Source of the DNA: an uncultured bacterium | GTDB lineage: Bacteria; Hydrothermota; UBA3072 | NCBI GenBank assembly: GCA_964474855.1 | Contig: CAYYUB010000002.1 | Coordinates: 1-43,990 of the forward strand | Length of the DNA: 43,990 bases | Direction of reading: 5' to 3' | Part shown: in pieces, positions 1-43,990 of the stretch | How the letters are laid out: every line of letters starts with the position of its first letter | Numbering within the stretch: position 1 is the stretch's first letter | Translations under genes and position numbers: made by a program | The notes under the pieces: model-generated | Database searches by the model: none | The model's input: the letters and a program-made list of their open reading frames with translations, nothing else | Told to the model about the DNA's origin: nothing

Positions 1-883
1 CACCAACATCTACTTCTTGCGTTACTACAGCCTTTTCTTCTTTTTTATCCACGATGGAATATTCGAAGAAAATATTACCGGTTACAACCCAAACTCTTCC
101 AATTACAACAAAATTCACTCCGGAAACATTAAGAAATTGAACGGCAAGAGGAGCGTTACTGCTCACCTCTTCTTCATCGTCTATTGCAAGACTTGTTTTC
201 GCGCTACTCAAATCTGCCGCCAGGATCGCCTTAAAAGAAGAACCAAATGCCGCATCCATTTTAGTTGCGATAAGGTTCTTGATTATATCCCCAAGCCGCA
301 TCGACTTAGCATCTGCATCCTCCTCTTTAAATTTAAAAACGTAATATTCGACTTTTTCTCCCTCAAATTCCGGCATATACTTCCTGTTTAAAGTCTCAAT
401 TATTCGATCTGTTATATCATAAATATCATCAGCGTATAAAACCACACCGGTAGACGCGTCAAGAATGTAAGAAAACTCCTCTTCCTCAGCAATTTCAGAA
501 ACAATAGTATCTATTTCTTGAAGAAGAGGTTGCATCAATTCCTTATTCAAATTCTCAGCTAAACCTTCTTTACGATAAATTTCGTTAATATAATTTTCAA
601 GCTCAGTTTTCTTTTTCTGTAATTCTTCTATCTTACGTACCTTAGCTTCCTCGGTTAGCATAAATGACTGTGTCTGCAAATCCTTCTGAAGTTTCTCAAG
701 CTCTTGTTGGCGACGGTTGACTTCATTTTTCCATTCTTTAACCTTCTTTTCAAACTCATTCCTAATTTCTTGTGCTTTTTTATACTGTACCAGTATTTTT
801 TGAGAATCGATATATCCGATTTTTTGTTCGGCAAAAAGCGATAAAGCAAAAAACACGAATAAAAATTTAAAATTCCTTTTCAT
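1..883 (-). CDS. skp: Skp/OmpH-family periplasmic chaperone with an extra C-terminal domain; 3' end runs off the window (therefore absent from the ORF track)
   Basis: Hand translation of the minus strand from ATG 883-881 (GGGAGG 4 nt upstream): MKRNFKFLFVFFALSLFAEQKIGYIDSQKILVQYKKAQEIRNEFEKKVKEWKNEVNRRQQELEKLQ... It shows a signal peptide, an OmpH-type KIGYIDSQKIL opening and a K/E/Q-rich coiled coil. The frame stays open to nt 1 (about 294 codons). It lies downstream of bamA. Confidence 0.8.
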   Translation of the reverse strand, partial: MKRNFKFLFVFFALSLFAEQKIGYIDSQKILVQYKKAQEIRNEFEKKVKEWKNEVNRRQQELEKLQKDLQTQSFMLTEEAKVRKIEELQKKKTELENYINEIYRKEGLAENLNKELMQPLLQEIDTIVSEIAEEEEFSYILDASTGVVLYADDIYDITDRIIETLNRKYMPEFEGEKVEYYVFKFKEEDADAKSMRLGDIIKNLIATKMDAAFGSSFKAILAADLSSAKTSLAIDDEEEVSSNAPLAVQFLNVSGVNFVVIGRVWVVTGNIFFEYSIVDKKEEKAVVTQEVDVG

Positions 884-1826
884 TTTTCCTCCCTTTTCCT
901 GATATGGAAACACCTATACTTCCTATAAACTCACTATCGGCAAAGTTTCCGGAATATTTCCTGTTCTCAAACATTATTGAAACCGGTAGACCGCTCATCA
1001 CAAAAGAAATACCTCCCAGATACCTATTGGCTTCTACTTCAACTCCATTGCCCATAGAATATATCCTACCATACCCTAATTTAAACAATCCATAATGCAA
1101 ACCGATTATTCCTTCTTTTCTATCAATAGAGAAAATTATATTCTTATTTTCACTAAATGAATAATTGAAACCAAAACGCAGAGGTAAATCAAGTTTAAAT
1201 TCCTCTTCCTCCCCCCTCAATTCCCATTTTTCTATCTTCTGGTAAGGACAATAATAACCACCTAAACTCAAATTCCCAAAATCACAATAAAAACCCAGAC
1301 CTATCGAATAACCCCTGAAATATGTAGTAACGGTATCATAAACATCATAATACTCCAGGAAATCAATCAGCCAAAGATCATCAATTTTTCCATTTAAAAG
1401 ATTAACATCTATACCTAATGAAACAGGTCCTGAAGATTTTTTCAGGAATGCGCCAAAACGATACATCCCGCCTGTTCTAATAAAATTACTGATATAAGTA
1501 TAATCATCATTTGAAGTGATTGTAGAAGATCTTATACGTGAATCATATAGAAGATTAAAACTACCTCCCACAGAAAAACTTGAGAGAATAGGAATATTAA
1601 AGAAAGCAGAAGAAAAATCCCCTTCTGTCTTTGTGTAATCATCAGAAAAAAGTCGAAAATTAACCGAAAGACAATCCTGTGTATCTGCAAGGGCCGGATT
1701 CACACAAACATTCCCCACCACAGCAGAGGACTGAGAAAAACCATCGCTTCCTACCCATTCTCCAGGCAAACTATCCGCAAGATTAGGGTTTAAAGAAATC
1801 AAAAGAAAAAGGCTAAATTTTATCAT
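867..1826 (-). CDS. Putative outer-membrane beta-barrel protein, family unknown
   Basis: The track ORF 867..1847 starts at TTG. I prefer ATG 1826, 2 nt after the upstream stop, which gives the signal peptide MIKFSLFLLISLNPNLA. The sequence has G/Y/S/F-rich alternating strands and a C-terminal ...NEKEF aromatic terminus typical of BAM substrates. Confidence 0.6.
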   Translation of the reverse strand: MIKFSLFLLISLNPNLADSLPGEWVGSDGFSQSSAVVGNVCVNPALADTQDCLSVNFRLFSDDYTKTEGDFSSAFFNIPILSSFSVGGSFNLLYDSRIRSSTITSNDDYTYISNFIRTGGMYRFGAFLKKSSGPVSLGIDVNLLNGKIDDLWLIDFLEYYDVYDTVTTYFRGYSIGLGFYCDFGNLSLGGYYCPYQKIEKWELRGEEEEFKLDLPLRFGFNYSFSENKNIIFSIDRKEGIIGLHYGLFKLGYGRIYSMGNGVEVEANRYLGGISFVMSGLPVSIMFENRKYSGNFADSEFIGSIGVSISGKGRKNEKEF

Positions 1827-1828
1827 TA

Positions 1829-2872
1829 TCACGGGAACTCCACCCAAATAAATTTAATTTCACTATCTCCAAGCTTTTCGAAACCAATGCCCTCTTTTTC
1901 TTCTCTTGCTTCAACTTTAATATGAAAAATACTATCATCGGGAACACTTCTGAAGAAAGAAGCAAGATTGAACCTCAACGAATCACCTTCAGAAGAAGAG
2001 AGCGCGGTAAAAGACAATTCCGAAGTACTAAGATTAGCTCCTACAGTAAAAGCCATTGTATCTGCAATATCAATAACTAATTCAGCTTCCGCTATTTTAT
2101 TTAACCCCAACGGTAATGAATCTCGCGGAATGAAAATATGAGTTCTAATCGATAATCCCCTGCCAACTAAAAGAGAATCGGTAAAAATTGTATCCTGAAA
2201 TGGATTTTTAACAATATAGGCATCCTCAACACACAAAATTATAGAATTTGCCAGAGTATCTTCCGATTCTACCTTCAACCGAGTTGCCCCAGCACTAAAG
2301 GAATAAAAGCGGTCAGAATGAACGGCTAAACCGTAATTTCCAATTGAACTAATTATCGATGCATCCAGGGAGAGAGAATCTCCTAAGAAAATCAGAGAAT
2401 TTGTATCTGTAGCCGGAGAATCAACAGGTACAGGATACATTGTAGCAACTTGTATAGGACTGGTCGTATCGATAAGAGAACCAATATCATTCCACTCATA
2501 TACAGAATCTTCATACCATTCCTGCTCTAAAGCAAATAAAGTTAGCTCACAGGTAAAAGTATCCGATACAAAACGGAGAAAGAGGCTATCGAAATTTTCA
2601 GGAATAGAATCGAATTTCATTATTGAATAAGAATCAAAAACATCTTTTTTTCCGCAGAATAACAGATTCGAAGTTCCGGTAGAAATAACTCTAACACTGG
2701 TATAACTCGAATCAATTTTAACCACTTTACTAAAAACAGGCACAGGGTCGATATAATAATCCTTCTTGGAATCGCATCCAATCCCAATTAATATAGGAAC
2801 AAACAGGATAAGATTTCTCAACAGAATCAATTTACTCAAAATGTTGTACCTATCTGAAAATGAGGTTTCCAT
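1829..2872 (-). CDS. Lipoprotein of unknown function, translationally coupled to bamA
   Basis: Lipobox ...LILFVPILIGIGC followed by DSKK. ATG 2872 overlaps bamA by 37 nt. An alternative TTG at 2839 overlaps the bamA TGA (TTGA) and gives MSKLILLRNLILFVPILIGIGC. Confidence 0.7.
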   Translation of the reverse strand: METSFSDRYNILSKLILLRNLILFVPILIGIGCDSKKDYYIDPVPVFSKVVKIDSSYTSVRVISTGTSNLLFCGKKDVFDSYSIMKFDSIPENFDSLFLRFVSDTFTCELTLFALEQEWYEDSVYEWNDIGSLIDTTSPIQVATMYPVPVDSPATDTNSLIFLGDSLSLDASIISSIGNYGLAVHSDRFYSFSAGATRLKVESEDTLANSIILCVEDAYIVKNPFQDTIFTDSLLVGRGLSIRTHIFIPRDSLPLGLNKIAEAELVIDIADTMAFTVGANLSTSELSFTALSSSEGDSLRFNLASFFRSVPDDSIFHIKVEAREEKEGIGFEKLGDSEIKFIWVEFP

Positions 2873-5046
2873 CGTCTTTGGCCTTCAAATAAATTTAAGT
2901 TATATCCAAAATCAACACCGAGAACACCCATCATGGGTATCTCCGCCCTAAATCCGACTCCTACGCCATAAAAGAGATCCATCATATTAGCCTCCTGCAA
3001 ATTTGCAAAACAGTTACCGGCATCCAGAAATATCATCCCGTATCCTTTATCTGCAAAATTCAACCTCAGCTCAAGATTATTAAGGAAGGCAAAATTACCT
3101 CCGACATATTCCCTTGTCGGGTCAGGGATAATTACCTCATTATCGTAACCACGCAAACCCCAGGTTCCTACACCACCAAGCAGAAATCTTTCAAGTAAGG
3201 GAACTGTCTTTCCTGACGGAGCGTATGCATAACCTATTTTCGTCCTATTCATAATGACCATATCTTCCGCAAAAATAGACTGAACTTTCCTGGCTTCAAG
3301 GTCTAACTTATAATACCTTCTACTTCCACCTAAAATACCTCCCGCATACTTACCTCCCAAAGAATAATAGCTACCCACAGTCGGAGCTATCTTAGAATCT
3401 CTGGAATCATAAATCAGGCTCCCATACAATGAACTCTCCCAGTTTATCCCTGAATCGAAGTCCGCGTATTCACCGGAAGCATCCACACTTTCCTTTTCCA
3501 ACCTGTAAGTAAACAATGATGTAAGATTTCTTTCCTTATTTAAAATTCTACCAGCAGAGACAGAACCTCCTACTTCCTTTACACTGTAGTAAGTTCTCTG
3601 CCAATGTCTATTATATAGACTAAAACCAACGGAAGTAGGTGTATCAAAAAGCCACGGCTGATTCCATGATAATAATATATTCTGAAGAGATCTGCCTTCA
3701 GTAGACGCGAGAGTCCTTTCTAAGGAAAAACTAAATATTTGCCCTGTTCCAAATACATTAGGCATCGTCACATTAATTCCTCCGGTAAGACCGTAACTCC
3801 CGGAAAAACCTACAGTTCCCGAAAAATATCCGGTAGGTTTTTCCGTTACTTCCAGAATTAGATCTATAGAATCAGGAGACGGGAAATCCATATCTATCTT
3901 CATATCAGAAAAATAACCAAGTCGAAAAATATTCCTGTAACTGTGCATTATTCTATCTCTTTGAAAAAGCTTCCCAGGATAAACAACTGTGTTTCTTCTG
4001 ATTACCTTATCATAAGTCTTATTGTTACCCATTATATTGACAAACCTTATATAAACAGGACTCCCCTTATCAACATAAAGGTCAATATCAACTATCGAAT
4101 CTTTCACAATATTATAGTTGGGTAAAATTGTTGGATTTAAATAACCGAACTCGGAATAAAAAATAGAAAGATCTTCCATTGTTTTTTGAATTTTATCCTC
4201 GCCGAACAACTCGCCTTTTTTCCATTTTATCCTACTCGAAATAAAACCAAGGTCCTCCGTGCCCTCAAGATGAGTATCCCCAAAGTAATAAAGTCTTCCT
4301 TCGTCAACAACATAATTTATTACAGCAGCGTTATCTTGATAATCCACATAAAAAGTATCTACAGCAACACTTAAATATCCATAATTCCTATACAATGCTT
4401 CAATTTTCGGCACATCGGCTTGCAATGAATCCAATTTCAAGCCATTATTTCTCCAAAAAAGGTACCAGGTTTTAGTCTTGTTTGAAAGAACCTTGGAAAG
4501 AACATGGTCTGAAAGACCGTCATTATCAATAAAATTAATCTTTTTAACCTTATATTTCGCTCCTTCATCAATGATAAAAGTCACATTTACTCCATCTTCC
4601 TCTTCTACCTTTGAAAGTGAAATCTCGGTTCCCGAAAATCCCTTTTCTTCATATAAATTATATATTTTTTCCTTTATCCTGTGCAATTTATAATCGGAAA
4701 GCATAGCCGGAGGGGATAAATCAACCAACGATGAAATATCTCCGTCGCTCAATTTATTGTTACCTTCAAACTCTAATGACTTAAGACGAGGATTTTCTAT
4801 TACCACAATTACCAACCTTACTCCCCCACTTTTGCGTTTAGAATGGAGTTTCACATCAGCAAAAAATCCGGTCAGATAAAGACTTTTTATCGCTTTTATT
4901 CCCTTCTCCTGCGTCAATACCTCACCTACCCTAAAACCGGAAGAACGAACAACCAGAGAAGTATCGACTTCCATAAGCCCTTCTACATCTACTTCTACTA
5001 TTACCTCTCCATAAGGGAAAGCGAATAAAAAAAACAATCCTAACAT
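2836..5046 (-). CDS. bamA: Outer membrane protein assembly factor BamA (Omp85 family)
   Basis: 736 aa. N-terminal POTRA-like repeats (e.g. VKKINFIDNDGLSD, IRFVNIMGNNKTYDKVIRR), then an Omp85/D15 barrel (LGGVGTWGLRGY, FLDAGN) ending in ...HFQIGTTF. Confidence 0.95.
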   Translation of the reverse strand: MLGLFFLFAFPYGEVIVEVDVEGLMEVDTSLVVRSSGFRVGEVLTQEKGIKAIKSLYLTGFFADVKLHSKRKSGGVRLVIVVIENPRLKSLEFEGNNKLSDGDISSLVDLSPPAMLSDYKLHRIKEKIYNLYEEKGFSGTEISLSKVEEEDGVNVTFIIDEGAKYKVKKINFIDNDGLSDHVLSKVLSNKTKTWYLFWRNNGLKLDSLQADVPKIEALYRNYGYLSVAVDTFYVDYQDNAAVINYVVDEGRLYYFGDTHLEGTEDLGFISSRIKWKKGELFGEDKIQKTMEDLSIFYSEFGYLNPTILPNYNIVKDSIVDIDLYVDKGSPVYIRFVNIMGNNKTYDKVIRRNTVVYPGKLFQRDRIMHSYRNIFRLGYFSDMKIDMDFPSPDSIDLILEVTEKPTGYFSGTVGFSGSYGLTGGINVTMPNVFGTGQIFSFSLERTLASTEGRSLQNILLSWNQPWLFDTPTSVGFSLYNRHWQRTYYSVKEVGGSVSAGRILNKERNLTSLFTYRLEKESVDASGEYADFDSGINWESSLYGSLIYDSRDSKIAPTVGSYYSLGGKYAGGILGGSRRYYKLDLEARKVQSIFAEDMVIMNRTKIGYAYAPSGKTVPLLERFLLGGVGTWGLRGYDNEVIIPDPTREYVGGNFAFLNNLELRLNFADKGYGMIFLDAGNCFANLQEANMMDLFYGVGVGFRAEIPMMGVLGVDFGYNLNLFEGQRRWKPHFQIGTTF

Positions 5047-5055
5047 AGCGCCTCA

Positions 5056-5083
5056 ACAATAATGTATTTTATTGTAAAGTCAA
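5056..5083 (-). promoter_or_regulatory. Candidate sigma70-type promoter of the bamA operon
   Basis: TTGACT(5083-5078)-16 nt-TATTGT(5061-5056), 9 nt before ATG 5046. A GAGG also lies 4 nt before the ATG, so the leader length is ambiguous. Confidence 0.35.
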
Positions 5084-5207
5084 GGGTTATCACAACAAGG
5101 AGGATATGCGTCCATCCGCGTTTAAAGATAGCTATGACTTGTAGGTTCGGAGCTCTAAGCAGATTTAGAATTAACATAGAAATAACAAGACGAACAAGCA
5201 GCTATAT

Positions 5208-6209
5208 TCAATCTCCTTTATAAATAATTTTCTTTTCTTTAAAACTTCTTTCCGCCATTTCGACTGCTTTTATTACCCTCAAGGCATTATAACCATCTGT
5301 AAGAGGTTTCTTTCTTTCCCTTACACATTCTAAAAAATGTTCCATTTCCATCCTCAAAGGTTCTCTATTGGAAAGAGTAGGAGAATGAATATCTCCCGAT
5401 CTATAAGAGAGTAAAAACTCACCATAATCATGCGGGTCCTCGAAATCTACCCCGGAATCATAAATTTTTACTTTTTCCTGGGGATTAGTTTCATTATAGA
5501 CAATCATCTTCTTCCTTCCCACTATTATTGTTTCTCTAACTTTAGAAGGCGCCAGCCAACCTACCTGAATATCCGCAATCATTCCACAATCAAAAGCCAA
5601 CTGAACAAAAGCCACATCCGGTAATCCATTTACTACGGAAGCTTTCGCCATAGTAGAAACCGAAACAGGCTCCGAATCGACCCATTTAAAAATAATTGAC
5701 AAATCATGAGGAGCTAAATCCCACAGAACATTTACATCTTTTCTGTGTATCCCCAAATTTACCCTGGTAGAAGTTATATATTGAAGTTCTCCAACCTCAT
5801 CATTTTTTATAATATCATTAATCTTTATCACTGCATCGTTATATTCAAAAATGTGACCGACCATCAAAATGCATTCTTTCTCTGCTGCCAGGTCTATAAG
5901 CTCCTGAGCCTTAACCGAAGATTCCGTCATAGGCTTCTCTACAAAAACATCCTTACCGCTATTAATAAAATCCTTTGCAATCGAATAATGAATACACACG
6001 GGAGTTGATATCAATACAGCCTTTATTTCATCGTCGGCAAGTAATTCCTCATAATTATCAACATATATAGCATTAGTGAACATTTTCTTAACCTCTTCTA
6101 AGCGCTTCTTCTCTTTTTCACAACCAACAACTTCTACACCTCCCAAGGAAAGTAGACTACGCATTAAATTCGGTCCCCAATATCCAAGTCCAATAACTCC
6201 TACTTTCAT
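5208..6209 (-). CDS. Gfo/Idh/MocA-family NAD-dependent sugar-nucleotide 3-dehydrogenase (WbpB/WlbA-like)
   Basis: Rossmann N-terminus MKVGVIGLGYWGPN. ATG 6209 has AGGAG 5 nt upstream (the track start 6215 is GTG). It is adjacent to the DegT aminotransferase and hexapeptide acetyltransferase genes. Confidence 0.8.
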   Translation of the reverse strand: MKVGVIGLGYWGPNLMRSLLSLGGVEVVGCEKEKKRLEEVKKMFTNAIYVDNYEELLADDEIKAVLISTPVCIHYSIAKDFINSGKDVFVEKPMTESSVKAQELIDLAAEKECILMVGHIFEYNDAVIKINDIIKNDEVGELQYITSTRVNLGIHRKDVNVLWDLAPHDLSIIFKWVDSEPVSVSTMAKASVVNGLPDVAFVQLAFDCGMIADIQVGWLAPSKVRETIIVGRKKMIVYNETNPQEKVKIYDSGVDFEDPHDYGEFLLSYRSGDIHSPTLSNREPLRMEMEHFLECVRERKKPLTDGYNALRVIKAVEMAERSFKEKKIIYKGD

Positions 6210-6217
6210 GAACACTC

Positions 6218-7369
6218 CTATTTATAAAAATCTCTTATGGTTTCCACAACTCTACCTGCATCTTCCTCGTTTAAATGCGGATACATAGGAAGAGATAAAA
6301 TTTCATCTGCTATCCTTTCCGTTTCAGGCAAATCTCCCTTCTTATATCCGTTACCTCTCATAGCTTCTTGGAGATGAATAGGTACAGGATAATGCATACC
6401 ACAACCAATACCATTTTTTTTCAAATGTTCAAGAAGTTCATTCCTATCATCGGAACGAATCACATAAAGATGATATACATGAAGAACCCCTTCGGCTTCT
6501 TCCGGAATCACAACAGGCAAACCCTTTAAAGCTTCATTATAAAACCGGGCTATCTTTCTTCTCTTTCTATTCCACTGGTCTAAAAGCTTCAATTTGCAGC
6601 GCAGGACAGCGGCTTGAAGTTCATCTAACCGGGAATTAAAGCCAACCAATTCATGGGAATATTTATCATTCTGACCATGTTCCCTCAGTTTTCTTACTAT
6701 TCGCGCATATTCGTCATCATTAGTCGTAACCCCTCCACCTTCTCCAAAAGCACCAAGATTCTTTGAAAAATAAAAACTAAAAGCTCCTAAATCACCAAGA
6801 CTCCCTGCTTTTTTACTTTTATACTCGGCGCCATGAGCCTGAGCACAATCCTCGATAAGAGAAAGATCATACTTCCCAGCTATTTCTTTAAAAGCACCCA
6901 TATCAGCCGGATGACCATAAATATGTACAGGTAAAATAGCTTTTAAAATTTTACCCGTCTTTTTATCTTTTAACCCTTCCTGTGTTTCCATACAATTCTT
7001 CTCTATATATTCAAGGGTTCTCTCCGCAGACAACGTATAAGATTTCGTGTCAATATCCAGCATAACAGGATAAGCCCCTGAATGGATAACGGCTTCAACG
7101 GTTGCAAAGAAAGTATGAGAAGGAGCAATCACTTCATTCTCTTCCCCAACCCCTACAGATTTTAATGCAAAATGAAGCGCTTCTGTTCCCGAACCAACAC
7201 CAATACAGTGCTTCACATTATTATAAGAAGCAAATTCCCTTTCAAACTCTTGAACATTTGTACCCAGATATAAATACATAGAATCGAGTATCTCATCCCA
7301 AAGACCATGCATTTCGTCCTTAACCTCTTCATACTGAGCGTGAAGATCAACGAGCGGAATCTGCTTCAA
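6218..7369 (-). CDS. DegT/DnrJ/EryC1/StrS-family PLP-dependent sugar aminotransferase (WbpE/WlbC-like)
   Basis: 383 aa. Contains the SFYFSKNLGAFGEGGG region holding the Schiff-base Lys, typical of this family. Confidence 0.9.
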   Translation of the reverse strand: MKQIPLVDLHAQYEEVKDEMHGLWDEILDSMYLYLGTNVQEFEREFASYNNVKHCIGVGSGTEALHFALKSVGVGEENEVIAPSHTFFATVEAVIHSGAYPVMLDIDTKSYTLSAERTLEYIEKNCMETQEGLKDKKTGKILKAILPVHIYGHPADMGAFKEIAGKYDLSLIEDCAQAHGAEYKSKKAGSLGDLGAFSFYFSKNLGAFGEGGGVTTNDDEYARIVRKLREHGQNDKYSHELVGFNSRLDELQAAVLRCKLKLLDQWNRKRRKIARFYNEALKGLPVVIPEEAEGVLHVYHLYVIRSDDRNELLEHLKKNGIGCGMHYPVPIHLQEAMRGNGYKKGDLPETERIADEILSLPMYPHLNEEDAGRVVETIRDFYK

Positions 7370-7901
7370 TTAATTTTCTCCTAATTTTTGCTTTTTCACC
7401 ATAAACTACTACTCCCGCGGGAATATCTTCCGTTACAGTCGAACCAAGCCCAATTAAAGCACCTTTACCTATAGTAACTCCGCATTTAATAACTGATTGC
7501 GCCCCTATTGAAACCGAATTTTCTATAGTAGTAGTCGTTACTTCATATTCTTCTTTCAAAGCCCCCGAGTCATTGCATGAATGTGGATATACATCATTTG
7601 TAAAAATAACATTCGGACCAAGAAATACACAATCTCCGATTTTAACACCTTCAGGGATAAAAACAAAAGGTTCGATTTTTACGTTCTTTCCGATTTTAAC
7701 ACCCTTTCGGATTTCAACAAAAGCTCCTATTTTTGTATTTTCACCTATCTCTGCCCCATATATGTTTACATTACCCCATATTGTAACGCCCTCATTCAGA
7801 ATTGAATTACTTATAACTATGTTATATTCAGGAATCAACAAGTCCTGCGGCTTTCCCGTATCAATTCTTCTCCTTTCTCCTCTGATGTTTAAAAAACCCA
7901 T
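7347..7901 (-). CDS. Hexapeptide-repeat (left-handed beta-helix) sugar N-acetyltransferase (WbpD/WlbB-like)
   Basis: Repeated [LIV]G-x4 hexapeptides (IGENTKIGAFVEIRKGVKIGKNVKIEPFVFI...). AGGAGG lies 4 nt before ATG 7901. Confidence 0.85.
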   Translation of the reverse strand: MGFLNIRGERRRIDTGKPQDLLIPEYNIVISNSILNEGVTIWGNVNIYGAEIGENTKIGAFVEIRKGVKIGKNVKIEPFVFIPEGVKIGDCVFLGPNVIFTNDVYPHSCNDSGALKEEYEVTTTTIENSVSIGAQSVIKCGVTIGKGALIGLGSTVTEDIPAGVVVYGEKAKIRRKLIEADSAR

Positions 7902-7909
7902 AAAACCTC

Positions 7910-9214
7910 CTAATATGCTCCCTTTCCAAAAACAATCGCGTGTGGCGTTTGACTTAAAAGATGCAGATCAAGGCACAAACTTCTGTTCTCGACATAGAAT
8001 ATATCAAGAAAACAGGATTTGTCAAATGTCAATCTTGCCCTACCAAAAACTTGCCATACACCGGTAACACCCTGTTTAACTGAGAGCCGCTCTTTATGCC
8101 ACTGTGAGTACTGATCAACCTCATACTCAAGAGGAGGTCTGGGTCCAACTAATGAAAGTTCACCTTTTAAAACATTAAAAAATTGAGGAAATTCATCAAT
8201 ACTTATCTTTCTTAATACTTTACCCCAAGCAGTAACTCTATCATCATTAGTTAATTTAAATTCACTTTTTCTATTACTTCCATTTATATAAACCTTAACA
8301 AATTTTTTATGCGGTTCATCATCTGAAGACATTAGCATAGAACGGAATTTTAACATATGAAAAACTTTTCCACCTTTACTAACTCTTTTCTGTATAAAAA
8401 AAACGGGGCCCTTAGATGTTAATTTGATTCCTATTGCCGCAATAATCATAAAAGGGGAAAAAATTATATTGGCGAAAATTGCCCCAATAATATCTATCAA
8501 TTTCTTAAAAAAAAGATAAACCTTTGAGCGACCGCTCCATCTAAACAACACAATTGGAATGTCTTCAAAATACGCCCAATAATCCACCTCATCAATACCG
8601 ACCAAAAGCGGAGAAAACAAAATTACAGGAACCCTACCTTTAAAATATAAAAGGTGTTTGATTAGTTCTTCCCAATTCTCCGTAAATGTAGAAATCACTA
8701 CGGGAAATCCCTTTTTTACATATTCCTCAATCTCTTCTCGCTTTTCTGAAATTTTAATTATTCTAACACCTGAAACTATGTGATCCTGTAACCAATGTCC
8801 AATATCTTTATAATTACCTTCAGGCGCAAAAATCACAATTTCTTTTTTAGGCAGCAATAAAGAACAAAGAGGGACAAGCACAATTCTTGAAAAGTATATC
8901 AAGAAGGAAAAAATTCCGAAAAGTATAAATAAGGAAAAAACATATTGAGAATGAAGCGCAGATGAAGCAAACAACCAAATCAAATAAAAAACAAACATAT
9001 ATACAAGTCCTTTTGTAGTCCTATACACATATCTGAATCTATTTAAAAAAACGAGATAATTATATAAATCAATATACGCGAATATTCCAATAACAAGTAA
9101 AGTAAAAACAATCGATTCCAGATAAATATTACTAACAAATCCAATTATTTCTTTGGGAATAACTTTATATGTTAAAATAATAGAGATTACTGCAAATAGT
9201 ATATCAAAAAACAA
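7910..9214 (-). CDS. Polyprenyl-phosphate sugar-1-phosphate transferase (WbaP/WcaJ-type initiating enzyme)
   Basis: C-terminal bacterial sugar-transferase domain (ISIDEFPQFFNVLKGELSLVGPRPPLEYEV...GVTGVWQV) and N-terminal TM helices. The track start 9214 is TTG without an SD. AAGGAGG (9256-9250) sits 5 nt before an in-frame ATA at 9244, so the real start may be 9244. Confidence 0.9.
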   Translation of the reverse strand: MFFDILFAVISIILTYKVIPKEIIGFVSNIYLESIVFTLLVIGIFAYIDLYNYLVFLNRFRYVYRTTKGLVYMFVFYLIWLFASSALHSQYVFSLFILFGIFSFLIYFSRIVLVPLCSLLLPKKEIVIFAPEGNYKDIGHWLQDHIVSGVRIIKISEKREEIEEYVKKGFPVVISTFTENWEELIKHLLYFKGRVPVILFSPLLVGIDEVDYWAYFEDIPIVLFRWSGRSKVYLFFKKLIDIIGAIFANIIFSPFMIIAAIGIKLTSKGPVFFIQKRVSKGGKVFHMLKFRSMLMSSDDEPHKKFVKVYINGSNRKSEFKLTNDDRVTAWGKVLRKISIDEFPQFFNVLKGELSLVGPRPPLEYEVDQYSQWHKERLSVKQGVTGVWQVFGRARLTFDKSCFLDIFYVENRSLCLDLHLLSQTPHAIVFGKGAY

Positions 9215-9509
9215 AAGCAGAAACTGCTGTTTTTTCCAGATTATTTTTACCTCCTTTTATTATAATTAGACGAACAAAACCCTATATAGTTCCATTTTGT
9301 CTTGGTTTTATTGGATAAAGAACTCTAAACGAATTTTATTAATTGTCAATCTCAATTATACAATATAACAACAAAACACAGATTATATATGAGATTCATT
9401 TAATTTTCCGATTATCATGATTGAAGACAACATTTCTCCTTCGGTTAAAAAATATTTTTTTCGACAAAAGACCACCTCCAAAGGTATATTTAAGTTTCAA
9501 AGAATTCTC

Positions 9510-9537
9510 TTGCCAATATTACCATTTTATATATAAT
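9510..9537 (+). promoter_or_regulatory. Candidate promoter; -10 box ends 7 nt before ATG 9545 (leaderless-type)
   Basis: TTGCCA-16 nt-TATAAT, then tttatta-ATG. No SD. Confidence 0.5.
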
Positions 9538-9544
9538 TTTATTA

Positions 9545-10744
9545 ATGAAAAAAACAAGAAAACCGCATATCCTGTTCGTAGTTGAAAACAAACAAATCCC
9601 TATGGATACCAGAGTCTTCAAGGAAGCTAAAGCTTTAGAAGAAGAAGGACTAGAGGTATCCATTATTTGCCCGAATTTAAACAAAGAAAAAAAATATCAC
9701 AAAAAATTAGGTAATATCGAGGTATTTCAATACCCTTGTTTTTTCGAAGGAAAATCATTTATTGGTATAATAGTTGAATACTTAATTGCTATTCTCTTTA
9801 TATTATTCAAGTCTATAAAAATATACCTCAGAAAACCTTTTCACATAGTACATCTTGCAAATCCGCCTGATTTTCTGATTTTTCTTTTTTTACCTTTCAA
9901 GCTCTTTGGTGTTAAAATAGTATTCGACCATCATGACCTATCGCCTGAGCTATTCGCTGAGAAATTTCAAAAAAAGAATTTTTTTTACAAATTATTACTT
10001 CTATGTGAAAGATTATCTTATAAAATAGCTGATTCTATAATTACAACAAACAAATCTGTCAAGATTACTTGTATTGAAAGAAACAAAGTCTACGGAAAAA
10101 GAATTTCTATAGTAAGAAATGGCCCTGATTTAAATAAAATAAGTTTCTGCAAAACTAAAGAAAACCATGTAAAAAAAAGGAGTTACCTCATTGGATATAT
10201 TGGAAATATAGACGAACAGGATTCTTTGGAAAAACTTGTAAATTCTGTCGATTATATAGTAAAGGAAAGAAATTTTGATGATTTTAGGGTCTTAATAATA
10301 GGCGACGGAACTAATCGCTTAAGGATTGAGGAGGATATAAGACGGAAAAAGCTCCAAAATTATTTCATCTTCTATGGCTTTGAATATAATAGAAAAAAAA
10401 TATTTTCCTTACTGTCAAAGATAGACATTGGAGTAGAGCCAAGCAAAGAAACAGAAAAATTTTCTAAATCAACATCAATAAAAGTTATGGAATATATGGC
10501 TGTTGGCAAACCCATAGTTCAATATAACACAGTAGAAGGGAGATTTACTGCTGGAGTTGCTTCCTTATTTATACGAAACAATGATGAGAAAGCCTTCGGA
10601 GATGCAATCATCTCTCTTCTCAAAGATGATAAAAAAAGAAAGAAGATGGGCGAATATGGTAAGAATAGGGTAAAAAAATTACTGCAATGGGATATCCAGA
10701 AAAACAAATTGTTAAATGTCTATCAAAATTTAATATACCCCTGA
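9545..10744 (+). CDS. Glycosyltransferase, GT-B fold, GT4 family
   Basis: 399 aa. GT4-type C-terminal E-x7-E region (GVEPSKETEKFSKSTSIKVMEYMAVGKPIV). Confidence 0.85.
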   Translation: MKKTRKPHILFVVENKQIPMDTRVFKEAKALEEEGLEVSIICPNLNKEKKYHKKLGNIEVFQYPCFFEGKSFIGIIVEYLIAILFILFKSIKIYLRKPFHIVHLANPPDFLIFLFLPFKLFGVKIVFDHHDLSPELFAEKFQKKNFFYKLLLLCERLSYKIADSIITTNKSVKITCIERNKVYGKRISIVRNGPDLNKISFCKTKENHVKKRSYLIGYIGNIDEQDSLEKLVNSVDYIVKERNFDDFRVLIIGDGTNRLRIEEDIRRKKLQNYFIFYGFEYNRKKIFSLLSKIDIGVEPSKETEKFSKSTSIKVMEYMAVGKPIVQYNTVEGRFTAGVASLFIRNNDEKAFGDAIISLLKDDKKRKKMGEYGKNRVKKLLQWDIQKNKLLNVYQNLIYP

Positions 10745-10769
10745 ATCTCTTCATTATTTAATTTACCTC

Positions 10770-10797
10770 TTGAAAAAAAATACTTTCGTATTATAGT
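10770..10797 (+). promoter_or_regulatory. Candidate internal promoter upstream of wzz
   Basis: TTGAAA-16 nt-TATAGT, then an 18-nt leader containing AAGGAG. Confidence 0.4.
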
Positions 10798-10815
10798 TTG
10801 TAAAAAGGAGCCAAT

Positions 10816-11466
10816 ATGGACGAGATATCCTTAATAAAGTTTGTGAAGGTTTTACTTAAGTATAAAAAAATAATTTTTATAGTAGTTTTTGGGGCAATGT
10901 TAGCAACCCTTATAATAAGCTTTTTTCTTCCGAAATCATATCTTTCCACTGTTACTGTTATTGCCCCTGAAGTAGCAGAGGGAGGCACTATTTTTGGAGG
11001 AACATTTGGTCTTCTTGCCAATGAATTAGGTGGAGCGAAAATAACATCTCAAGCTGTATATACACTCCTAAAGAGCGAAAGAACGCAGGAAGATATAATA
11101 AAAGAATTCGATTTAATAAATTTATACAGAGTAGAATCAATGTATTACGCAAAAAGAATACTCAAAGCAAGAACAAAAATATCCATAAAACAAGACGAAG
11201 GCATAATAGAAGTTCAGGCAATAGCACATAGCCCACAGCTAAGTGCGGATATTGCAAATTATTTCATTTCTAACCTTTCCAAACTGAACAAAGAATTAAA
11301 TCTAACAACGAAAGCTGAGATTGTTAAAATACTTGATCCCGCGATTCCTCCCGTAAAAAAACATAAACCAAAAAAAATGATCAATACGTTGATAGCCGGT
11401 CTACTTGCATTTATATTCTCACTTTCCATCATAATATATAAAGAATATATTGAAATACCTGTTTAA
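10816..11466 (+). CDS. wzz: Short Wzz-like polysaccharide co-polymerase / chain-length determinant
   Basis: Wzz-type N-terminus (LIKFVKVLLKYKKIIFIVVFGAMLATLIISFFLPKSY) and a second TM helix at the C-terminus (MINTLIAGLLAFIFSLSIIIY). AAGGAG lies 5 nt before the ATG. Only 216 aa. Confidence 0.65.
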   Translation: MDEISLIKFVKVLLKYKKIIFIVVFGAMLATLIISFFLPKSYLSTVTVIAPEVAEGGTIFGGTFGLLANELGGAKITSQAVYTLLKSERTQEDIIKEFDLINLYRVESMYYAKRILKARTKISIKQDEGIIEVQAIAHSPQLSADIANYFISNLSKLNKELNLTTKAEIVKILDPAIPPVKKHKPKKMINTLIAGLLAFIFSLSIIIYKEYIEIPV

Positions 11467-11476
11467 ATAATAGACT

Positions 11477-12937
11477 GTGAAAATAAACAGCGATAAGATT
11501 AAATACGGTATACTTTTCACGATTGCCGGAGTTTTGTCAATATTTCTATGGTATTTCGGCAGCAAATACTTAAAAGATGTACAACTATTAATGCTCTCTC
11601 TGGCTCTCCTTATCTTACTATTTTCTTTTATAGAACTAAAAATAGGTATAATAATTATTATATTTTCCCTTTATGTACCAATATCTATTGGAAATTTTAT
11701 GGGCATTCCTAATCTGCTTGTGTTTGAAGCCTTTACTCCTTTGTTTGTCTTCTATATTGTCCTTAACAAACTAATAACACAAGAAAATGTCTATTTTTTT
11801 AGAAAAAAAACTAATCCCCTACTATACTATCTTTTATTCTATTTTATCTGGATTTATTTCGAGTTCTTGAGACACTCCGCAGGAACCGGACCCGGTAGAA
11901 GGATTCTCTTTGTTTTTTTCTTATGCTTCCTATTATCACTTGGATTAACAGAATTATTATCTGAAAAAAATAAAAAGCAAATACTATCTTACATTTTTTT
12001 TGTTTCCAGCTTTGTAGTTCTTCTGGGACTCGGTTTAATTACACTACCAGCGATACAATCCATATTATCAAAACTCCAAAGTTTAAAATTACTAGCAACA
12101 GCAAATAATATACTCTCTGTAAGCTGGCATGTGGGGCATTTCAAGCATACTTTTTTGGGATTCTACAGAATTGGTTTTCTTCAAAATACCGCTCCGGTTA
12201 GTTTATTATTCCTTATTTCGGGAATGTTTAACATTAAAAAAACGATAAGAATTGCAGGTATAGTCTTTCTCTGCATTCTGATTATTGTAAGCGGGGGCCG
12301 CTCTTTCTTTGCCGGAGCTCTTATATCGCTTTCTTTTCTGTTTATCATCAAAAAAAAGAGTAAAAGCATTCCACTGCTTTTAACTCTTGGTTTAGTCATT
12401 TTCATACTTGCATTCCTTAATTATGAGTCATTACCCGGACCACTTAAAAGGATATTTTTCTGGAAAGGAAGCCTTAAAGAACTCGATGCCGGCAGATCAG
12501 TCCTATTTTCACTATTCCTAAATGAATTTCTAAAGCATCCCATCATAGGCCATGGCTTCGGAAGCTTTAGATTAATAAAATTAGGAAACGAAGATTTAAA
12601 CTTTTTTGCGAATCAACTAGCATTTGGCGGACATAGTACTTTTTTATCCCTATTATATATTACAGGTATTATCGGATTACTCATTTTCCTTATAATTTAC
12701 ATAAAGTCAATTTTGCTTTCTTATAAAAGATATAAAGAAACTAAAAAACCCGAGTATCTTCTGCTTCTGCTTCTTTTTATCTATTTTTTTATTCCATTTA
12801 TATTCGGAGGTAATGGATCAGATGGCGCGTATTTTATGTTTATCGGATTACTACTTGGTTTAAACAAACTCGAAACAAAAGGCGAAAAATATGATAAAAG
12901 TTCTCCACATAATACCGGAACCCCCCTACCTGAATAG
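11477..12937 (+). CDS. wzy: O-antigen polymerase/ligase-family (Wzy-like) integral membrane protein
   Basis: 486 aa with at least 10 hydrophobic helices. Wzy_C-like region SGGRSFFAGALISL...HGFGSF...GGHSTFLSLLYITGIIGL. GTG start. Confidence 0.75.
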   Translation: MKINSDKIKYGILFTIAGVLSIFLWYFGSKYLKDVQLLMLSLALLILLFSFIELKIGIIIIIFSLYVPISIGNFMGIPNLLVFEAFTPLFVFYIVLNKLITQENVYFFRKKTNPLLYYLLFYFIWIYFEFLRHSAGTGPGRRILFVFFLCFLLSLGLTELLSEKNKKQILSYIFFVSSFVVLLGLGLITLPAIQSILSKLQSLKLLATANNILSVSWHVGHFKHTFLGFYRIGFLQNTAPVSLLFLISGMFNIKKTIRIAGIVFLCILIIVSGGRSFFAGALISLSFLFIIKKKSKSIPLLLTLGLVIFILAFLNYESLPGPLKRIFFWKGSLKELDAGRSVLFSLFLNEFLKHPIIGHGFGSFRLIKLGNEDLNFFANQLAFGGHSTFLSLLYITGIIGLLIFLIIYIKSILLSYKRYKETKKPEYLLLLLLFIYFFIPFIFGGNGSDGAYFMFIGLLLGLNKLETKGEKYDKSSPHNTGTPLPE

Positions 12938-14144
12938 CGGAAGCGGAATAAGAAGCAAAAACATTCTGAATCATCAAAAATCTTTCGCGAAACCTATTGC
13001 AGTCGTTTCACCTATGTTCAATCCGGAAAATTTCCCTTCCAAAAACCCGCTCGTAATTGATGAAATCAAATATTATCACTTCCTGGAAAAAAGGATATTC
13101 GTAAAAAAACTCTATGATTTACGCGTTACAAGGACACTAACAACATTTCTTCACAGAAAAGAGTTCCCTAAATACATTTACGAAATTGCTAAGAAAGAAA
13201 AACCGAATATAATTCATTCAGCTTCTCCATACACCAATGGACTCCCAGCTTTATCCATTGCAAAGATATTAAATATACCCTTTGTATATGAGATAAGAGG
13301 ATTGTCGGATTACATTATAGAATCTCCTGCAAAAGCAAATAGAAATGATATAAGAATAACTTATAGAAAAAGACTTGAAAACTATGTTTTAAAATCAGCA
13401 AATTCAATTATTACTCTATCAAGAGCCTCGAAAGAAGATATATGTAAACGCGGAATCAATGCAAACAAAATATTCATAGTTCCAAATGGTCTCGATAGCG
13501 AATTTCTGAATTATTCTAAAACCTATACTTCTAATTTGGCAATCCAGGACAAAACGGTTCACAACAAGATAAAAATTGGATTTATTGGGTCTTTAAAGGC
13601 AGTAGAAGACGTTATTACTCTTCTTGATGCAGTAGTAATATTAAAGAAACAACTTATAGATAACATTACATTAATAATCATCGGTGAGGGTCCAATGTTC
13701 TCATATTTTAATAATCATACAAAGAATATCGGAATAAAAGAAATGGTAAGATTCATCGGAAAAGTACCACATTCCGAAATCAAAGAATACTATAGCATGC
13801 TTGATATATTTGTAATACCAAGGGTAAAAAACAAAATGACCGAAACAATTAGTCCGCTTAAAATCATTGAAGCAATGGGTCTTGGGATACCGGTTGTCGG
13901 AAGTGATGTTGGAGGAATTACCGAAATAATTATCGATAAAGTTAATGGCTTTTTATTCAAACCTCAAAACCCCGAAGATCTCGCAAAAGTTTTGAAGAAA
14001 CTAATACGCAGTAAAAACTTATGTAAAAAAGTCTCCGATAAAGCAAAAATTTGGGTTATGGAAAACAGGAAATGGGAAAATTTGGTTGAAATTTACCGTA
14101 AAGTTTACAAAAATTTGTTAAATGAAAATTCTACTGCAGAATAG
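12891..14144 (+). CDS. Glycosyltransferase, GT4 family
   Basis: 417 aa. PLKIIEAMGLGIPVVGSDVGGITEII..NGFLF motif. Overlaps wzy by 47 nt. Confidence 0.85.
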   Translation: MIKVLHIIPEPPYLNSGSGIRSKNILNHQKSFAKPIAVVSPMFNPENFPSKNPLVIDEIKYYHFLEKRIFVKKLYDLRVTRTLTTFLHRKEFPKYIYEIAKKEKPNIIHSASPYTNGLPALSIAKILNIPFVYEIRGLSDYIIESPAKANRNDIRITYRKRLENYVLKSANSIITLSRASKEDICKRGINANKIFIVPNGLDSEFLNYSKTYTSNLAIQDKTVHNKIKIGFIGSLKAVEDVITLLDAVVILKKQLIDNITLIIIGEGPMFSYFNNHTKNIGIKEMVRFIGKVPHSEIKEYYSMLDIFVIPRVKNKMTETISPLKIIEAMGLGIPVVGSDVGGITEIIIDKVNGFLFKPQNPEDLAKVLKKLIRSKNLCKKVSDKAKIWVMENRKWENLVEIYRKVYKNLLNENSTAE

Positions 14145-15204
14145 ATTTAATCTTTTACAAACCGGTGCGGGTGACAGGATTAATTTCTTTTCGCTTTTAA
14201 CCTCCTTAAAGAACCATGGGATTGATGTCTCTTACTCACTCTCCTCTCGCATTTGTCTTAAAAAATATGATTTGGTACACCTCTTTAACATAACACAGGG
14301 AGATACGTACTTTCAATACAGAAATGCAAAAAAACAGAAAAAACCGGTCGTCCTAAGCCCAATTCATATACCTAAAGTTTATTATACTGAAAGCAAGCAG
14401 GATAAAATAAAAAATCTCGTAAAAAAAAGCCCTTTATTAAGACCAGTCTTCAATTCTTTTAAATATCCCTTATCGCCCCATAAAAGAAGATCTAAAAATC
14501 TAGAATATAATACAGAACTCTTAGAAAAAACAAAAAAAGAACTAATCAAAGGAGTTAACCTGTTATTGCCTGGAAGCAAATCGGAAGCACAAAAAATAGC
14601 TTCTCTATACGGTATAAACCCAAATAGTTTGGTAATTCATCCAGGTATCGAAGATATTTTTCGCCAGGCTACACCCGATCTTTTTAGAAATAAATTTGGA
14701 ATAAAAGATTTTATTATTGGTGTTGGAACGATTATTCCACTTAAAAATCAGTTAAAACTAATAAAAGCGTTAAGGGATATCAATATTCCGGTGGCTTTTA
14801 TTGGAGCAATGGGTAAGAATAATCAATATAATAAAGTGTTTAAAAAAACCTTGAGCAAAAATATGATATATCTAGGAAAACTAGACAGAAAAATAGTTGC
14901 ATCCGCTTTCGCATCCGCAAGAGTCGCAGTTCTCATAAGTTACTCTGAAACAACAGGATTAGTAAATCTTGAAGCAGGTGCTACCGATGCAGCCGTTGTA
15001 TGCAGTGATATTCCAGTTAACAGAGAATATATGAAAAATTACGCTTATTACTGCAATCCTGATTCTATACAATCAATAAAAAAACAGGTGTTGAATGCAT
15101 ATAAAAAAGGCCCTGTTAATGGAATGAAACAATTCATCAGAGAAAACTATACATTGGAAAGATATGCACAGGAAGTAATTTCAGCATATAAGAAATTACT
15201 TTGA
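14122..15204 (+). CDS. Glycosyltransferase, GT-B fold (GT4-like)
   Basis: 360 aa. C-terminal ...YSETTGLVNLEAGATDAAVVCSDIPVNREY resembles the GT1/GT4 nucleotide-sugar binding half. Confidence 0.7.
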   Translation: MKILLQNRFNLLQTGAGDRINFFSLLTSLKNHGIDVSYSLSSRICLKKYDLVHLFNITQGDTYFQYRNAKKQKKPVVLSPIHIPKVYYTESKQDKIKNLVKKSPLLRPVFNSFKYPLSPHKRRSKNLEYNTELLEKTKKELIKGVNLLLPGSKSEAQKIASLYGINPNSLVIHPGIEDIFRQATPDLFRNKFGIKDFIIGVGTIIPLKNQLKLIKALRDINIPVAFIGAMGKNNQYNKVFKKTLSKNMIYLGKLDRKIVASAFASARVAVLISYSETTGLVNLEAGATDAAVVCSDIPVNREYMKNYAYYCNPDSIQSIKKQVLNAYKKGPVNGMKQFIRENYTLERYAQEVISAYKKLL

Positions 15205-16380
15205 TATTAAAGTTTCCCTTATATACCTAAAAGCAGGTGTGGGTGCAAAATTCTTCTTTTCAAGATATGAATAAGTTTCTCCAAAACCCGCGAAAAAGAA
15301 TATCTTAATACGATCAGAATAAGGAGAATTAAATAGTTCTGTTACGATATATTTGGTAAATTCTAATCTCTTTTTTTCTTCTCCCGAAGGTTCTACAATT
15401 TGCCTTCCAATTTCTGTAACCCAAACTTCTGTCTCATCTATATCATTCTGTTCAAAGTAGTAAAAAAGTGAATCAATATGGGAAAATAAAAGAGTATCTA
15501 TCCTACCAGAGGGACTATTTGTTTTATCTGCGTAATAAAAATGCGCTGAAACTATAGGCGGATATTTCCCTGTTTTTTCTTTAACGTAAAAAAGAAAATA
15601 AAGAACATAATCAAGCCAGTTTGCGATTCGGTGTGTCTTTATCAAAGGTTCCTCAAAAGAAAAACGGATTTTTCTTTTATATGATTTATAAAAAGCCCAT
15701 CCTGCCGATCTATTACCTCCTTCAATTACAGGACCAATAACAACACATTCAGAATCCGCCTTCAGAGCTCCTTTTTGTGCTTCTATGTATAGATTACAAT
15801 ATTCCTCAAAACTCCCTAGAAAATATATCTTAGCTCTTGGTTCATTCCATACCTCATAATATTTTATCGGTATTTTGAGTTCGCAATAATCTTTGTACCC
15901 ATCGCCATCATATCTCTCCACAACAAACTGCCAGAAGTCCCTCCAGTACTCCATTTTTTCCGGCGGTAGTGTCCTCAGGTACTCCGATTTCTGTTTAACA
16001 TCCAAAAATTCATAATCTGTACTAAAAGCCCATTCGGGTGTATACATTATAAAGGGAACTATATGCAATCCTCTTTCTCCTGTCCATTTTACAAGGGAAT
16101 CCATTACCCTTGTATCAAAAATACCTTTTTGAGGATTTGCAATGTCCCAGTTGAAAGCACGATTAGGTCTTATCCATTTGATTCCACCCTCTTTGAGAGA
16201 ATCCAATTCCATCTTGTATCTTTCTCTATATTCAACATTATTGATATATTTCGAAAAAAAAGGAGCATTAAAGCCTATATTTATATTAATTTCCCTGGTA
16301 CGAACAGGAGCATTAAAATCTTTATTTATATTCACTTCTTTGGTACAAAAAGCAGCAATAAAAATAATTATACCAGCCAT
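15196..16380 (-). CDS. Clan GH-A (TIM-barrel, GH5/GH39-like) glycoside hydrolase with N-terminal membrane anchor or signal
   Basis: YYEVWNEPRAK (acid/base NEP motif) and VWVTEIG (nucleophile TE motif) lie about 140 aa apart. Hydrophobic N-terminus MAGIIIFIAAFC. Its tail overlaps the convergent GT gene by 9 nt. Confidence 0.6.
   Translation of the reverse strand: MAGIIIFIAAFCTKEVNINKDFNAPVRTREININIGFNAPFFSKYINNVEYRERYKMELDSLKEGGIKWIRPNRAFNWDIANPQKGIFDTRVMDSLVKWTGERGLHIVPFIMYTPEWAFSTDYEFLDVKQKSEYLRTLPPEKMEYWRDFWQFVVERYDGDGYKDYCELKIPIKYYEVWNEPRAKIYFLGSFEEYCNLYIEAQKGALKADSECVVIGPVIEGGNRSAGWAFYKSYKRKIRFSFEEPLIKTHRIANWLDYVLYFLFYVKEKTGKYPPIVSAHFYYADKTNSPSGRIDTLLFSHIDSLFYYFEQNDIDETEVWVTEIGRQIVEPSGEEKKRLEFTKYIVTELFNSPYSDRIKIFFFAGFGETYSYLEKKNFAPTPAFRYIRETLISK
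16261..16335 (-). repeat. 45-nt-spaced duplication in the 5' end of the GH-A hydrolase gene
   Basis: aggagcattaaagcctatatttatattaat (16261-16290) versus aggagcattaaaatctttatttatattcac (16306-16335). At protein level: NINKDFNAPVRTREI / NINIGFNAPFFSKYI. Confidence 0.7.
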
Positions 16381-17312
16381 ATCTTCTTTAAAACTGAAAA
16401 ATCAGCGGCAGATATATCAGAAAGTCCTTCCATTTGAGATAGTATACCTTTTATAAATGTTATTAGTGAAACGGCTATTTTATAAAAGAAAAGAGGCTTA
16501 CTTTTGTAATAATTCTTAAAGAATTTCACCTTGCTTATCTCAAATTGTTCAACAGTATAAGGGCTCTTACTCATACTCAGCTTATGAACAACCTTTGCAT
16601 CATTATTAAGATAAATTTCCCATTTATGTAATTTCACTCTGAAACATATATCAATGTCCTCTGCATACATTTCGTAATCATTGCTAAGAAATCCTACCTC
16701 CTCAAACACTCTATTCCTTACCATCATACAGGCTCCACTGACATAATCAACCTCTCTTACACCGGTCTCATTAACAAACCCTCTCAGATATTCCCGAAAT
16801 TCACACGGCAACAGGCATCTAAAATACTTACCAATAAAACCCTTTAAATCTGAAGATAAGCCCCAGGCCTTTAGATTCAGCAATCTTATTATTTCTTTTA
16901 CCATCGACGGAAATATTCCTCCACTTATCTGATATTTACCATCAGGAAAGATAAGTCTTGCGCCACAGATTCCCACATCAGGATTGTCCTCCATAAATTG
17001 AAACATTTTATTGATACTATCATCCAATAAAATTGTATCATCATTTAAAAGAATATAATACTTCGCCTTTCCTGAGAATGCCTTTAACATCCTGTTCTGA
17101 TTTGCCCTAAAGCCTTTTATAACATTTTGTCTTATATAAATAACATCCGCAAATAATTTCGGTATAACCCTGCTGCTATTATCGGTTGATGCGTTATCGA
17201 GGACAACTACTTTATAATCTATCCCCTTCACACTACTTTTGATCGATTTCAGACAATCAATAGTCATATCTTTATGATTGTGGTTTATTATTGTAAATAT
17301 TATATCAAACAA
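16368..17312 (-). CDS. Glycosyltransferase, GT-A fold, GT2 family
   Basis: FTIINHNHKD, VVVLDNASTDNS and LLNDDT motifs. Confidence 0.85.
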   Translation of the reverse strand: MFDIIFTIINHNHKDMTIDCLKSIKSSVKGIDYKVVVLDNASTDNSSRVIPKLFADVIYIRQNVIKGFRANQNRMLKAFSGKAKYYILLNDDTILLDDSINKMFQFMEDNPDVGICGARLIFPDGKYQISGGIFPSMVKEIIRLLNLKAWGLSSDLKGFIGKYFRCLLPCEFREYLRGFVNETGVREVDYVSGACMMVRNRVFEEVGFLSNDYEMYAEDIDICFRVKLHKWEIYLNNDAKVVHKLSMSKSPYTVEQFEISKVKFFKNYYKSKPLFFYKIAVSLITFIKGILSQMEGLSDISAADFSVLKKIWLV

Positions 17313-17314
17313 AA

Positions 17315-19342
17315 TTATTTAATATCTCCAATATCACTTTTATCTTCAATATGTATAATTATTTCTGATTCGAATGGCAACTCTGTTTTTATGATTCCGC
17401 TAATTATTTCTGCTTTCTTTCTTTTACCGTATTCCCTCGAAATATATCCTTCCTCTATATTAACGTTTTTAAAATCGCCCACTTCTATGCGAAGAGGGGA
17501 TTTTAACTTATGATGAAATAATGTGAATGTTTGCGTACCTGTTTTTTTTACATTTACTTCGTCTGACAAATGCAGATTGAACAAAATATTATGCTCCCCC
17601 TCACCGGAAATTTCATCTTTGATTTTCAGTAATCTACTTGTCTTGTTATAAATGAATCTCCTTGAATGAATAACACAACCATCCAATCTCCGGTAACCAT
17701 CATGAAGAAGTGTGATATCTATTATTCCATGACTTTCCTGAATTTCCTTTAAATATGTGTTCGCATTTCCTTCCATACGGAAAAGATTATCTCCCAGTAC
17801 ATTCTGCTCTTTTCCATCCACTTCAATAGTATTATGATATTTCGTCGCTCTGAATTTATTCCTATATTCGGGATCTGAAGTGTAAACATAAGTCCCCGGA
17901 TCAACTATAATATCATTCCCTTCTACTGAAAGTTCAAAACTCAGCTTATCATTATGATTGTGTCCTCCTTTTCCATTCTGCCCATTAGAACCATTTGAAA
18001 TAATAACATAATCTTTCTTATGCCTGATAACATAGATACCACTTTGTTTAAAATATTTAGATTTAATTTCACTCAAGCATGATGTCTCAGTACTTTGCCA
18101 TTTATCATATCCCTGCCTTCCAAAAACCCATAAAGCTTCTGGAGCAAAATTAAATTCTTTTATATTAAAGACAGATTTATTGAAAAATAAGGTCGCAAAA
18201 GTCAGCAGATAGGAAAAGTCAAGTGGTGCTCGAACATTAATTATATGAAGATGTCCACTATCATTATCTCCGATTTGAGGTACCCTTGCATTAGGTTTTA
18301 TCGTATCTAATACAAAATTAAACATATTATCTAATCTATCATTAATTTCATCGGGAATACAAATATTATTGAGCTTTAATAAAGCGATAGTATAAAATAA
18401 CAATTCTGTGACAAAACAGTGATAACAGGTGGACCCTTCAAAATCCATACCGTCAGAGTCTACCTGTTTTTTTATCTCCATAAACATTTCTTTAATTCCA
18501 AAGTTTCTCCATTCACTCGATTCTTTAAACTCTGGGAATAAAATACCTGCATATATTAATCCAGTTAAATTCGATAGATAATGATTCGTATTTACTGGTC
18601 CTGTACATTCAAGATTATTTATTATGTGCCTTGAATGTTGTAGAATACTTTTTAAGTACAGCAAAAGAAAATCCTTAGAGAAAGAAGGTGACTCCTTAAA
18701 AAAATAATAACCCCAGATCCAGTTTGATACACGAATGGCAACTTCCATTGTACACTTCCAGTTAACACCAAAAGGATAAGGGTTATTATCAACCCAATTC
18801 TTAAAAAGCGCAGTAAACTTTTTTGCATATTTTTCTTCCCCTGTTAAATAATACGCCTGGCCCAGAGTTATTGCATAATGGAACCTGGATAACTCCCACG
18901 GCACCTTTATTTCCCCTTTACCATAGGGAACCCTGATGTTCTTATAGTAATATTTAGGATTCCATCGATAATCGTTTATAAAATCATACTGCCAGGGAAT
19001 ATAAGAAAACTTCTTTAAATCTATTTTTCCTGCACCTGTAACATCTAATATACCATTACATATATCATCAGCCTTTTCAATTATAACATTTGTATAATCA
19101 AGAAATTCACGTTTTAAATTTTCTATCGTCACCTTTTTATTCCAAGGATGAATAAAAAAAACCGGATTTTTTCTCTTATTAAAATCTTCAATAAATTGGT
19201 CTGTCGATTCATAATCGCCTTTTACAGATGATAGAAAATCCTTATTATCAATTACCCCTGAAGAAAATATTGCTTTTATCGCTCCAATTTGGATAGAAAA
19301 TTTTCTTACTATTTTTTCGCTTAACTCTTTAAGCTTTCCCAT
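17315..19342 (-). CDS. Heparinase II/III-family (alginate-lyase-fold) protein
   Basis: 675 aa. KVPWELSRFHYAITLGQAYYLTGEEKYAKKF...NWKCTMEVAIRVSNWIW (N-terminal alpha/alpha toroid) and GGHNHNDKLSFEL (heparinase II/III C-terminal signature). Confidence 0.8.
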   Translation of the reverse strand: MGKLKELSEKIVRKFSIQIGAIKAIFSSGVIDNKDFLSSVKGDYESTDQFIEDFNKRKNPVFFIHPWNKKVTIENLKREFLDYTNVIIEKADDICNGILDVTGAGKIDLKKFSYIPWQYDFINDYRWNPKYYYKNIRVPYGKGEIKVPWELSRFHYAITLGQAYYLTGEEKYAKKFTALFKNWVDNNPYPFGVNWKCTMEVAIRVSNWIWGYYFFKESPSFSKDFLLLYLKSILQHSRHIINNLECTGPVNTNHYLSNLTGLIYAGILFPEFKESSEWRNFGIKEMFMEIKKQVDSDGMDFEGSTCYHCFVTELLFYTIALLKLNNICIPDEINDRLDNMFNFVLDTIKPNARVPQIGDNDSGHLHIINVRAPLDFSYLLTFATLFFNKSVFNIKEFNFAPEALWVFGRQGYDKWQSTETSCLSEIKSKYFKQSGIYVIRHKKDYVIISNGSNGQNGKGGHNHNDKLSFELSVEGNDIIVDPGTYVYTSDPEYRNKFRATKYHNTIEVDGKEQNVLGDNLFRMEGNANTYLKEIQESHGIIDITLLHDGYRRLDGCVIHSRRFIYNKTSRLLKIKDEISGEGEHNILFNLHLSDEVNVKKTGTQTFTLFHHKLKSPLRIEVGDFKNVNIEEGYISREYGKRKKAEIISGIIKTELPFESEIIIHIEDKSDIGDIK

Positions 19343-20807
19343 TATTTCTTTTTATCAGACCCCTTATTTTTTCTATCAGAAAATCCTTTTCCTCATTTTT
19401 AATCTCTCCTATAAAACAGATACTAAGAGCATAAATCGCCATACCTAAAACTACAAGTGCTATTAAAAACAAGAAAGAAGTATCTATCAATCCATTTAAG
19501 TAATAAACAACAAGACCCATGATTCCCGAACATATTGTTACCCTTAATAAGCTCTTAAATGGGAATTCCCATACTAGGAAACCTCTGGAGAACAAAATCA
19601 TTAATATTAATAAAGCAACATAAGAAACAACTGTTGTTATTGCTGCTGCCATATACCCGTATTTGGGTACTAATAGTAGATTAAGACACAAGTTTAATAA
19701 ACCGGAAATAATAATACCTATCATTATAAATTTTGTTCTTTTGTAAAATAATAATCCTGACTGAAATCTTTGTTGAAGTCCTAAAAAGAATATACCCAGA
19801 GTAACGAAGGGAACGATTCGAAAAGCCTGATGATATTCCGGAGCAGTAAAAAACTCAATAAGGGACCCCGACAAAACACTCATTCCAACTACAAGCGGCA
19901 AGCAAACCACTAAATAATAGCGTGTAACTTTAGTTATGAATTCCTTGCTTTTTATCTTTCCTTCTCTCTCCCAAATTTTCATACTAATAGGGTTTGAAGC
20001 AATCATAAAAAGAGAAACCACCAGAAGTATACTCTTTTCAGATATTATATAACTAGCTGAATAAACTCCTACTTCTTGAGAACTCCGAAAGAATTCCAGA
20101 ATGTAACGATCAGATAGACTCAATATCCACGCAGCAAGATTCGCCATTACCAGAGGGAAACCATATTTTGCCATTTCTTTGGTCAGGTCTAATGAAAACG
20201 ACGTTCTTCTTGGGAACTTCCCGATTGCATATTTCCATATCAAAGGAAGAACAATAACTATACTAAAAATTTCACCCCATAGTAAACCTTCTACACCATA
20301 GCCAAAAGCGACTACCAATAATATACCAAAGGTTAATTTGCTTATACTTTTCCATATGATAAAACCACTATAAAATTTAACCTCTCTTTTAGCCCGGAGA
20401 AAAGAAGATAAAACTTGGAATAGAGCAGAAAAAACAAAAACCACAACTCCTATTAACATAAGATGGTAAAGCTGAGCCCCTAATTTGGCTTTGGTTAAAA
20501 AGATTATACTCAGAAAAATAAAGACTAAGATCGCCACTGACACAACAACCCATTTTACAACCAAACTACTAAGAACTTTTAAACGTCCTTCTAGTTCAAA
20601 AATAGAATAGAACCTAATAACAGACATACTCAGCCAACCTATTATGATAGTAAGAATAGACATTGTAGTAATAACCAGTACATAATTACCGTAATCCGAA
20701 GGTGAGAATAGCCGTGTGACTATAGGAATTGCAATTATTCCTATCAACCCTAGAACTAATTGTGAAGGAATATATTTCACGAAATCTTTAATAAATTTAT
20801 CAATCAT
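19329..20807 (-). CDS. wzx: Wzx-type oligosaccharide flippase (MOP superfamily polysaccharide biosynthesis protein)
   Basis: 492 aa with about 12-14 TM helices. Position and size are typical of Wzx. Confidence 0.8.
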   Translation of the reverse strand: MIDKFIKDFVKYIPSQLVLGLIGIIAIPIVTRLFSPSDYGNYVLVITTMSILTIIIGWLSMSVIRFYSIFELEGRLKVLSSLVVKWVVVSVAILVFIFLSIIFLTKAKLGAQLYHLMLIGVVVFVFSALFQVLSSFLRAKREVKFYSGFIIWKSISKLTFGILLVVAFGYGVEGLLWGEIFSIVIVLPLIWKYAIGKFPRRTSFSLDLTKEMAKYGFPLVMANLAAWILSLSDRYILEFFRSSQEVGVYSASYIISEKSILLVVSLFMIASNPISMKIWEREGKIKSKEFITKVTRYYLVVCLPLVVGMSVLSGSLIEFFTAPEYHQAFRIVPFVTLGIFFLGLQQRFQSGLLFYKRTKFIMIGIIISGLLNLCLNLLLVPKYGYMAAAITTVVSYVALLILMILFSRGFLVWEFPFKSLLRVTICSGIMGLVVYYLNGLIDTSFLFLIALVVLGMAIYALSICFIGEIKNEEKDFLIEKIRGLIKRNNGKA

Positions 20808-20824
20808 AATAATCTATTTGTTTG

Positions 20825-21652
20825 TTATCTCCAAAATTTTTTGTTTATATATTTTTTAAACCTTTCATATACGGACCTTTTATAAGATATAGAACGAATC
20901 TCTTTATTATTAGTTGGCGAAAGTAAGAACATCCAACCACTTACTATCTGAGGTGTTAGTCTATCCGCTATTTCACAATTCCACCTGTTGAGTCTCTTTC
21001 TACACTGCATTATTCTATCAATTCCAAATCCACATAAAAAAGTTCGTGGACGGAATTCAATTATCTCAAACCCTGTATTTTTTATAATTCTTTTGAACTT
21101 TCTTAAAGAAAAAAAATTTATATGATAACTTTTGGCTAAAGTATAGTCAGAGGTTTTTGTATATGAAATATAATCTTTGCGGAACTTTCTTTTCACACTT
21201 CGCAAAATCTTATAAATACCAGTTAAATTTAATAATATATAGAATAAAGTTAGAAATTCAAATGGGCCATAACCATTAGGAAGAGTGACTACCATTTTAC
21301 CTTTCTCAAGCAATTTTTCTTTCAACATCATCAGAAATTCAATAGGTTGTTCAACATGTTCGATCACTTCCGAAGCGATAATTAAATCAAATTTTTTTTC
21401 TTTAAAATTATCACCACAAACAAAACTCAGATTACTAAGTTCGTTGCTCCTTTTCGCATATTTTATGCTCTCCTCATCTTTATCAGATCCTACGAATAAA
21501 ATATCTGGAAATCGTTCAGCGAGTGGAATTGTTAATTGACTGCCAGTTCCACAACCTATATCTAAAACCTTTTTAGGAGATAATCGCTCAATAACTAATG
21601 TGAGATATAAAAGTCTTTTTTTTATACCATAGGGAGTTTCAAAGTCAATCAC
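20825..21652 (-). CDS. Class I SAM-dependent methyltransferase
   Basis: Motif I VLDIGCGTGSQ, plus DLIIASEVIEHVEQP. GTG start. Confidence 0.8.
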   Translation of the reverse strand: MIDFETPYGIKKRLLYLTLVIERLSPKKVLDIGCGTGSQLTIPLAERFPDILFVGSDKDEESIKYAKRSNELSNLSFVCGDNFKEKKFDLIIASEVIEHVEQPIEFLMMLKEKLLEKGKMVVTLPNGYGPFEFLTLFYILLNLTGIYKILRSVKRKFRKDYISYTKTSDYTLAKSYHINFFSLRKFKRIIKNTGFEIIEFRPRTFLCGFGIDRIMQCRKRLNRWNCEIADRLTPQIVSGWMFLLSPTNNKEIRSISYKRSVYERFKKYINKKFWR

Positions 21653-21740
21653 AGAATATTACACCATCTATTCACTTTTTATCTCAGACATTCTTAATTT
21701 TCAAAATTCCTTTTGCGTTTGCTTTTTTTATACACTTCAT

Positions 21741-23642
21741 CTATCCCAGGTTATAAGTTTTCCACCACAATGCAAAATTTAGTAAAAACCAAACTTTCAT
21801 TCCATGACCTTGATTTATAAGTCGCTTTACTTCAATCCAATCCAAGTAATCTGTATTTTTACAAAAGTTCTTCAATTCTAACCAGGCTTTATTACCAAGC
21901 TGTTCAAAGAACCATTCATTCATAGGAACATTAAACCCTTGCTTTTTTCGATAGATTAGCTCATCCGGGATCAAACCTTTTACTGATTTCTTCAATATAT
22001 ATTTAAGGATTCCATTTCTGGTTTTAGCTGATTCAGGAATACTCATAGCAAGTTCCACAAGTTTATGATCAAGAAAAGGGACGCGTGCTTCTAAACTTAC
22101 TCCCATACTCATCTTGTCAACCCGCATTAGCAGGAGTTCCGGTAAACGTAGATTAAGGTCGAGATAACTCATCCAGTTAAGAGGAGTCTTTTCCCAGGCT
22201 TTCTTTTCAAAACGTTGATAGATCGGACTTAATACGTCCCATGAAGTTATATTTGCAAACTTTTTTCGTAATCGAGGTGAGAGCAAATTCTTCTTTTGGA
22301 CTTCGGTGAATGCTTCCGCTCCTCCCCAGAAAATTGGTTGCCCTTCTGATCCTCGCCTAAGCCACTCGTAAGACAACTTTTTATCCTTTTTTAAAACCCG
22401 TAAGCTCTTAAGCGCTAATTTCTTAAATATAAACGGAATAGGTAAATTATCATAATGTTGTAACCGTAATTTTGTTTTCCAATCGGGATATCCCCAAAAC
22501 AACTCGTCAGAACCTTCACCCACCTGACAAACAATAACCCCATTGTCTCGTGCCAGCTTAGAAACATAATAAATAGGTACGCAGACAGGATCAGCTATAG
22601 GCTCATCCTGAAGATATACCATCTCTGGCAAAAAATCTATCAAGTCATTGACGGTTAGTAGACACTCATAATGTTCGGCTCCAATTTCCTTTGCCATCAT
22701 TCTGGCATAATACATTTCGTTTTTATAGCTCTGATACTCACCCTCATAACCGATGGTAAAAGTTTTAATAGGTTTACCCTCTCTTTCTGAAAACAAAGCT
22801 GCATTTGAACTGGAGTCAATCCCACCGGAAAGGAAGACTCCTACTGGCACATCACTTGTTTTACGAAATCTTACCGAGGAACGGAGTTCATCTAAAATTT
22901 GTTCAGCAATCTCATCATCGGAGATGTTAATTAATGGAGTAGTATAATCCCAAACATCCCAATAACGGTGCTCATATATTTTTCCCCCTTCACATATCCG
23001 GAGCCAACTACCACACGGAAGCTTTTTTATTCCATCGAAAAGTGTTTGAGGCGACGGCACACACAGGAATGATAAATAATGATAAAAGGCTTCTTCGTTT
23101 ACATTGACTTTCTGGCAAGGGTCTTGTAAAATAGCTTTTATCTCAGAAGCAAAAACTATGTGACCACTATGGTTGCTGTAGTAGAGGGGTTTTATACCAA
23201 GACGATCTCGTATCAACCATAATTCTCGAGCCTTAGCATCCCATACAGCTATAGCAAACATCCCTCGAAATTTCTTCACACAGTCTATTCCCCACTCTTC
23301 GAAAGCATGCAGGATAACTTCTGTATCCGAATGGTCAGTCTTCCAACTGTATCCTCCTATCTCTTCTAGCTCAGCTCGAATTTCTTTGTGATTATAAATT
23401 TCACCATTGAATACTATCCAAAGAGAACCATCTTTATTTGACATTGGCTGATTTGCATTTGGAGAAAGATCTATTATTGCTAACCGCCGGAAGCCAAGAC
23501 CTACCTTCCGGTCAGGAGATATCCAAGCACCTTTATCATCTGGTCCGCGGTGAACCATAGTATCTCGCATTTTACAAATTAACGATTCTGAGACTTGGAA
23601 TGTTTGGTTATAATAATTAAATATTCCAACAATACCACACAT
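21741..23642 (-). CDS. Asparagine synthase (glutamine-hydrolysing)-family amidotransferase
   Basis: MCGIVGIF Ntn-amidotransferase N-terminus (Cys2) and the FLSGGIDSS PP-loop motif. 633 aa. Confidence 0.9.
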   Translation of the reverse strand: MCGIVGIFNYYNQTFQVSESLICKMRDTMVHRGPDDKGAWISPDRKVGLGFRRLAIIDLSPNANQPMSNKDGSLWIVFNGEIYNHKEIRAELEEIGGYSWKTDHSDTEVILHAFEEWGIDCVKKFRGMFAIAVWDAKARELWLIRDRLGIKPLYYSNHSGHIVFASEIKAILQDPCQKVNVNEEAFYHYLSFLCVPSPQTLFDGIKKLPCGSWLRICEGGKIYEHRYWDVWDYTTPLINISDDEIAEQILDELRSSVRFRKTSDVPVGVFLSGGIDSSSNAALFSEREGKPIKTFTIGYEGEYQSYKNEMYYARMMAKEIGAEHYECLLTVNDLIDFLPEMVYLQDEPIADPVCVPIYYVSKLARDNGVIVCQVGEGSDELFWGYPDWKTKLRLQHYDNLPIPFIFKKLALKSLRVLKKDKKLSYEWLRRGSEGQPIFWGGAEAFTEVQKKNLLSPRLRKKFANITSWDVLSPIYQRFEKKAWEKTPLNWMSYLDLNLRLPELLLMRVDKMSMGVSLEARVPFLDHKLVELAMSIPESAKTRNGILKYILKKSVKGLIPDELIYRKKQGFNVPMNEWFFEQLGNKAWLELKNFCKNTDYLDWIEVKRLINQGHGMKVWFLLNFALWWKTYNLG

Positions 23643-23647
23643 AAATA

Positions 23648-23749
23648 TTAACCAGTATATCTAACCGATCTAACTATTCGAAAACCGATTTCAACTGCGC
23701 CAATCATCACTTCAAATAACATCGTCAGTAAGCCTATTTCTCCGAACAT
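23648..23749 (-). CDS. Possible 33-aa hydrophobic micro-protein immediately upstream of the AsnB-like gene
   Basis: Hand translation: MFGEIGLLTMLFEVMIGAVEIGFRIVRSVRYTG. The TAA stop lies 5 nt before the asnB-like ATG. There is no clear SD. Below the ORF-track size cut-off. Confidence 0.25.
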   Translation of the reverse strand: MFGEIGLLTMLFEVMIGAVEIGFRIVRSVRYTG

Positions 23750-23798
23750 TTCCAATTTTCCAAAAGGTCTTTAACAAACTTTTTCCTCATAAGACAAA

Positions 23799-25934
23799 CT
23801 AACACTCTCGGACTTCTTCGTCTATTAAAAAACTGAGTTTAGTTGTCTCTATAATTTCATCAAATGGAATGGGGTTTCGTTTCGCTTCTTGTATCGCTAA
23901 TCCAAACTTTTTTAATTCTTCCAAATGCCCCTTGTTCTGCTTCCCCTGCCAACCTCTTATATTTTTTCCATAAATATCTAACCGTTTAAAATCATCTATA
24001 ACAAGAACTTTATTTTCACAATAGATCTCCAGGTATTCCTTAGCTATATCCTTCGATCCTATAGCGGTATAAATCAAAGAACATATTGAACCATCCCGAT
24101 ATTTAACGGTTGCACTAAAATTATCAAAAGGAGAGATATGTTCTTTCTTTGACGACATGCTGCTTACATCTACCGACTCAACCTCGCTTTGAGTTAAATA
24201 TCTAAAAAGATCCAGCATATGACATCCTTCTCCTATTATTCTTCCGCCACCCTCTTCTGTATGCACCCAATTATCAAGAGGTATATAACCGGCATTAACT
24301 CTGTATAATATAATAATAGGGTTTTCTCTTTCCTTTATAATATCAAATGCCCTAGTCACAGGGGGAGAAAATCTCCTGTTAAAACCTACCATTAAAAGGG
24401 AATCCGATTTTTTATAGGTTTTAATAATATTATTTAATTCCTTTTCATTCAATGCAAGTGGTTTTTCAACGAAAACATTCTTACCCGTTCTAAGCGAACC
24501 AACAACTATCTGCGAGTGAAGATTATGTCTTGTTGTTATAAAAATAAGATTAATTGCATCATCTTCTAAAACTTCCATATAATCAGTCGCACAATACTCG
24601 GCATTGAATTTATCTGCAACCTTCCTTGCCAATGCTCCATTCACATCAACAATCGCGGTAATTGAATATAGATTAGAAAGGCTTTTTAAATTGGGAAGAT
24701 GGACTCTAGTCGCAAAATTACCAGCACCAATCACAGCAACTTTTATTGTACTATTCCGAGTTGTAACTCTTTTCTTTAGGTTTATTTTTCTATCTAATTT
24801 CTTGTCTTCTTGCTTATCAATTTCATAATCTATTACGACCGATAATGGTTTCCTTGCTTTATTCTGTAGCTCATGGTAAGCTCTGGACGCCTGTGATATT
24901 TTATATTCTCCTTCCACCAATCTCATAAAATCTATTTTTTTGTCTGCAATAAGATTAAGATATTCCTTCATATTGCGGTTTTCTGTCCATCTAACATACG
25001 GATACGGATAATCAATACCTTTCTCCTCGTAATTAGTATCATATCTCCCTGGACCATAGGAACAGGAGATAAGAAAGTCTATTTCTTTCTGATAAAAAGG
25101 CTCCCTCTTTACATCCATACCGATATCTCCAACCACAACAACCCTACCTTTCTTTCTTGTAATTTCCATAGCCATCTGAATTATATCGTTACTCTCCGTT
25201 GCAGCCGTTATAATAGTAGCATCAACACCATTATTTTCAGTAAAATTTTTGACTTCTTCCTGAACGTTTACTCTTTTCGATACAAAACCCTTATTCATTC
25301 CAAGTTCTATCGCCCTTTTTACTCGTTCCGGCCTTATATCGAAACCTATTGTTCTACAACCATTTATGCTCAACAACTGTATAGTAATTTGACCTAGTAA
25401 CCCAAGCCCAATAACAGCAACGGATTCTCCAAGTTGCGGATTACATCTTCTCAGTCCCTGCATAGCAATACTGCCAAGGGTTACAGATGCCGCCTCTTCC
25501 ATGCTACAATTTTCAGGTATCTTTACGACAAGATTCGTAGGAACACTGACAATTTCAGCATGAGACGCCTTACCTGCTCCACCACAAGCTACACGGTCGC
25601 CCTTTTTTATCATAGTTATATTCTTACCTACCTGGATTACAAACCCTGAACAGGAATACCCGGGAGTTAATATTCCTCCACTCTGACTCTTTATAACATC
25701 CATTGTTTTTTTAATACCTTTACCTTTAAGAAAATCAACCACCTTTTTAACCTTTTCCGGGTTCTTCAACGCCTTGTCTATGAGAGATTCTCCTGTCTTT
25801 TTAACTCCCGACAATTCCGTTCCCGGACTGATAACCGAATATGCTACTTCAACTAATATGCTGTTTTCATCAAGTAGAGGAGCCGGAACATCTTCTATTA
25901 ACACTCTACCTCTTTTTATAAATACTTGCTTCAT
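23799..25934 (-). CDS. Bi-domain oxidoreductase: MDR/alcohol-dehydrogenase-like N-terminal half fused to a Gfo/Idh/MocA C-terminal half
   Basis: 711 aa. GroES-like/MDR region (VAYSVISPGTE...VAVIGLGLLGQ), then a second Rossmann fold IKVAVIGAGNFATRVHLPNL. AAAAGGAG SD. Confidence 0.85.
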   Translation of the reverse strand: MKQVFIKRGRVLIEDVPAPLLDENSILVEVAYSVISPGTELSGVKKTGESLIDKALKNPEKVKKVVDFLKGKGIKKTMDVIKSQSGGILTPGYSCSGFVIQVGKNITMIKKGDRVACGGAGKASHAEIVSVPTNLVVKIPENCSMEEAASVTLGSIAMQGLRRCNPQLGESVAVIGLGLLGQITIQLLSINGCRTIGFDIRPERVKRAIELGMNKGFVSKRVNVQEEVKNFTENNGVDATIITAATESNDIIQMAMEITRKKGRVVVVGDIGMDVKREPFYQKEIDFLISCSYGPGRYDTNYEEKGIDYPYPYVRWTENRNMKEYLNLIADKKIDFMRLVEGEYKISQASRAYHELQNKARKPLSVVIDYEIDKQEDKKLDRKINLKKRVTTRNSTIKVAVIGAGNFATRVHLPNLKSLSNLYSITAIVDVNGALARKVADKFNAEYCATDYMEVLEDDAINLIFITTRHNLHSQIVVGSLRTGKNVFVEKPLALNEKELNNIIKTYKKSDSLLMVGFNRRFSPPVTRAFDIIKERENPIIILYRVNAGYIPLDNWVHTEEGGGRIIGEGCHMLDLFRYLTQSEVESVDVSSMSSKKEHISPFDNFSATVKYRDGSICSLIYTAIGSKDIAKEYLEIYCENKVLVIDDFKRLDIYGKNIRGWQGKQNKGHLEELKKFGLAIQEAKRNPIPFDEIIETTKLSFLIDEEVREC

Positions 25935-26117
25935 AATACTCCTTTTAACTTAGAAATACCCAAGACTATCAAGCTTCTATCTTCTCTTCATTATTAAAAT
26001 TTTCATCTTTAGCATCTTAGGCAAAATCTTAAAATTCCAGCTTTTCAAAGAATTAGGGTTTCGTTTCCTATCAGTAAAGAATAAAATTTTGCTCCATATG
26101 CCGTAATAATTTTCCAT

Positions 26118-27200
26118 CTAAATAATACCGAGAAAAATCTCAACTATCCTCTCTGCAGTCTTGCCATCCCACAACGGCATACCCGATGATTGCTTTTGTG
26201 TACCATTTAGTATCTTAAAAGATTCTTCTACAATAACATCAGGATCAACACCTACTAAGATATTAGTCCCTTTAGTAATCGTAAAAGGTCTTTCTGTATT
26301 TTCTCTTATAGTAAGACAGGGGATATTCAAATATGTAGTTTCCTGCTGAATACTGCCTGAATCAGTTAAAACAAATTTTGAGTTTTTGTATAATTTAAGG
26401 AAATCGTGGTAAGAAAGAGGATCGATAACTCTAATATTATCACTACTCGTATGAATTTTAAATTCTTCCATTCGTTTTCGAGTCCTTGGATGGGCTGGAA
26501 AAACTATTTCTATTTCTTCACCAATAGTCTCTAAAGCTTCAATAATACCTTTAAAAGTTTCAGTATCATCAACATTGCTCGGACGATGCAAAGTTAGAAC
26601 AGCATATTTTCCTGCCTCGATATCTTCAAAAGGAGGCTTATCTATGTCAGGAATTCTTTCCATCTCCCAGATCAAAGTATCAATCATTATATCACCAACA
26701 AGATGAATTTTTTCTTCCGGGATACCTTCTTTTTTAAGATTCTCATTCGCTTCCTTAGCAGGAGTAAAAAGATAATCGGAAATCGCATCCGTAAGAAGTC
26801 TGTTAATCTCCTCCGGCATGCTTCTATCATAACTTCTAAGACCAGCTTCAACGTGAGCTAAAGGTATATTAAGCTTCGTCGCAACCAGTCCACATGCTAT
26901 TGTTGAATTCACGTCACCAACAACGACAACAAGATCGCCTCCCTCATCGATAATGAATTGCTCAAATTTCTTCATAATCTCACCCGTCTGTTTTCCATGA
27001 GGACCCGATCCTACTTCGAGATTGACATCGGGTTCCCTAATACCGAGTTCGTCAAAAAACCATTTCGACATGTTCTTATCATAGTGCTGCCCTGTATGAA
27101 CGAGAACTTGCTCTATGTTATCGGCCCTTGCAGCCACTCTCATTATAGGAGCTATTTTCATGAAATTAGGTCTCGCGCCAACTACATGAATCAGCTTCAT
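26118..27200 (-). CDS. wecB: UDP-N-acetylglucosamine 2-epimerase, non-hydrolysing (WecB/WbpI-like)
   Basis: MKLIHVVGARPNFMKIAPI and HVEAGLRSYDRSMPEEINR. 360 aa. Confidence 0.92.
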   Translation of the reverse strand: MKLIHVVGARPNFMKIAPIMRVAARADNIEQVLVHTGQHYDKNMSKWFFDELGIREPDVNLEVGSGPHGKQTGEIMKKFEQFIIDEGGDLVVVVGDVNSTIACGLVATKLNIPLAHVEAGLRSYDRSMPEEINRLLTDAISDYLFTPAKEANENLKKEGIPEEKIHLVGDIMIDTLIWEMERIPDIDKPPFEDIEAGKYAVLTLHRPSNVDDTETFKGIIEALETIGEEIEIVFPAHPRTRKRMEEFKIHTSSDNIRVIDPLSYHDFLKLYKNSKFVLTDSGSIQQETTYLNIPCLTIRENTERPFTITKGTNILVGVDPDVIVEESFKILNGTQKQSSGMPLWDGKTAERIVEIFLGII

Positions 27201-27275
27201 TTCTTATAATCCCACCATAAGTGCTTAATATATCTCAATCTTTAGTGTTTGGGAGACGAACAGATGAGGTTGAAA

Positions 27276-27635
27276 TTAATTTTCTTCAATAAATTGTTCT
27301 CCAAAATGATTACTTAACTTCTTTAAGATTTTATTAAGACGTTTTAATGATATCTTTCCCAGTTGTCCTTCAAGAATTGATTCTTCGACTGTAGCAAGTT
27401 TACCAATCCTAATTAAAGAAGAAACCTTTAATCCCGAACTTTTAAAATCTCCATCAGCTTCAACTATTAACTCATCCCAACCAGTTATTTCGTGTTTTAA
27501 TTGGGAAGTTATCGCACAAACCAGCCAGTCATCAAAAGGGCCAGGAATCTTCGATATTAACAGAACAGGCCTATATTTTCCCTCCTGTAAATTAGTATGG
27601 GGGAATTTAATTAGTATTATATCTCCAGGCTTCAT
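27276..27635 (-). CDS. mazF: MazF/PemK-family type II toxin (endoribonuclease)
   Basis: MKPGDIILIKFPHTNLQEGKYRPVLLIS...VCAITSQ is the PemK/MazF pattern. The stop of the upstream small gene lies 2 nt away. Confidence 0.8.
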   Translation of the reverse strand: MKPGDIILIKFPHTNLQEGKYRPVLLISKIPGPFDDWLVCAITSQLKHEITGWDELIVEADGDFKSSGLKVSSLIRIGKLATVEESILEGQLGKISLKRLNKILKKLSNHFGEQFIEEN

Positions 27636-27637
27636 AT

Positions 27638-27853
27638 CTATGCGTTGATGTCCTCTAATGAGTATTCTACTTCTTCTGAATTATTCCAGAAATCAAAAGC
27701 ACCAGTATTTAAAGAAAAATCACTCCAGGATTTTCCTTTCTCTGCTGAAAAACGTTTCCTTTCTTCAATAAAAGCAACAAAATCATAGATTTCATCTATT
27801 AAAGATTCGGGAAGTCTCTCTATTTCCTTTATAAGCTGCTTTTTACTTTTCAT
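27638..27853 (-). CDS. Putative cognate antitoxin (DUF2281-like small acidic protein)
   Basis: 71 aa. LIKEIERLPESLIDEIYDFVAFIEERK. Lies directly upstream of the toxin. AAGGAG SD. Confidence 0.6.
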   Translation of the reverse strand: MKSKKQLIKEIERLPESLIDEIYDFVAFIEERKRFSAEKGKSWSDFSLNTGAFDFWNNSEEVEYSLEDINA

Positions 27854-27879
27854 TATTATCTCCTTTACATTATTACGCT

Positions 27880-27908
27880 AAATTAAACAACGCTCCCTAT
27901 ATTGTCAA
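27880..27908 (-). promoter_or_regulatory. Candidate promoter of the toxin-antitoxin pair
   Basis: TTGACA(27908-27903)-17 nt-TAATTT(27885-27880), then a leader with AAGGAG. Confidence 0.45.
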
Positions 27909-27974
27909 GAGTTTCTTTCTAATCAATTCATCATACTTTGTAATTCACACATTTTTTCGCGCCGTTAGTGTAAT

Positions 27975-28146
27975 TTTTTGTTGCTACTTCTGTGGTGGGT
28001 TAGGTTCTAAAAAACAAGATTTTTCTTTGCGTTTTCTATGAGTTCTGTGTGAGAATATTTTTTCTGGGTCGGGTTGAGGAAAAAACAACAATTTTTTACT
28101 TTGCGACCTCTGCGTCTTTGCGGTGAATTTTAGCGGCTTTGCCGCG
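27975..28146. repeat. Mosaic intergenic repeat block A
   Basis: Contains reverse-orientation modules: cttctgtggtgggttaggttctaaaaaac, ctatgagttctgtgtgag, ctgggtcgggttgaggaaaaaac, ctttgcgacctctgcgtctttgcggtg (28099-28125), and the hairpin module. Confidence 0.75.
28133..28145 (-). terminator. Short GC hairpin immediately after the stop of the UDP-sugar dehydrogenase gene (member of repeat module f)
   Basis: GCGGC-TTT-GCCGC, then an A/T-rich tail on the minus strand. The same hairpin occurs at 34914-34926, with a degenerate copy at 40209-40226. Confidence 0.35.
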
Positions 28147-29445
28147 CTATGCTCTGAAAATCTTATCGCTTTTAATATCGGAAAGAGCGTTTCTTGTATC
28201 TACAACAATAGAAGAATTCTCAACAATATTTTTGTAATCGATATCTGAATGAGCAGTAACAATAATAACCCCATCCTGTTCCTTTAGAAATTCTTCTGTC
28301 AGTTTTACCGAACTCATGACCAAATCGGTCTGTCTCAGATCATATATCGCAGGAATATAAGGATCATAATAGGACACCTCTGCCCCACCTTTTTGAAGAA
28401 GCTCAATTATCTTTATACCCGGAGACTCTCTGGAATCATCAATATCTTTCTTATAAGCAATACCTATAACAAGAATTTTAGAACCCTTCAATGATTTATT
28501 ATTCTTATTTAAAGCGGAGATAGTTTTCATCACAACATATTCGGGCATCATTGTGTTAATCTCCCCGGCAAGTTCAATGAATTTGGTGTTAATTCCAAAT
28601 TTTCGCGCTTTCCAAGAAAGATAAAAAGGATCTATCGGAATACAATGCCCTCCAAGTCCCGGCCCGGGATAAAAAGGTTTAAAACCAAAAGGTTTCGTCT
28701 TAGCCGCCTCGATTACCTCCCACACGTTTATCCCCATCTTGTCAAATATAATTTTCAGCTCATTCACGAGAGCAATATTTACAGAACGATAAGTATTCTC
28801 CAATATTTTTGTCGCTTCGGCAACCTCAGCAGATGAAACTTCCACAATTTCGTCGAAAATAGTGTTATAAATTTCAACAACTTTCCTTCTCGACTGTTCT
28901 GTAATACCCCCAATCACTTTTGGAATATTTTTCGTAGTAAATTTTTCATTGCCCGGGTCTTCTCTTTCAGGAGAAAACGCGAGATAAAAACCCATATCCA
29001 ATTCATTCCCCGCATTCTCTAATATTGGAAGCAAAATTTCTCTGGTAGTACCGGGATAAACTGTAGATTCAAGAACAACTATAGCTCCCTGTTTCAAATT
29101 CTCCGCTATTGACTTTGCCGAATCCTCAACAAAAGATAAATCAGGCTGACGGTATTTATCAAGCGGGGTCGGAACACAAATAGATACCAAATCCACTTCG
29201 TTTAACCTCAAAAAATCAGTAGTGGCAGTAAAAAGACCGGAATTAAGAAAATCTTTGACCTTATCCTCTTGTATATGCTTTAAATAAATTTCTCCTCTGG
29301 AAAGCTTGTCAATCTTTCTTTCATCAATATCAAAACCAATAGTTTTGTATCCGGCACGTACAAATTCCATCGCGAGAGGTAACCCAACATAACCTAACCC
29401 AATTACCCCAAGGACTTTTTCGCGTTTCTCTTCATTATTTTTCAT
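28147..29445 (-). CDS. UDP-N-acetyl-hexosamine 6-dehydrogenase (nucleotide-sugar dehydrogenase, WbpA/WecC/Cap5O group)
   Basis: GVIGLGYVGLPLA NAD-binding N-terminus and the catalytic GGHCIPIDP motif. 432 aa. Confidence 0.9.
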   Translation of the reverse strand: MKNNEEKREKVLGVIGLGYVGLPLAMEFVRAGYKTIGFDIDERKIDKLSRGEIYLKHIQEDKVKDFLNSGLFTATTDFLRLNEVDLVSICVPTPLDKYRQPDLSFVEDSAKSIAENLKQGAIVVLESTVYPGTTREILLPILENAGNELDMGFYLAFSPEREDPGNEKFTTKNIPKVIGGITEQSRRKVVEIYNTIFDEIVEVSSAEVAEATKILENTYRSVNIALVNELKIIFDKMGINVWEVIEAAKTKPFGFKPFYPGPGLGGHCIPIDPFYLSWKARKFGINTKFIELAGEINTMMPEYVVMKTISALNKNNKSLKGSKILVIGIAYKKDIDDSRESPGIKIIELLQKGGAEVSYYDPYIPAIYDLRQTDLVMSSVKLTEEFLKEQDGVIIVTAHSDIDYKNIVENSSIVVDTRNALSDIKSDKIFRA

Positions 29446-29451
29446 AAAGTG

Positions 29452-29479
29452 AATATATTACTACTTTCTTATGTGTCAA
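29452..29479 (-). promoter_or_regulatory. Candidate promoter; -10 box ends 6 nt before ATG 29445 (leaderless-type)
   Basis: TTGACA(29479-29474)-16 nt-TATATT(29457-29452)-cacttt-ATG. No SD. Confidence 0.55.
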
Positions 29480-29487
29480 GACTAATT

Positions 29488-29757
29488 ACCACACAACCCT
29501 CATTTTTTCAACCACAGAGAACACAAAACCCTTCATCCACACCAAATTTGAACCACGAGATTTCACAAGATTAACACAAGATTTTCTGTTTCTTTAAAAA
29601 CCCACCCCAACAACGAATGATTAGCCACGGATGAACACGGATATAAAAAGGATATAAAATATTTTTTATTTAATAACAATAATATAGGGTAAGTGAGGGG
29701 ATCTGTGTCTATCGGTGAAAATCAGTGGCTGTTATTAATTAAATCCTCTGTGGTTAA
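29488..29757. repeat. Mosaic intergenic repeat block B (internally mirrored)
   Basis: AACCACAGAG (29510-29519) and CTCTGTGGTT (29746-29755) act as 10-nt terminal inverted repeats. Forward modules occupy 29551-29581 and 29596-29643. The centre AAAATATTTT is at 29656-29665. Reverse modules occupy 29686-29736. Confidence 0.8.
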
Positions 29758-29834
29758 AGATTTCGGGAGGCAGGCAATAATAGTTATGAGTGTACATGAG
29801 TAAATGGGTTAATGGGAAAGTTAGCGCCGCATAC

Positions 29835-29862
29835 TTGATTTTAAAATTCTTTTTCCTATATT
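29835..29862 (+). promoter_or_regulatory. Candidate promoter; -10 box ends 9 nt before ATG 29872
   Basis: TTGATT-16 nt-TATATT-cgtataacc-ATG. No SD. Confidence 0.35.
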
Positions 29863-29871
29863 CGTATAACC

Positions 29872-30690
29872 ATGTATAAATATTTTAAGAATATCAGGAG
29901 GGTTCTCAAAACAATAAATAATCCTTTAAAAAAATCCGAAAATGTTTCCGAGAAAGATAAGCTTGAAAGAGAATTTTACGATAAAGAGGCTGAAAAGTAT
30001 CTGCAAAATTTTGACGAAAATCTATTCCGATATGACGAAAACGAACCTTTCCCTCCAAGACATAAATTTTTCTATTCATTATTGGAAAACATTAAAGGGA
30101 AACATATACTTGATTGCTGCTGCGGATGGGGCTTCACTTCGGTGAAGCTCGCAAAACGAGGAGCTTTTATTTCAGGGATAGATATCTCCCCTAAAACGAT
30201 AAAACTGGCAGAAAAAAATGCACGGTTCAATAATGTATCCAAATTTATAAAATCAAAAATTATGTCGGTTCAACAGATGTCATTCGATGACAACACTTTT
30301 GACTATGCTGTTGGCCTTGGAGCCTTACATCATTTAAATTTAGAACTTGTAGGGAAAGAAATCAGCCGGGTGTTGAAACCGGGAGGAAAGGCTATTTTTC
30401 TTGAACCAAGGATTCCCTTCAGATGGATTATGGCTTTTAGAAGCGTAACTCCAATAAATTGTTACGAATCTCCGGGAGGAGGATCTTTAAGTGACAGAGA
30501 AGTATATGAATTTTCGCGTTACTTTTCAGACTACAGAGTTTATTATTTTCTACTACTAAGAAAATTTTTCAGGTTTCCTCTTTTAACTAAATTTGCCTCC
30601 AAAACGGACAAGATTGATTACTTACTTATCAACAAACTCCCGATTTTAAGAAAATTTTGCTGGGCTTTCGTCCTTGAGTTCACAAAATAG
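29872..30690 (+). CDS. Class I SAM-dependent methyltransferase
   Basis: ILDCCCGWGFTSVKLAKRGAFISGIDIS (motif I), VGLGALHHL and LKPGGKAIFLEP. Confidence 0.8.
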   Translation: MYKYFKNIRRVLKTINNPLKKSENVSEKDKLEREFYDKEAEKYLQNFDENLFRYDENEPFPPRHKFFYSLLENIKGKHILDCCCGWGFTSVKLAKRGAFISGIDISPKTIKLAEKNARFNNVSKFIKSKIMSVQQMSFDDNTFDYAVGLGALHHLNLELVGKEISRVLKPGGKAIFLEPRIPFRWIMAFRSVTPINCYESPGGGSLSDREVYEFSRYFSDYRVYYFLLLRKFFRFPLLTKFASKTDKIDYLLINKLPILRKFCWAFVLEFTK

Positions 30691-30740
30691 AACTGATTTC
30701 ATTATATTTCTCCCGGGATAAACAACAGCCTAAATAGACC

Positions 30741-30768
30741 TTGACAGCAAAGATTAATAATCTAACTT
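30741..30768 (+). promoter_or_regulatory. Candidate promoter; -10 box ends 7 nt before ATG 30776 (leaderless-type)
   Basis: TTGACA-16 nt-TAACTT-tctctca-ATG. No SD. Confidence 0.4.
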
Positions 30769-30775
30769 TCTCTCA

Positions 30776-31279
30776 ATGAAAAAAGAATTTGCTTCCATCC
30801 CATTTTTCGGACCCGGAAAAAAAGTAATCGATATAGGATGCTGGGATAATATCGAACCTTCAATAACACTGGCTTCAAAAGGAACCATTGTTTTTGCAGT
30901 AGACCGCTACCAAAAAATGACAGAGTTCAAAGAAAAACTTCTCAACTCAATTGAAAATAAAAAAGTCAGCAAAGAAATTTCAGAAAAAATTATTCCTTTA
31001 AAAGCAAACGCAATAAACCTGCCCTTCCCGGGGCAATGTATTGACGGAATACTTTTTCTATATTCAATATCCTGGCTAGAACAGTTCGGTACAGAACCTT
31101 TGATAGCTTATAAAGAAGCTATGAGGGTTTTAAAAAATGATGGATTAGTAATTATAACTGAATCAAACAACACCAGAGCGGAAATCCAGGAAAAATTCCT
31201 AAATACAATGATGAAAACGGAAAGAAGCGGAAATATTGTTATTGGAAGGAAATTCGCGCCCGAAGAAGAACTATTTTAA
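30776..31279 (+). CDS. Short methyltransferase-fold protein with a degenerate SAM motif
   Basis: VIDIGCWDN replaces the usual G-x-G-x-G motif. LKNDGLVIITE is post-motif-like. 167 aa. Confidence 0.55.
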   Translation: MKKEFASIPFFGPGKKVIDIGCWDNIEPSITLASKGTIVFAVDRYQKMTEFKEKLLNSIENKKVSKEISEKIIPLKANAINLPFPGQCIDGILFLYSISWLEQFGTEPLIAYKEAMRVLKNDGLVIITESNNTRAEIQEKFLNTMMKTERSGNIVIGRKFAPEEELF

Positions 31280-31280
31280 A

Positions 31281-31515
31281 ATAGCCACAAAGACACAAAG
31301 ATAATGGGACACAGATAAACGCAGATTGAAAAGGATTTTTTATTTCTAAATTCCTCCCAACCCAAAAATATATAGACAGGATAAAAAAAGGATTTACAGG
31401 ATTTTTATTTGTTGGTATTTTAAATTCCAACCCAACGAACCCAATGAACTCAACAAACTCCATAAACTAATAATCGCACAGATTAACACTGATTTTAAAA
31501 GATTTTTTGTTTTGT
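31281..31515. repeat. Mosaic intergenic repeat block C
   Basis: gccacaaagacacaaag (31284-31300), acgcagattgaaaaggatttttt (31319-31341), a 42-nt exact inverted match to block F (31373-31414), and aataatcgcacagattaacactgatt (31469-31494). Confidence 0.9.
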
Positions 31516-31575
31516 TTGACTTCTCAGTTGTACCACCATGTGCCTGAACTCTCCCCCGAATTAATAGACTCGCCC

Positions 31576-31604
31576 TTGACCTTTTTTAAGATACCGATTA
31601 TAAT
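31576..31604 (+). promoter_or_regulatory. Near-consensus sigma70-type promoter with a leader of about 170 nt before the 31779 methyltransferase gene
   Basis: TTGACC-17 nt-TATAAT. Confidence 0.55.
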
Positions 31605-31691
31605 CTTTAATAATAAATAAAAAATTAAAAAGGATAACTACATCGTCGAAAATCAACATTATATTAGACCAGATTTTCCAAATAGGAGGAA

Positions 31692-31748
31692 ATGATTAAG
31701 CTAAATAGGGGTAAAGGTGACATTATCGTCTATGAACCAGTTAGGTGA
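31692..31748 (+). CDS. Possible 18-codon upstream ORF in the leader of the 31779 methyltransferase gene
   Basis: AGGAGG lies 5 nt before ATG 31692. Hand translation: MIKLNRGKGDIIVYEPVR*. Located between the consensus promoter (31576-31604) and the ATG at 31779. Confidence 0.3.
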   Translation: MIKLNRGKGDIIVYEPVR

Positions 31749-31778
31749 AAACCGTTTAAACCACTAAGGAAGATTTAT

Positions 31779-32582
31779 ATGAAAAAAAACAAGGCAATTG
31801 AACATAATATCCGGGGCCATGATAGCATCTATAATAAATATGAGCAAATACATGGTGAAATTTTTAACCCTATAGAACAAGAGCGTCTCCGTAAACAACT
31901 CTCACTAGCGATTAGATATATCAAAACATCTTCAATCCAAAAAGAAGCGCTTGATTATGGCTGTGGATCAGGGAATCTTACACAACATATGATTGCCTTA
32001 GGTTTTTATGTGGTTTCTACGGACATCTCGGAAAAATTTCTCACACTTATTAAAGAAAAATATAACCATACTGAAAAATCAGAGCCCTTGAAAATCAATG
32101 GACAAGACTTGTCTAATATTGAAAATAATCGGTTTGATTTTGTTGCCACTTACTCTGTATTGCATCACGTTCCGGATTATCTACAAATAATCAAAGAGAT
32201 GGTTCGAGTAGCTAAACCAGGAGGCATTATATATCTTGATCACGAAGCGAATGAATCCTACTGGAAGAGTAATGAGTATGTCGAATTTCTACAATTAGTT
32301 CAACCTAAAAAAAATTGGAAAAGATTTTTAAAGTTATCGAGTTACATTAACAAAATTCGAACAATTATAAATCCGCGATATTCAGCATGGGGAGATATAC
32401 ATGTTTGGCCGGATGATCATATAGAATGGAATGAAATCGAAAATTTATTAGCAAATTGTGGATGCGAAATTGTTTTGAAAGAAGATTATTTGCTGTATAG
32501 AAAAGGTTATCCTGTCGATATTTATCAAGCGTACAAAAATAAAATTAATGAAACGCGAGTGTTAATTGCGCGTAAAAAATGA
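31779..32582 (+). CDS. Class I SAM-dependent methyltransferase
   Basis: ALDYGCGSGNLTQHMIALGFYVVSTDIS, VLHHVPD and AKPGGIIYLDHE. AAGGAAG SD. Confidence 0.8.
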   Translation: MKKNKAIEHNIRGHDSIYNKYEQIHGEIFNPIEQERLRKQLSLAIRYIKTSSIQKEALDYGCGSGNLTQHMIALGFYVVSTDISEKFLTLIKEKYNHTEKSEPLKINGQDLSNIENNRFDFVATYSVLHHVPDYLQIIKEMVRVAKPGGIIYLDHEANESYWKSNEYVEFLQLVQPKKNWKRFLKLSSYINKIRTIINPRYSAWGDIHVWPDDHIEWNEIENLLANCGCEIVLKEDYLLYRKGYPVDIYQAYKNKINETRVLIARKK

Positions 32583-32640
32583 TCTTCGCCTGACACAACA
32601 TTATTAAAGAAAATTCAACCCTGAAGAAAAACTTTTTTAA

Positions 32641-32842
32641 TATTACCGCAGAGACACTGAGAACGCAGAGAAAAAAAAAGAGAGTTTCTTTGTTGTTTTT
32701 TTACTAAATCCCAAACCCAAAATTCTAAATCCTAATTTTGTAATTTTGCTTTTTAATTTTTGATATTTTATTTTCAAGTTTTAACTGACCAACGCACCAA
32801 CCGTCTAACCGACCAACGGATTAATTTTATTAATCCAACCCC
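32641..32842. repeat. Mosaic intergenic repeat block D
   Basis: accgcagagacactgagaacgcagag (32645-32670). 32687-32778 is a direct copy of 35052-35138, and is followed by ccaacgcaccaaccgtctaaccgaccaacgg. Confidence 0.85.
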
Positions 32843-34447
32843 TCACCTTCCCACAGAAACAACTGTCTTTTCTATACTTCTCGTAGAGCCGTCAGCGTCT
32901 TCGATCAATAAAAAAACTACGTAGAGACCTGTAGGAACTATCTCACTCCTGCTGTCTTTTCCATCCCATATCCACTCTCCTCTTTCCCCTCCATAACTAT
33001 CTCTATTTTCACGTAAAAGATGCCCTCTCCTATCATATATTTTGACAGTCACTTCATTTCTCAGGTAAGGAAGATTAAAAGAAATCACACAAGTTTCACC
33101 TACCCCATCCCCATCAGGTGTAAAATGCTCAGGAGTTACTGCAAGAGAAACGTCCGTTCTCTTATACTCGGCGAATACTGAATTTACCTCTCCCGGCGTA
33201 CCACCTTCCCCTACGGACTGCCCCCAATTTGTGGGATTATCGGAAGATATTTCCGGATTGATTCTTTCTAAAGAATAATTTCTCTCGGCATTATTCGCGG
33301 AATAAACCACCCTATCCAAAACAAATCCATTCTCATCAAATAAAAAAACACTATCTCCACTGTTTGAAAATGATAGACTCATCTCTAAAACCGAGGAAGG
33401 TATATTGCCATAATAACTCAAAAAAGAAGTAGAATCCGAGGTGATTACAAGAAAATCTCCGGGAAGAACTTCTATATCTGAAGAAGAAACATTATCTATT
33501 CTAAAAGAATCCAGTGAAACCTTATATTCAGATCTATTAAAAAGTTCTACCCATTCGGGCGGTCCACCTGGCGCATACATAATCTCATTTATAACAAAGC
33601 CCGATATTCCATCTCCTATCCTGACCCTTCTAAAAATAGTTTCACCTATCAAATCAAAACCAATAATATAAACACCTTCTGATAATAGCGAAAAATCAAT
33701 TCGGAAGGAAGAATCCTGCGAAATATCGAGAAGAGTAAAAGTATTAATTAACTCTCCTGCATCAAGAATCCTATTTTTATTCTCGTCATTAAAAACCTCT
33801 ATCGTTCCGCTTAATGCCACATCATGAGAATTAACCAAAAGAACCGATATATTATTGCCCAGAACCCAGAGAGAATCAAATAAGAAATCGGGAGCCGAAT
33901 AAACCGAATTCTCTCTTCCGGGTGTAGAACCGGAAACATCTTCACAAGCCCTCCAGTTCTCAGGAATATCACCGCTATAAGGGTAACCCCTTTCTATGGA
34001 AATTCCATCTCCCGGATTAGAAGGATTATAATATGTAGAAACCGTATCTCCAGCCGGAGAGATAAGGGCAATCGGATCCGTAGTTGCAAGCCCATTTCCT
34101 ATTGCAGCATCACCCACTGTAAGCAAAATACAGGAAGGAACGCCGTAGGGCATATAATTCTCACCCGAATCTACATACTCGGGATCCAATATAAGCGCAA
34201 ATTCTCCCGGCAAAACAATAGCGATAGAATCTCCGGAAAGAGCATGGAAAGGAACAATTTCATCAACAGCATCAAAATCAAAATCCGTAATCTTCCAACC
34301 ATCTAAATTTACCGTGTCGGGACCCGTATTAAAAACTTCAATAAACTCATTCCTATCCTCAGGAGATCCAACCCCACTGGACCCAAGAGGGTTTGACATT
34401 ACCTCGTTGATACAAACAGCAGAAAATAACAAAAATAAAAAACACAT
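32843..34447 (-). CDS. Secreted protein with two lamin-tail (LTD) domains, a central Ig-like region and a FlgD-Ig/T9SS-type C-terminal beta-sandwich
   Basis: Signal peptide MCFLFLLFSAVC. LTD signatures INEVMSNP...NEFIEVFNTG...LDGWKI and INEIMYAPGGPPEWVELFN. C-terminus VTVKIYDRRGHLL...WDGKDSRSEIVPTGLYVVFLL. Confidence 0.7.
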   Translation of the reverse strand: MCFLFLLFSAVCINEVMSNPLGSSGVGSPEDRNEFIEVFNTGPDTVNLDGWKITDFDFDAVDEIVPFHALSGDSIAIVLPGEFALILDPEYVDSGENYMPYGVPSCILLTVGDAAIGNGLATTDPIALISPAGDTVSTYYNPSNPGDGISIERGYPYSGDIPENWRACEDVSGSTPGRENSVYSAPDFLFDSLWVLGNNISVLLVNSHDVALSGTIEVFNDENKNRILDAGELINTFTLLDISQDSSFRIDFSLLSEGVYIIGFDLIGETIFRRVRIGDGISGFVINEIMYAPGGPPEWVELFNRSEYKVSLDSFRIDNVSSSDIEVLPGDFLVITSDSTSFLSYYGNIPSSVLEMSLSFSNSGDSVFLFDENGFVLDRVVYSANNAERNYSLERINPEISSDNPTNWGQSVGEGGTPGEVNSVFAEYKRTDVSLAVTPEHFTPDGDGVGETCVISFNLPYLRNEVTVKIYDRRGHLLRENRDSYGGERGEWIWDGKDSRSEIVPTGLYVVFLLIEDADGSTRSIEKTVVSVGR

Positions 34448-34455
34448 CTTGATTC

Positions 34456-34483
34456 ATTATAGAAGAAAAATATTGAATGTCAA
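34456..34483 (-). promoter_or_regulatory. Consensus promoter of the LTD-protein gene; -10 box ends 8 nt before ATG 34447 (leaderless-type)
   Basis: TTGACA(34483-34478)-16 nt-TATAAT(34461-34456)-gaatcaag-ATG. No SD. Confidence 0.6.
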
Positions 34484-34504
34484 GAACTCCCCCTAATGAC
34501 AAAA

Positions 34505-34886
34505 ATGGAAAACAAACATTCATTTGACCATAATTAAATTACTATAATGGCAAAACTTGACCATGTGGAAAACTTGTTGGAAAAATTCTACCCATGGACT
34601 AATTCACTGATTACCAATACTTTAAACCATATAACTTATCCACAACGTTTTATTATAAATCCTTCACTATTAGGAACTTAACAAAAGCGCAAGGTAATAA
34701 TAGAAATTGTATCGCTTATCAACTTTTTTATATCGGATTTTCCCCTAACGGAAATCTCTTCGTGGAAAATCTTGAAATACCCCAACTGTAAAACAAAAAA
34801 TTCTTAAAAAAAATTTTTAGAATTTTTTTATAGAGAATAAGCTTAGAGATTTTCTTACCCGTAAAAAGTTAACAAACTGTGGAAGG
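34505..34886. other. Cluster of DnaA-box-like 9-mers plus an A/T palindrome in an 853-nt gene-free gap
   Basis: TTATCCACA is perfect at 34636-34644. TTTTCCACA lies at 34564-34572 (reverse). TTTTCCACg lies at 34761-34769 (reverse). ccTTCCACA lies at 34878-34886 (reverse). There are further TGGAAAA cores at 34505 and 34578. The palindrome is AAAAAATTCT(34795-34804)/AGAATTTTTT(34819-34828). Confidence 0.3.
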
Positions 34887-34910
34887 TAAGTTATTGATAG
34901 GCGACATCCT

Positions 34911-35140
34911 AACGCGGCAAAGCCGCTAAAATGTAAAAATTAAATATCAAAATGTAAAATTATAAAAAAGAATTCAGAAGCCAGGAGTCGGAATCCAGAA
35001 TCCCAACCCAACTCCCAAAAAAATTATTGAACCACAAAGTGCACAAAGATTTTCTTTTTGTTTTTTTACTAAATCCTAAATCCAAAATCCTGAATCCTAA
35101 TTTATTATTTTGCTTTTTGATTTTTGATATTTGATTTACC
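34911..35140. repeat. Mosaic intergenic repeat block E
   Basis: Hairpin plus AAAATGTAAAAATTAAATATCAAAATG (34914-34962), cccaacccaactccc, accacaaagtgcacaaag (35031-35048), and a direct copy of block D (35052-35138). Confidence 0.85.
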
Positions 35141-35234
35141 AGAAAAAGACGAAGAAATAAAATGGGATATTTTTTGCAAAAAAAAACAAAAAGTTGACTG
35201 ACAGTACTATAGAGAAGCGAACTTCTTAATGAAA

Positions 35235-35265
35235 GAAACCCGGGGAATTCACCTCTCAGGGTTTC
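35235..35265 (-). terminator. Stem-loop downstream of the porin-like gene
   Basis: GAAACCC(35235-35241)...GGGTTTC(35259-35265), a 7-bp stem with a 17-nt loop. It is followed by a T-run on both strands and begins 36 nt after the stop. Confidence 0.45.
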
Positions 35266-35300
35266 TTATTGAAAGTCTATGTTCTCTCTAAAAAGTAGTC

Positions 35301-36314
35301 TTACTGGGTAAAAATATTGCTAAAACCCCACTGCAATTGAACCATCAATTGAGTAATATCACTCATAATATCATCCTCAAAAATAGTTTTCTGTCCTTGA
35401 ATTTGCAGGAAAACTTGAGGTTTATCCTTCGCGTCTCTAACGATATTCCAGTTCAACCCTCCGATAATACGCGTATGACCATCATCCGCAATATCGCCGT
35501 TTTCGTCCCACATATCAAATCTACCGATAAGATCTACATCAATATTCATTAATTCTCTAAGTTTAAGTATAGGCATAACCATAAATCCATTGCTTTTAAC
35601 GCTATTTCTATTCTGAACGAGATACTCACCTAAGAGTTCAAAAGGACCTTTAGAAAAACGCCCCAAACCTATAACTGCAAGTTTATCCGTATCGGTAAAG
35701 TACAATACAGAACCCCCGAAAGTAAAACCTGGAACAAGCGTAAGCCTGAGGTTACCCAAAAGTTCTGGAGTAACGTCTAAATCGCTACCTGTAACAGTAT
35801 AGCCTTCTCCATTATAAATCGAAATCGAATATACCCCTTTATCGCTTGGAAGATTTCCGCAGAAAGCAATTCCATAATCAGCGGATTTTGCAACACCCTC
35901 TACTTCTTCCAGTACCTTCTCTATTGTAATATATTCCCAATCATAACCAAAACCGAAATAATGCTGAATTAAACCAACGCTAATTTTACTTTCCGGTATG
36001 GGTAAAACCTCAGCAAAATTAAGGTAGGCATACTTTACTCTAACGCCACCACCTGTAGTAGAAGTTTCGTCGGAGAAGAAATCCAGGTTAAATCTACCGT
36101 CTATCTTATCCGTAATAGTAGGCTCAATCCTGAAATAACCCCTCTCCAGAGTAAGTTTACTTTGAGTTACCTCATTATCAATAATTTCAGTGGTATACCT
36201 ATTCCACAATTTCATAGAAACCTTTGTCTCCCCTACCTCTCCCCCCATTAAGTTCATGGGAGTAAAAATAAAAACACTAACCAATAAATAAACCAAGCAC
36301 TTAAACCTTCTCAT
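35301..36314 (-). CDS. Putative outer-membrane porin-like beta-barrel protein
   Basis: Signal peptide MRRFKCLVYLLVSVFIFTPMNL, alternating beta-strand pattern and many G/Y/F/N residues. GGAGGG SD. Confidence 0.55.
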   Translation of the reverse strand: MRRFKCLVYLLVSVFIFTPMNLMGGEVGETKVSMKLWNRYTTEIIDNEVTQSKLTLERGYFRIEPTITDKIDGRFNLDFFSDETSTTGGGVRVKYAYLNFAEVLPIPESKISVGLIQHYFGFGYDWEYITIEKVLEEVEGVAKSADYGIAFCGNLPSDKGVYSISIYNGEGYTVTGSDLDVTPELLGNLRLTLVPGFTFGGSVLYFTDTDKLAVIGLGRFSKGPFELLGEYLVQNRNSVKSNGFMVMPILKLRELMNIDVDLIGRFDMWDENGDIADDGHTRIIGGLNWNIVRDAKDKPQVFLQIQGQKTIFEDDIMSDITQLMVQLQWGFSNIFTQ

Positions 36315-36469
36315 AAAAACCCTCCTACAATTTTACAAATTTACATTAAACATCACTTCTTAAAATCATCCTATAACAAAGATAACAATAGCGCTTCCAA
36401 TGAAAAATAAAACATAATTTAAATAGACTATTAATTAATTATCAACTACTGTCAAGGGCGAAAAACGCT

Positions 36470-36765
36470 ATCCGCCGAGGCTAACGGCAAAAAAAAAGAA
36501 TTCGTGTTATTTGTGTAATAATTAGTTTATTGAGTTTATAGAGTTCATTGGGTTTGTTGGGTTAGATTTAAAAAAACAACAAATAAAAATCCTGTAAATC
36601 CTTTTTTTATCCTGTCTAAATATTTGGTGTCGTGGGTTGGGTTCTAAACAAAAAAAATCCTTTTAAATCTGCGTCCGATTATTGGGGTGTGGTGTGGCTC
36701 TGTGTTCTCTGCCTGCCCCGTAGGGAAGAATGACCGTATCGGGGTGTCTCTGTGGCCAAAAACAA
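36470..36765. repeat. Mosaic intergenic repeat block F
   Basis: An inverted copy of block C (36521-36675, including the exact 42-mer 36577-36618), ggggtgtggtgtgg, ggctctgtgttctctgcc (36696-36713) and gtgtctctgtggcc (36744-36757). Confidence 0.9.
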
Positions 36766-36773
36766 AAAAAGGG

Positions 36774-36801
36774 TTGACAAACAAACAAAAATGAATATGA
36801 T
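36774..36801 (+). promoter_or_regulatory. Candidate csp promoter
   Basis: TTGACA-16 nt-TATGAT, followed by a 5' UTR of about 60 nt, as is usual for csp genes. Confidence 0.55.
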
Positions 36802-36863
36802 TACTCGATTGTTCATTTATGTATCTTTGTATACTCTAAAAAACCAAAGGAGGTCTTTTTAGT

Positions 36864-37064
36864 ATGGCTGAAGGTAAAGTAAAATGGTTTAGTGACAGGA
36901 AAGGATTCGGTTTCATTACAATGGACGACTCAAAAGACATATTTGTTCACACAACATCCCTTAGTGATGGTCTGGTTACACTTTCGGAAGGAGACGAAGT
37001 AGAGTTCGACCTTATCGAAAGTGAAAAAGGACCAAAAGCCGAAAACGTTAAAAAGATTCGTTAA
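36864..37064 (+). CDS. csp: Cold-shock protein, CspA family
   Basis: KVKWFSDRKGFGFI (RNP1) and DIFVH (RNP2). 66 aa. AAGGAGG SD and a leader of about 60 nt. Confidence 0.95.
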   Translation: MAEGKVKWFSDRKGFGFITMDDSKDIFVHTTSLSDGLVTLSEGDEVEFDLIESEKGPKAENVKKIR

Positions 37065-37159
37065 ACTTTAGTTCTCAATGTAAAGTTTCGATAAACAAAA
37101 ACATAAAAACAAAAACCCTCTGGTTTTGTTGTGTTGTTTGCTACGAATTTCATGCATAC

Positions 37160-37436
37160 AATAGTTAGGATGTTAGGAGGTTAGAAAGTTGGGGAGTTAA
37201 AACAAAAAAATAAACTTTGTGATCTCTGTGTCTTTGTGTGAGATATTAGGTTTTAGGTCTTGGGTTTTAGGTTTTAGGAAAAACAAATAAAAAATGGGAG
37301 GTGGTTGGGTAATCCGTGTGAATCTGTGTTAATCCGTGGCTAATTATTGGTGGTGCGGGATGGGTTTTAAACAAAAAATCCTTTTTAATCTGCGTTCATC
37401 TGCGTCCTATCATTGCGGGTAGTGTGGGTTCTGGTC
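37160..37436. repeat. Mosaic intergenic repeat block G
   Basis: ctttgtgatctctgtgtctttgtgtgag (37215-37242), ttaggttttaggtcttgggttttaggttttagg, aatccgtgtgaatctgtgttaatccgtggctaattatt (37311-37348), gggatgggttttaa (37357-37370) and aaaaaatcctttttaatctgcgt (37373-37395). Confidence 0.85.
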
Positions 37437-37464
37437 TTGATTTATTATATTAAACCGTTATATT
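37437..37464 (+). promoter_or_regulatory. Candidate promoter of the DUF2723 gene
   Basis: TTGATT-16 nt-TATATT, then a 23-nt leader with GGAAGGAA. Confidence 0.4.
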
Positions 37465-37487
37465 TGTCTCTAAATGGAAGGAAATAA

Positions 37488-40157
37488 ATGTACGATAGAA
37501 GAAAAATAACAGGGTTTTTATCTGTATTAATCGTTTTAATTTCAGCGTATTTATACACTATTGCCCCTACTGTTTCACTCTGGGATTGCGGAGAATTCAT
37601 AGCTTGCTCACACATCCTGGGAGTCCCACATCCTCCGGGAACGCCGTTTTTCATTCTACTCGGCAGAATATTTGATATCATTATCCCTTTCAATGAAGTA
37701 GCGAAAAGGATAAACTTTTTTTCGTCTCTCTCAAGTGCCCTGGCAGGAGGCTTCCTTTACCTCATCATACTCTCGGTTTTTCAGAGATTTAGAGAGAACA
37801 GAGGAAAAAGACTACCTCTAAGCAACCATCTTATCGCGGTATTTTCTGCTATCGGAGCCGGTTTTTCTTACAGTGTATGGGATACATCAGTAGAAGCAGA
37901 AGTTTATTCGACATCCATTCTGATACTGGTAATATGTTTATGGCTTGCTCTCCACTGGGATGAAAACCGGGAGATGAGAGGTGACGATAACTATCTTTTA
38001 CTTCTTGTTTATTTAATTTTTCTATCATTCGGTATTCATTTAATGCCTTTACTCCTTATTCCGGGTATTTTAGTTTTTGTAATAATGACAGACAAAAAAA
38101 TATTCAATAATCCAAAGTTAATTATTTTCTCCGCAATTCTCATATTAATAGGTATCACCACATATTATTACTTAATGGTAAGAGCGGTAAGTAACCCGGC
38201 GATAAACGAAGCAGACCCAAGCAATTTTTCGGCTTTATGGGATGTTATATCACGGGAACAATACGGACCCATGAAGATGTTCCCCAGAAAAACTCAAATG
38301 GAAACCAACCTCTCCTCTTTTATTGCGTTATTTGAACAAATAAAAATATTTTTCAAATATTTCTCATGGCAGTATTTCCCGTATCCGAGAGAATCCACCA
38401 ATAATCTGCTAAAGTATATATCAATAACAGGTACTTATGCATACATTTTAACAGGGTTCGGGGGTATGTTTATTCATTTTAAAAAAGACAGAAAAACTTT
38501 TTGGTTATTCTTTATTTTGTACCTTCTCGTAAGTTTAGGCCTTGTTTTTTATCTGAATTTAAAATTCTCTCCTTCCGATCCCAATCCGGCACATCAAGGA
38601 AGAGAGGTAAGGGAAAGAGACTATTTCTGGAGCTCGGCATATTTCCTTTTTATGTTTTACGTAGCAATAGGGTTATACTGGATATACGAAAAAATAAAAA
38701 AGATAAATAACTCTTATGGTTATTCAGGGTTGGCGTTATCCTTTTTGATAGGGTTTACACCGATGGTTTCCAATATAAACAGTCACGTCAACAGAAGAGG
38801 CAACTGGATTGCTTCCGATTACGCTCATAACTTACTAATCAGTATAGAAGAACATTCCATACTCTTTACATACGGAGACAATGATACATTTCCGGTCTGG
38901 TTTCTTCAAGAGGTAAAAGGTTTTCGGAAATTCGACCCCGAAAACAAAAAAGGAATTCGGCTTTCAAATTTTTCTCTTATGAATACGTCCTGGTATATAC
39001 GACAGCTAAAATTATCCGGTATACCTATGGATTTCGCTTCTCCCTTCAGAGGAACCAATATGGAAAGGGCATACCATATAAAGAAAAGAAACGGAGAAAC
39101 GAATTTAGATTTCGAACAATGGGTAATAAATAATATACAACCAATAAGGTGCGAAGACGGAAAATGGTTAAGGCCCGCAGATATTTTAGTAAGAAATATA
39201 ATACTTTGCGCAATAGGCAGGAAACCTACATTCAAAGACTTCATCATGCCGGCAGAAATATTCGTAAACGAATACATTAAAGAAGATTTCAAGCCTTTTA
39301 TCAATATATATTTTTCTTATCCTGTAGAATCTTATTCCGAAAAAGTCTTTGGCAGTCACTTTGAATTGGAAGGGTTCGCCTACCGTTTGGTAGGAAAAGA
39401 AGGAAGAGAAATGATAAATTCCAGAAAAATGCTTGATAAACTTGCCAACGAATTTAAAACAAGTTATTATGAAAATCCTACAATTTATACTGGAAGTGCA
39501 CAGGAGAAGCCTTTAGCTAACCATGCGTCTATTTATCTCATGTCTGGAAGCCAATCATTGGCGGAATTCAACGAAAAACATAAAAAAATAATTTCGGAGT
39601 CCGATAAAGATACATTAAAAATGTTAGAAAACATCTTCGAACACGCCTTTATCTTTTCAATGAACTCTCGGCTCTCTACTGTAGTACCCCCCCAGGTAGC
39701 AAACAAACTCAAAAAAATCTATTTCCTGCTTAATGAAAAAGAAAGAGCAACCAACTTTAGTGATTCGCTTCTTTCCATAATTAATACACCGCCACTTCAT
39801 TTCCTGCGAGCCGAAATGCTAACTTTAAATGTAAAAGATGAAAACTCCAGGGAGTTTAAAGAAGCAGAAAATGAATTCCTATCCTTACTTAACAATGAAG
39901 ACTTCAAGGCTTTCGGTTATGTAGGACTTACTGAACTTTACACCATGTCTAACGAGTCGGAAAAAATAAAAGAAATTATTTTAAAGATCAGTGAAGATCC
40001 AAAACTTGTAGAGAAAGTTCTCTTTTACGCTATGAGAGGCAATCCCAAAACAGCCATTAAACTGCTCGAAAGCTGGCAGGAAATATATCCCGGTGACGCA
40101 AGAAGAGTCGATCCATTGATCCGACAACTTAAAACGAGGGATAAAGAAGGATTCTAA
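37488..40157 (+). CDS. DUF2723 / TMEM260-like GT-C-fold membrane protein with a large C-terminal soluble (TPR-like helical) domain
   Basis: N-terminal hallmark TVSLWDCGEFIACSHILGVPHPPGTPFF, about 10 TM helices, 889 aa. Confidence 0.8.
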   Translation: MYDRRKITGFLSVLIVLISAYLYTIAPTVSLWDCGEFIACSHILGVPHPPGTPFFILLGRIFDIIIPFNEVAKRINFFSSLSSALAGGFLYLIILSVFQRFRENRGKRLPLSNHLIAVFSAIGAGFSYSVWDTSVEAEVYSTSILILVICLWLALHWDENREMRGDDNYLLLLVYLIFLSFGIHLMPLLLIPGILVFVIMTDKKIFNNPKLIIFSAILILIGITTYYYLMVRAVSNPAINEADPSNFSALWDVISREQYGPMKMFPRKTQMETNLSSFIALFEQIKIFFKYFSWQYFPYPRESTNNLLKYISITGTYAYILTGFGGMFIHFKKDRKTFWLFFILYLLVSLGLVFYLNLKFSPSDPNPAHQGREVRERDYFWSSAYFLFMFYVAIGLYWIYEKIKKINNSYGYSGLALSFLIGFTPMVSNINSHVNRRGNWIASDYAHNLLISIEEHSILFTYGDNDTFPVWFLQEVKGFRKFDPENKKGIRLSNFSLMNTSWYIRQLKLSGIPMDFASPFRGTNMERAYHIKKRNGETNLDFEQWVINNIQPIRCEDGKWLRPADILVRNIILCAIGRKPTFKDFIMPAEIFVNEYIKEDFKPFINIYFSYPVESYSEKVFGSHFELEGFAYRLVGKEGREMINSRKMLDKLANEFKTSYYENPTIYTGSAQEKPLANHASIYLMSGSQSLAEFNEKHKKIISESDKDTLKMLENIFEHAFIFSMNSRLSTVVPPQVANKLKKIYFLLNEKERATNFSDSLLSIINTPPLHFLRAEMLTLNVKDENSREFKEAENEFLSLLNNEDFKAFGYVGLTELYTMSNESEKIKEIILKISEDPKLVEKVLFYAMRGNPKTAIKLLESWQEIYPGDARRVDPLIRQLKTRDKEGF

Positions 40158-40204
40158 ATAGCTGCAAGTATGGTAAAACCACGAAATCAAAATTGACCAA
40201 AAAA

Positions 40205-40511
40205 ATAGCAGCGCTTCAAAGCCGCTAAAATGCAAAAATTAAATATCAAAATGAAAAATGACAAATCAAAATTCAAAAATGAATTAAAAAAAATTACCAC
40301 AGAGTGCACAGAGGAAAACAGAACACACAGAGTACACAGAGATTTTTATTATGTTCCTTAAAACCCATCCCAATACCCCAATAATAGCTACAGATGAACA
40401 CGGATTAAAAAAAATATTTTGTTGTTTAAAAATAAAAAATATTGGGGGGAGGTTGGGTAGTCTTGTGTTAATCTGTGAAATCTTGTGGTTACTATTTGGG
40501 GTGTGGTGTGC
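40205..40511. repeat. Mosaic intergenic repeat block H (both orientations in one gap)
   Basis: A copy of the block-E hairpin/A-T module (40213-40261), accacagagtgcacagag (40296-40313), acacacagagtacacagag (40323-40341), ttaaaacccatccc (40358-40371), aataatagctacagatgaacacggatt (40380-40406) and the centre AAAATATTTT (40411-40420). Reverse modules follow: ggggggaggttggg, and tcttgtgttaatctgtgaaatcttgtggtt (40461-40490). Confidence 0.85.
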
Positions 40512-41405
40512 ATGAATTGGACTAAAATCCCTGCATTCGCAAAGATAAATCTCGGTCTTCATATCCACGAAAAAAGAGAAGATGGCTTCCATTCAATCGA
40601 ATCTATCTTTCAAACGATATCTCTTAAAGATACACTCTACTTCAAACTGGAAGGAAACGTAATAGAGATTCTTTCCGACAATCCTAATTTGCCGGGTGGA
40701 CCCTCTAATTTAATATATAAAGCAGCAAGTATGTTTAAAGATAAACAATGTAAAGGATTTGGAGTTAAGATAAAAGTCGAAAAAAAAATACCGATTGGTG
40801 CGGGCCTCGGAGGAGGAAGTTCAAACGCGGCCGCAACCCTATTAACCTTGAATCGTTTACTGGAATATCCCAAAAATACGGAAGAATTAATGGAATGCGC
40901 AAAAAAACTTGGCTCGGATGTACCATTTTTTTTGAAAGGCGGAACAGCACTTGTAAAGGAAAGAGGGGAAAAAGTTGAATGGGTGAAAGATATCCCAACA
41001 TTTCAACTCTTGCTTGCAGTCCCTTCATTTCCAATATCGACAAAAGATGCCTACAATTGGTGGGATAACGAAGAAAAACAAGCCTTGACAAATGAAGACT
41101 TAAGCCTTATACTTCAAAAAATGCAAGAGGGAAAAAGGGAAATCTTTGGTAAATTGGAGAATTCCTTTTGTGAGATAATTTCAAAAAAATACCCTCAAGT
41201 AAAAAATGCTATGGAAGAGTTAAGAAGAATGAACCCAATAAATGTTATATTAAGTGGTTCTGGTTCTGCTATATATGCAATATTCGGATCAGAAAAATAC
41301 AACTATAGGGGGGGAGATATTAAAGAAGATCAATATACATTAATGAATTACAAAAGTATCTCCCGGGAAGAGTACTTCAACTTGTTAAAACCAAAGGAGG
41401 ACTAA
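40512..41405 (+). CDS. ispE: 4-diphosphocytidyl-2-C-methyl-D-erythritol kinase
   Basis: PAFAKINLGLHI and the GHMP motif KIPIGAGLGGGSSNAAA. The track start 40485 (GTG) lies inside repeat block H. ATG 40512 gives the usual N-terminal length. Confidence 0.9.
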   Translation: MNWTKIPAFAKINLGLHIHEKREDGFHSIESIFQTISLKDTLYFKLEGNVIEILSDNPNLPGGPSNLIYKAASMFKDKQCKGFGVKIKVEKKIPIGAGLGGGSSNAAATLLTLNRLLEYPKNTEELMECAKKLGSDVPFFLKGGTALVKERGEKVEWVKDIPTFQLLLAVPSFPISTKDAYNWWDNEEKQALTNEDLSLILQKMQEGKREIFGKLENSFCEIISKKYPQVKNAMEELRRMNPINVILSGSGSAIYAIFGSEKYNYRGGDIKEDQYTLMNYKSISREEYFNLLKPKED

Positions 41406-41875
41406 TGGAATTCACAGAAGTACGTGTAACTCTTAGAGATGAACCCAGACTTAAGGCATTTGTCAACGTTACCTTTGACGACGATTTTGTTATCCGCGGT
41501 ATGAAAGTGATCGAAGGGAGAAAAGGACTTTTTGTAGCAATGCCTTCAAGGAAAGGGAAAGACGGAACTTTTAGAGACATCGCTCATCCAATAAATAACA
41601 ACATGCGAAAAAAACTTGAAAAGGTTGTCCTTGACGAATACTATAGCAAATGTGAAGAAGAGGGTAAAACTCCAAAGAGTTCCAATCTCGAACAGGAAGA
41701 CTTTGAAGCACCCGATGATAATGTTAATATAAACGAAATCGGAGAAGAAGATGACATCGGAGAAGAAGATGACATCGATGAAGAGATAGCAAACGACCTT
41801 CAGGAAGAAGAAATAACAGCAGATGAAGAAATAGCAATAGAAGAAGAAATAATAGAGGACGAAGAGCTTTTATAA
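41405..41875 (+). CDS. spoVG: SpoVG-family protein with a 60-aa acidic C-terminal tail
   Basis: MEFTEVRVTLRDEPRLKAFVNVTFDDDFVIRGMKVIEGRKGLFVAMPSRK is a typical SpoVG core. AAGGAGG SD. The start overlaps the ispE stop. Confidence 0.9.
   Translation: MEFTEVRVTLRDEPRLKAFVNVTFDDDFVIRGMKVIEGRKGLFVAMPSRKGKDGTFRDIAHPINNNMRKKLEKVVLDEYYSKCEEEGKTPKSSNLEQEDFEAPDDNVNINEIGEEDDIGEEDDIDEEIANDLQEEEITADEEIAIEEEIIEDEELL
41738..41785 (+). repeat. In-frame 18-nt tandem repeat (about 2.5 copies) inside the acidic tail of spoVG
   Basis: atcggagaagaagatgac at 41738-41755 is repeated exactly at 41756-41773, followed by a partial third copy. It encodes IGEEDD-IGEEDD-IDEE. Confidence 0.85.
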
Positions 41876-41904
41876 AAATTAAACTCCTTGCCCTTATAAT
41901 TTCT

Positions 41905-41976
41905 TGGGGCGTCGCCAAGCGGCAAGGCACGAGATTTTGGGTCTCGCATTCGTAGGTTCGAATCCTACCGCCCCAG
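41905..41976 (+). tRNA. tRNA-Gln (anticodon UUG), no encoded CCA
   Basis: Hand fold: acceptor TGGGGCG/CGCCCCA (U1-A72, discriminator G, as in bacterial tRNA-Gln), D arm GCC..GGC, anticodon stem CGAGA/TCTCG with loop TT-TTG-GG, T arm GTAGG-TTCGAAT-CCTAC. Confidence 0.9.
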
Positions 41977-41983
41977 AAGAGAA

Positions 41984-42928
41984 GTGAAATTGAAATTAAA
42001 AGTTTTTTCAGGCTCCGAAACCTTAAAGTTGGCAAAAGGTATTACTAAGCATTTAAAGATACCTTTGTCTACTCTCGAAAGGAAGAAATTCTCAGACGGC
42101 GAAATCTTTATTCAGATTAAAGAAAACGTCCGAGGACGAGATGTATATGTTGTCCAGTCAACAAATCCTCCCGCAGAGAATTTTTTAGAACTGTTACTTA
42201 TAATTGATGCATTAAACCGTGCTTCTACGGGAAGGATAACCGCTGTTATACCATATTTTGGATATGGACGTCAGGAAAAAAAGGACAAACCCAGAGTTCC
42301 GATTTCAGCAAAACTTTTTGCGAATTTATTGGAAAAAGCAGGTGCTGATCGTATCTTAACCATGGACTTACACGCACCCCAGATTACAGGTTTCTTTGAT
42401 ATCTCGGTTGATCATCTTTTTGCAACACCGGTGATGGTTAAACATATAAAAAAATTAAAATTAAATTATAAAAAAACCGTCATTGTTTCCCCGGACGTTG
42501 GAAGGGTTGAAGCAGCTAGAGTTATAGCAAAGAAAATCAACAGTGATATACCTATAGCTATTGTGGATAAAAGAAGACCCAAACCAAATCACTGTGAAGT
42601 TGTCAATATAATTGGAGATGTAAAAGATAAAGTCGCTATTATAATAGACGACATCGTAGACACTGCAGGTACTTTAACTGCGGCAGCAAACGAATTAAAG
42701 GAACAGGGAGCCAGAGTGATCCACGCATATATAACTCATCCTGTACTTTCGGGAAAAGCAATAAAAAAGATTACATCTTCATCGCTTAACAGGCTTGTCG
42801 TTACAGACACTATTCCACTGGGCAACAAGAAAAGCGAGAAAATAGAGGTAATTTCAGTAGCCGAACTTCTTGGTGAAGCGATAAAAAGAATCTACGAAAA
42901 CAAATCCGTGTCATCGCTTTTTATATAG
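41984..42928 (+). CDS. prs: Ribose-phosphate pyrophosphokinase
   Basis: KVFSGS...FSDGEI...VYVVQS, and the PRPP-binding loop AIIIDDIVDTAGTL. GTG start. Confidence 0.95.
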   Translation: MKLKLKVFSGSETLKLAKGITKHLKIPLSTLERKKFSDGEIFIQIKENVRGRDVYVVQSTNPPAENFLELLLIIDALNRASTGRITAVIPYFGYGRQEKKDKPRVPISAKLFANLLEKAGADRILTMDLHAPQITGFFDISVDHLFATPVMVKHIKKLKLNYKKTVIVSPDVGRVEAARVIAKKINSDIPIAIVDKRRPKPNHCEVVNIIGDVKDKVAIIIDDIVDTAGTLTAAANELKEQGARVIHAYITHPVLSGKAIKKITSSSLNRLVVTDTIPLGNKKSEKIEVISVAELLGEAIKRIYENKSVSSLFI

Positions 42929-42955
42929 ACAGACGCAATTTATTAGGAGGAGAAA

Positions 42956-43624
42956 TTGAAAGTAAAAGAACGGAAAGAAATTGGAACCAGAAAAGTCAAT
43001 AATCTCAGGAAAGAGGGTTGGATTCCTGGTATAATTTACGGTCACGGTGAAAAAAGCAGACCGATAATGGTTCAGGAAGAAGAACTGACAAATGTCATAC
43101 ACAAACTGCATTCCGAAGCAACATTGTTAACTCTTGACTATGAAGGAAAAGACCTTCAGGTATTAATGCGAGAGGTCAGTCGAAATCCTATGACCGAAAG
43201 ACTATTACATGTAGATTTCCAGCACATACATGAAGATGAAGAAATCAATGTTCACGTCATACTGGATTTCCAGGGCAAAGCTAAAGGCATAGAAGAAAGC
43301 GGAATATTGAACATAGAACATAGAGATTTAATAGTCAGATGTTTACCTAAAGATATACCTGAAAATATTGTTGTGGATGTCACTGCTCTTGAAATAGGAC
43401 AATCTATTCACATTAGAGATCTCAATATACCCGAGGGAGTTAAAGTAGAAGCGGATCCTTCCGCGACCGTAGTAAATATCTTATCACCCAGAAAGCTTGT
43501 GGAAGTTATACCTGTTGAAGAAGAACTCCCAATCGGCGAAGAAGCAGAAGAACCAGAGGTTATTACAAAAGAAGAAGGAAAAGAAATGCCCGAAGAACAG
43601 AAAGAAAAGGAGAGTGGCGAATAG
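42956..43624 (+). CDS. ctc: 50S ribosomal protein L25 / general stress protein Ctc (long form)
   Basis: RKEGWIPGIIYGHGEKS N-terminal L25 domain plus a Ctc C-terminal domain and an acidic tail. TTG start 5 nt after AGGAGGAG. Confidence 0.9.
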   Translation: MKVKERKEIGTRKVNNLRKEGWIPGIIYGHGEKSRPIMVQEEELTNVIHKLHSEATLLTLDYEGKDLQVLMREVSRNPMTERLLHVDFQHIHEDEEINVHVILDFQGKAKGIEESGILNIEHRDLIVRCLPKDIPENIVVDVTALEIGQSIHIRDLNIPEGVKVEADPSATVVNILSPRKLVEVIPVEEELPIGEEAEEPEVITKEEGKEMPEEQKEKESGE

Positions 43625-43990
43625 AATATCGCGCAGCAATAGGGCTTGGCAATTTCTCAGGGGAGTACAGTGGAACCAGGCATAACCTTGGAGGAAGAGT
43701 AATAAAATCAATATGTTCAGAAGAAAACTTAAGGCTCAAACCTGGTAAAGGACATTACTATTATTCGAAAAATGGAAACCTTATATTAGCCTATCCGACA
43801 ACTTTTATGAATAACAATGGAATAGCAGCCCTTGAATTAAGCGAACATTTTTTTCTCTCTCTTGAAAACATTCTTATCATTTCAGATGATATAAATTTAC
43901 CTTTCGGTAGCCTTAGATTAAGAACCAAAGGCAGTGACGGAGGACATAAAGGCTTATATTCCATAATATATCATCTTGACAGCGAAGATA
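43621..43990 (+). CDS. pth: Peptidyl-tRNA hydrolase, 3' end beyond the window; no canonical start codon
   Basis: Hand translation: (I)EYRAAIGLGNFSGEYSGTRHNLGGRVIKSI...DDINLPFGSLRLRTKGSDGGHKGL, with the Pth signatures GLGN..Y..TRHN and GG.GHNG-like. An in-frame TGA lies at 43516 and there is no ATG/GTG/TTG before the conserved N-terminus. ATA 43621 lies 8 nt after AAGGAG and overlaps the ctc TAG. Confidence 0.85.
   Translation, partial: MEYRAAIGLGNFSGEYSGTRHNLGGRVIKSICSEENLRLKPGKGHYYYSKNGNLILAYPTTFMNNNGIAALELSEHFFLSLENILIISDDINLPFGSLRLRTKGSDGGHKGLYSIIYHLDSED

Follow-up and report, generated by a model that had tools for sequence, protein, structure and literature searches.

The window analysed here, 43,990 nucleotides of DNA from an organism placed in candidate division WOR-3, raises the question of why so many gaps between its genes at positions 27975-40511 resemble one another, and of what the repeated sequences within them are. 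An earlier note on this DNA proposed that eight gaps (G1 to G8, Table 1) are built from one small vocabulary of modules. This proposal is borne out by word enrichment, by the positions of word doublets and by alignments of block against block. For example, CACAGAG occurs nine times within the 1,989 nucleotides of the blocks and not once in the remaining 42 kb of the window, and the pattern CRCRRAGNNCRCRRAG is found five times where 100 shuffles predict 0.00 copies. A looser pattern detects 16 tandem word doublets across the 44-kb window, every one of them inside 28099-40487. Tandem 7-mers with periods of 7-11 nucleotides, leaving aside those composed only of A and T, cover 692 of the 1,989 block nucleotides (35%), compared with approximately 6% in shuffles, 4% in the other non-coding DNA of the window and 5-10% in coding DNA.

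Pairwise comparison of the blocks, the check by which the earlier note proposed that its idea could fail, yields significant similarity. Alignments of 100-220 nucleotides between blocks have E-values of 1e-12 to 1e-40, and include G3 with G6 (178 nucleotides, 83%, inverted, E 3e-40), G2 with G8 (184 nucleotides, 70%) and G5 with G8 (151 nucleotides, 70%); G4 and G5 align over 98 nucleotides at 87%. The exact 14-mer reported at 40358-40371 is TTAAAACCCATCCC, with its reversed copy at 37357-37370 as described, and the reversed junction ATTATTGGGG, previously placed at 36676-36685, lies at 36678-36687. Modules are indeed missing elsewhere in the window, in the gaps 5047-5207, 9215-9544, 23643-23798 and 25935-26117. 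The claim that every gap of the region is filled holds for the eight blocks, but not for an 85-nucleotide gap (30691-30775) and a 463-nucleotide stretch (34448-34910), which carry no arrays, and each gap keeps array-free promoter or terminator flanks. Open reading frames called across the blocks have no Pfam match and low-complexity translations, in keeping with the suspicion that they are artefacts. The description of the repeats as interspersed, mosaic, non-coding and restricted to gaps that separate transcription units is supported.

With 35% GC the region is AT-rich, and DNA of this kind often contains short-period repeats, which might suggest simple low-complexity sequence, or an assembly artefact, in blocks that are unrelated as a family. 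This explanation has next to no chance of being correct and is already contradicted by the evidence at hand. The pattern is missing from shuffles and from other gaps in the same window, the alignments between blocks are long and significant, and the same grammar is present in other genera. Moreover, six contigs, drawn from five JGI samples, carry the arrays and are identical to the window throughout the 30.6-44 kb that they share with it. Because these samples were sequenced separately, the arrays are not an artefact of assembly.

Table 1. Repeat blocks of the window and the promoter-like signals that bound them (strand "." denotes arms on both strands).
Feature	Position	Strand	Description
G1	27975-28146	-	Single arm, C-words on minus strand (CGCAAAG CGCAGAG CGCAAAG, 28099-28125); start is the stop codon of the UDP-glucose dehydrogenase gene; hairpin GCGGC-TTT-GCCGC (28133-28145) adjoins stop codon 28147-28149
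G2	29488-29757	.	Two facing units: left arm with C-words on + (29488-29650), right arm with C-words on - (29690-29757), separated by AT-rich centre (29651-29689); begins 9 nt upstream of the udg -35 box
G3	31281-31515	+	One full polar unit, beginning 4 nt past the stop of a 167-aa methyltransferase gene; order CACAAAG x2, CACAGAT/CGCAGAT, AAAAGGATTTTTT, C-block, ACAGGAT/AAAGGAT array, AACCCAA array, CACAGAT/CACTGAT, T-run
G4	32641-32842	+	CGCAGAG CACTGAG CGCAGAG, T-run, TAAATCC array (32704-32735), TTTTGAT array (32737-32783; right end of a G5-type element), CCAAC-type array; end is the stop of the LTD/CHU_C gene
G5	34911-35140	+	Element between imperfect inverted ends: hairpin (34914-34926), left end AAAATG-type array (34927-34976), right end TTTTGAT-type array (35091-35138); interior with C-block, CACAAAG x2, TAAATCC array
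G6	36470-36765	-	Polar unit, C-words on minus strand; CTCTGTG array split by 35-nt hairpin-like insert (36712-36746); ends 9 nt upstream of csp -35 box (36774)
G7	37160-37436	-	Polar unit, C-words on minus strand; spans from csp terminator-like hairpin (~37108-37130) to -35 box of TMEM260-like gene (37437)
G8	40205-40511	.	Degenerate hairpin (40210-40226), G5-type left end (40226-40283), C-word arm on + (40296-40406), AT-rich centre, arm with C-words on - (40445-40511) adjoining ispE start codon (40512/40513)
csp promoter-like site	36774-36801	+	TTGACA-16-TATGAT; conserved signal bounding arrays
Promoter-like signal	37437-37464	+	Bounding signal
Promoter-like signal (udg)	29479-29452	-	Bounding signal
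Promoter-like signal	36455-36427	-	Bounding signal
Promoter-like signal	31576-31604	+	Bounding signal
Promoter-like signal	34483-34456	-	Bounding signal

The elementary piece of the family is a tandem array of two to five copies, with periods of 7-11 nucleotides, of words of the form C-R-C-N-R-R-K (such as CACAGAG, CACAAAG, CGCAGAT, CACGGAT and CACAAGA). Most word arrays hold only two or three copies at periods of 8-11 nucleotides with spacers, and pure 7-nucleotide arrays also occur (TAAATCC x4.6, TTTTGAT x4.3, TTAGGTT x4.7). The modules had been described as occurring in variable order; instead they are parts of polar units of approximately 100-240 nucleotides, and the blocks share a colinear backbone. 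A unit runs from a word array through a T-run and a GTTTAAAACCCAnCCC block to the next word array and continues in this manner. Two kinds of element are present in the window, these colinear polar units and a second element with inverted ends (G5).

Neighbouring words in an array resemble each other (mean Hamming distance 0.87, versus 1.99 between arrays; reached in 0 of 2000 permutations), and at corresponding positions the copies freely carry different word types. C-word doublets are oriented toward the gap centre in 203 cases and away from it in 84 (p = 1.6e-12), alike in tandem, convergent and divergent gene contexts, with counts of 51 versus 16 in window-like contigs. The C-word strand points into the gap, so that paired units face one another with an AT-rich centre between them. 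In other phyla the same words form a compact palindrome, TTnACCACAGAG-nn-CACAGAG ... CTCTGTG-nn-CTCTGTGGTnAA, of which the WOR-3 units are an expanded, AT-rich version.

Orthologous loci in relatives were reached through a csp protein look-up. In relatives with 76-98% identical genes, alignments to the window break at array borders, which coincide with stop codons or terminators and with -35 boxes, and the arrays are either replaced, usually with their polarity kept, or absent. The strain comparison at module borders that the earlier note had proposed gives this result for two kinds of relative. Type B differs from the window (type A) at 8.5% of third codon positions; 594 of 1,817 array nucleotides align, and other alignable non-coding DNA differs by 7.8%. 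Here G3 is replaced along with the next gene, the right parts of G6 and G8 are replaced, 66 nucleotides stand in place of 322 at G5, and 279 nucleotides at G7 correspond to a different array of 396 nucleotides with the same polarity. In L215 (~78% nucleotide identity), the conserved blocks are 28146-29519, 30740-31314, 31748-32654, 32835-34907, 35232-36465, 36744-37150, 37428-40158 and 40512-43989; the breaks between them fall at array borders, and blocks start or end at the promoter-like signals listed in Table 1. Behind the stop codon that adjoins G1, L215 carries another array, of 400 nucleotides, with the same polarity as G1. The gap from the TMEM260-like gene to ispE measures 354 nucleotides in the window, 42 in L215 and 153 in a further relative, L217. 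In this WOR-3 lineage essentially all of the DNA that is not conserved at a variable cell-envelope locus consists of arrays, and every alignment break between related strains is marked by them.

Among nearly identical strains, no indels were found in the arrays of six type-A contigs or in those of four type-B contigs. Slippage on short time-scales was considered on this basis and discarded, as the only indels among these contigs lie in a coding 18-nucleotide repeat. The density of SNPs in arrays among such strains is uninformative because all non-coding DNA between 30.6 and 44 kb has zero differences.

The earlier note had also allowed that the modules might be confined to this locus. This is not the case, since other WOR-3 lineages and other phyla use the same words in the same grammar. 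A relative with 52% amino-acid identity (L001) has arrays with the same grammar, G7 matches a metagenome contig (L112) at 87% over 100 nucleotides, and the vocabulary recurs in Latescibacteria and WOR-3 loci and in an Anaerolineales-like contig. As compact palindromes the words are present in these Latescibacteria, WOR-3 and Anaerolineales-like contigs, in at least 120 metagenome contigs with GC contents of 31-63%, and in Bacteroides ovatus, B. finegoldii and Gemmatirosa. The inverted pair that forms a hairpin is the compact form, seen at 57 metagenome loci and in Bacteroides and Gemmatirosa, with nested palindromes in Gemmatirosa paralleled by the nested insert in G6. The element at gmd-fcl has opposite orientations in B. 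ovatus and B. finegoldii (70 of 74 positions identical as the reverse complement, 59 of 75 in direct orientation). Its hairpin is 95% conserved after flipping and its flanks are 85-89% identical, a difference that would fit either selection or homogenisation against other copies. The same heptamer words span distant phyla, in genomes of ~31% to more than 60% GC, which is unusual for REP-type elements, normally restricted to one lineage; a conserved factor that recognises the words, or a conserved function, may lie behind this. A phage origin was rejected, with only four matches in 2.9 million viral contigs, and the window array itself had no match among plasmid records.

Known repeat systems resemble the family in part. 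With REP, BIME and REPIN elements (PMC3333891, PMC2817692, PMC3116915) it shares a high copy number, an extragenic and non-coding nature, inverted pairs able to form long hairpins (in the compact form), mosaic clusters with variable linkers, nested and tandem arrangements, and sites between co-directional and convergent genes. The likeness to BIMEs suggested by the earlier note is therefore fair for behaviour, but it does not extend to the units. The window family is not a BIME because it consists of direct tandem words rather than REP-type palindromes with GTAG: its arms are tandem 7-nucleotide words, the REP unit is a 30-40-nucleotide imperfect palindrome whose foot is preceded on the 5' side by a conserved GTAG tetranucleotide (PMC3333891), and the heads of the word family read TT[ACG][AG]CCACAGAG, lacking GTAG. 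The only small palindrome among the window modules is GCGGC-AAA-GCCGC. Furthermore, the words recur in several phyla, unlike the lineage-specific REPs, and the arms of the WOR-3 form lie apart, are expanded to 100-240 nucleotides and are mostly unable to pair. Among the window ORFs, 33 non-overlapping ones (all of at least 100 amino acids except 17-391 and 41984-42928, plus a 71-amino-acid antitoxin) were scanned, and none gave a Y1 transposase/RAYT or integrase match.

Neisserial intergenic mosaic elements (NIMEs; arrays of dRS3 and RS; PMC1797815) are likewise long non-coding mosaic arrays at syntenic positions with strain-variable content, in which GC-richer and AT-richer pieces alternate, cell-surface and accessory genes adjoin, and recombination end-points lie in or beside the arrays. 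In contrast to NIMEs, where 20-bp dRS3 inverted repeats flank RS units, the dRS3 motif ATTCCC-N8-GGGAAT gives two loose matches in the window, both coding, against 2.9 expected, and the word family is built of tandem heptamer-type words and is found far outside Neisseria. BOX elements of Streptococcus pneumoniae, confined to one genus, comprise boxA, a variable number of boxB and boxC, with modules of 45-59 nucleotides. They are modular intergenic repeats of conserved module order and variable copy number as well, but their modules are not tandem heptamers and sequence similarity to the word family is absent. Heptanucleotide repeats (STRR) were reportedly described from cyanobacteria by Mazel and colleagues in 1990. 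Comparable families are the TAACTGA heptamers of Beggiatoaceae, Cyanobacteria and Bacteroidetes (PMC4679880), the GGGNATC repeats of Xanthomonas and Nostoc (PMC4692102) and the paired tandem hepta/octanucleotide sites of Geobacter metallireducens, in which array pairs lie on opposite strands at variable distance (PMC2700814). All of these share with the word family short arrays of two to a few 7-8-nucleotide units, an intergenic location near starts and stops, and a patchy distribution across phyla. The word family differs from them in its words, in the many word types arranged in fixed order with T-runs and C-blocks, and in the spacing of its units, usually 1-4 nucleotides apart; its polarity rule is the reverse of the one reported for the GGGNATC repeats, and it has no quadruplex-capable run of four G-tracts.

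Several other assignments were tried and set aside. Integron cassettes with attC sites do not fit a window with no integrase domain, with genes on both strands and with most heads lacking RYYYAAC, and transposon or CRISPR readings find no transposase, integrase or cas genes in the window. Rfam searches at the gathering threshold yield only tRNA-Gln for the window and only tRNA, SRP RNA and a group II intron for 20 compact-palindrome loci; at E<=1 over 27800-40700, only a weak cspA-leader match outside the arrays is obtained. The statement that no described RNA family can be assigned thus stands. Literature searches turned up related phenomena, and the characteristic strings were in no paper found. 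The family is undescribed in Rfam and in the searchable literature.

We lean, with modest confidence, towards the view that the sequences in the eight gaps are copies, whole or fragmentary, of an undescribed, non-coding interspersed repeat family of the REPIN/BIME/NIME kind, which evolves by recombination, flipping, nesting and slippage. The arrays would behave as selfish or structural intergenic DNA, spreading and turning over through recombination between dispersed copies, with hairpin-mediated template switching or inversion and local slippage probably contributing to turnover. Some enzyme may additionally mobilise them. They would be tolerated only where gene signals stay undisturbed, and as a by-product could offer breakpoints for swapping the adjacent accessory cell-envelope genes. 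Neither a transposase, RAYT or integrase gene in the window nor any target-site duplication came to light, and mobility is therefore deduced only from nesting, flipping and presence/absence. Further observations count against this repeat-family explanation. Many word triplets have the form A-B-A instead of A-A-B, which simple slippage does not predict, and G2 is conserved at 98% between types A and B, above its neighbouring genes (95%). The recurrence of the same words in distant phyla and the high conservation of the flipped gmd-fcl hairpin relative to its flanks also weigh on this side.

Alternatively, the arrays might be transcription insulators or 3'-end elements that isolate neighbouring transcription units, which we consider unlikely. 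Polymerase arriving from either side would meet an unstructured C/A-rich arm first and its complement second, so that Rho is loaded or a hairpin stops or protects the transcript. Consistent with this, arrays begin 0-15 nucleotides past the stops of MT2, MT3, the TMEM260-like gene and udg, where no obvious intrinsic terminator is present; the convergent polarity is found in all gene contexts and survives replacement of content; single-strand folding of G3 and G7 does not exceed that of shuffles; the gmd-fcl hairpin is kept between Bacteroides species; and REPs are reported to facilitate Rho-dependent termination (PMC2817692). However, both strands of the palindromes carry a T-run ahead of the stem and an A-run behind it, opposite to the layout of an intrinsic terminator, and terminator-like sites are not enriched in the region (8 versus 10.4 expected). 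In B. finegoldii one element lies downstream of eno's own hairpin-plus-T-run terminator, another element sits inside the gmd-fcl pair, and relatives manage without arrays. A Rho-site composition was also rejected: CACAGAG words are equal in C and G, and the C-G skew is patchy and derives from the C-blocks only. Single-arm gaps between co-directional genes, judged by eye, are G-sense about as often as C-sense. A separate, more far-reaching and also unlikely reading is that the words are recognition sites of a conserved trans-acting system that builds, homogenises and flips the arrays, which would serve as general polar chromosome punctuation, insulating transcription units and marking borders of accessory-gene exchange. 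Such a system would be common to the FCB group (WOR-3, Bacteroidota, Latescibacteria, Gemmatimonadota) and some Chloroflexota, with a domesticated single-strand recombinase or another heptamer-reading protein as candidates.

Slightly less probable again is that the arrays are bound by a protein covering ~7 nucleotides and act as regulators or sponges. Candidates would be, on RNA, a single-strand binder of the cold-shock or S1 type and, on DNA, a nucleoid protein or gyrase. The 7-11-nucleotide unit and identical neighbouring words fit cooperative binding, the same words recur over phyla and GC contents, A-B-A triplets occur, and some arrays contain A(N)GGA-like words (ACAGGAT, AAAGGAT, CACGGAT). 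In addition, it has been suggested that heptamer repeats in other organisms are bound by S1, Csp or CsrA (PMC4679880) or by IHF/HU (PMC2700814). Against binding sites speak the free variation of word types at homologous positions, the replacement or loss of arrays in close relatives with neighbouring genes unchanged, the lack of a preferred orientation of compact palindromes to transcription, and the position of several arrays upstream of a -35 box, outside the downstream gene's mRNA. The blocks might also be MITEs that depend on a transposase from another locus, with G5 and its kin as the intact form and the other blocks as decayed or truncated copies; we regard this as improbable. G5 has imperfect inverted ends of ~48 nucleotides and folds far better than shuffles, and it is present in type A and absent from type B. 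Complete copies with the same ends occur at unrelated sites in L001 (13701-13905), in L202 (13458-13658) and, by eye, within the 5048-5461 gap of L217, where the window G5 aligns to 5260-5454. Their ends are 79-85% identical although the proteins are just 52-76% identical, and isolated left or right ends are found in G8, G4 and L001. Yet the G5 polymorphism is a replacement, as are the other differences between types A and B, and lacks clean borders, with no target-site duplication or clean empty site seen, and no transposase was found in the window. The ends themselves are AT-rich low-complexity heptamer arrays, and G1-G3, G6 and G7 have neither inverted ends nor a folding signal.

With regard to structure, blocks other than G5 (RNAfold z = -5.6 on the plus and -3.7 on the minus strand) fold no better than shuffles, and a structured RNA or DNA was rejected on these grounds. 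The convergent arms of G2 and G8 are out of register, with folding z-scores of about -2 or weaker. Selection on the compact hairpins at the RNA level was likewise rejected, as sense and antisense folding energies are alike (n = 17, p = 0.9) and orientation is unbiased, with 17 palindromes in the direction of transcription and 19 opposite. Compact palindromes lie in tandem, convergent and divergent gene contexts at 36:16:16, and an apparent avoidance of divergent gaps (7 convergent versus 2 divergent) is gone in this larger count.

Interspersed intergenic repeats such as REP, BIME, REPIN, NIME and STRR shape genome plasticity and gene expression, and Proteobacteria, Neisseria and cyanobacteria are the groups in which most of them have been characterised. 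Here one 7-nucleotide vocabulary is found in uncultured WOR-3, Latescibacteria, Gemmatirosa and human-gut Bacteroides. Because Bacteroides has the compact form, function and mobility are testable with existing genetics and transcriptomics, and candidate functions include termination, mRNA stability, protein binding and recombination. The arrays are also of practical concern: gene callers make spurious low-complexity ORFs out of them, and they are likely break points in metagenome assemblies and in strain-level recombination analyses.

The sequence modules described in the earlier note were found on inspection in all eight blocks (G1-G8), which contain short tandem arrays of 7-nt words such as CACAGAG. 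The blocks (1,989 nt in all) have this word nine times and the other 42 kb of the window not once, and CRCRRAGNNCRCRRAG occurs five times in the window against an expectation of 0.00. The window has 16 tandem word doublets, every one of them within 28099-40487. Tandem 7-mers that are not AT-only and recur every 7-11 nt account for 35% of block DNA, compared with ~6% of shuffles, 4% of other non-coding DNA and 5-10% of coding DNA. Formal pairwise alignment revealed significant similarity between blocks, as seen for G3 and G6 (inverted, 178 nt, 83%), G4 and G5 (98 nt, 87%), G2 and G8 (184 nt, 70%), G5 and G8 (151 nt, 70%) and G3 and G7 (222 nt, 65%).

The window (35% GC) carries a densely packed cluster for polysaccharide biosynthesis at 1-27 kb and single transcription units at 27.3-40.5 kb. 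The latter encode a MazF/DUF2281 pair, UDP-glucose dehydrogenase (udg), three methyltransferases (MT1-MT3), a secreted LTD/CHU_C protein, an unknown 337-aa protein, csp and a TMEM260-like glycosyltransferase. Beyond 40.5 kb is an operon of housekeeping genes (ispE, spoVG, tRNA-Gln, prs, L25, pth). Because homologues of the TMEM260-like protein (49-65% identity) are labelled WOR-3, the source organism is placed in this candidate division. Arrays were said to fill every intergenic gap of the stretch, but one 85-nt gap and one 463-nt non-coding stretch are without them. The MazF (PemK) toxin gene and its DUF2281 antitoxin-like partner lie at the left edge of the array-rich part, and the PemK gene of the related locus L217 occupies a different position.

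The proposed variable order of modules was not borne out, as the copies align on a colinear backbone. Alignment of G3, G6, G7, the left halves of G2 and G8, and metagenome contig L172 gave nine parts: a word array, a T-run (ATTTTT.. or AAAAGGATTTTTT), a C-block (GTTTAAAACCCAnCCC..ACCA), ATAnTTAG, a second word array, a T-run, a TAAAACC-type array, a third word array and a T-run. One junction had been placed 2 nt off. Words differ between copies at homologous array positions, with CGCAGAT, CACAAGAT or CACAGAG at one position and CACGGAT, ACAGGAT or CACTGAT at another. Inside one array they are alike (mean Hamming distance 0.87 between neighbours vs 1.99 between arrays), to an extent reached by 0 of 2000 permutations. 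Triplets of A-B-A form are frequent (CGCAGAG CACTGAG CGCAGAG; CACGGAT CACAGAT CACGGAT), and a hand count in the window and related loci gave ~9 of these versus 5 A-A-B or A-B-B. This pattern is not predicted by simple duplication of neighbouring words.

The units are also polar, with the strand that reads CACAGAG running into the gap. G2 and G8 each comprise two units facing one another across an AT-rich centre, and G1 and G3-G7 have one arm each. Among all loci collected, 203 doublets of words read on this strand point toward the gap centre and 84 away (p = 1.6e-12), and the bias is seen in tandem, convergent and divergent contexts alike. A small hairpin, GCGGC-AAA-GCCGC, is located on the stop codon in G1 and shortly 3' of TAA/TAG triplets in G5 and G8. 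In what we call the G5-type element, the hairpin is followed by an AAAATG-type array that pairs, in the fold, with a TTTTGAT-type array ~170 nt off. Complete or half copies of this element are present in G8, G4 and the related loci L001, L202 and L217.

Positions of the array blocks and of other features in the window and in other loci
Feature	Sequence	Position (nt)
Block G1	window	27975-28146
Block G2	window	29488-29757
Block G3	window	31281-31515
Block G4	window	32641-32842
Block G5	window	34911-35140
Block G6	window	36470-36765
Block G7	window	37160-37436
Block G8	window	40205-40511
Word triplets	window	28099-28125, 32645-32670, 37215-37242, 37311-37338, 40461-40487
Conserved vs L215, left	window	28146-29519, 30740-31314, 31748-32654, 32835-34907
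Conserved vs L215, right	window	35232-36465, 36744-37150, 37428-40158, 40512-43989
MazF and DUF2281 genes	window	27276-27853
Array-free stretch	window	34448-34910
Promoter in array-free stretch	window	34483-34456 (minus strand)
csp leader and gene	window	36804-37135
54-aa ORF	window	40351-40515 (+)
Coding 18-nt tandem repeat	window	41738-41865
116-aa ORF	L202	13412-13762
Inverted element copies	L215	~3990-4130, 5640-5790
55-nt composite	L116	9361-9492
gmd-fcl element	L219	2987-3075
gmd-fcl element	L222	
Nested palindrome	L221	1450-1620

Orthologous loci were found by exact-protein look-up with csp. Six near-identical contigs from five JGI samples (type A) carry the window's arrays with zero differences or indels over the 30.6-44 kb that they have in common with it; their identical arrays rule out an assembly artefact. 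The six contigs L201, L203, L204, L206, L207 and L209 each differ from window 30586-43990 at 60-82 sites, which are the same ones wherever these contigs overlap, and from one another by 0-2 bases. All of these differences are coding (third codon positions 1.7-2.1%), and they form clusters (such as 42 in 38000-39999) that may represent recombination tracts inside genes. Their total absence from ~3.5 kb of non-coding DNA is odd.

In four closely related contigs (type B), one from GCA_964604245.1, the genes share 86-98% identity with those of the window (third codon positions 8.5% different), and the alignment to it is interrupted at the arrays. Type B has other genes and another array in place of G3, the next gene and G4; 66 nt in place of 322 nt at G5; different sequence for the right-hand portion of G6, the whole of G7 (279 nt vs 396 nt) and the right-hand portion of G8; and a new array between MT1 and MT2. 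At G6, G7 and MT1-MT2 the type B arrays use the same vocabulary and retain polarity, and at G8 a two-ended G5-type element stands where the window has word arrays. Only 594 of 1,817 array positions can be aligned to type B, and the remaining alignable non-coding DNA differs by 7.8%; G2, at 98% identity, is the exception. Indels among the type B contigs themselves occur only at a coding 18-nt tandem repeat in the 3' part of the spoVG-like gene, which encodes an acidic tail.

More distant relatives are L215 (GCA_964525555.1) and L217, whose TMEM260-like proteins are 76% and 73% identical to that of the window and whose neighbourhoods are mostly syntenic. The blocks conserved between the window and L215 break at the arrays, which are therefore the sole non-conserved parts of the locus. 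The limits of these blocks fall within ~20 nt of the array borders assigned earlier, except at the outer ends of G2 and G3, where the adjoining sequence is likewise unaligned or not comparable. The TMEM260-ispE gap measures 354 nt in the window, 42 nt in L215 and 153 nt in L217, and the csp-TMEM260 gap 423, 219 and 190 nt; the MT2-MT3 gap is 499 nt in the window and 18 nt in L215, and is not present in L217. The shared udg stop codon is followed in L215 by a different 400-nt array with the same polarity and an end at the same -35 box, and both relatives have same-vocabulary arrays in other gaps, such as 3' of ssb. By eye, inverted copies of a ~130-nt element (GGACT/AGTCC-type words) appear to flank MT2-MT3 in L215, resembling G3 and G6 on either side of three genes in the window.

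Arrays end 0-15 nt 5' of -35 boxes or begin 0-15 nt 3' of stop codons, and the strong sigma-70-type promoters include TTGACA-16-TATAAT (LTD gene) and TTGACA-16-TATGAT (csp). Given these borders and the replaced or absent arrays of relatives, we conclude that the arrays can be dispensed with, are gained and lost, and have functional signals at their borders.

The modules are not confined to this locus, as the same words occur in other lineages and phyla. L001 comes from the genome nearest to this one in the species-level collection (52% amino-acid identity) and shows the words and order of the window (CACAGAG, CACAAAG, CACAAAT, plus T-runs and C-blocks) and also the AAAATG/TTTTGAT ends. A scan of metagenomes with CACAGAGNNCACAGAGATTTTT matched at least 120 contigs. 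Among the matches listed (GC 31-63%), the low-GC contigs L088, L112, L128, L172 and L174 follow the window's grammar, the majority of the remaining ones have a compact palindrome (TTnACCACAGAG-nn-CACAGAG-nn-CACAGAG, loop, CTCTGTG-nn-CTCTGTG-nn-CTCTGTGGTnAA), and others have long mosaics of CACGGAT, CGCAGAT, CACAAAA and CACGAAT arrays. Metagenome contig L116 (31% GC) holds a 55-nt composite, AAACCACAGAGAACACAGAGATTTTTTTAAACCACAGAATTCACAGATTTTTTTAAA, in ~3 tandem copies. Named hosts include Latescibacteria and WOR-3 MAGs, and one word-bearing contig has a neighbouring gene 82% identical to an Anaerolineaceae protein. The pattern is very rare in viral contigs (4 matches).

In the plasmid collection, the words are restricted to Bacteroides (16 records, really chromosomal contigs) and the cultured Gemmatimonadota species Gemmatirosa kalamazoonensis, whose plasmid 1 (L221) has a CCGCAGAG palindrome with a second, CACAGAG palindrome nested within its loop. 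A B. finegoldii 45-kb contig contains at least five such elements, some made of CGCAGAT words and one located 3' of eno's own terminator. The palindrome in the gmd-fcl gap of B. ovatus is inverted in place relative to B. finegoldii, being 70/74 (95%) identical as reverse complement and 59/75 (79%) in direct orientation, and is better conserved than its flanks and the flanking genes (85-89%).

The arrays resemble BIME/REPIN (PMC3333891, PMC3116915) and neisserial NIME arrays (PMC1797815) in their way of working. The likeness to BIMEs in the earlier note thus holds for behaviour, but the 30-40-nt REP palindrome and GTAG are absent, as is the dRS3 of NIMEs. STRR-type repeats, TAACTGA repeats (PMC4679880), GGGNATC repeats (PMC4692102) and Geobacter paired tandem hepta/octamers (PMC2700814) have the heptamer unit and intergenic habit in common with the arrays, but differ in words and composite grammar. 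Because the workings are alike and the defining features, words and grammar are different, we consider the arrays a variant of known repeat kinds. Their characteristic strings were not found as a repeat in the literature searched, where the one bacterial match, a primer for B. fragilis PCR, ends by chance in CTCTGTGTTCTCTGTGGTG. The chief value of these findings lies in recognising a repeat vocabulary that is undescribed, widespread and extends to genetically tractable Bacteroides.

The best-supported reading is that the arrays form an interspersed repeat family of REPIN/BIME/NIME type, and the interpretation in the earlier note is partly supported. Such repeats would be tolerated between gene signals, would evolve as arrays are replaced from other copies, become nested, flip through their arms and are homogenised locally, and would be incidentally useful as a recombination substrate within a variable cell-envelope locus. 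We infer that they are mobile; no mobilising enzyme was found in the window. Two functional explanations are still alive, in which the arrays serve as an insulator or 3'-end element, or as a protein-binding array. They are kept in play by the identity of words across phyla, the A-B-A triplets, and the fact that G2 and the Bacteroides gmd-fcl hairpin are conserved above background. No evidence of an RNA-level role emerged from the tests. The arrays match no Rfam family, and G5 alone among the eight blocks gives a strong folding signal (z = -5.6). Compact hairpins exhibit neither an asymmetry of sense and antisense energy (17 co-directional contexts, p = 0.9) nor a preferred orientation (17 vs 19), and their contexts (36 tandem, 16 convergent, 16 divergent) fit the neutral 2:1:1 ratio. 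The palindromes have a T-run 5' and an A-run 3' of the stem, the reverse of an intrinsic terminator, and terminator-like sites are not enriched.

Public gene calls in or overlapping the TMEM260-ispE array gap include a 54-aa ORF with no Pfam match and a 116-aa ORF with no precomputed Pfam hit, both of which are probably spurious. The csp leader and gene yield a weak Rfam match to the cspA thermoregulator (18 bits vs a gathering score of 78, E = 0.36), probably due to chance or a distant relative. The array-free stretch 5' of the LTD/CHU_C gene has no Rfam match; it aligns to type B (block 94% identical overall) and L215 (block 76% overall), and holds the perfect LTD promoter and a possible 44-codon ORF.

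Follow-up and report, generated by a model that had tools for sequence, protein, structure and literature searches.

The two inverted arms that bracket a 5.2-kb segment in the DNA analyzed here (the window, a single stretch of 43,990 nt) are very probably paralogous copies of a lineage-specific, dispersed and modular intergenic repeat of an uncultured salt-marsh bacterium from candidate division WOR-3, rather than the termini of an invertible or mobile segment. A preliminary description had reported a perfect 42-nt inverted repeat within this pair, which we reproduced exactly (TAGACAGGATAAAAAAAGGATTTACAGGATTTTTATTTGTTG in the left arm; Table 1) and which is the maximal exact match between the arms (42/42). 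It had also placed about 155 nt of homology at 31319-31471 and 36521-36675; the homology was confirmed, but the arms are somewhat longer, as MAFFT aligned them over approximately the limits given in Table 1, with one insertion in the right arm. BLAST found 82.5% identity over 177 nt (31319-31489 against 36504-36674), a repeat search recovered arms of 60 nt (95% identity) and 100 nt (74%), and nhmmer matched the left arm at 31312-31468 (E 1.5e-41) and the right arm at 36524-36680 (E 1.9e-46).

Table 1. Repeat copies, promoters, genes and other features in and around the segment bracketed by the arms
Feature	Position	Strand	Description
Left arm	31284..31515	+	Mosaic intergenic repeat: CCACAAAGACAC module, then three tandem sub-units; arm alignment and nhmmer
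Left 42-mer copy	31373..31414	+	Exact reverse complement of 36577-36618
Right arm	36490..36758	-	Module order as in the left arm, on the - strand; 47-nt insertion in the distal module
Right 42-mer copy	36577..36618	-	Exact reverse complement of 31373-31414
Further family member	29578..29669	+	Divergent intergenic region; nhmmer E 4.1e-05
Further family member	37256..37403	-	Between cold-shock gene and TMEM260-like gene; nhmmer E 4.8e-21
Further family member	40326..40427	+	Upstream of ispE; nhmmer E 1.2e-04
Sigma-70-like promoter	31576..31604	+	TTGACC-17-TATAAT, 11/12
Sigma-70-like promoter	36427..36455	-	TTGACA-17-AATAGT, 10/12
Class-I SAM methyltransferase, 267 aa	31779..32582	+	Pfam Methyltransf_11, E 3e-20
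Secreted protein	32843..34447	-	Lamin-tail (LTD) domains and C-terminal CHU_C (type IX secretion) domain; Pfam
Candidate oriC	34448..34900		Enclosed conserved non-coding region; DnaA-box-like motifs
Porin-like protein	35301..36314	-	OprO/P phosphate-selective porin family; distant homologues carry PF07396
3′ end of 167-aa methyltransferase gene and first module	31239..31296	+	Direct repeat with 32600-32657
Relic copy of 167-aa methyltransferase 3′ end	32600..32657	+	Directly after the 267-aa methyltransferase gene

Each arm is built of three tandem sub-units, which in the left arm lie at about 31310-31372, 31373-31476 and 31477-31515 and appear there as direct repeats at 31314-31340, 31380-31406 and 31481-31507. 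A sub-unit consists of two or three GAT-containing heptamers about 10 nt apart (spacings of 10/10, 11/9 and 10/10 in the sub-units), a T-run, and a C/A-rich tract of the CCCAACCCA type. The C/A-rich strand, which is the + strand in the left arm, has a C/G ratio of 1.4-1.7. Terminal inverted repeats are absent from the arms, in which local inverted repeats are no more than A/T-run matches, and folding gave no significant structure (z-scores of +1.10, +1.57, -1.14 and +0.46 against shuffles). Rfam covariance models gave no arm match at E<=1, and tRNA alone reached its gathering score. The GAT heptamers were considered as DnaA boxes and ruled out by inspection, as only 5 of 9 positions match. Spurious ORFs are generated by the repeat family, for example at 31239-31463 and 40284-40592.

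A census with nhmmer returned 29 family matches in 174 kb of related sequence and 7 in the window, and alignment of the 29 copies showed modules common to them in variable combinations, with a core sequence that varies widely. The repeat search likewise recovered the three further members listed in Table 1. Exact blocks of 25-119 nt were found at several unrelated loci, and the right arm has 119, 83 and 56 exact bases in common with the copies in L004, L005 and L002, respectively, so that the 42-mer ranks only 16th among exact matches between family copies. The pair had been described as far better conserved than the other members, which holds inside the window but not beyond it. The 42-mer itself also occurs in L004, next to a toxin-antitoxin module. 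L004 and L005 were considered as further copies in the same genome and rejected, since runs that contain the window show a depth of zero for their unique genes; they belong to other, related genomes, and an equally conserved copy in the very genome of the window is shown for L002 alone (56 exact nt, 98% MAG). At unitig level, the 5′ 31-mer of the core had a depth of 65-127 against about 15-21 per copy, the 3′ part of the core one of 37, near the sum of 15.3 and 21.3, and repeat modules reached 5-30 times baseline. The complete 42-mer seems confined to the two arms in the population to which the window belongs. Contigs end at family copies in L002, L005 and Logan unitigs, and the family fragments assemblies of WOR-3 genomes. 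A literature search for WOR-3 intergenic repeats returned nothing relevant, and the family was not described there.

Identity between the arms falls to about 77% outside the 42-nt core, which makes a mismatch-free run of this length unexpected under uniform divergence (estimated probability of about 5e-4); none of 100 shuffled versions of the window contained a match to a 25-nt piece of the core, even when 3 mismatches were tolerated. The most likely source of the 42-nt identity is recent copying from one family member to another, or gene conversion between them. Homologous recombination or gene conversion would move modules from copy to copy and so produce the patchwork similarity, and the 42-nt block would be a recently homogenized patch inside arms otherwise about 77-82% identical. 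The family would have no function specific to this pair.

The order and orientation of TMEM260-CSD, porin-LTD and methyltransferases-UDPGDH are the same in relatives whose porins are 92, 81, 76 and 73% identical, as foreseen in the dispersed-family alternative of the preliminary description, and in relatives with a 73-92% identical porin the 42-mer is absent at one or both sites. In a co-occurring lineage whose porin is 92% identical and whose cold-shock protein is identical, the right site has no 42-mer but a downstream module of the type found in the window's left arm; in the 73% relative (L021) the two methyltransferase genes lie 19 nt apart with no left arm. These absences, together with the perfect patch in flanks of about 77% identity, bear out the earlier suggestion of recent duplication or gene conversion, and both copies of the 42-mer are young. 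The 5.2-kb segment itself is ancestral and of fixed orientation, and contains the conserved DnaA-box region.

The enclosed genes are as previously described: a Pfam scan agreed on the methyltransferase and the LTD secreted protein, and the porin-like protein had no Pfam match of its own; a homologue of the latter in L023 adjoins pstSCAB-phoU. The 267-aa methyltransferase gene is a variable cassette, missing in some relatives, and the left arm, its promoter and this gene are bracketed by 58-nt direct repeats of about 74% identity (31239-31296 and 32600-32657). In the candidate oriC, the DnaA-box-like motifs, including a perfect TTATCCACA at 34636, are invariant in a five-genome alignment. The window as a whole is not enriched in DnaA boxes (15 found against 12.8 expected with one mismatch), and only conservation across genomes supports the candidate cluster.

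The arms face each other because each sits upstream of its own promoter and gene and points at it, the methyltransferase (+) and porin (-) genes being convergent. The predicted promoter on the left lies 60 nt downstream of its arm and is followed after 175 nt by the methyltransferase start at 31779; the one on the right, kept in relatives, lies 35 nt downstream of its arm and upstream of the porin-like start at 36314. A replication-strand bias was also considered as the source of the inverted orientation and rejected, as the G/T-rich strand is on the presumed leading strand in 9 of 13 informative copies, which is not significant.

An alternative is that the sub-units are functional cis-elements, either phased arrays of GAT heptamers upstream of promoters for a regulator or nucleoid protein, or C-rich, unstructured Rho-loading or insulator sequence, with the 42-mer kept by selection and not by recent copying. 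We consider this unlikely, although the regular GAT spacing occurs in every sub-unit, diverged copies retain the general pattern, and the C/A-rich strand is C-biased and folds no better than shuffles. Both arms have a promoter downstream, as do 8 of 17 strong copies (score of at least 10/12, within 220 nt), compared with 4 of 17 for the opposite side, but this association is not significant. Orientation to genes is inconsistent, with about 6 loci co-oriented and 3 opposite in tandem intergenic regions (not significant), the core varies widely among copies, and orthologous predicted promoters in relatives would work with no arm modules. The perfect conservation of the core would also be explained if it were a protein-binding site under selection. 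An undescribed class of bacterial repeat, non-palindromic, strand-asymmetric and with phased GAT-heptamer triplets, is a similarly doubtful proposition; in WOR-3 it could be an array upstream of promoters to which a DNA-binding protein attaches, or portable homology that drives the exchange of surface-glycan and methyltransferase cassettes, and the pair around the candidate origin could allow rare RecA-mediated inversion.

Inversion as the actual role of the pair, with the arms as substrates for flipping the 5.2-kb segment through RecA across the 42-nt identity or through a recombinase encoded elsewhere, is very unlikely. It would flip the DnaA-box region and swap the flanks facing the methyltransferase and porin promoters, and these promoters and the candidate origin region do lie inside the segment. 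RecA-dependent recombination usually needs less homology than 42 perfect bases, so an occasional inversion is physically possible. However, independent metagenome contigs from different samples (11 with the left junction, 10 with the right, and 3 spanning both arms) agree with the window in arrangement throughout, and no chimeric arm occurs in these 24 junction observations; the comparison used assemblies, which represent the majority form, and Logan unitigs of 2019 salt-marsh runs, whose 31-mers cannot span the 42-nt core, so that a rare inverted subpopulation would escape it. Across the core, one arm reads AAAATATA-core-GTATTTTAAATTCC and the other CCAAATATT-core-TTTTTTTAAATCT, the non-recombinant forms. 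Of 11 independent contigs, 10 have the left arm without any difference (232/232) and one has a single mismatch; the right arm is identical (269/269) in 10 independent contigs. The unitig "joints" are not junctions but side matches of 20 nt to further copies of the family. Synteny does not change even in relatives with a porin of only 73% identity, and the sequence is not a dedicated site, since it recurs at other loci. No recombinase or transposase was found in any ORF scanned in the 44-kb window, as the preliminary description had noted for recombinases; its proposal of a substrate for inversion or excision is not supported by these results.

Least probable of all, and extremely so, is a composite transposon or a pair of MITE-like arms inserted at both sites, with the segment or each arm excisable: the presence or absence of arms between close lineages and the direct duplication around the left arm and methyltransferase cassette would fit it, but the arms have neither terminal inverted repeats, short target-site duplications nor a transposase, their fold z-scores are not significant, lineages differ by module replacements and not by clean insertions, the porin and LTD genes are ancestral at this position, and the depth between the arms is similar to that of the flanks.

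Understood as two members of a dispersed family, the pair corresponds essentially to the outcome that the preliminary description had itself set against a switch, including equally or better conserved copies at other loci. As the pair is not a switch, the specific claim becomes an ordinary one, and it is the family that is worth recording. It marks the boundaries of variable cassettes, such as methyltransferases and toxin-antitoxin modules, and may therefore promote gene exchange between co-occurring strains.

Compared with known systems, the family resembles the BIMEs of E. coli and other enterobacteria, which are likewise dispersed, strictly intergenic, non-coding and variable mosaics of a few kinds of module, with many copies per genome and no internal transposase. 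However, the palindromic, hairpin-forming REP units at the heart of BIMEs have no counterpart in the arms, which lack palindromes and show no more folding than shuffles, and the sequences are unrelated. The BOX elements of Streptococcus pneumoniae are also modular (a boxA-B-C-like order in variable number), intergenic and often near promoters, but they are predicted to form stable secondary structure, unlike the arms, and there is no sequence similarity. Correia elements of Neisseria (MITEs of about 155 bp) resemble the arms in size and intergenic location, occur in hundreds of copies and can carry or adjoin promoters, but their 26-bp terminal inverted repeats and TA target duplication have no counterpart in the arms; the transposase expected of a composite transposon is also absent. 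Invertible switches such as Hin/Gin, FimBE and Bacteroides-type invertons have inverted repeats that flank a promoter-containing segment, as do the arms (42/42 exact in about 230 nt), but their recombinase is dedicated and encoded nearby, their repeats are locus-specific, and populations contain both orientations. Here, no adjacent serine or tyrosine recombinase was present in the 44-kb window, a single orientation was seen in the assemblies, and the repeat is not specific to the pair, with the 42-mer in L004 and exact blocks at unrelated loci. What the family does have is the hallmark of a generic dispersed intergenic repeat, namely multiple non-orthologous intergenic copies within a lineage, and it differs from the classic hairpin-forming REP, BIME, BOX and MITE repeats.

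As stated in the preliminary description, the 42-nt core of the left arm is the exact reverse complement of the core of the right arm; 42 nt is also the maximal exact match. The inverted homologous arms with the same module order described there were also recovered, although their length had been slightly understated, as a MAFFT alignment carries the homology over the full arms listed in the table, with a 47-nt insertion in the right arm. BLAST aligned the two arms at 82.5% identity over 177 nt, and in a repeat finder the pair appeared as arms of 60 nt (95%) and 100 nt (74%). A search of 100 shuffled windows for a 25-nt core fragment, with three mismatches permitted, gave 0 occurrences. Because the arms are only about 77% identical outside the core, a 42-nt run free of mismatches is unexpected from uniform divergence (about 5e-4 by our own estimate), and the core patch has been homogenised or constrained by something.

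Coordinates and gene content of the window relevant to the arm pair
Feature	Position	Detail
Left arm	~31284-31515 (+)	
Left core copy	31373-31414	42 nt
Left-arm sub-units	31314-31340, 31380-31406, 31481-31507	mutually aligning
Right arm	~36490-36758 (-)	
Right core copy	36577-36618	42 nt
Sigma-70-like promoter, predicted	31576-31604	methyltransferase
Sigma-70-like promoter, predicted	36455-36427	porin
267-aa methyltransferase	31779-32582	
Direct duplicate	31239-31296, 32600-32657	58 nt, about 74% identity; 167-aa methyltransferase gene 3' end and following module
Conserved non-coding stretch in the porin-LTD gap	34448-34900	perfect DnaA-box-like TTATCCACA at 34636
Second repeat family	34913-34979, 40212-40278, 28127-28149 (reverse strand)	GCGGCAAAGCCGC hairpin, then TAAAATGTAAAAATTAAATATCAAAATG
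Third repeat family	32685-32760, 35050-35125	T-rich, AAATCC/TAAATCC short-period repeats; 80% identical
PemK/DUF2281 pair	27276-27853	family modules adjoin
Mechanical ORFs	31239-31463 (-), 40284-40592 (-)	74 aa, 102 aa
BamA and polysaccharide-synthesis cluster		
PemK/MazF toxin-antitoxin pair (the PemK/DUF2281 pair above)		
Class-I methyltransferases		three
LTD/CHU_C secreted protein		
Porin-like protein		OprO/P porin domain in distant homologues, one adjoining pstSCAB-phoU
Cold-shock protein, TMEM260-like glycosyltransferase, ispE, spoVG, prs, ribosomal protein L25 gene		

At least 24 salt-marsh metagenome runs contain the window, the homologues of its porin-like protein carry the name candidate division WOR-3, and L002, a contig of a species-representative MAG, overlaps positions 1-4290 at 98%. 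The arms belong to a dispersed family: a profile seeded with the two arms (nhmmer) and run on related, non-redundant sequence totalling 174 kb found 29 copies, 7 of them in the window, and the copies share modules in varying combinations. Outside the window, a 25-nt core fragment occurs in the 6-kb contig L005, at two places in a 66-kb contig (L003, L004), and in L002, where it precedes the window start by about 3.5 kb. The complete 42-mer is found in L004, in a copy that adjoins a toxin-antitoxin module and has a 142-nt match (98.6%) to the right arm. The unique genes of L004 and L005 have zero depth in the runs containing the window, which places both in other, related genomes. Exact matches between copies at different loci reach 119, 83, 69, 59 and 56 nt, and the 42-mer between the two arms ranks only 16th. 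Unitig depth in the window's own population points to about two copies of the 3' part of the 42-mer (37 versus 15.3 plus 21.3 for the arms' flanking unitigs). The 5' 31-mer has a unitig depth of 65-127 and therefore occurs in several further contexts in the community, and other module types of the same intergenic regions reach 5-30 times the baseline depth.

Comparison with relatives shows that both 42-mer copies joined an old, stable gene order only recently, since the two methyltransferase genes in L021, a 458-kb contig, have 19 nt and no arm between them, and the site orthologous to the right arm in the L024 lineage lacks both the 42-mer and the module preceding it. This L024-type right site was found in four contigs, whose cold-shock protein is identical to that of the window. 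The arms are also mosaics. Blocks two and three of the right arm are nearly identical to the L004, L005 and L002 copies; the left arm has only the 42-nt block in common with this subfamily, and its downstream block matches one at the orthologous L024-lineage right site (46 exact nt). Repeated exchange among dispersed copies, by short-tract gene conversion or by recombination, would be expected to leave such a patchwork. The earlier suggestion of recent duplication or gene conversion is thus supported by the recency of the copies and the mosaic arms. Alternatively, selection could have kept the core identical as a candidate binding site, but the core differs widely among other copies, and relatives have orthologous promoters that work without it. 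We favor short-tract exchange, and the arm pair itself is incidental.

Independent contigs from many samples, gathered by exact-protein look-ups, all agree on orientation. The left junction (167-aa methyltransferase, arm, 267-aa methyltransferase) was found in 11 distinct contigs and the window-type right junction (porin, arm, cold-shock gene) in 10, all in the order and orientation of the window, as were the three contigs carrying both arms (L008, L010, L018). Left arms were identical to the window at 232/232 positions in ten contigs, with a single mismatch in one, and right arms at 269/269 in every contig. The relatives L024, L019, L022 and L021 (porin identity 92%, 81%, 76% and 73%) all keep TMEM260-CSD, then porin-LTD, then methyltransferases-UDPGDH in the same relative orientation. 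As even distant relatives keep this arrangement, the enclosed segment is ancestral and fixed, as judged from assemblies and k=31 unitigs, in which a 31-mer is too short to bridge the 42-nt core and a rare inverted subpopulation may escape notice. No window ORF contains a recombinase or transposase domain, in agreement with the first description. The proposal that the arms are a substrate for inversion or excision is not supported, given the single orientation in all junction contigs, the constant synteny in relatives and the absence from every contig of the 3'-flank swap expected from recombination through the core.

Three paralogous sub-units in tandem make up each arm. Every sub-unit contains two or three heptamers that include GAT (CACAGAT, CGCAGAT, ACAGGAT; GAT spacings 10/10, 11/9 and 10/10), a T-run, a TTTG/AAA stretch and a C/A-rich CCCAACCCA-type tract. 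Base composition is asymmetric between the strands (C/G ratio 1.4-1.7 on the C/A-rich strand). The arms have no terminal inverted repeats, match no Rfam family, and on both strands fold no better than shuffled sequence (z = +1.10, +1.57, -1.14, +0.46). Both arms are followed, after 35-60 nt, by a good sigma-70-like promoter of the adjacent gene, and the porin promoter is conserved in relatives without arm modules. Each arm is co-oriented with its own downstream gene, and the arms are inverted relative to each other because these genes face each other; the family as a whole shows only weak tendencies in its orientation relative to genes and its association with promoters. Porin-like homologues elsewhere lie 3' of a histidine kinase/Hpt pair in contigs L023 and L025 (L025 9555-9695; L023 10001-15135). 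The L023 homologue precedes pstSCAB-phoU. In L025, which stops just past its porin-like gene, a full-length family element lies about 300 nt 5' of that gene, oriented as the right arm.

The porin-LTD gap contains a roughly 450-nt non-coding stretch that adjoins the LTD promoter and is conserved as strongly as its flanking genes in five WOR-3 genomes, with TTGTGGATAAGTT, TTTTCCACAT and TTCCACA invariant. Its invariant DnaA-box-like motifs include TTTTCCACA in addition to the perfect one in the table and TTCCACA, and the local GC skew changes sign near 36.4 kb. The stretch is plausibly an oriC, one not next to dnaA, or a DnaA-regulated region. It does not include the arms, which are missing from relatives that keep it. 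Members of the second repeat family usually lie directly 3' of a stop codon, including 3' of the UDP-glucose dehydrogenase gene in L019 and L022, and have the highest unitig depth of the region (238-775 versus about 25). Other metagenome copies of the third family carry CCTTGACA, a -35-like hexamer, directly 3'. The two mechanical ORFs, which cross repeat modules and have low-complexity translations, are probably gene-calling artefacts that arise from the repeats.

The direct duplicate brackets the left arm, its promoter and the 267-aa methyltransferase gene, and its downstream relic is closer to the L021/L024 gene ends than to the window's own, suggesting that this cassette arrived by recombination. 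In Logan runs X1-X4, unitig depth over the left arm and cassette (31431-32772) is 50-70% of that in the left flank (for example, 12.7 versus 26 in X2), which co-occurring strains with near-identical flanks and a different, L024-type cassette (318-aa methyltransferase and FlgD_ig protein) would explain. In a related genome, two direct family copies (L004 339-487 and 1232-1331, sharing 54 exact nt) flank a MazF/PemK-type toxin-antitoxin pair. Small cassettes bracketed by family copies seem common.

A limited literature search found no description of a non-palindromic, phased-GAT repeat family in WOR-3, and this family may matter for assembly quality and cassette exchange. The arm pair lacks three of the four defining features of invertible switches that we tested. 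In function and structure the arm family comes closest to BIMEs, BOX elements and other mosaic intergenic repeats, which resemble it in dispersal, intergenic location, modular build and lack of a transposase. However, the hairpin or palindrome that defines REP, BIME, BOX and MITE elements is absent from the arms, and the family is therefore a different variant rather than a member of these groups.
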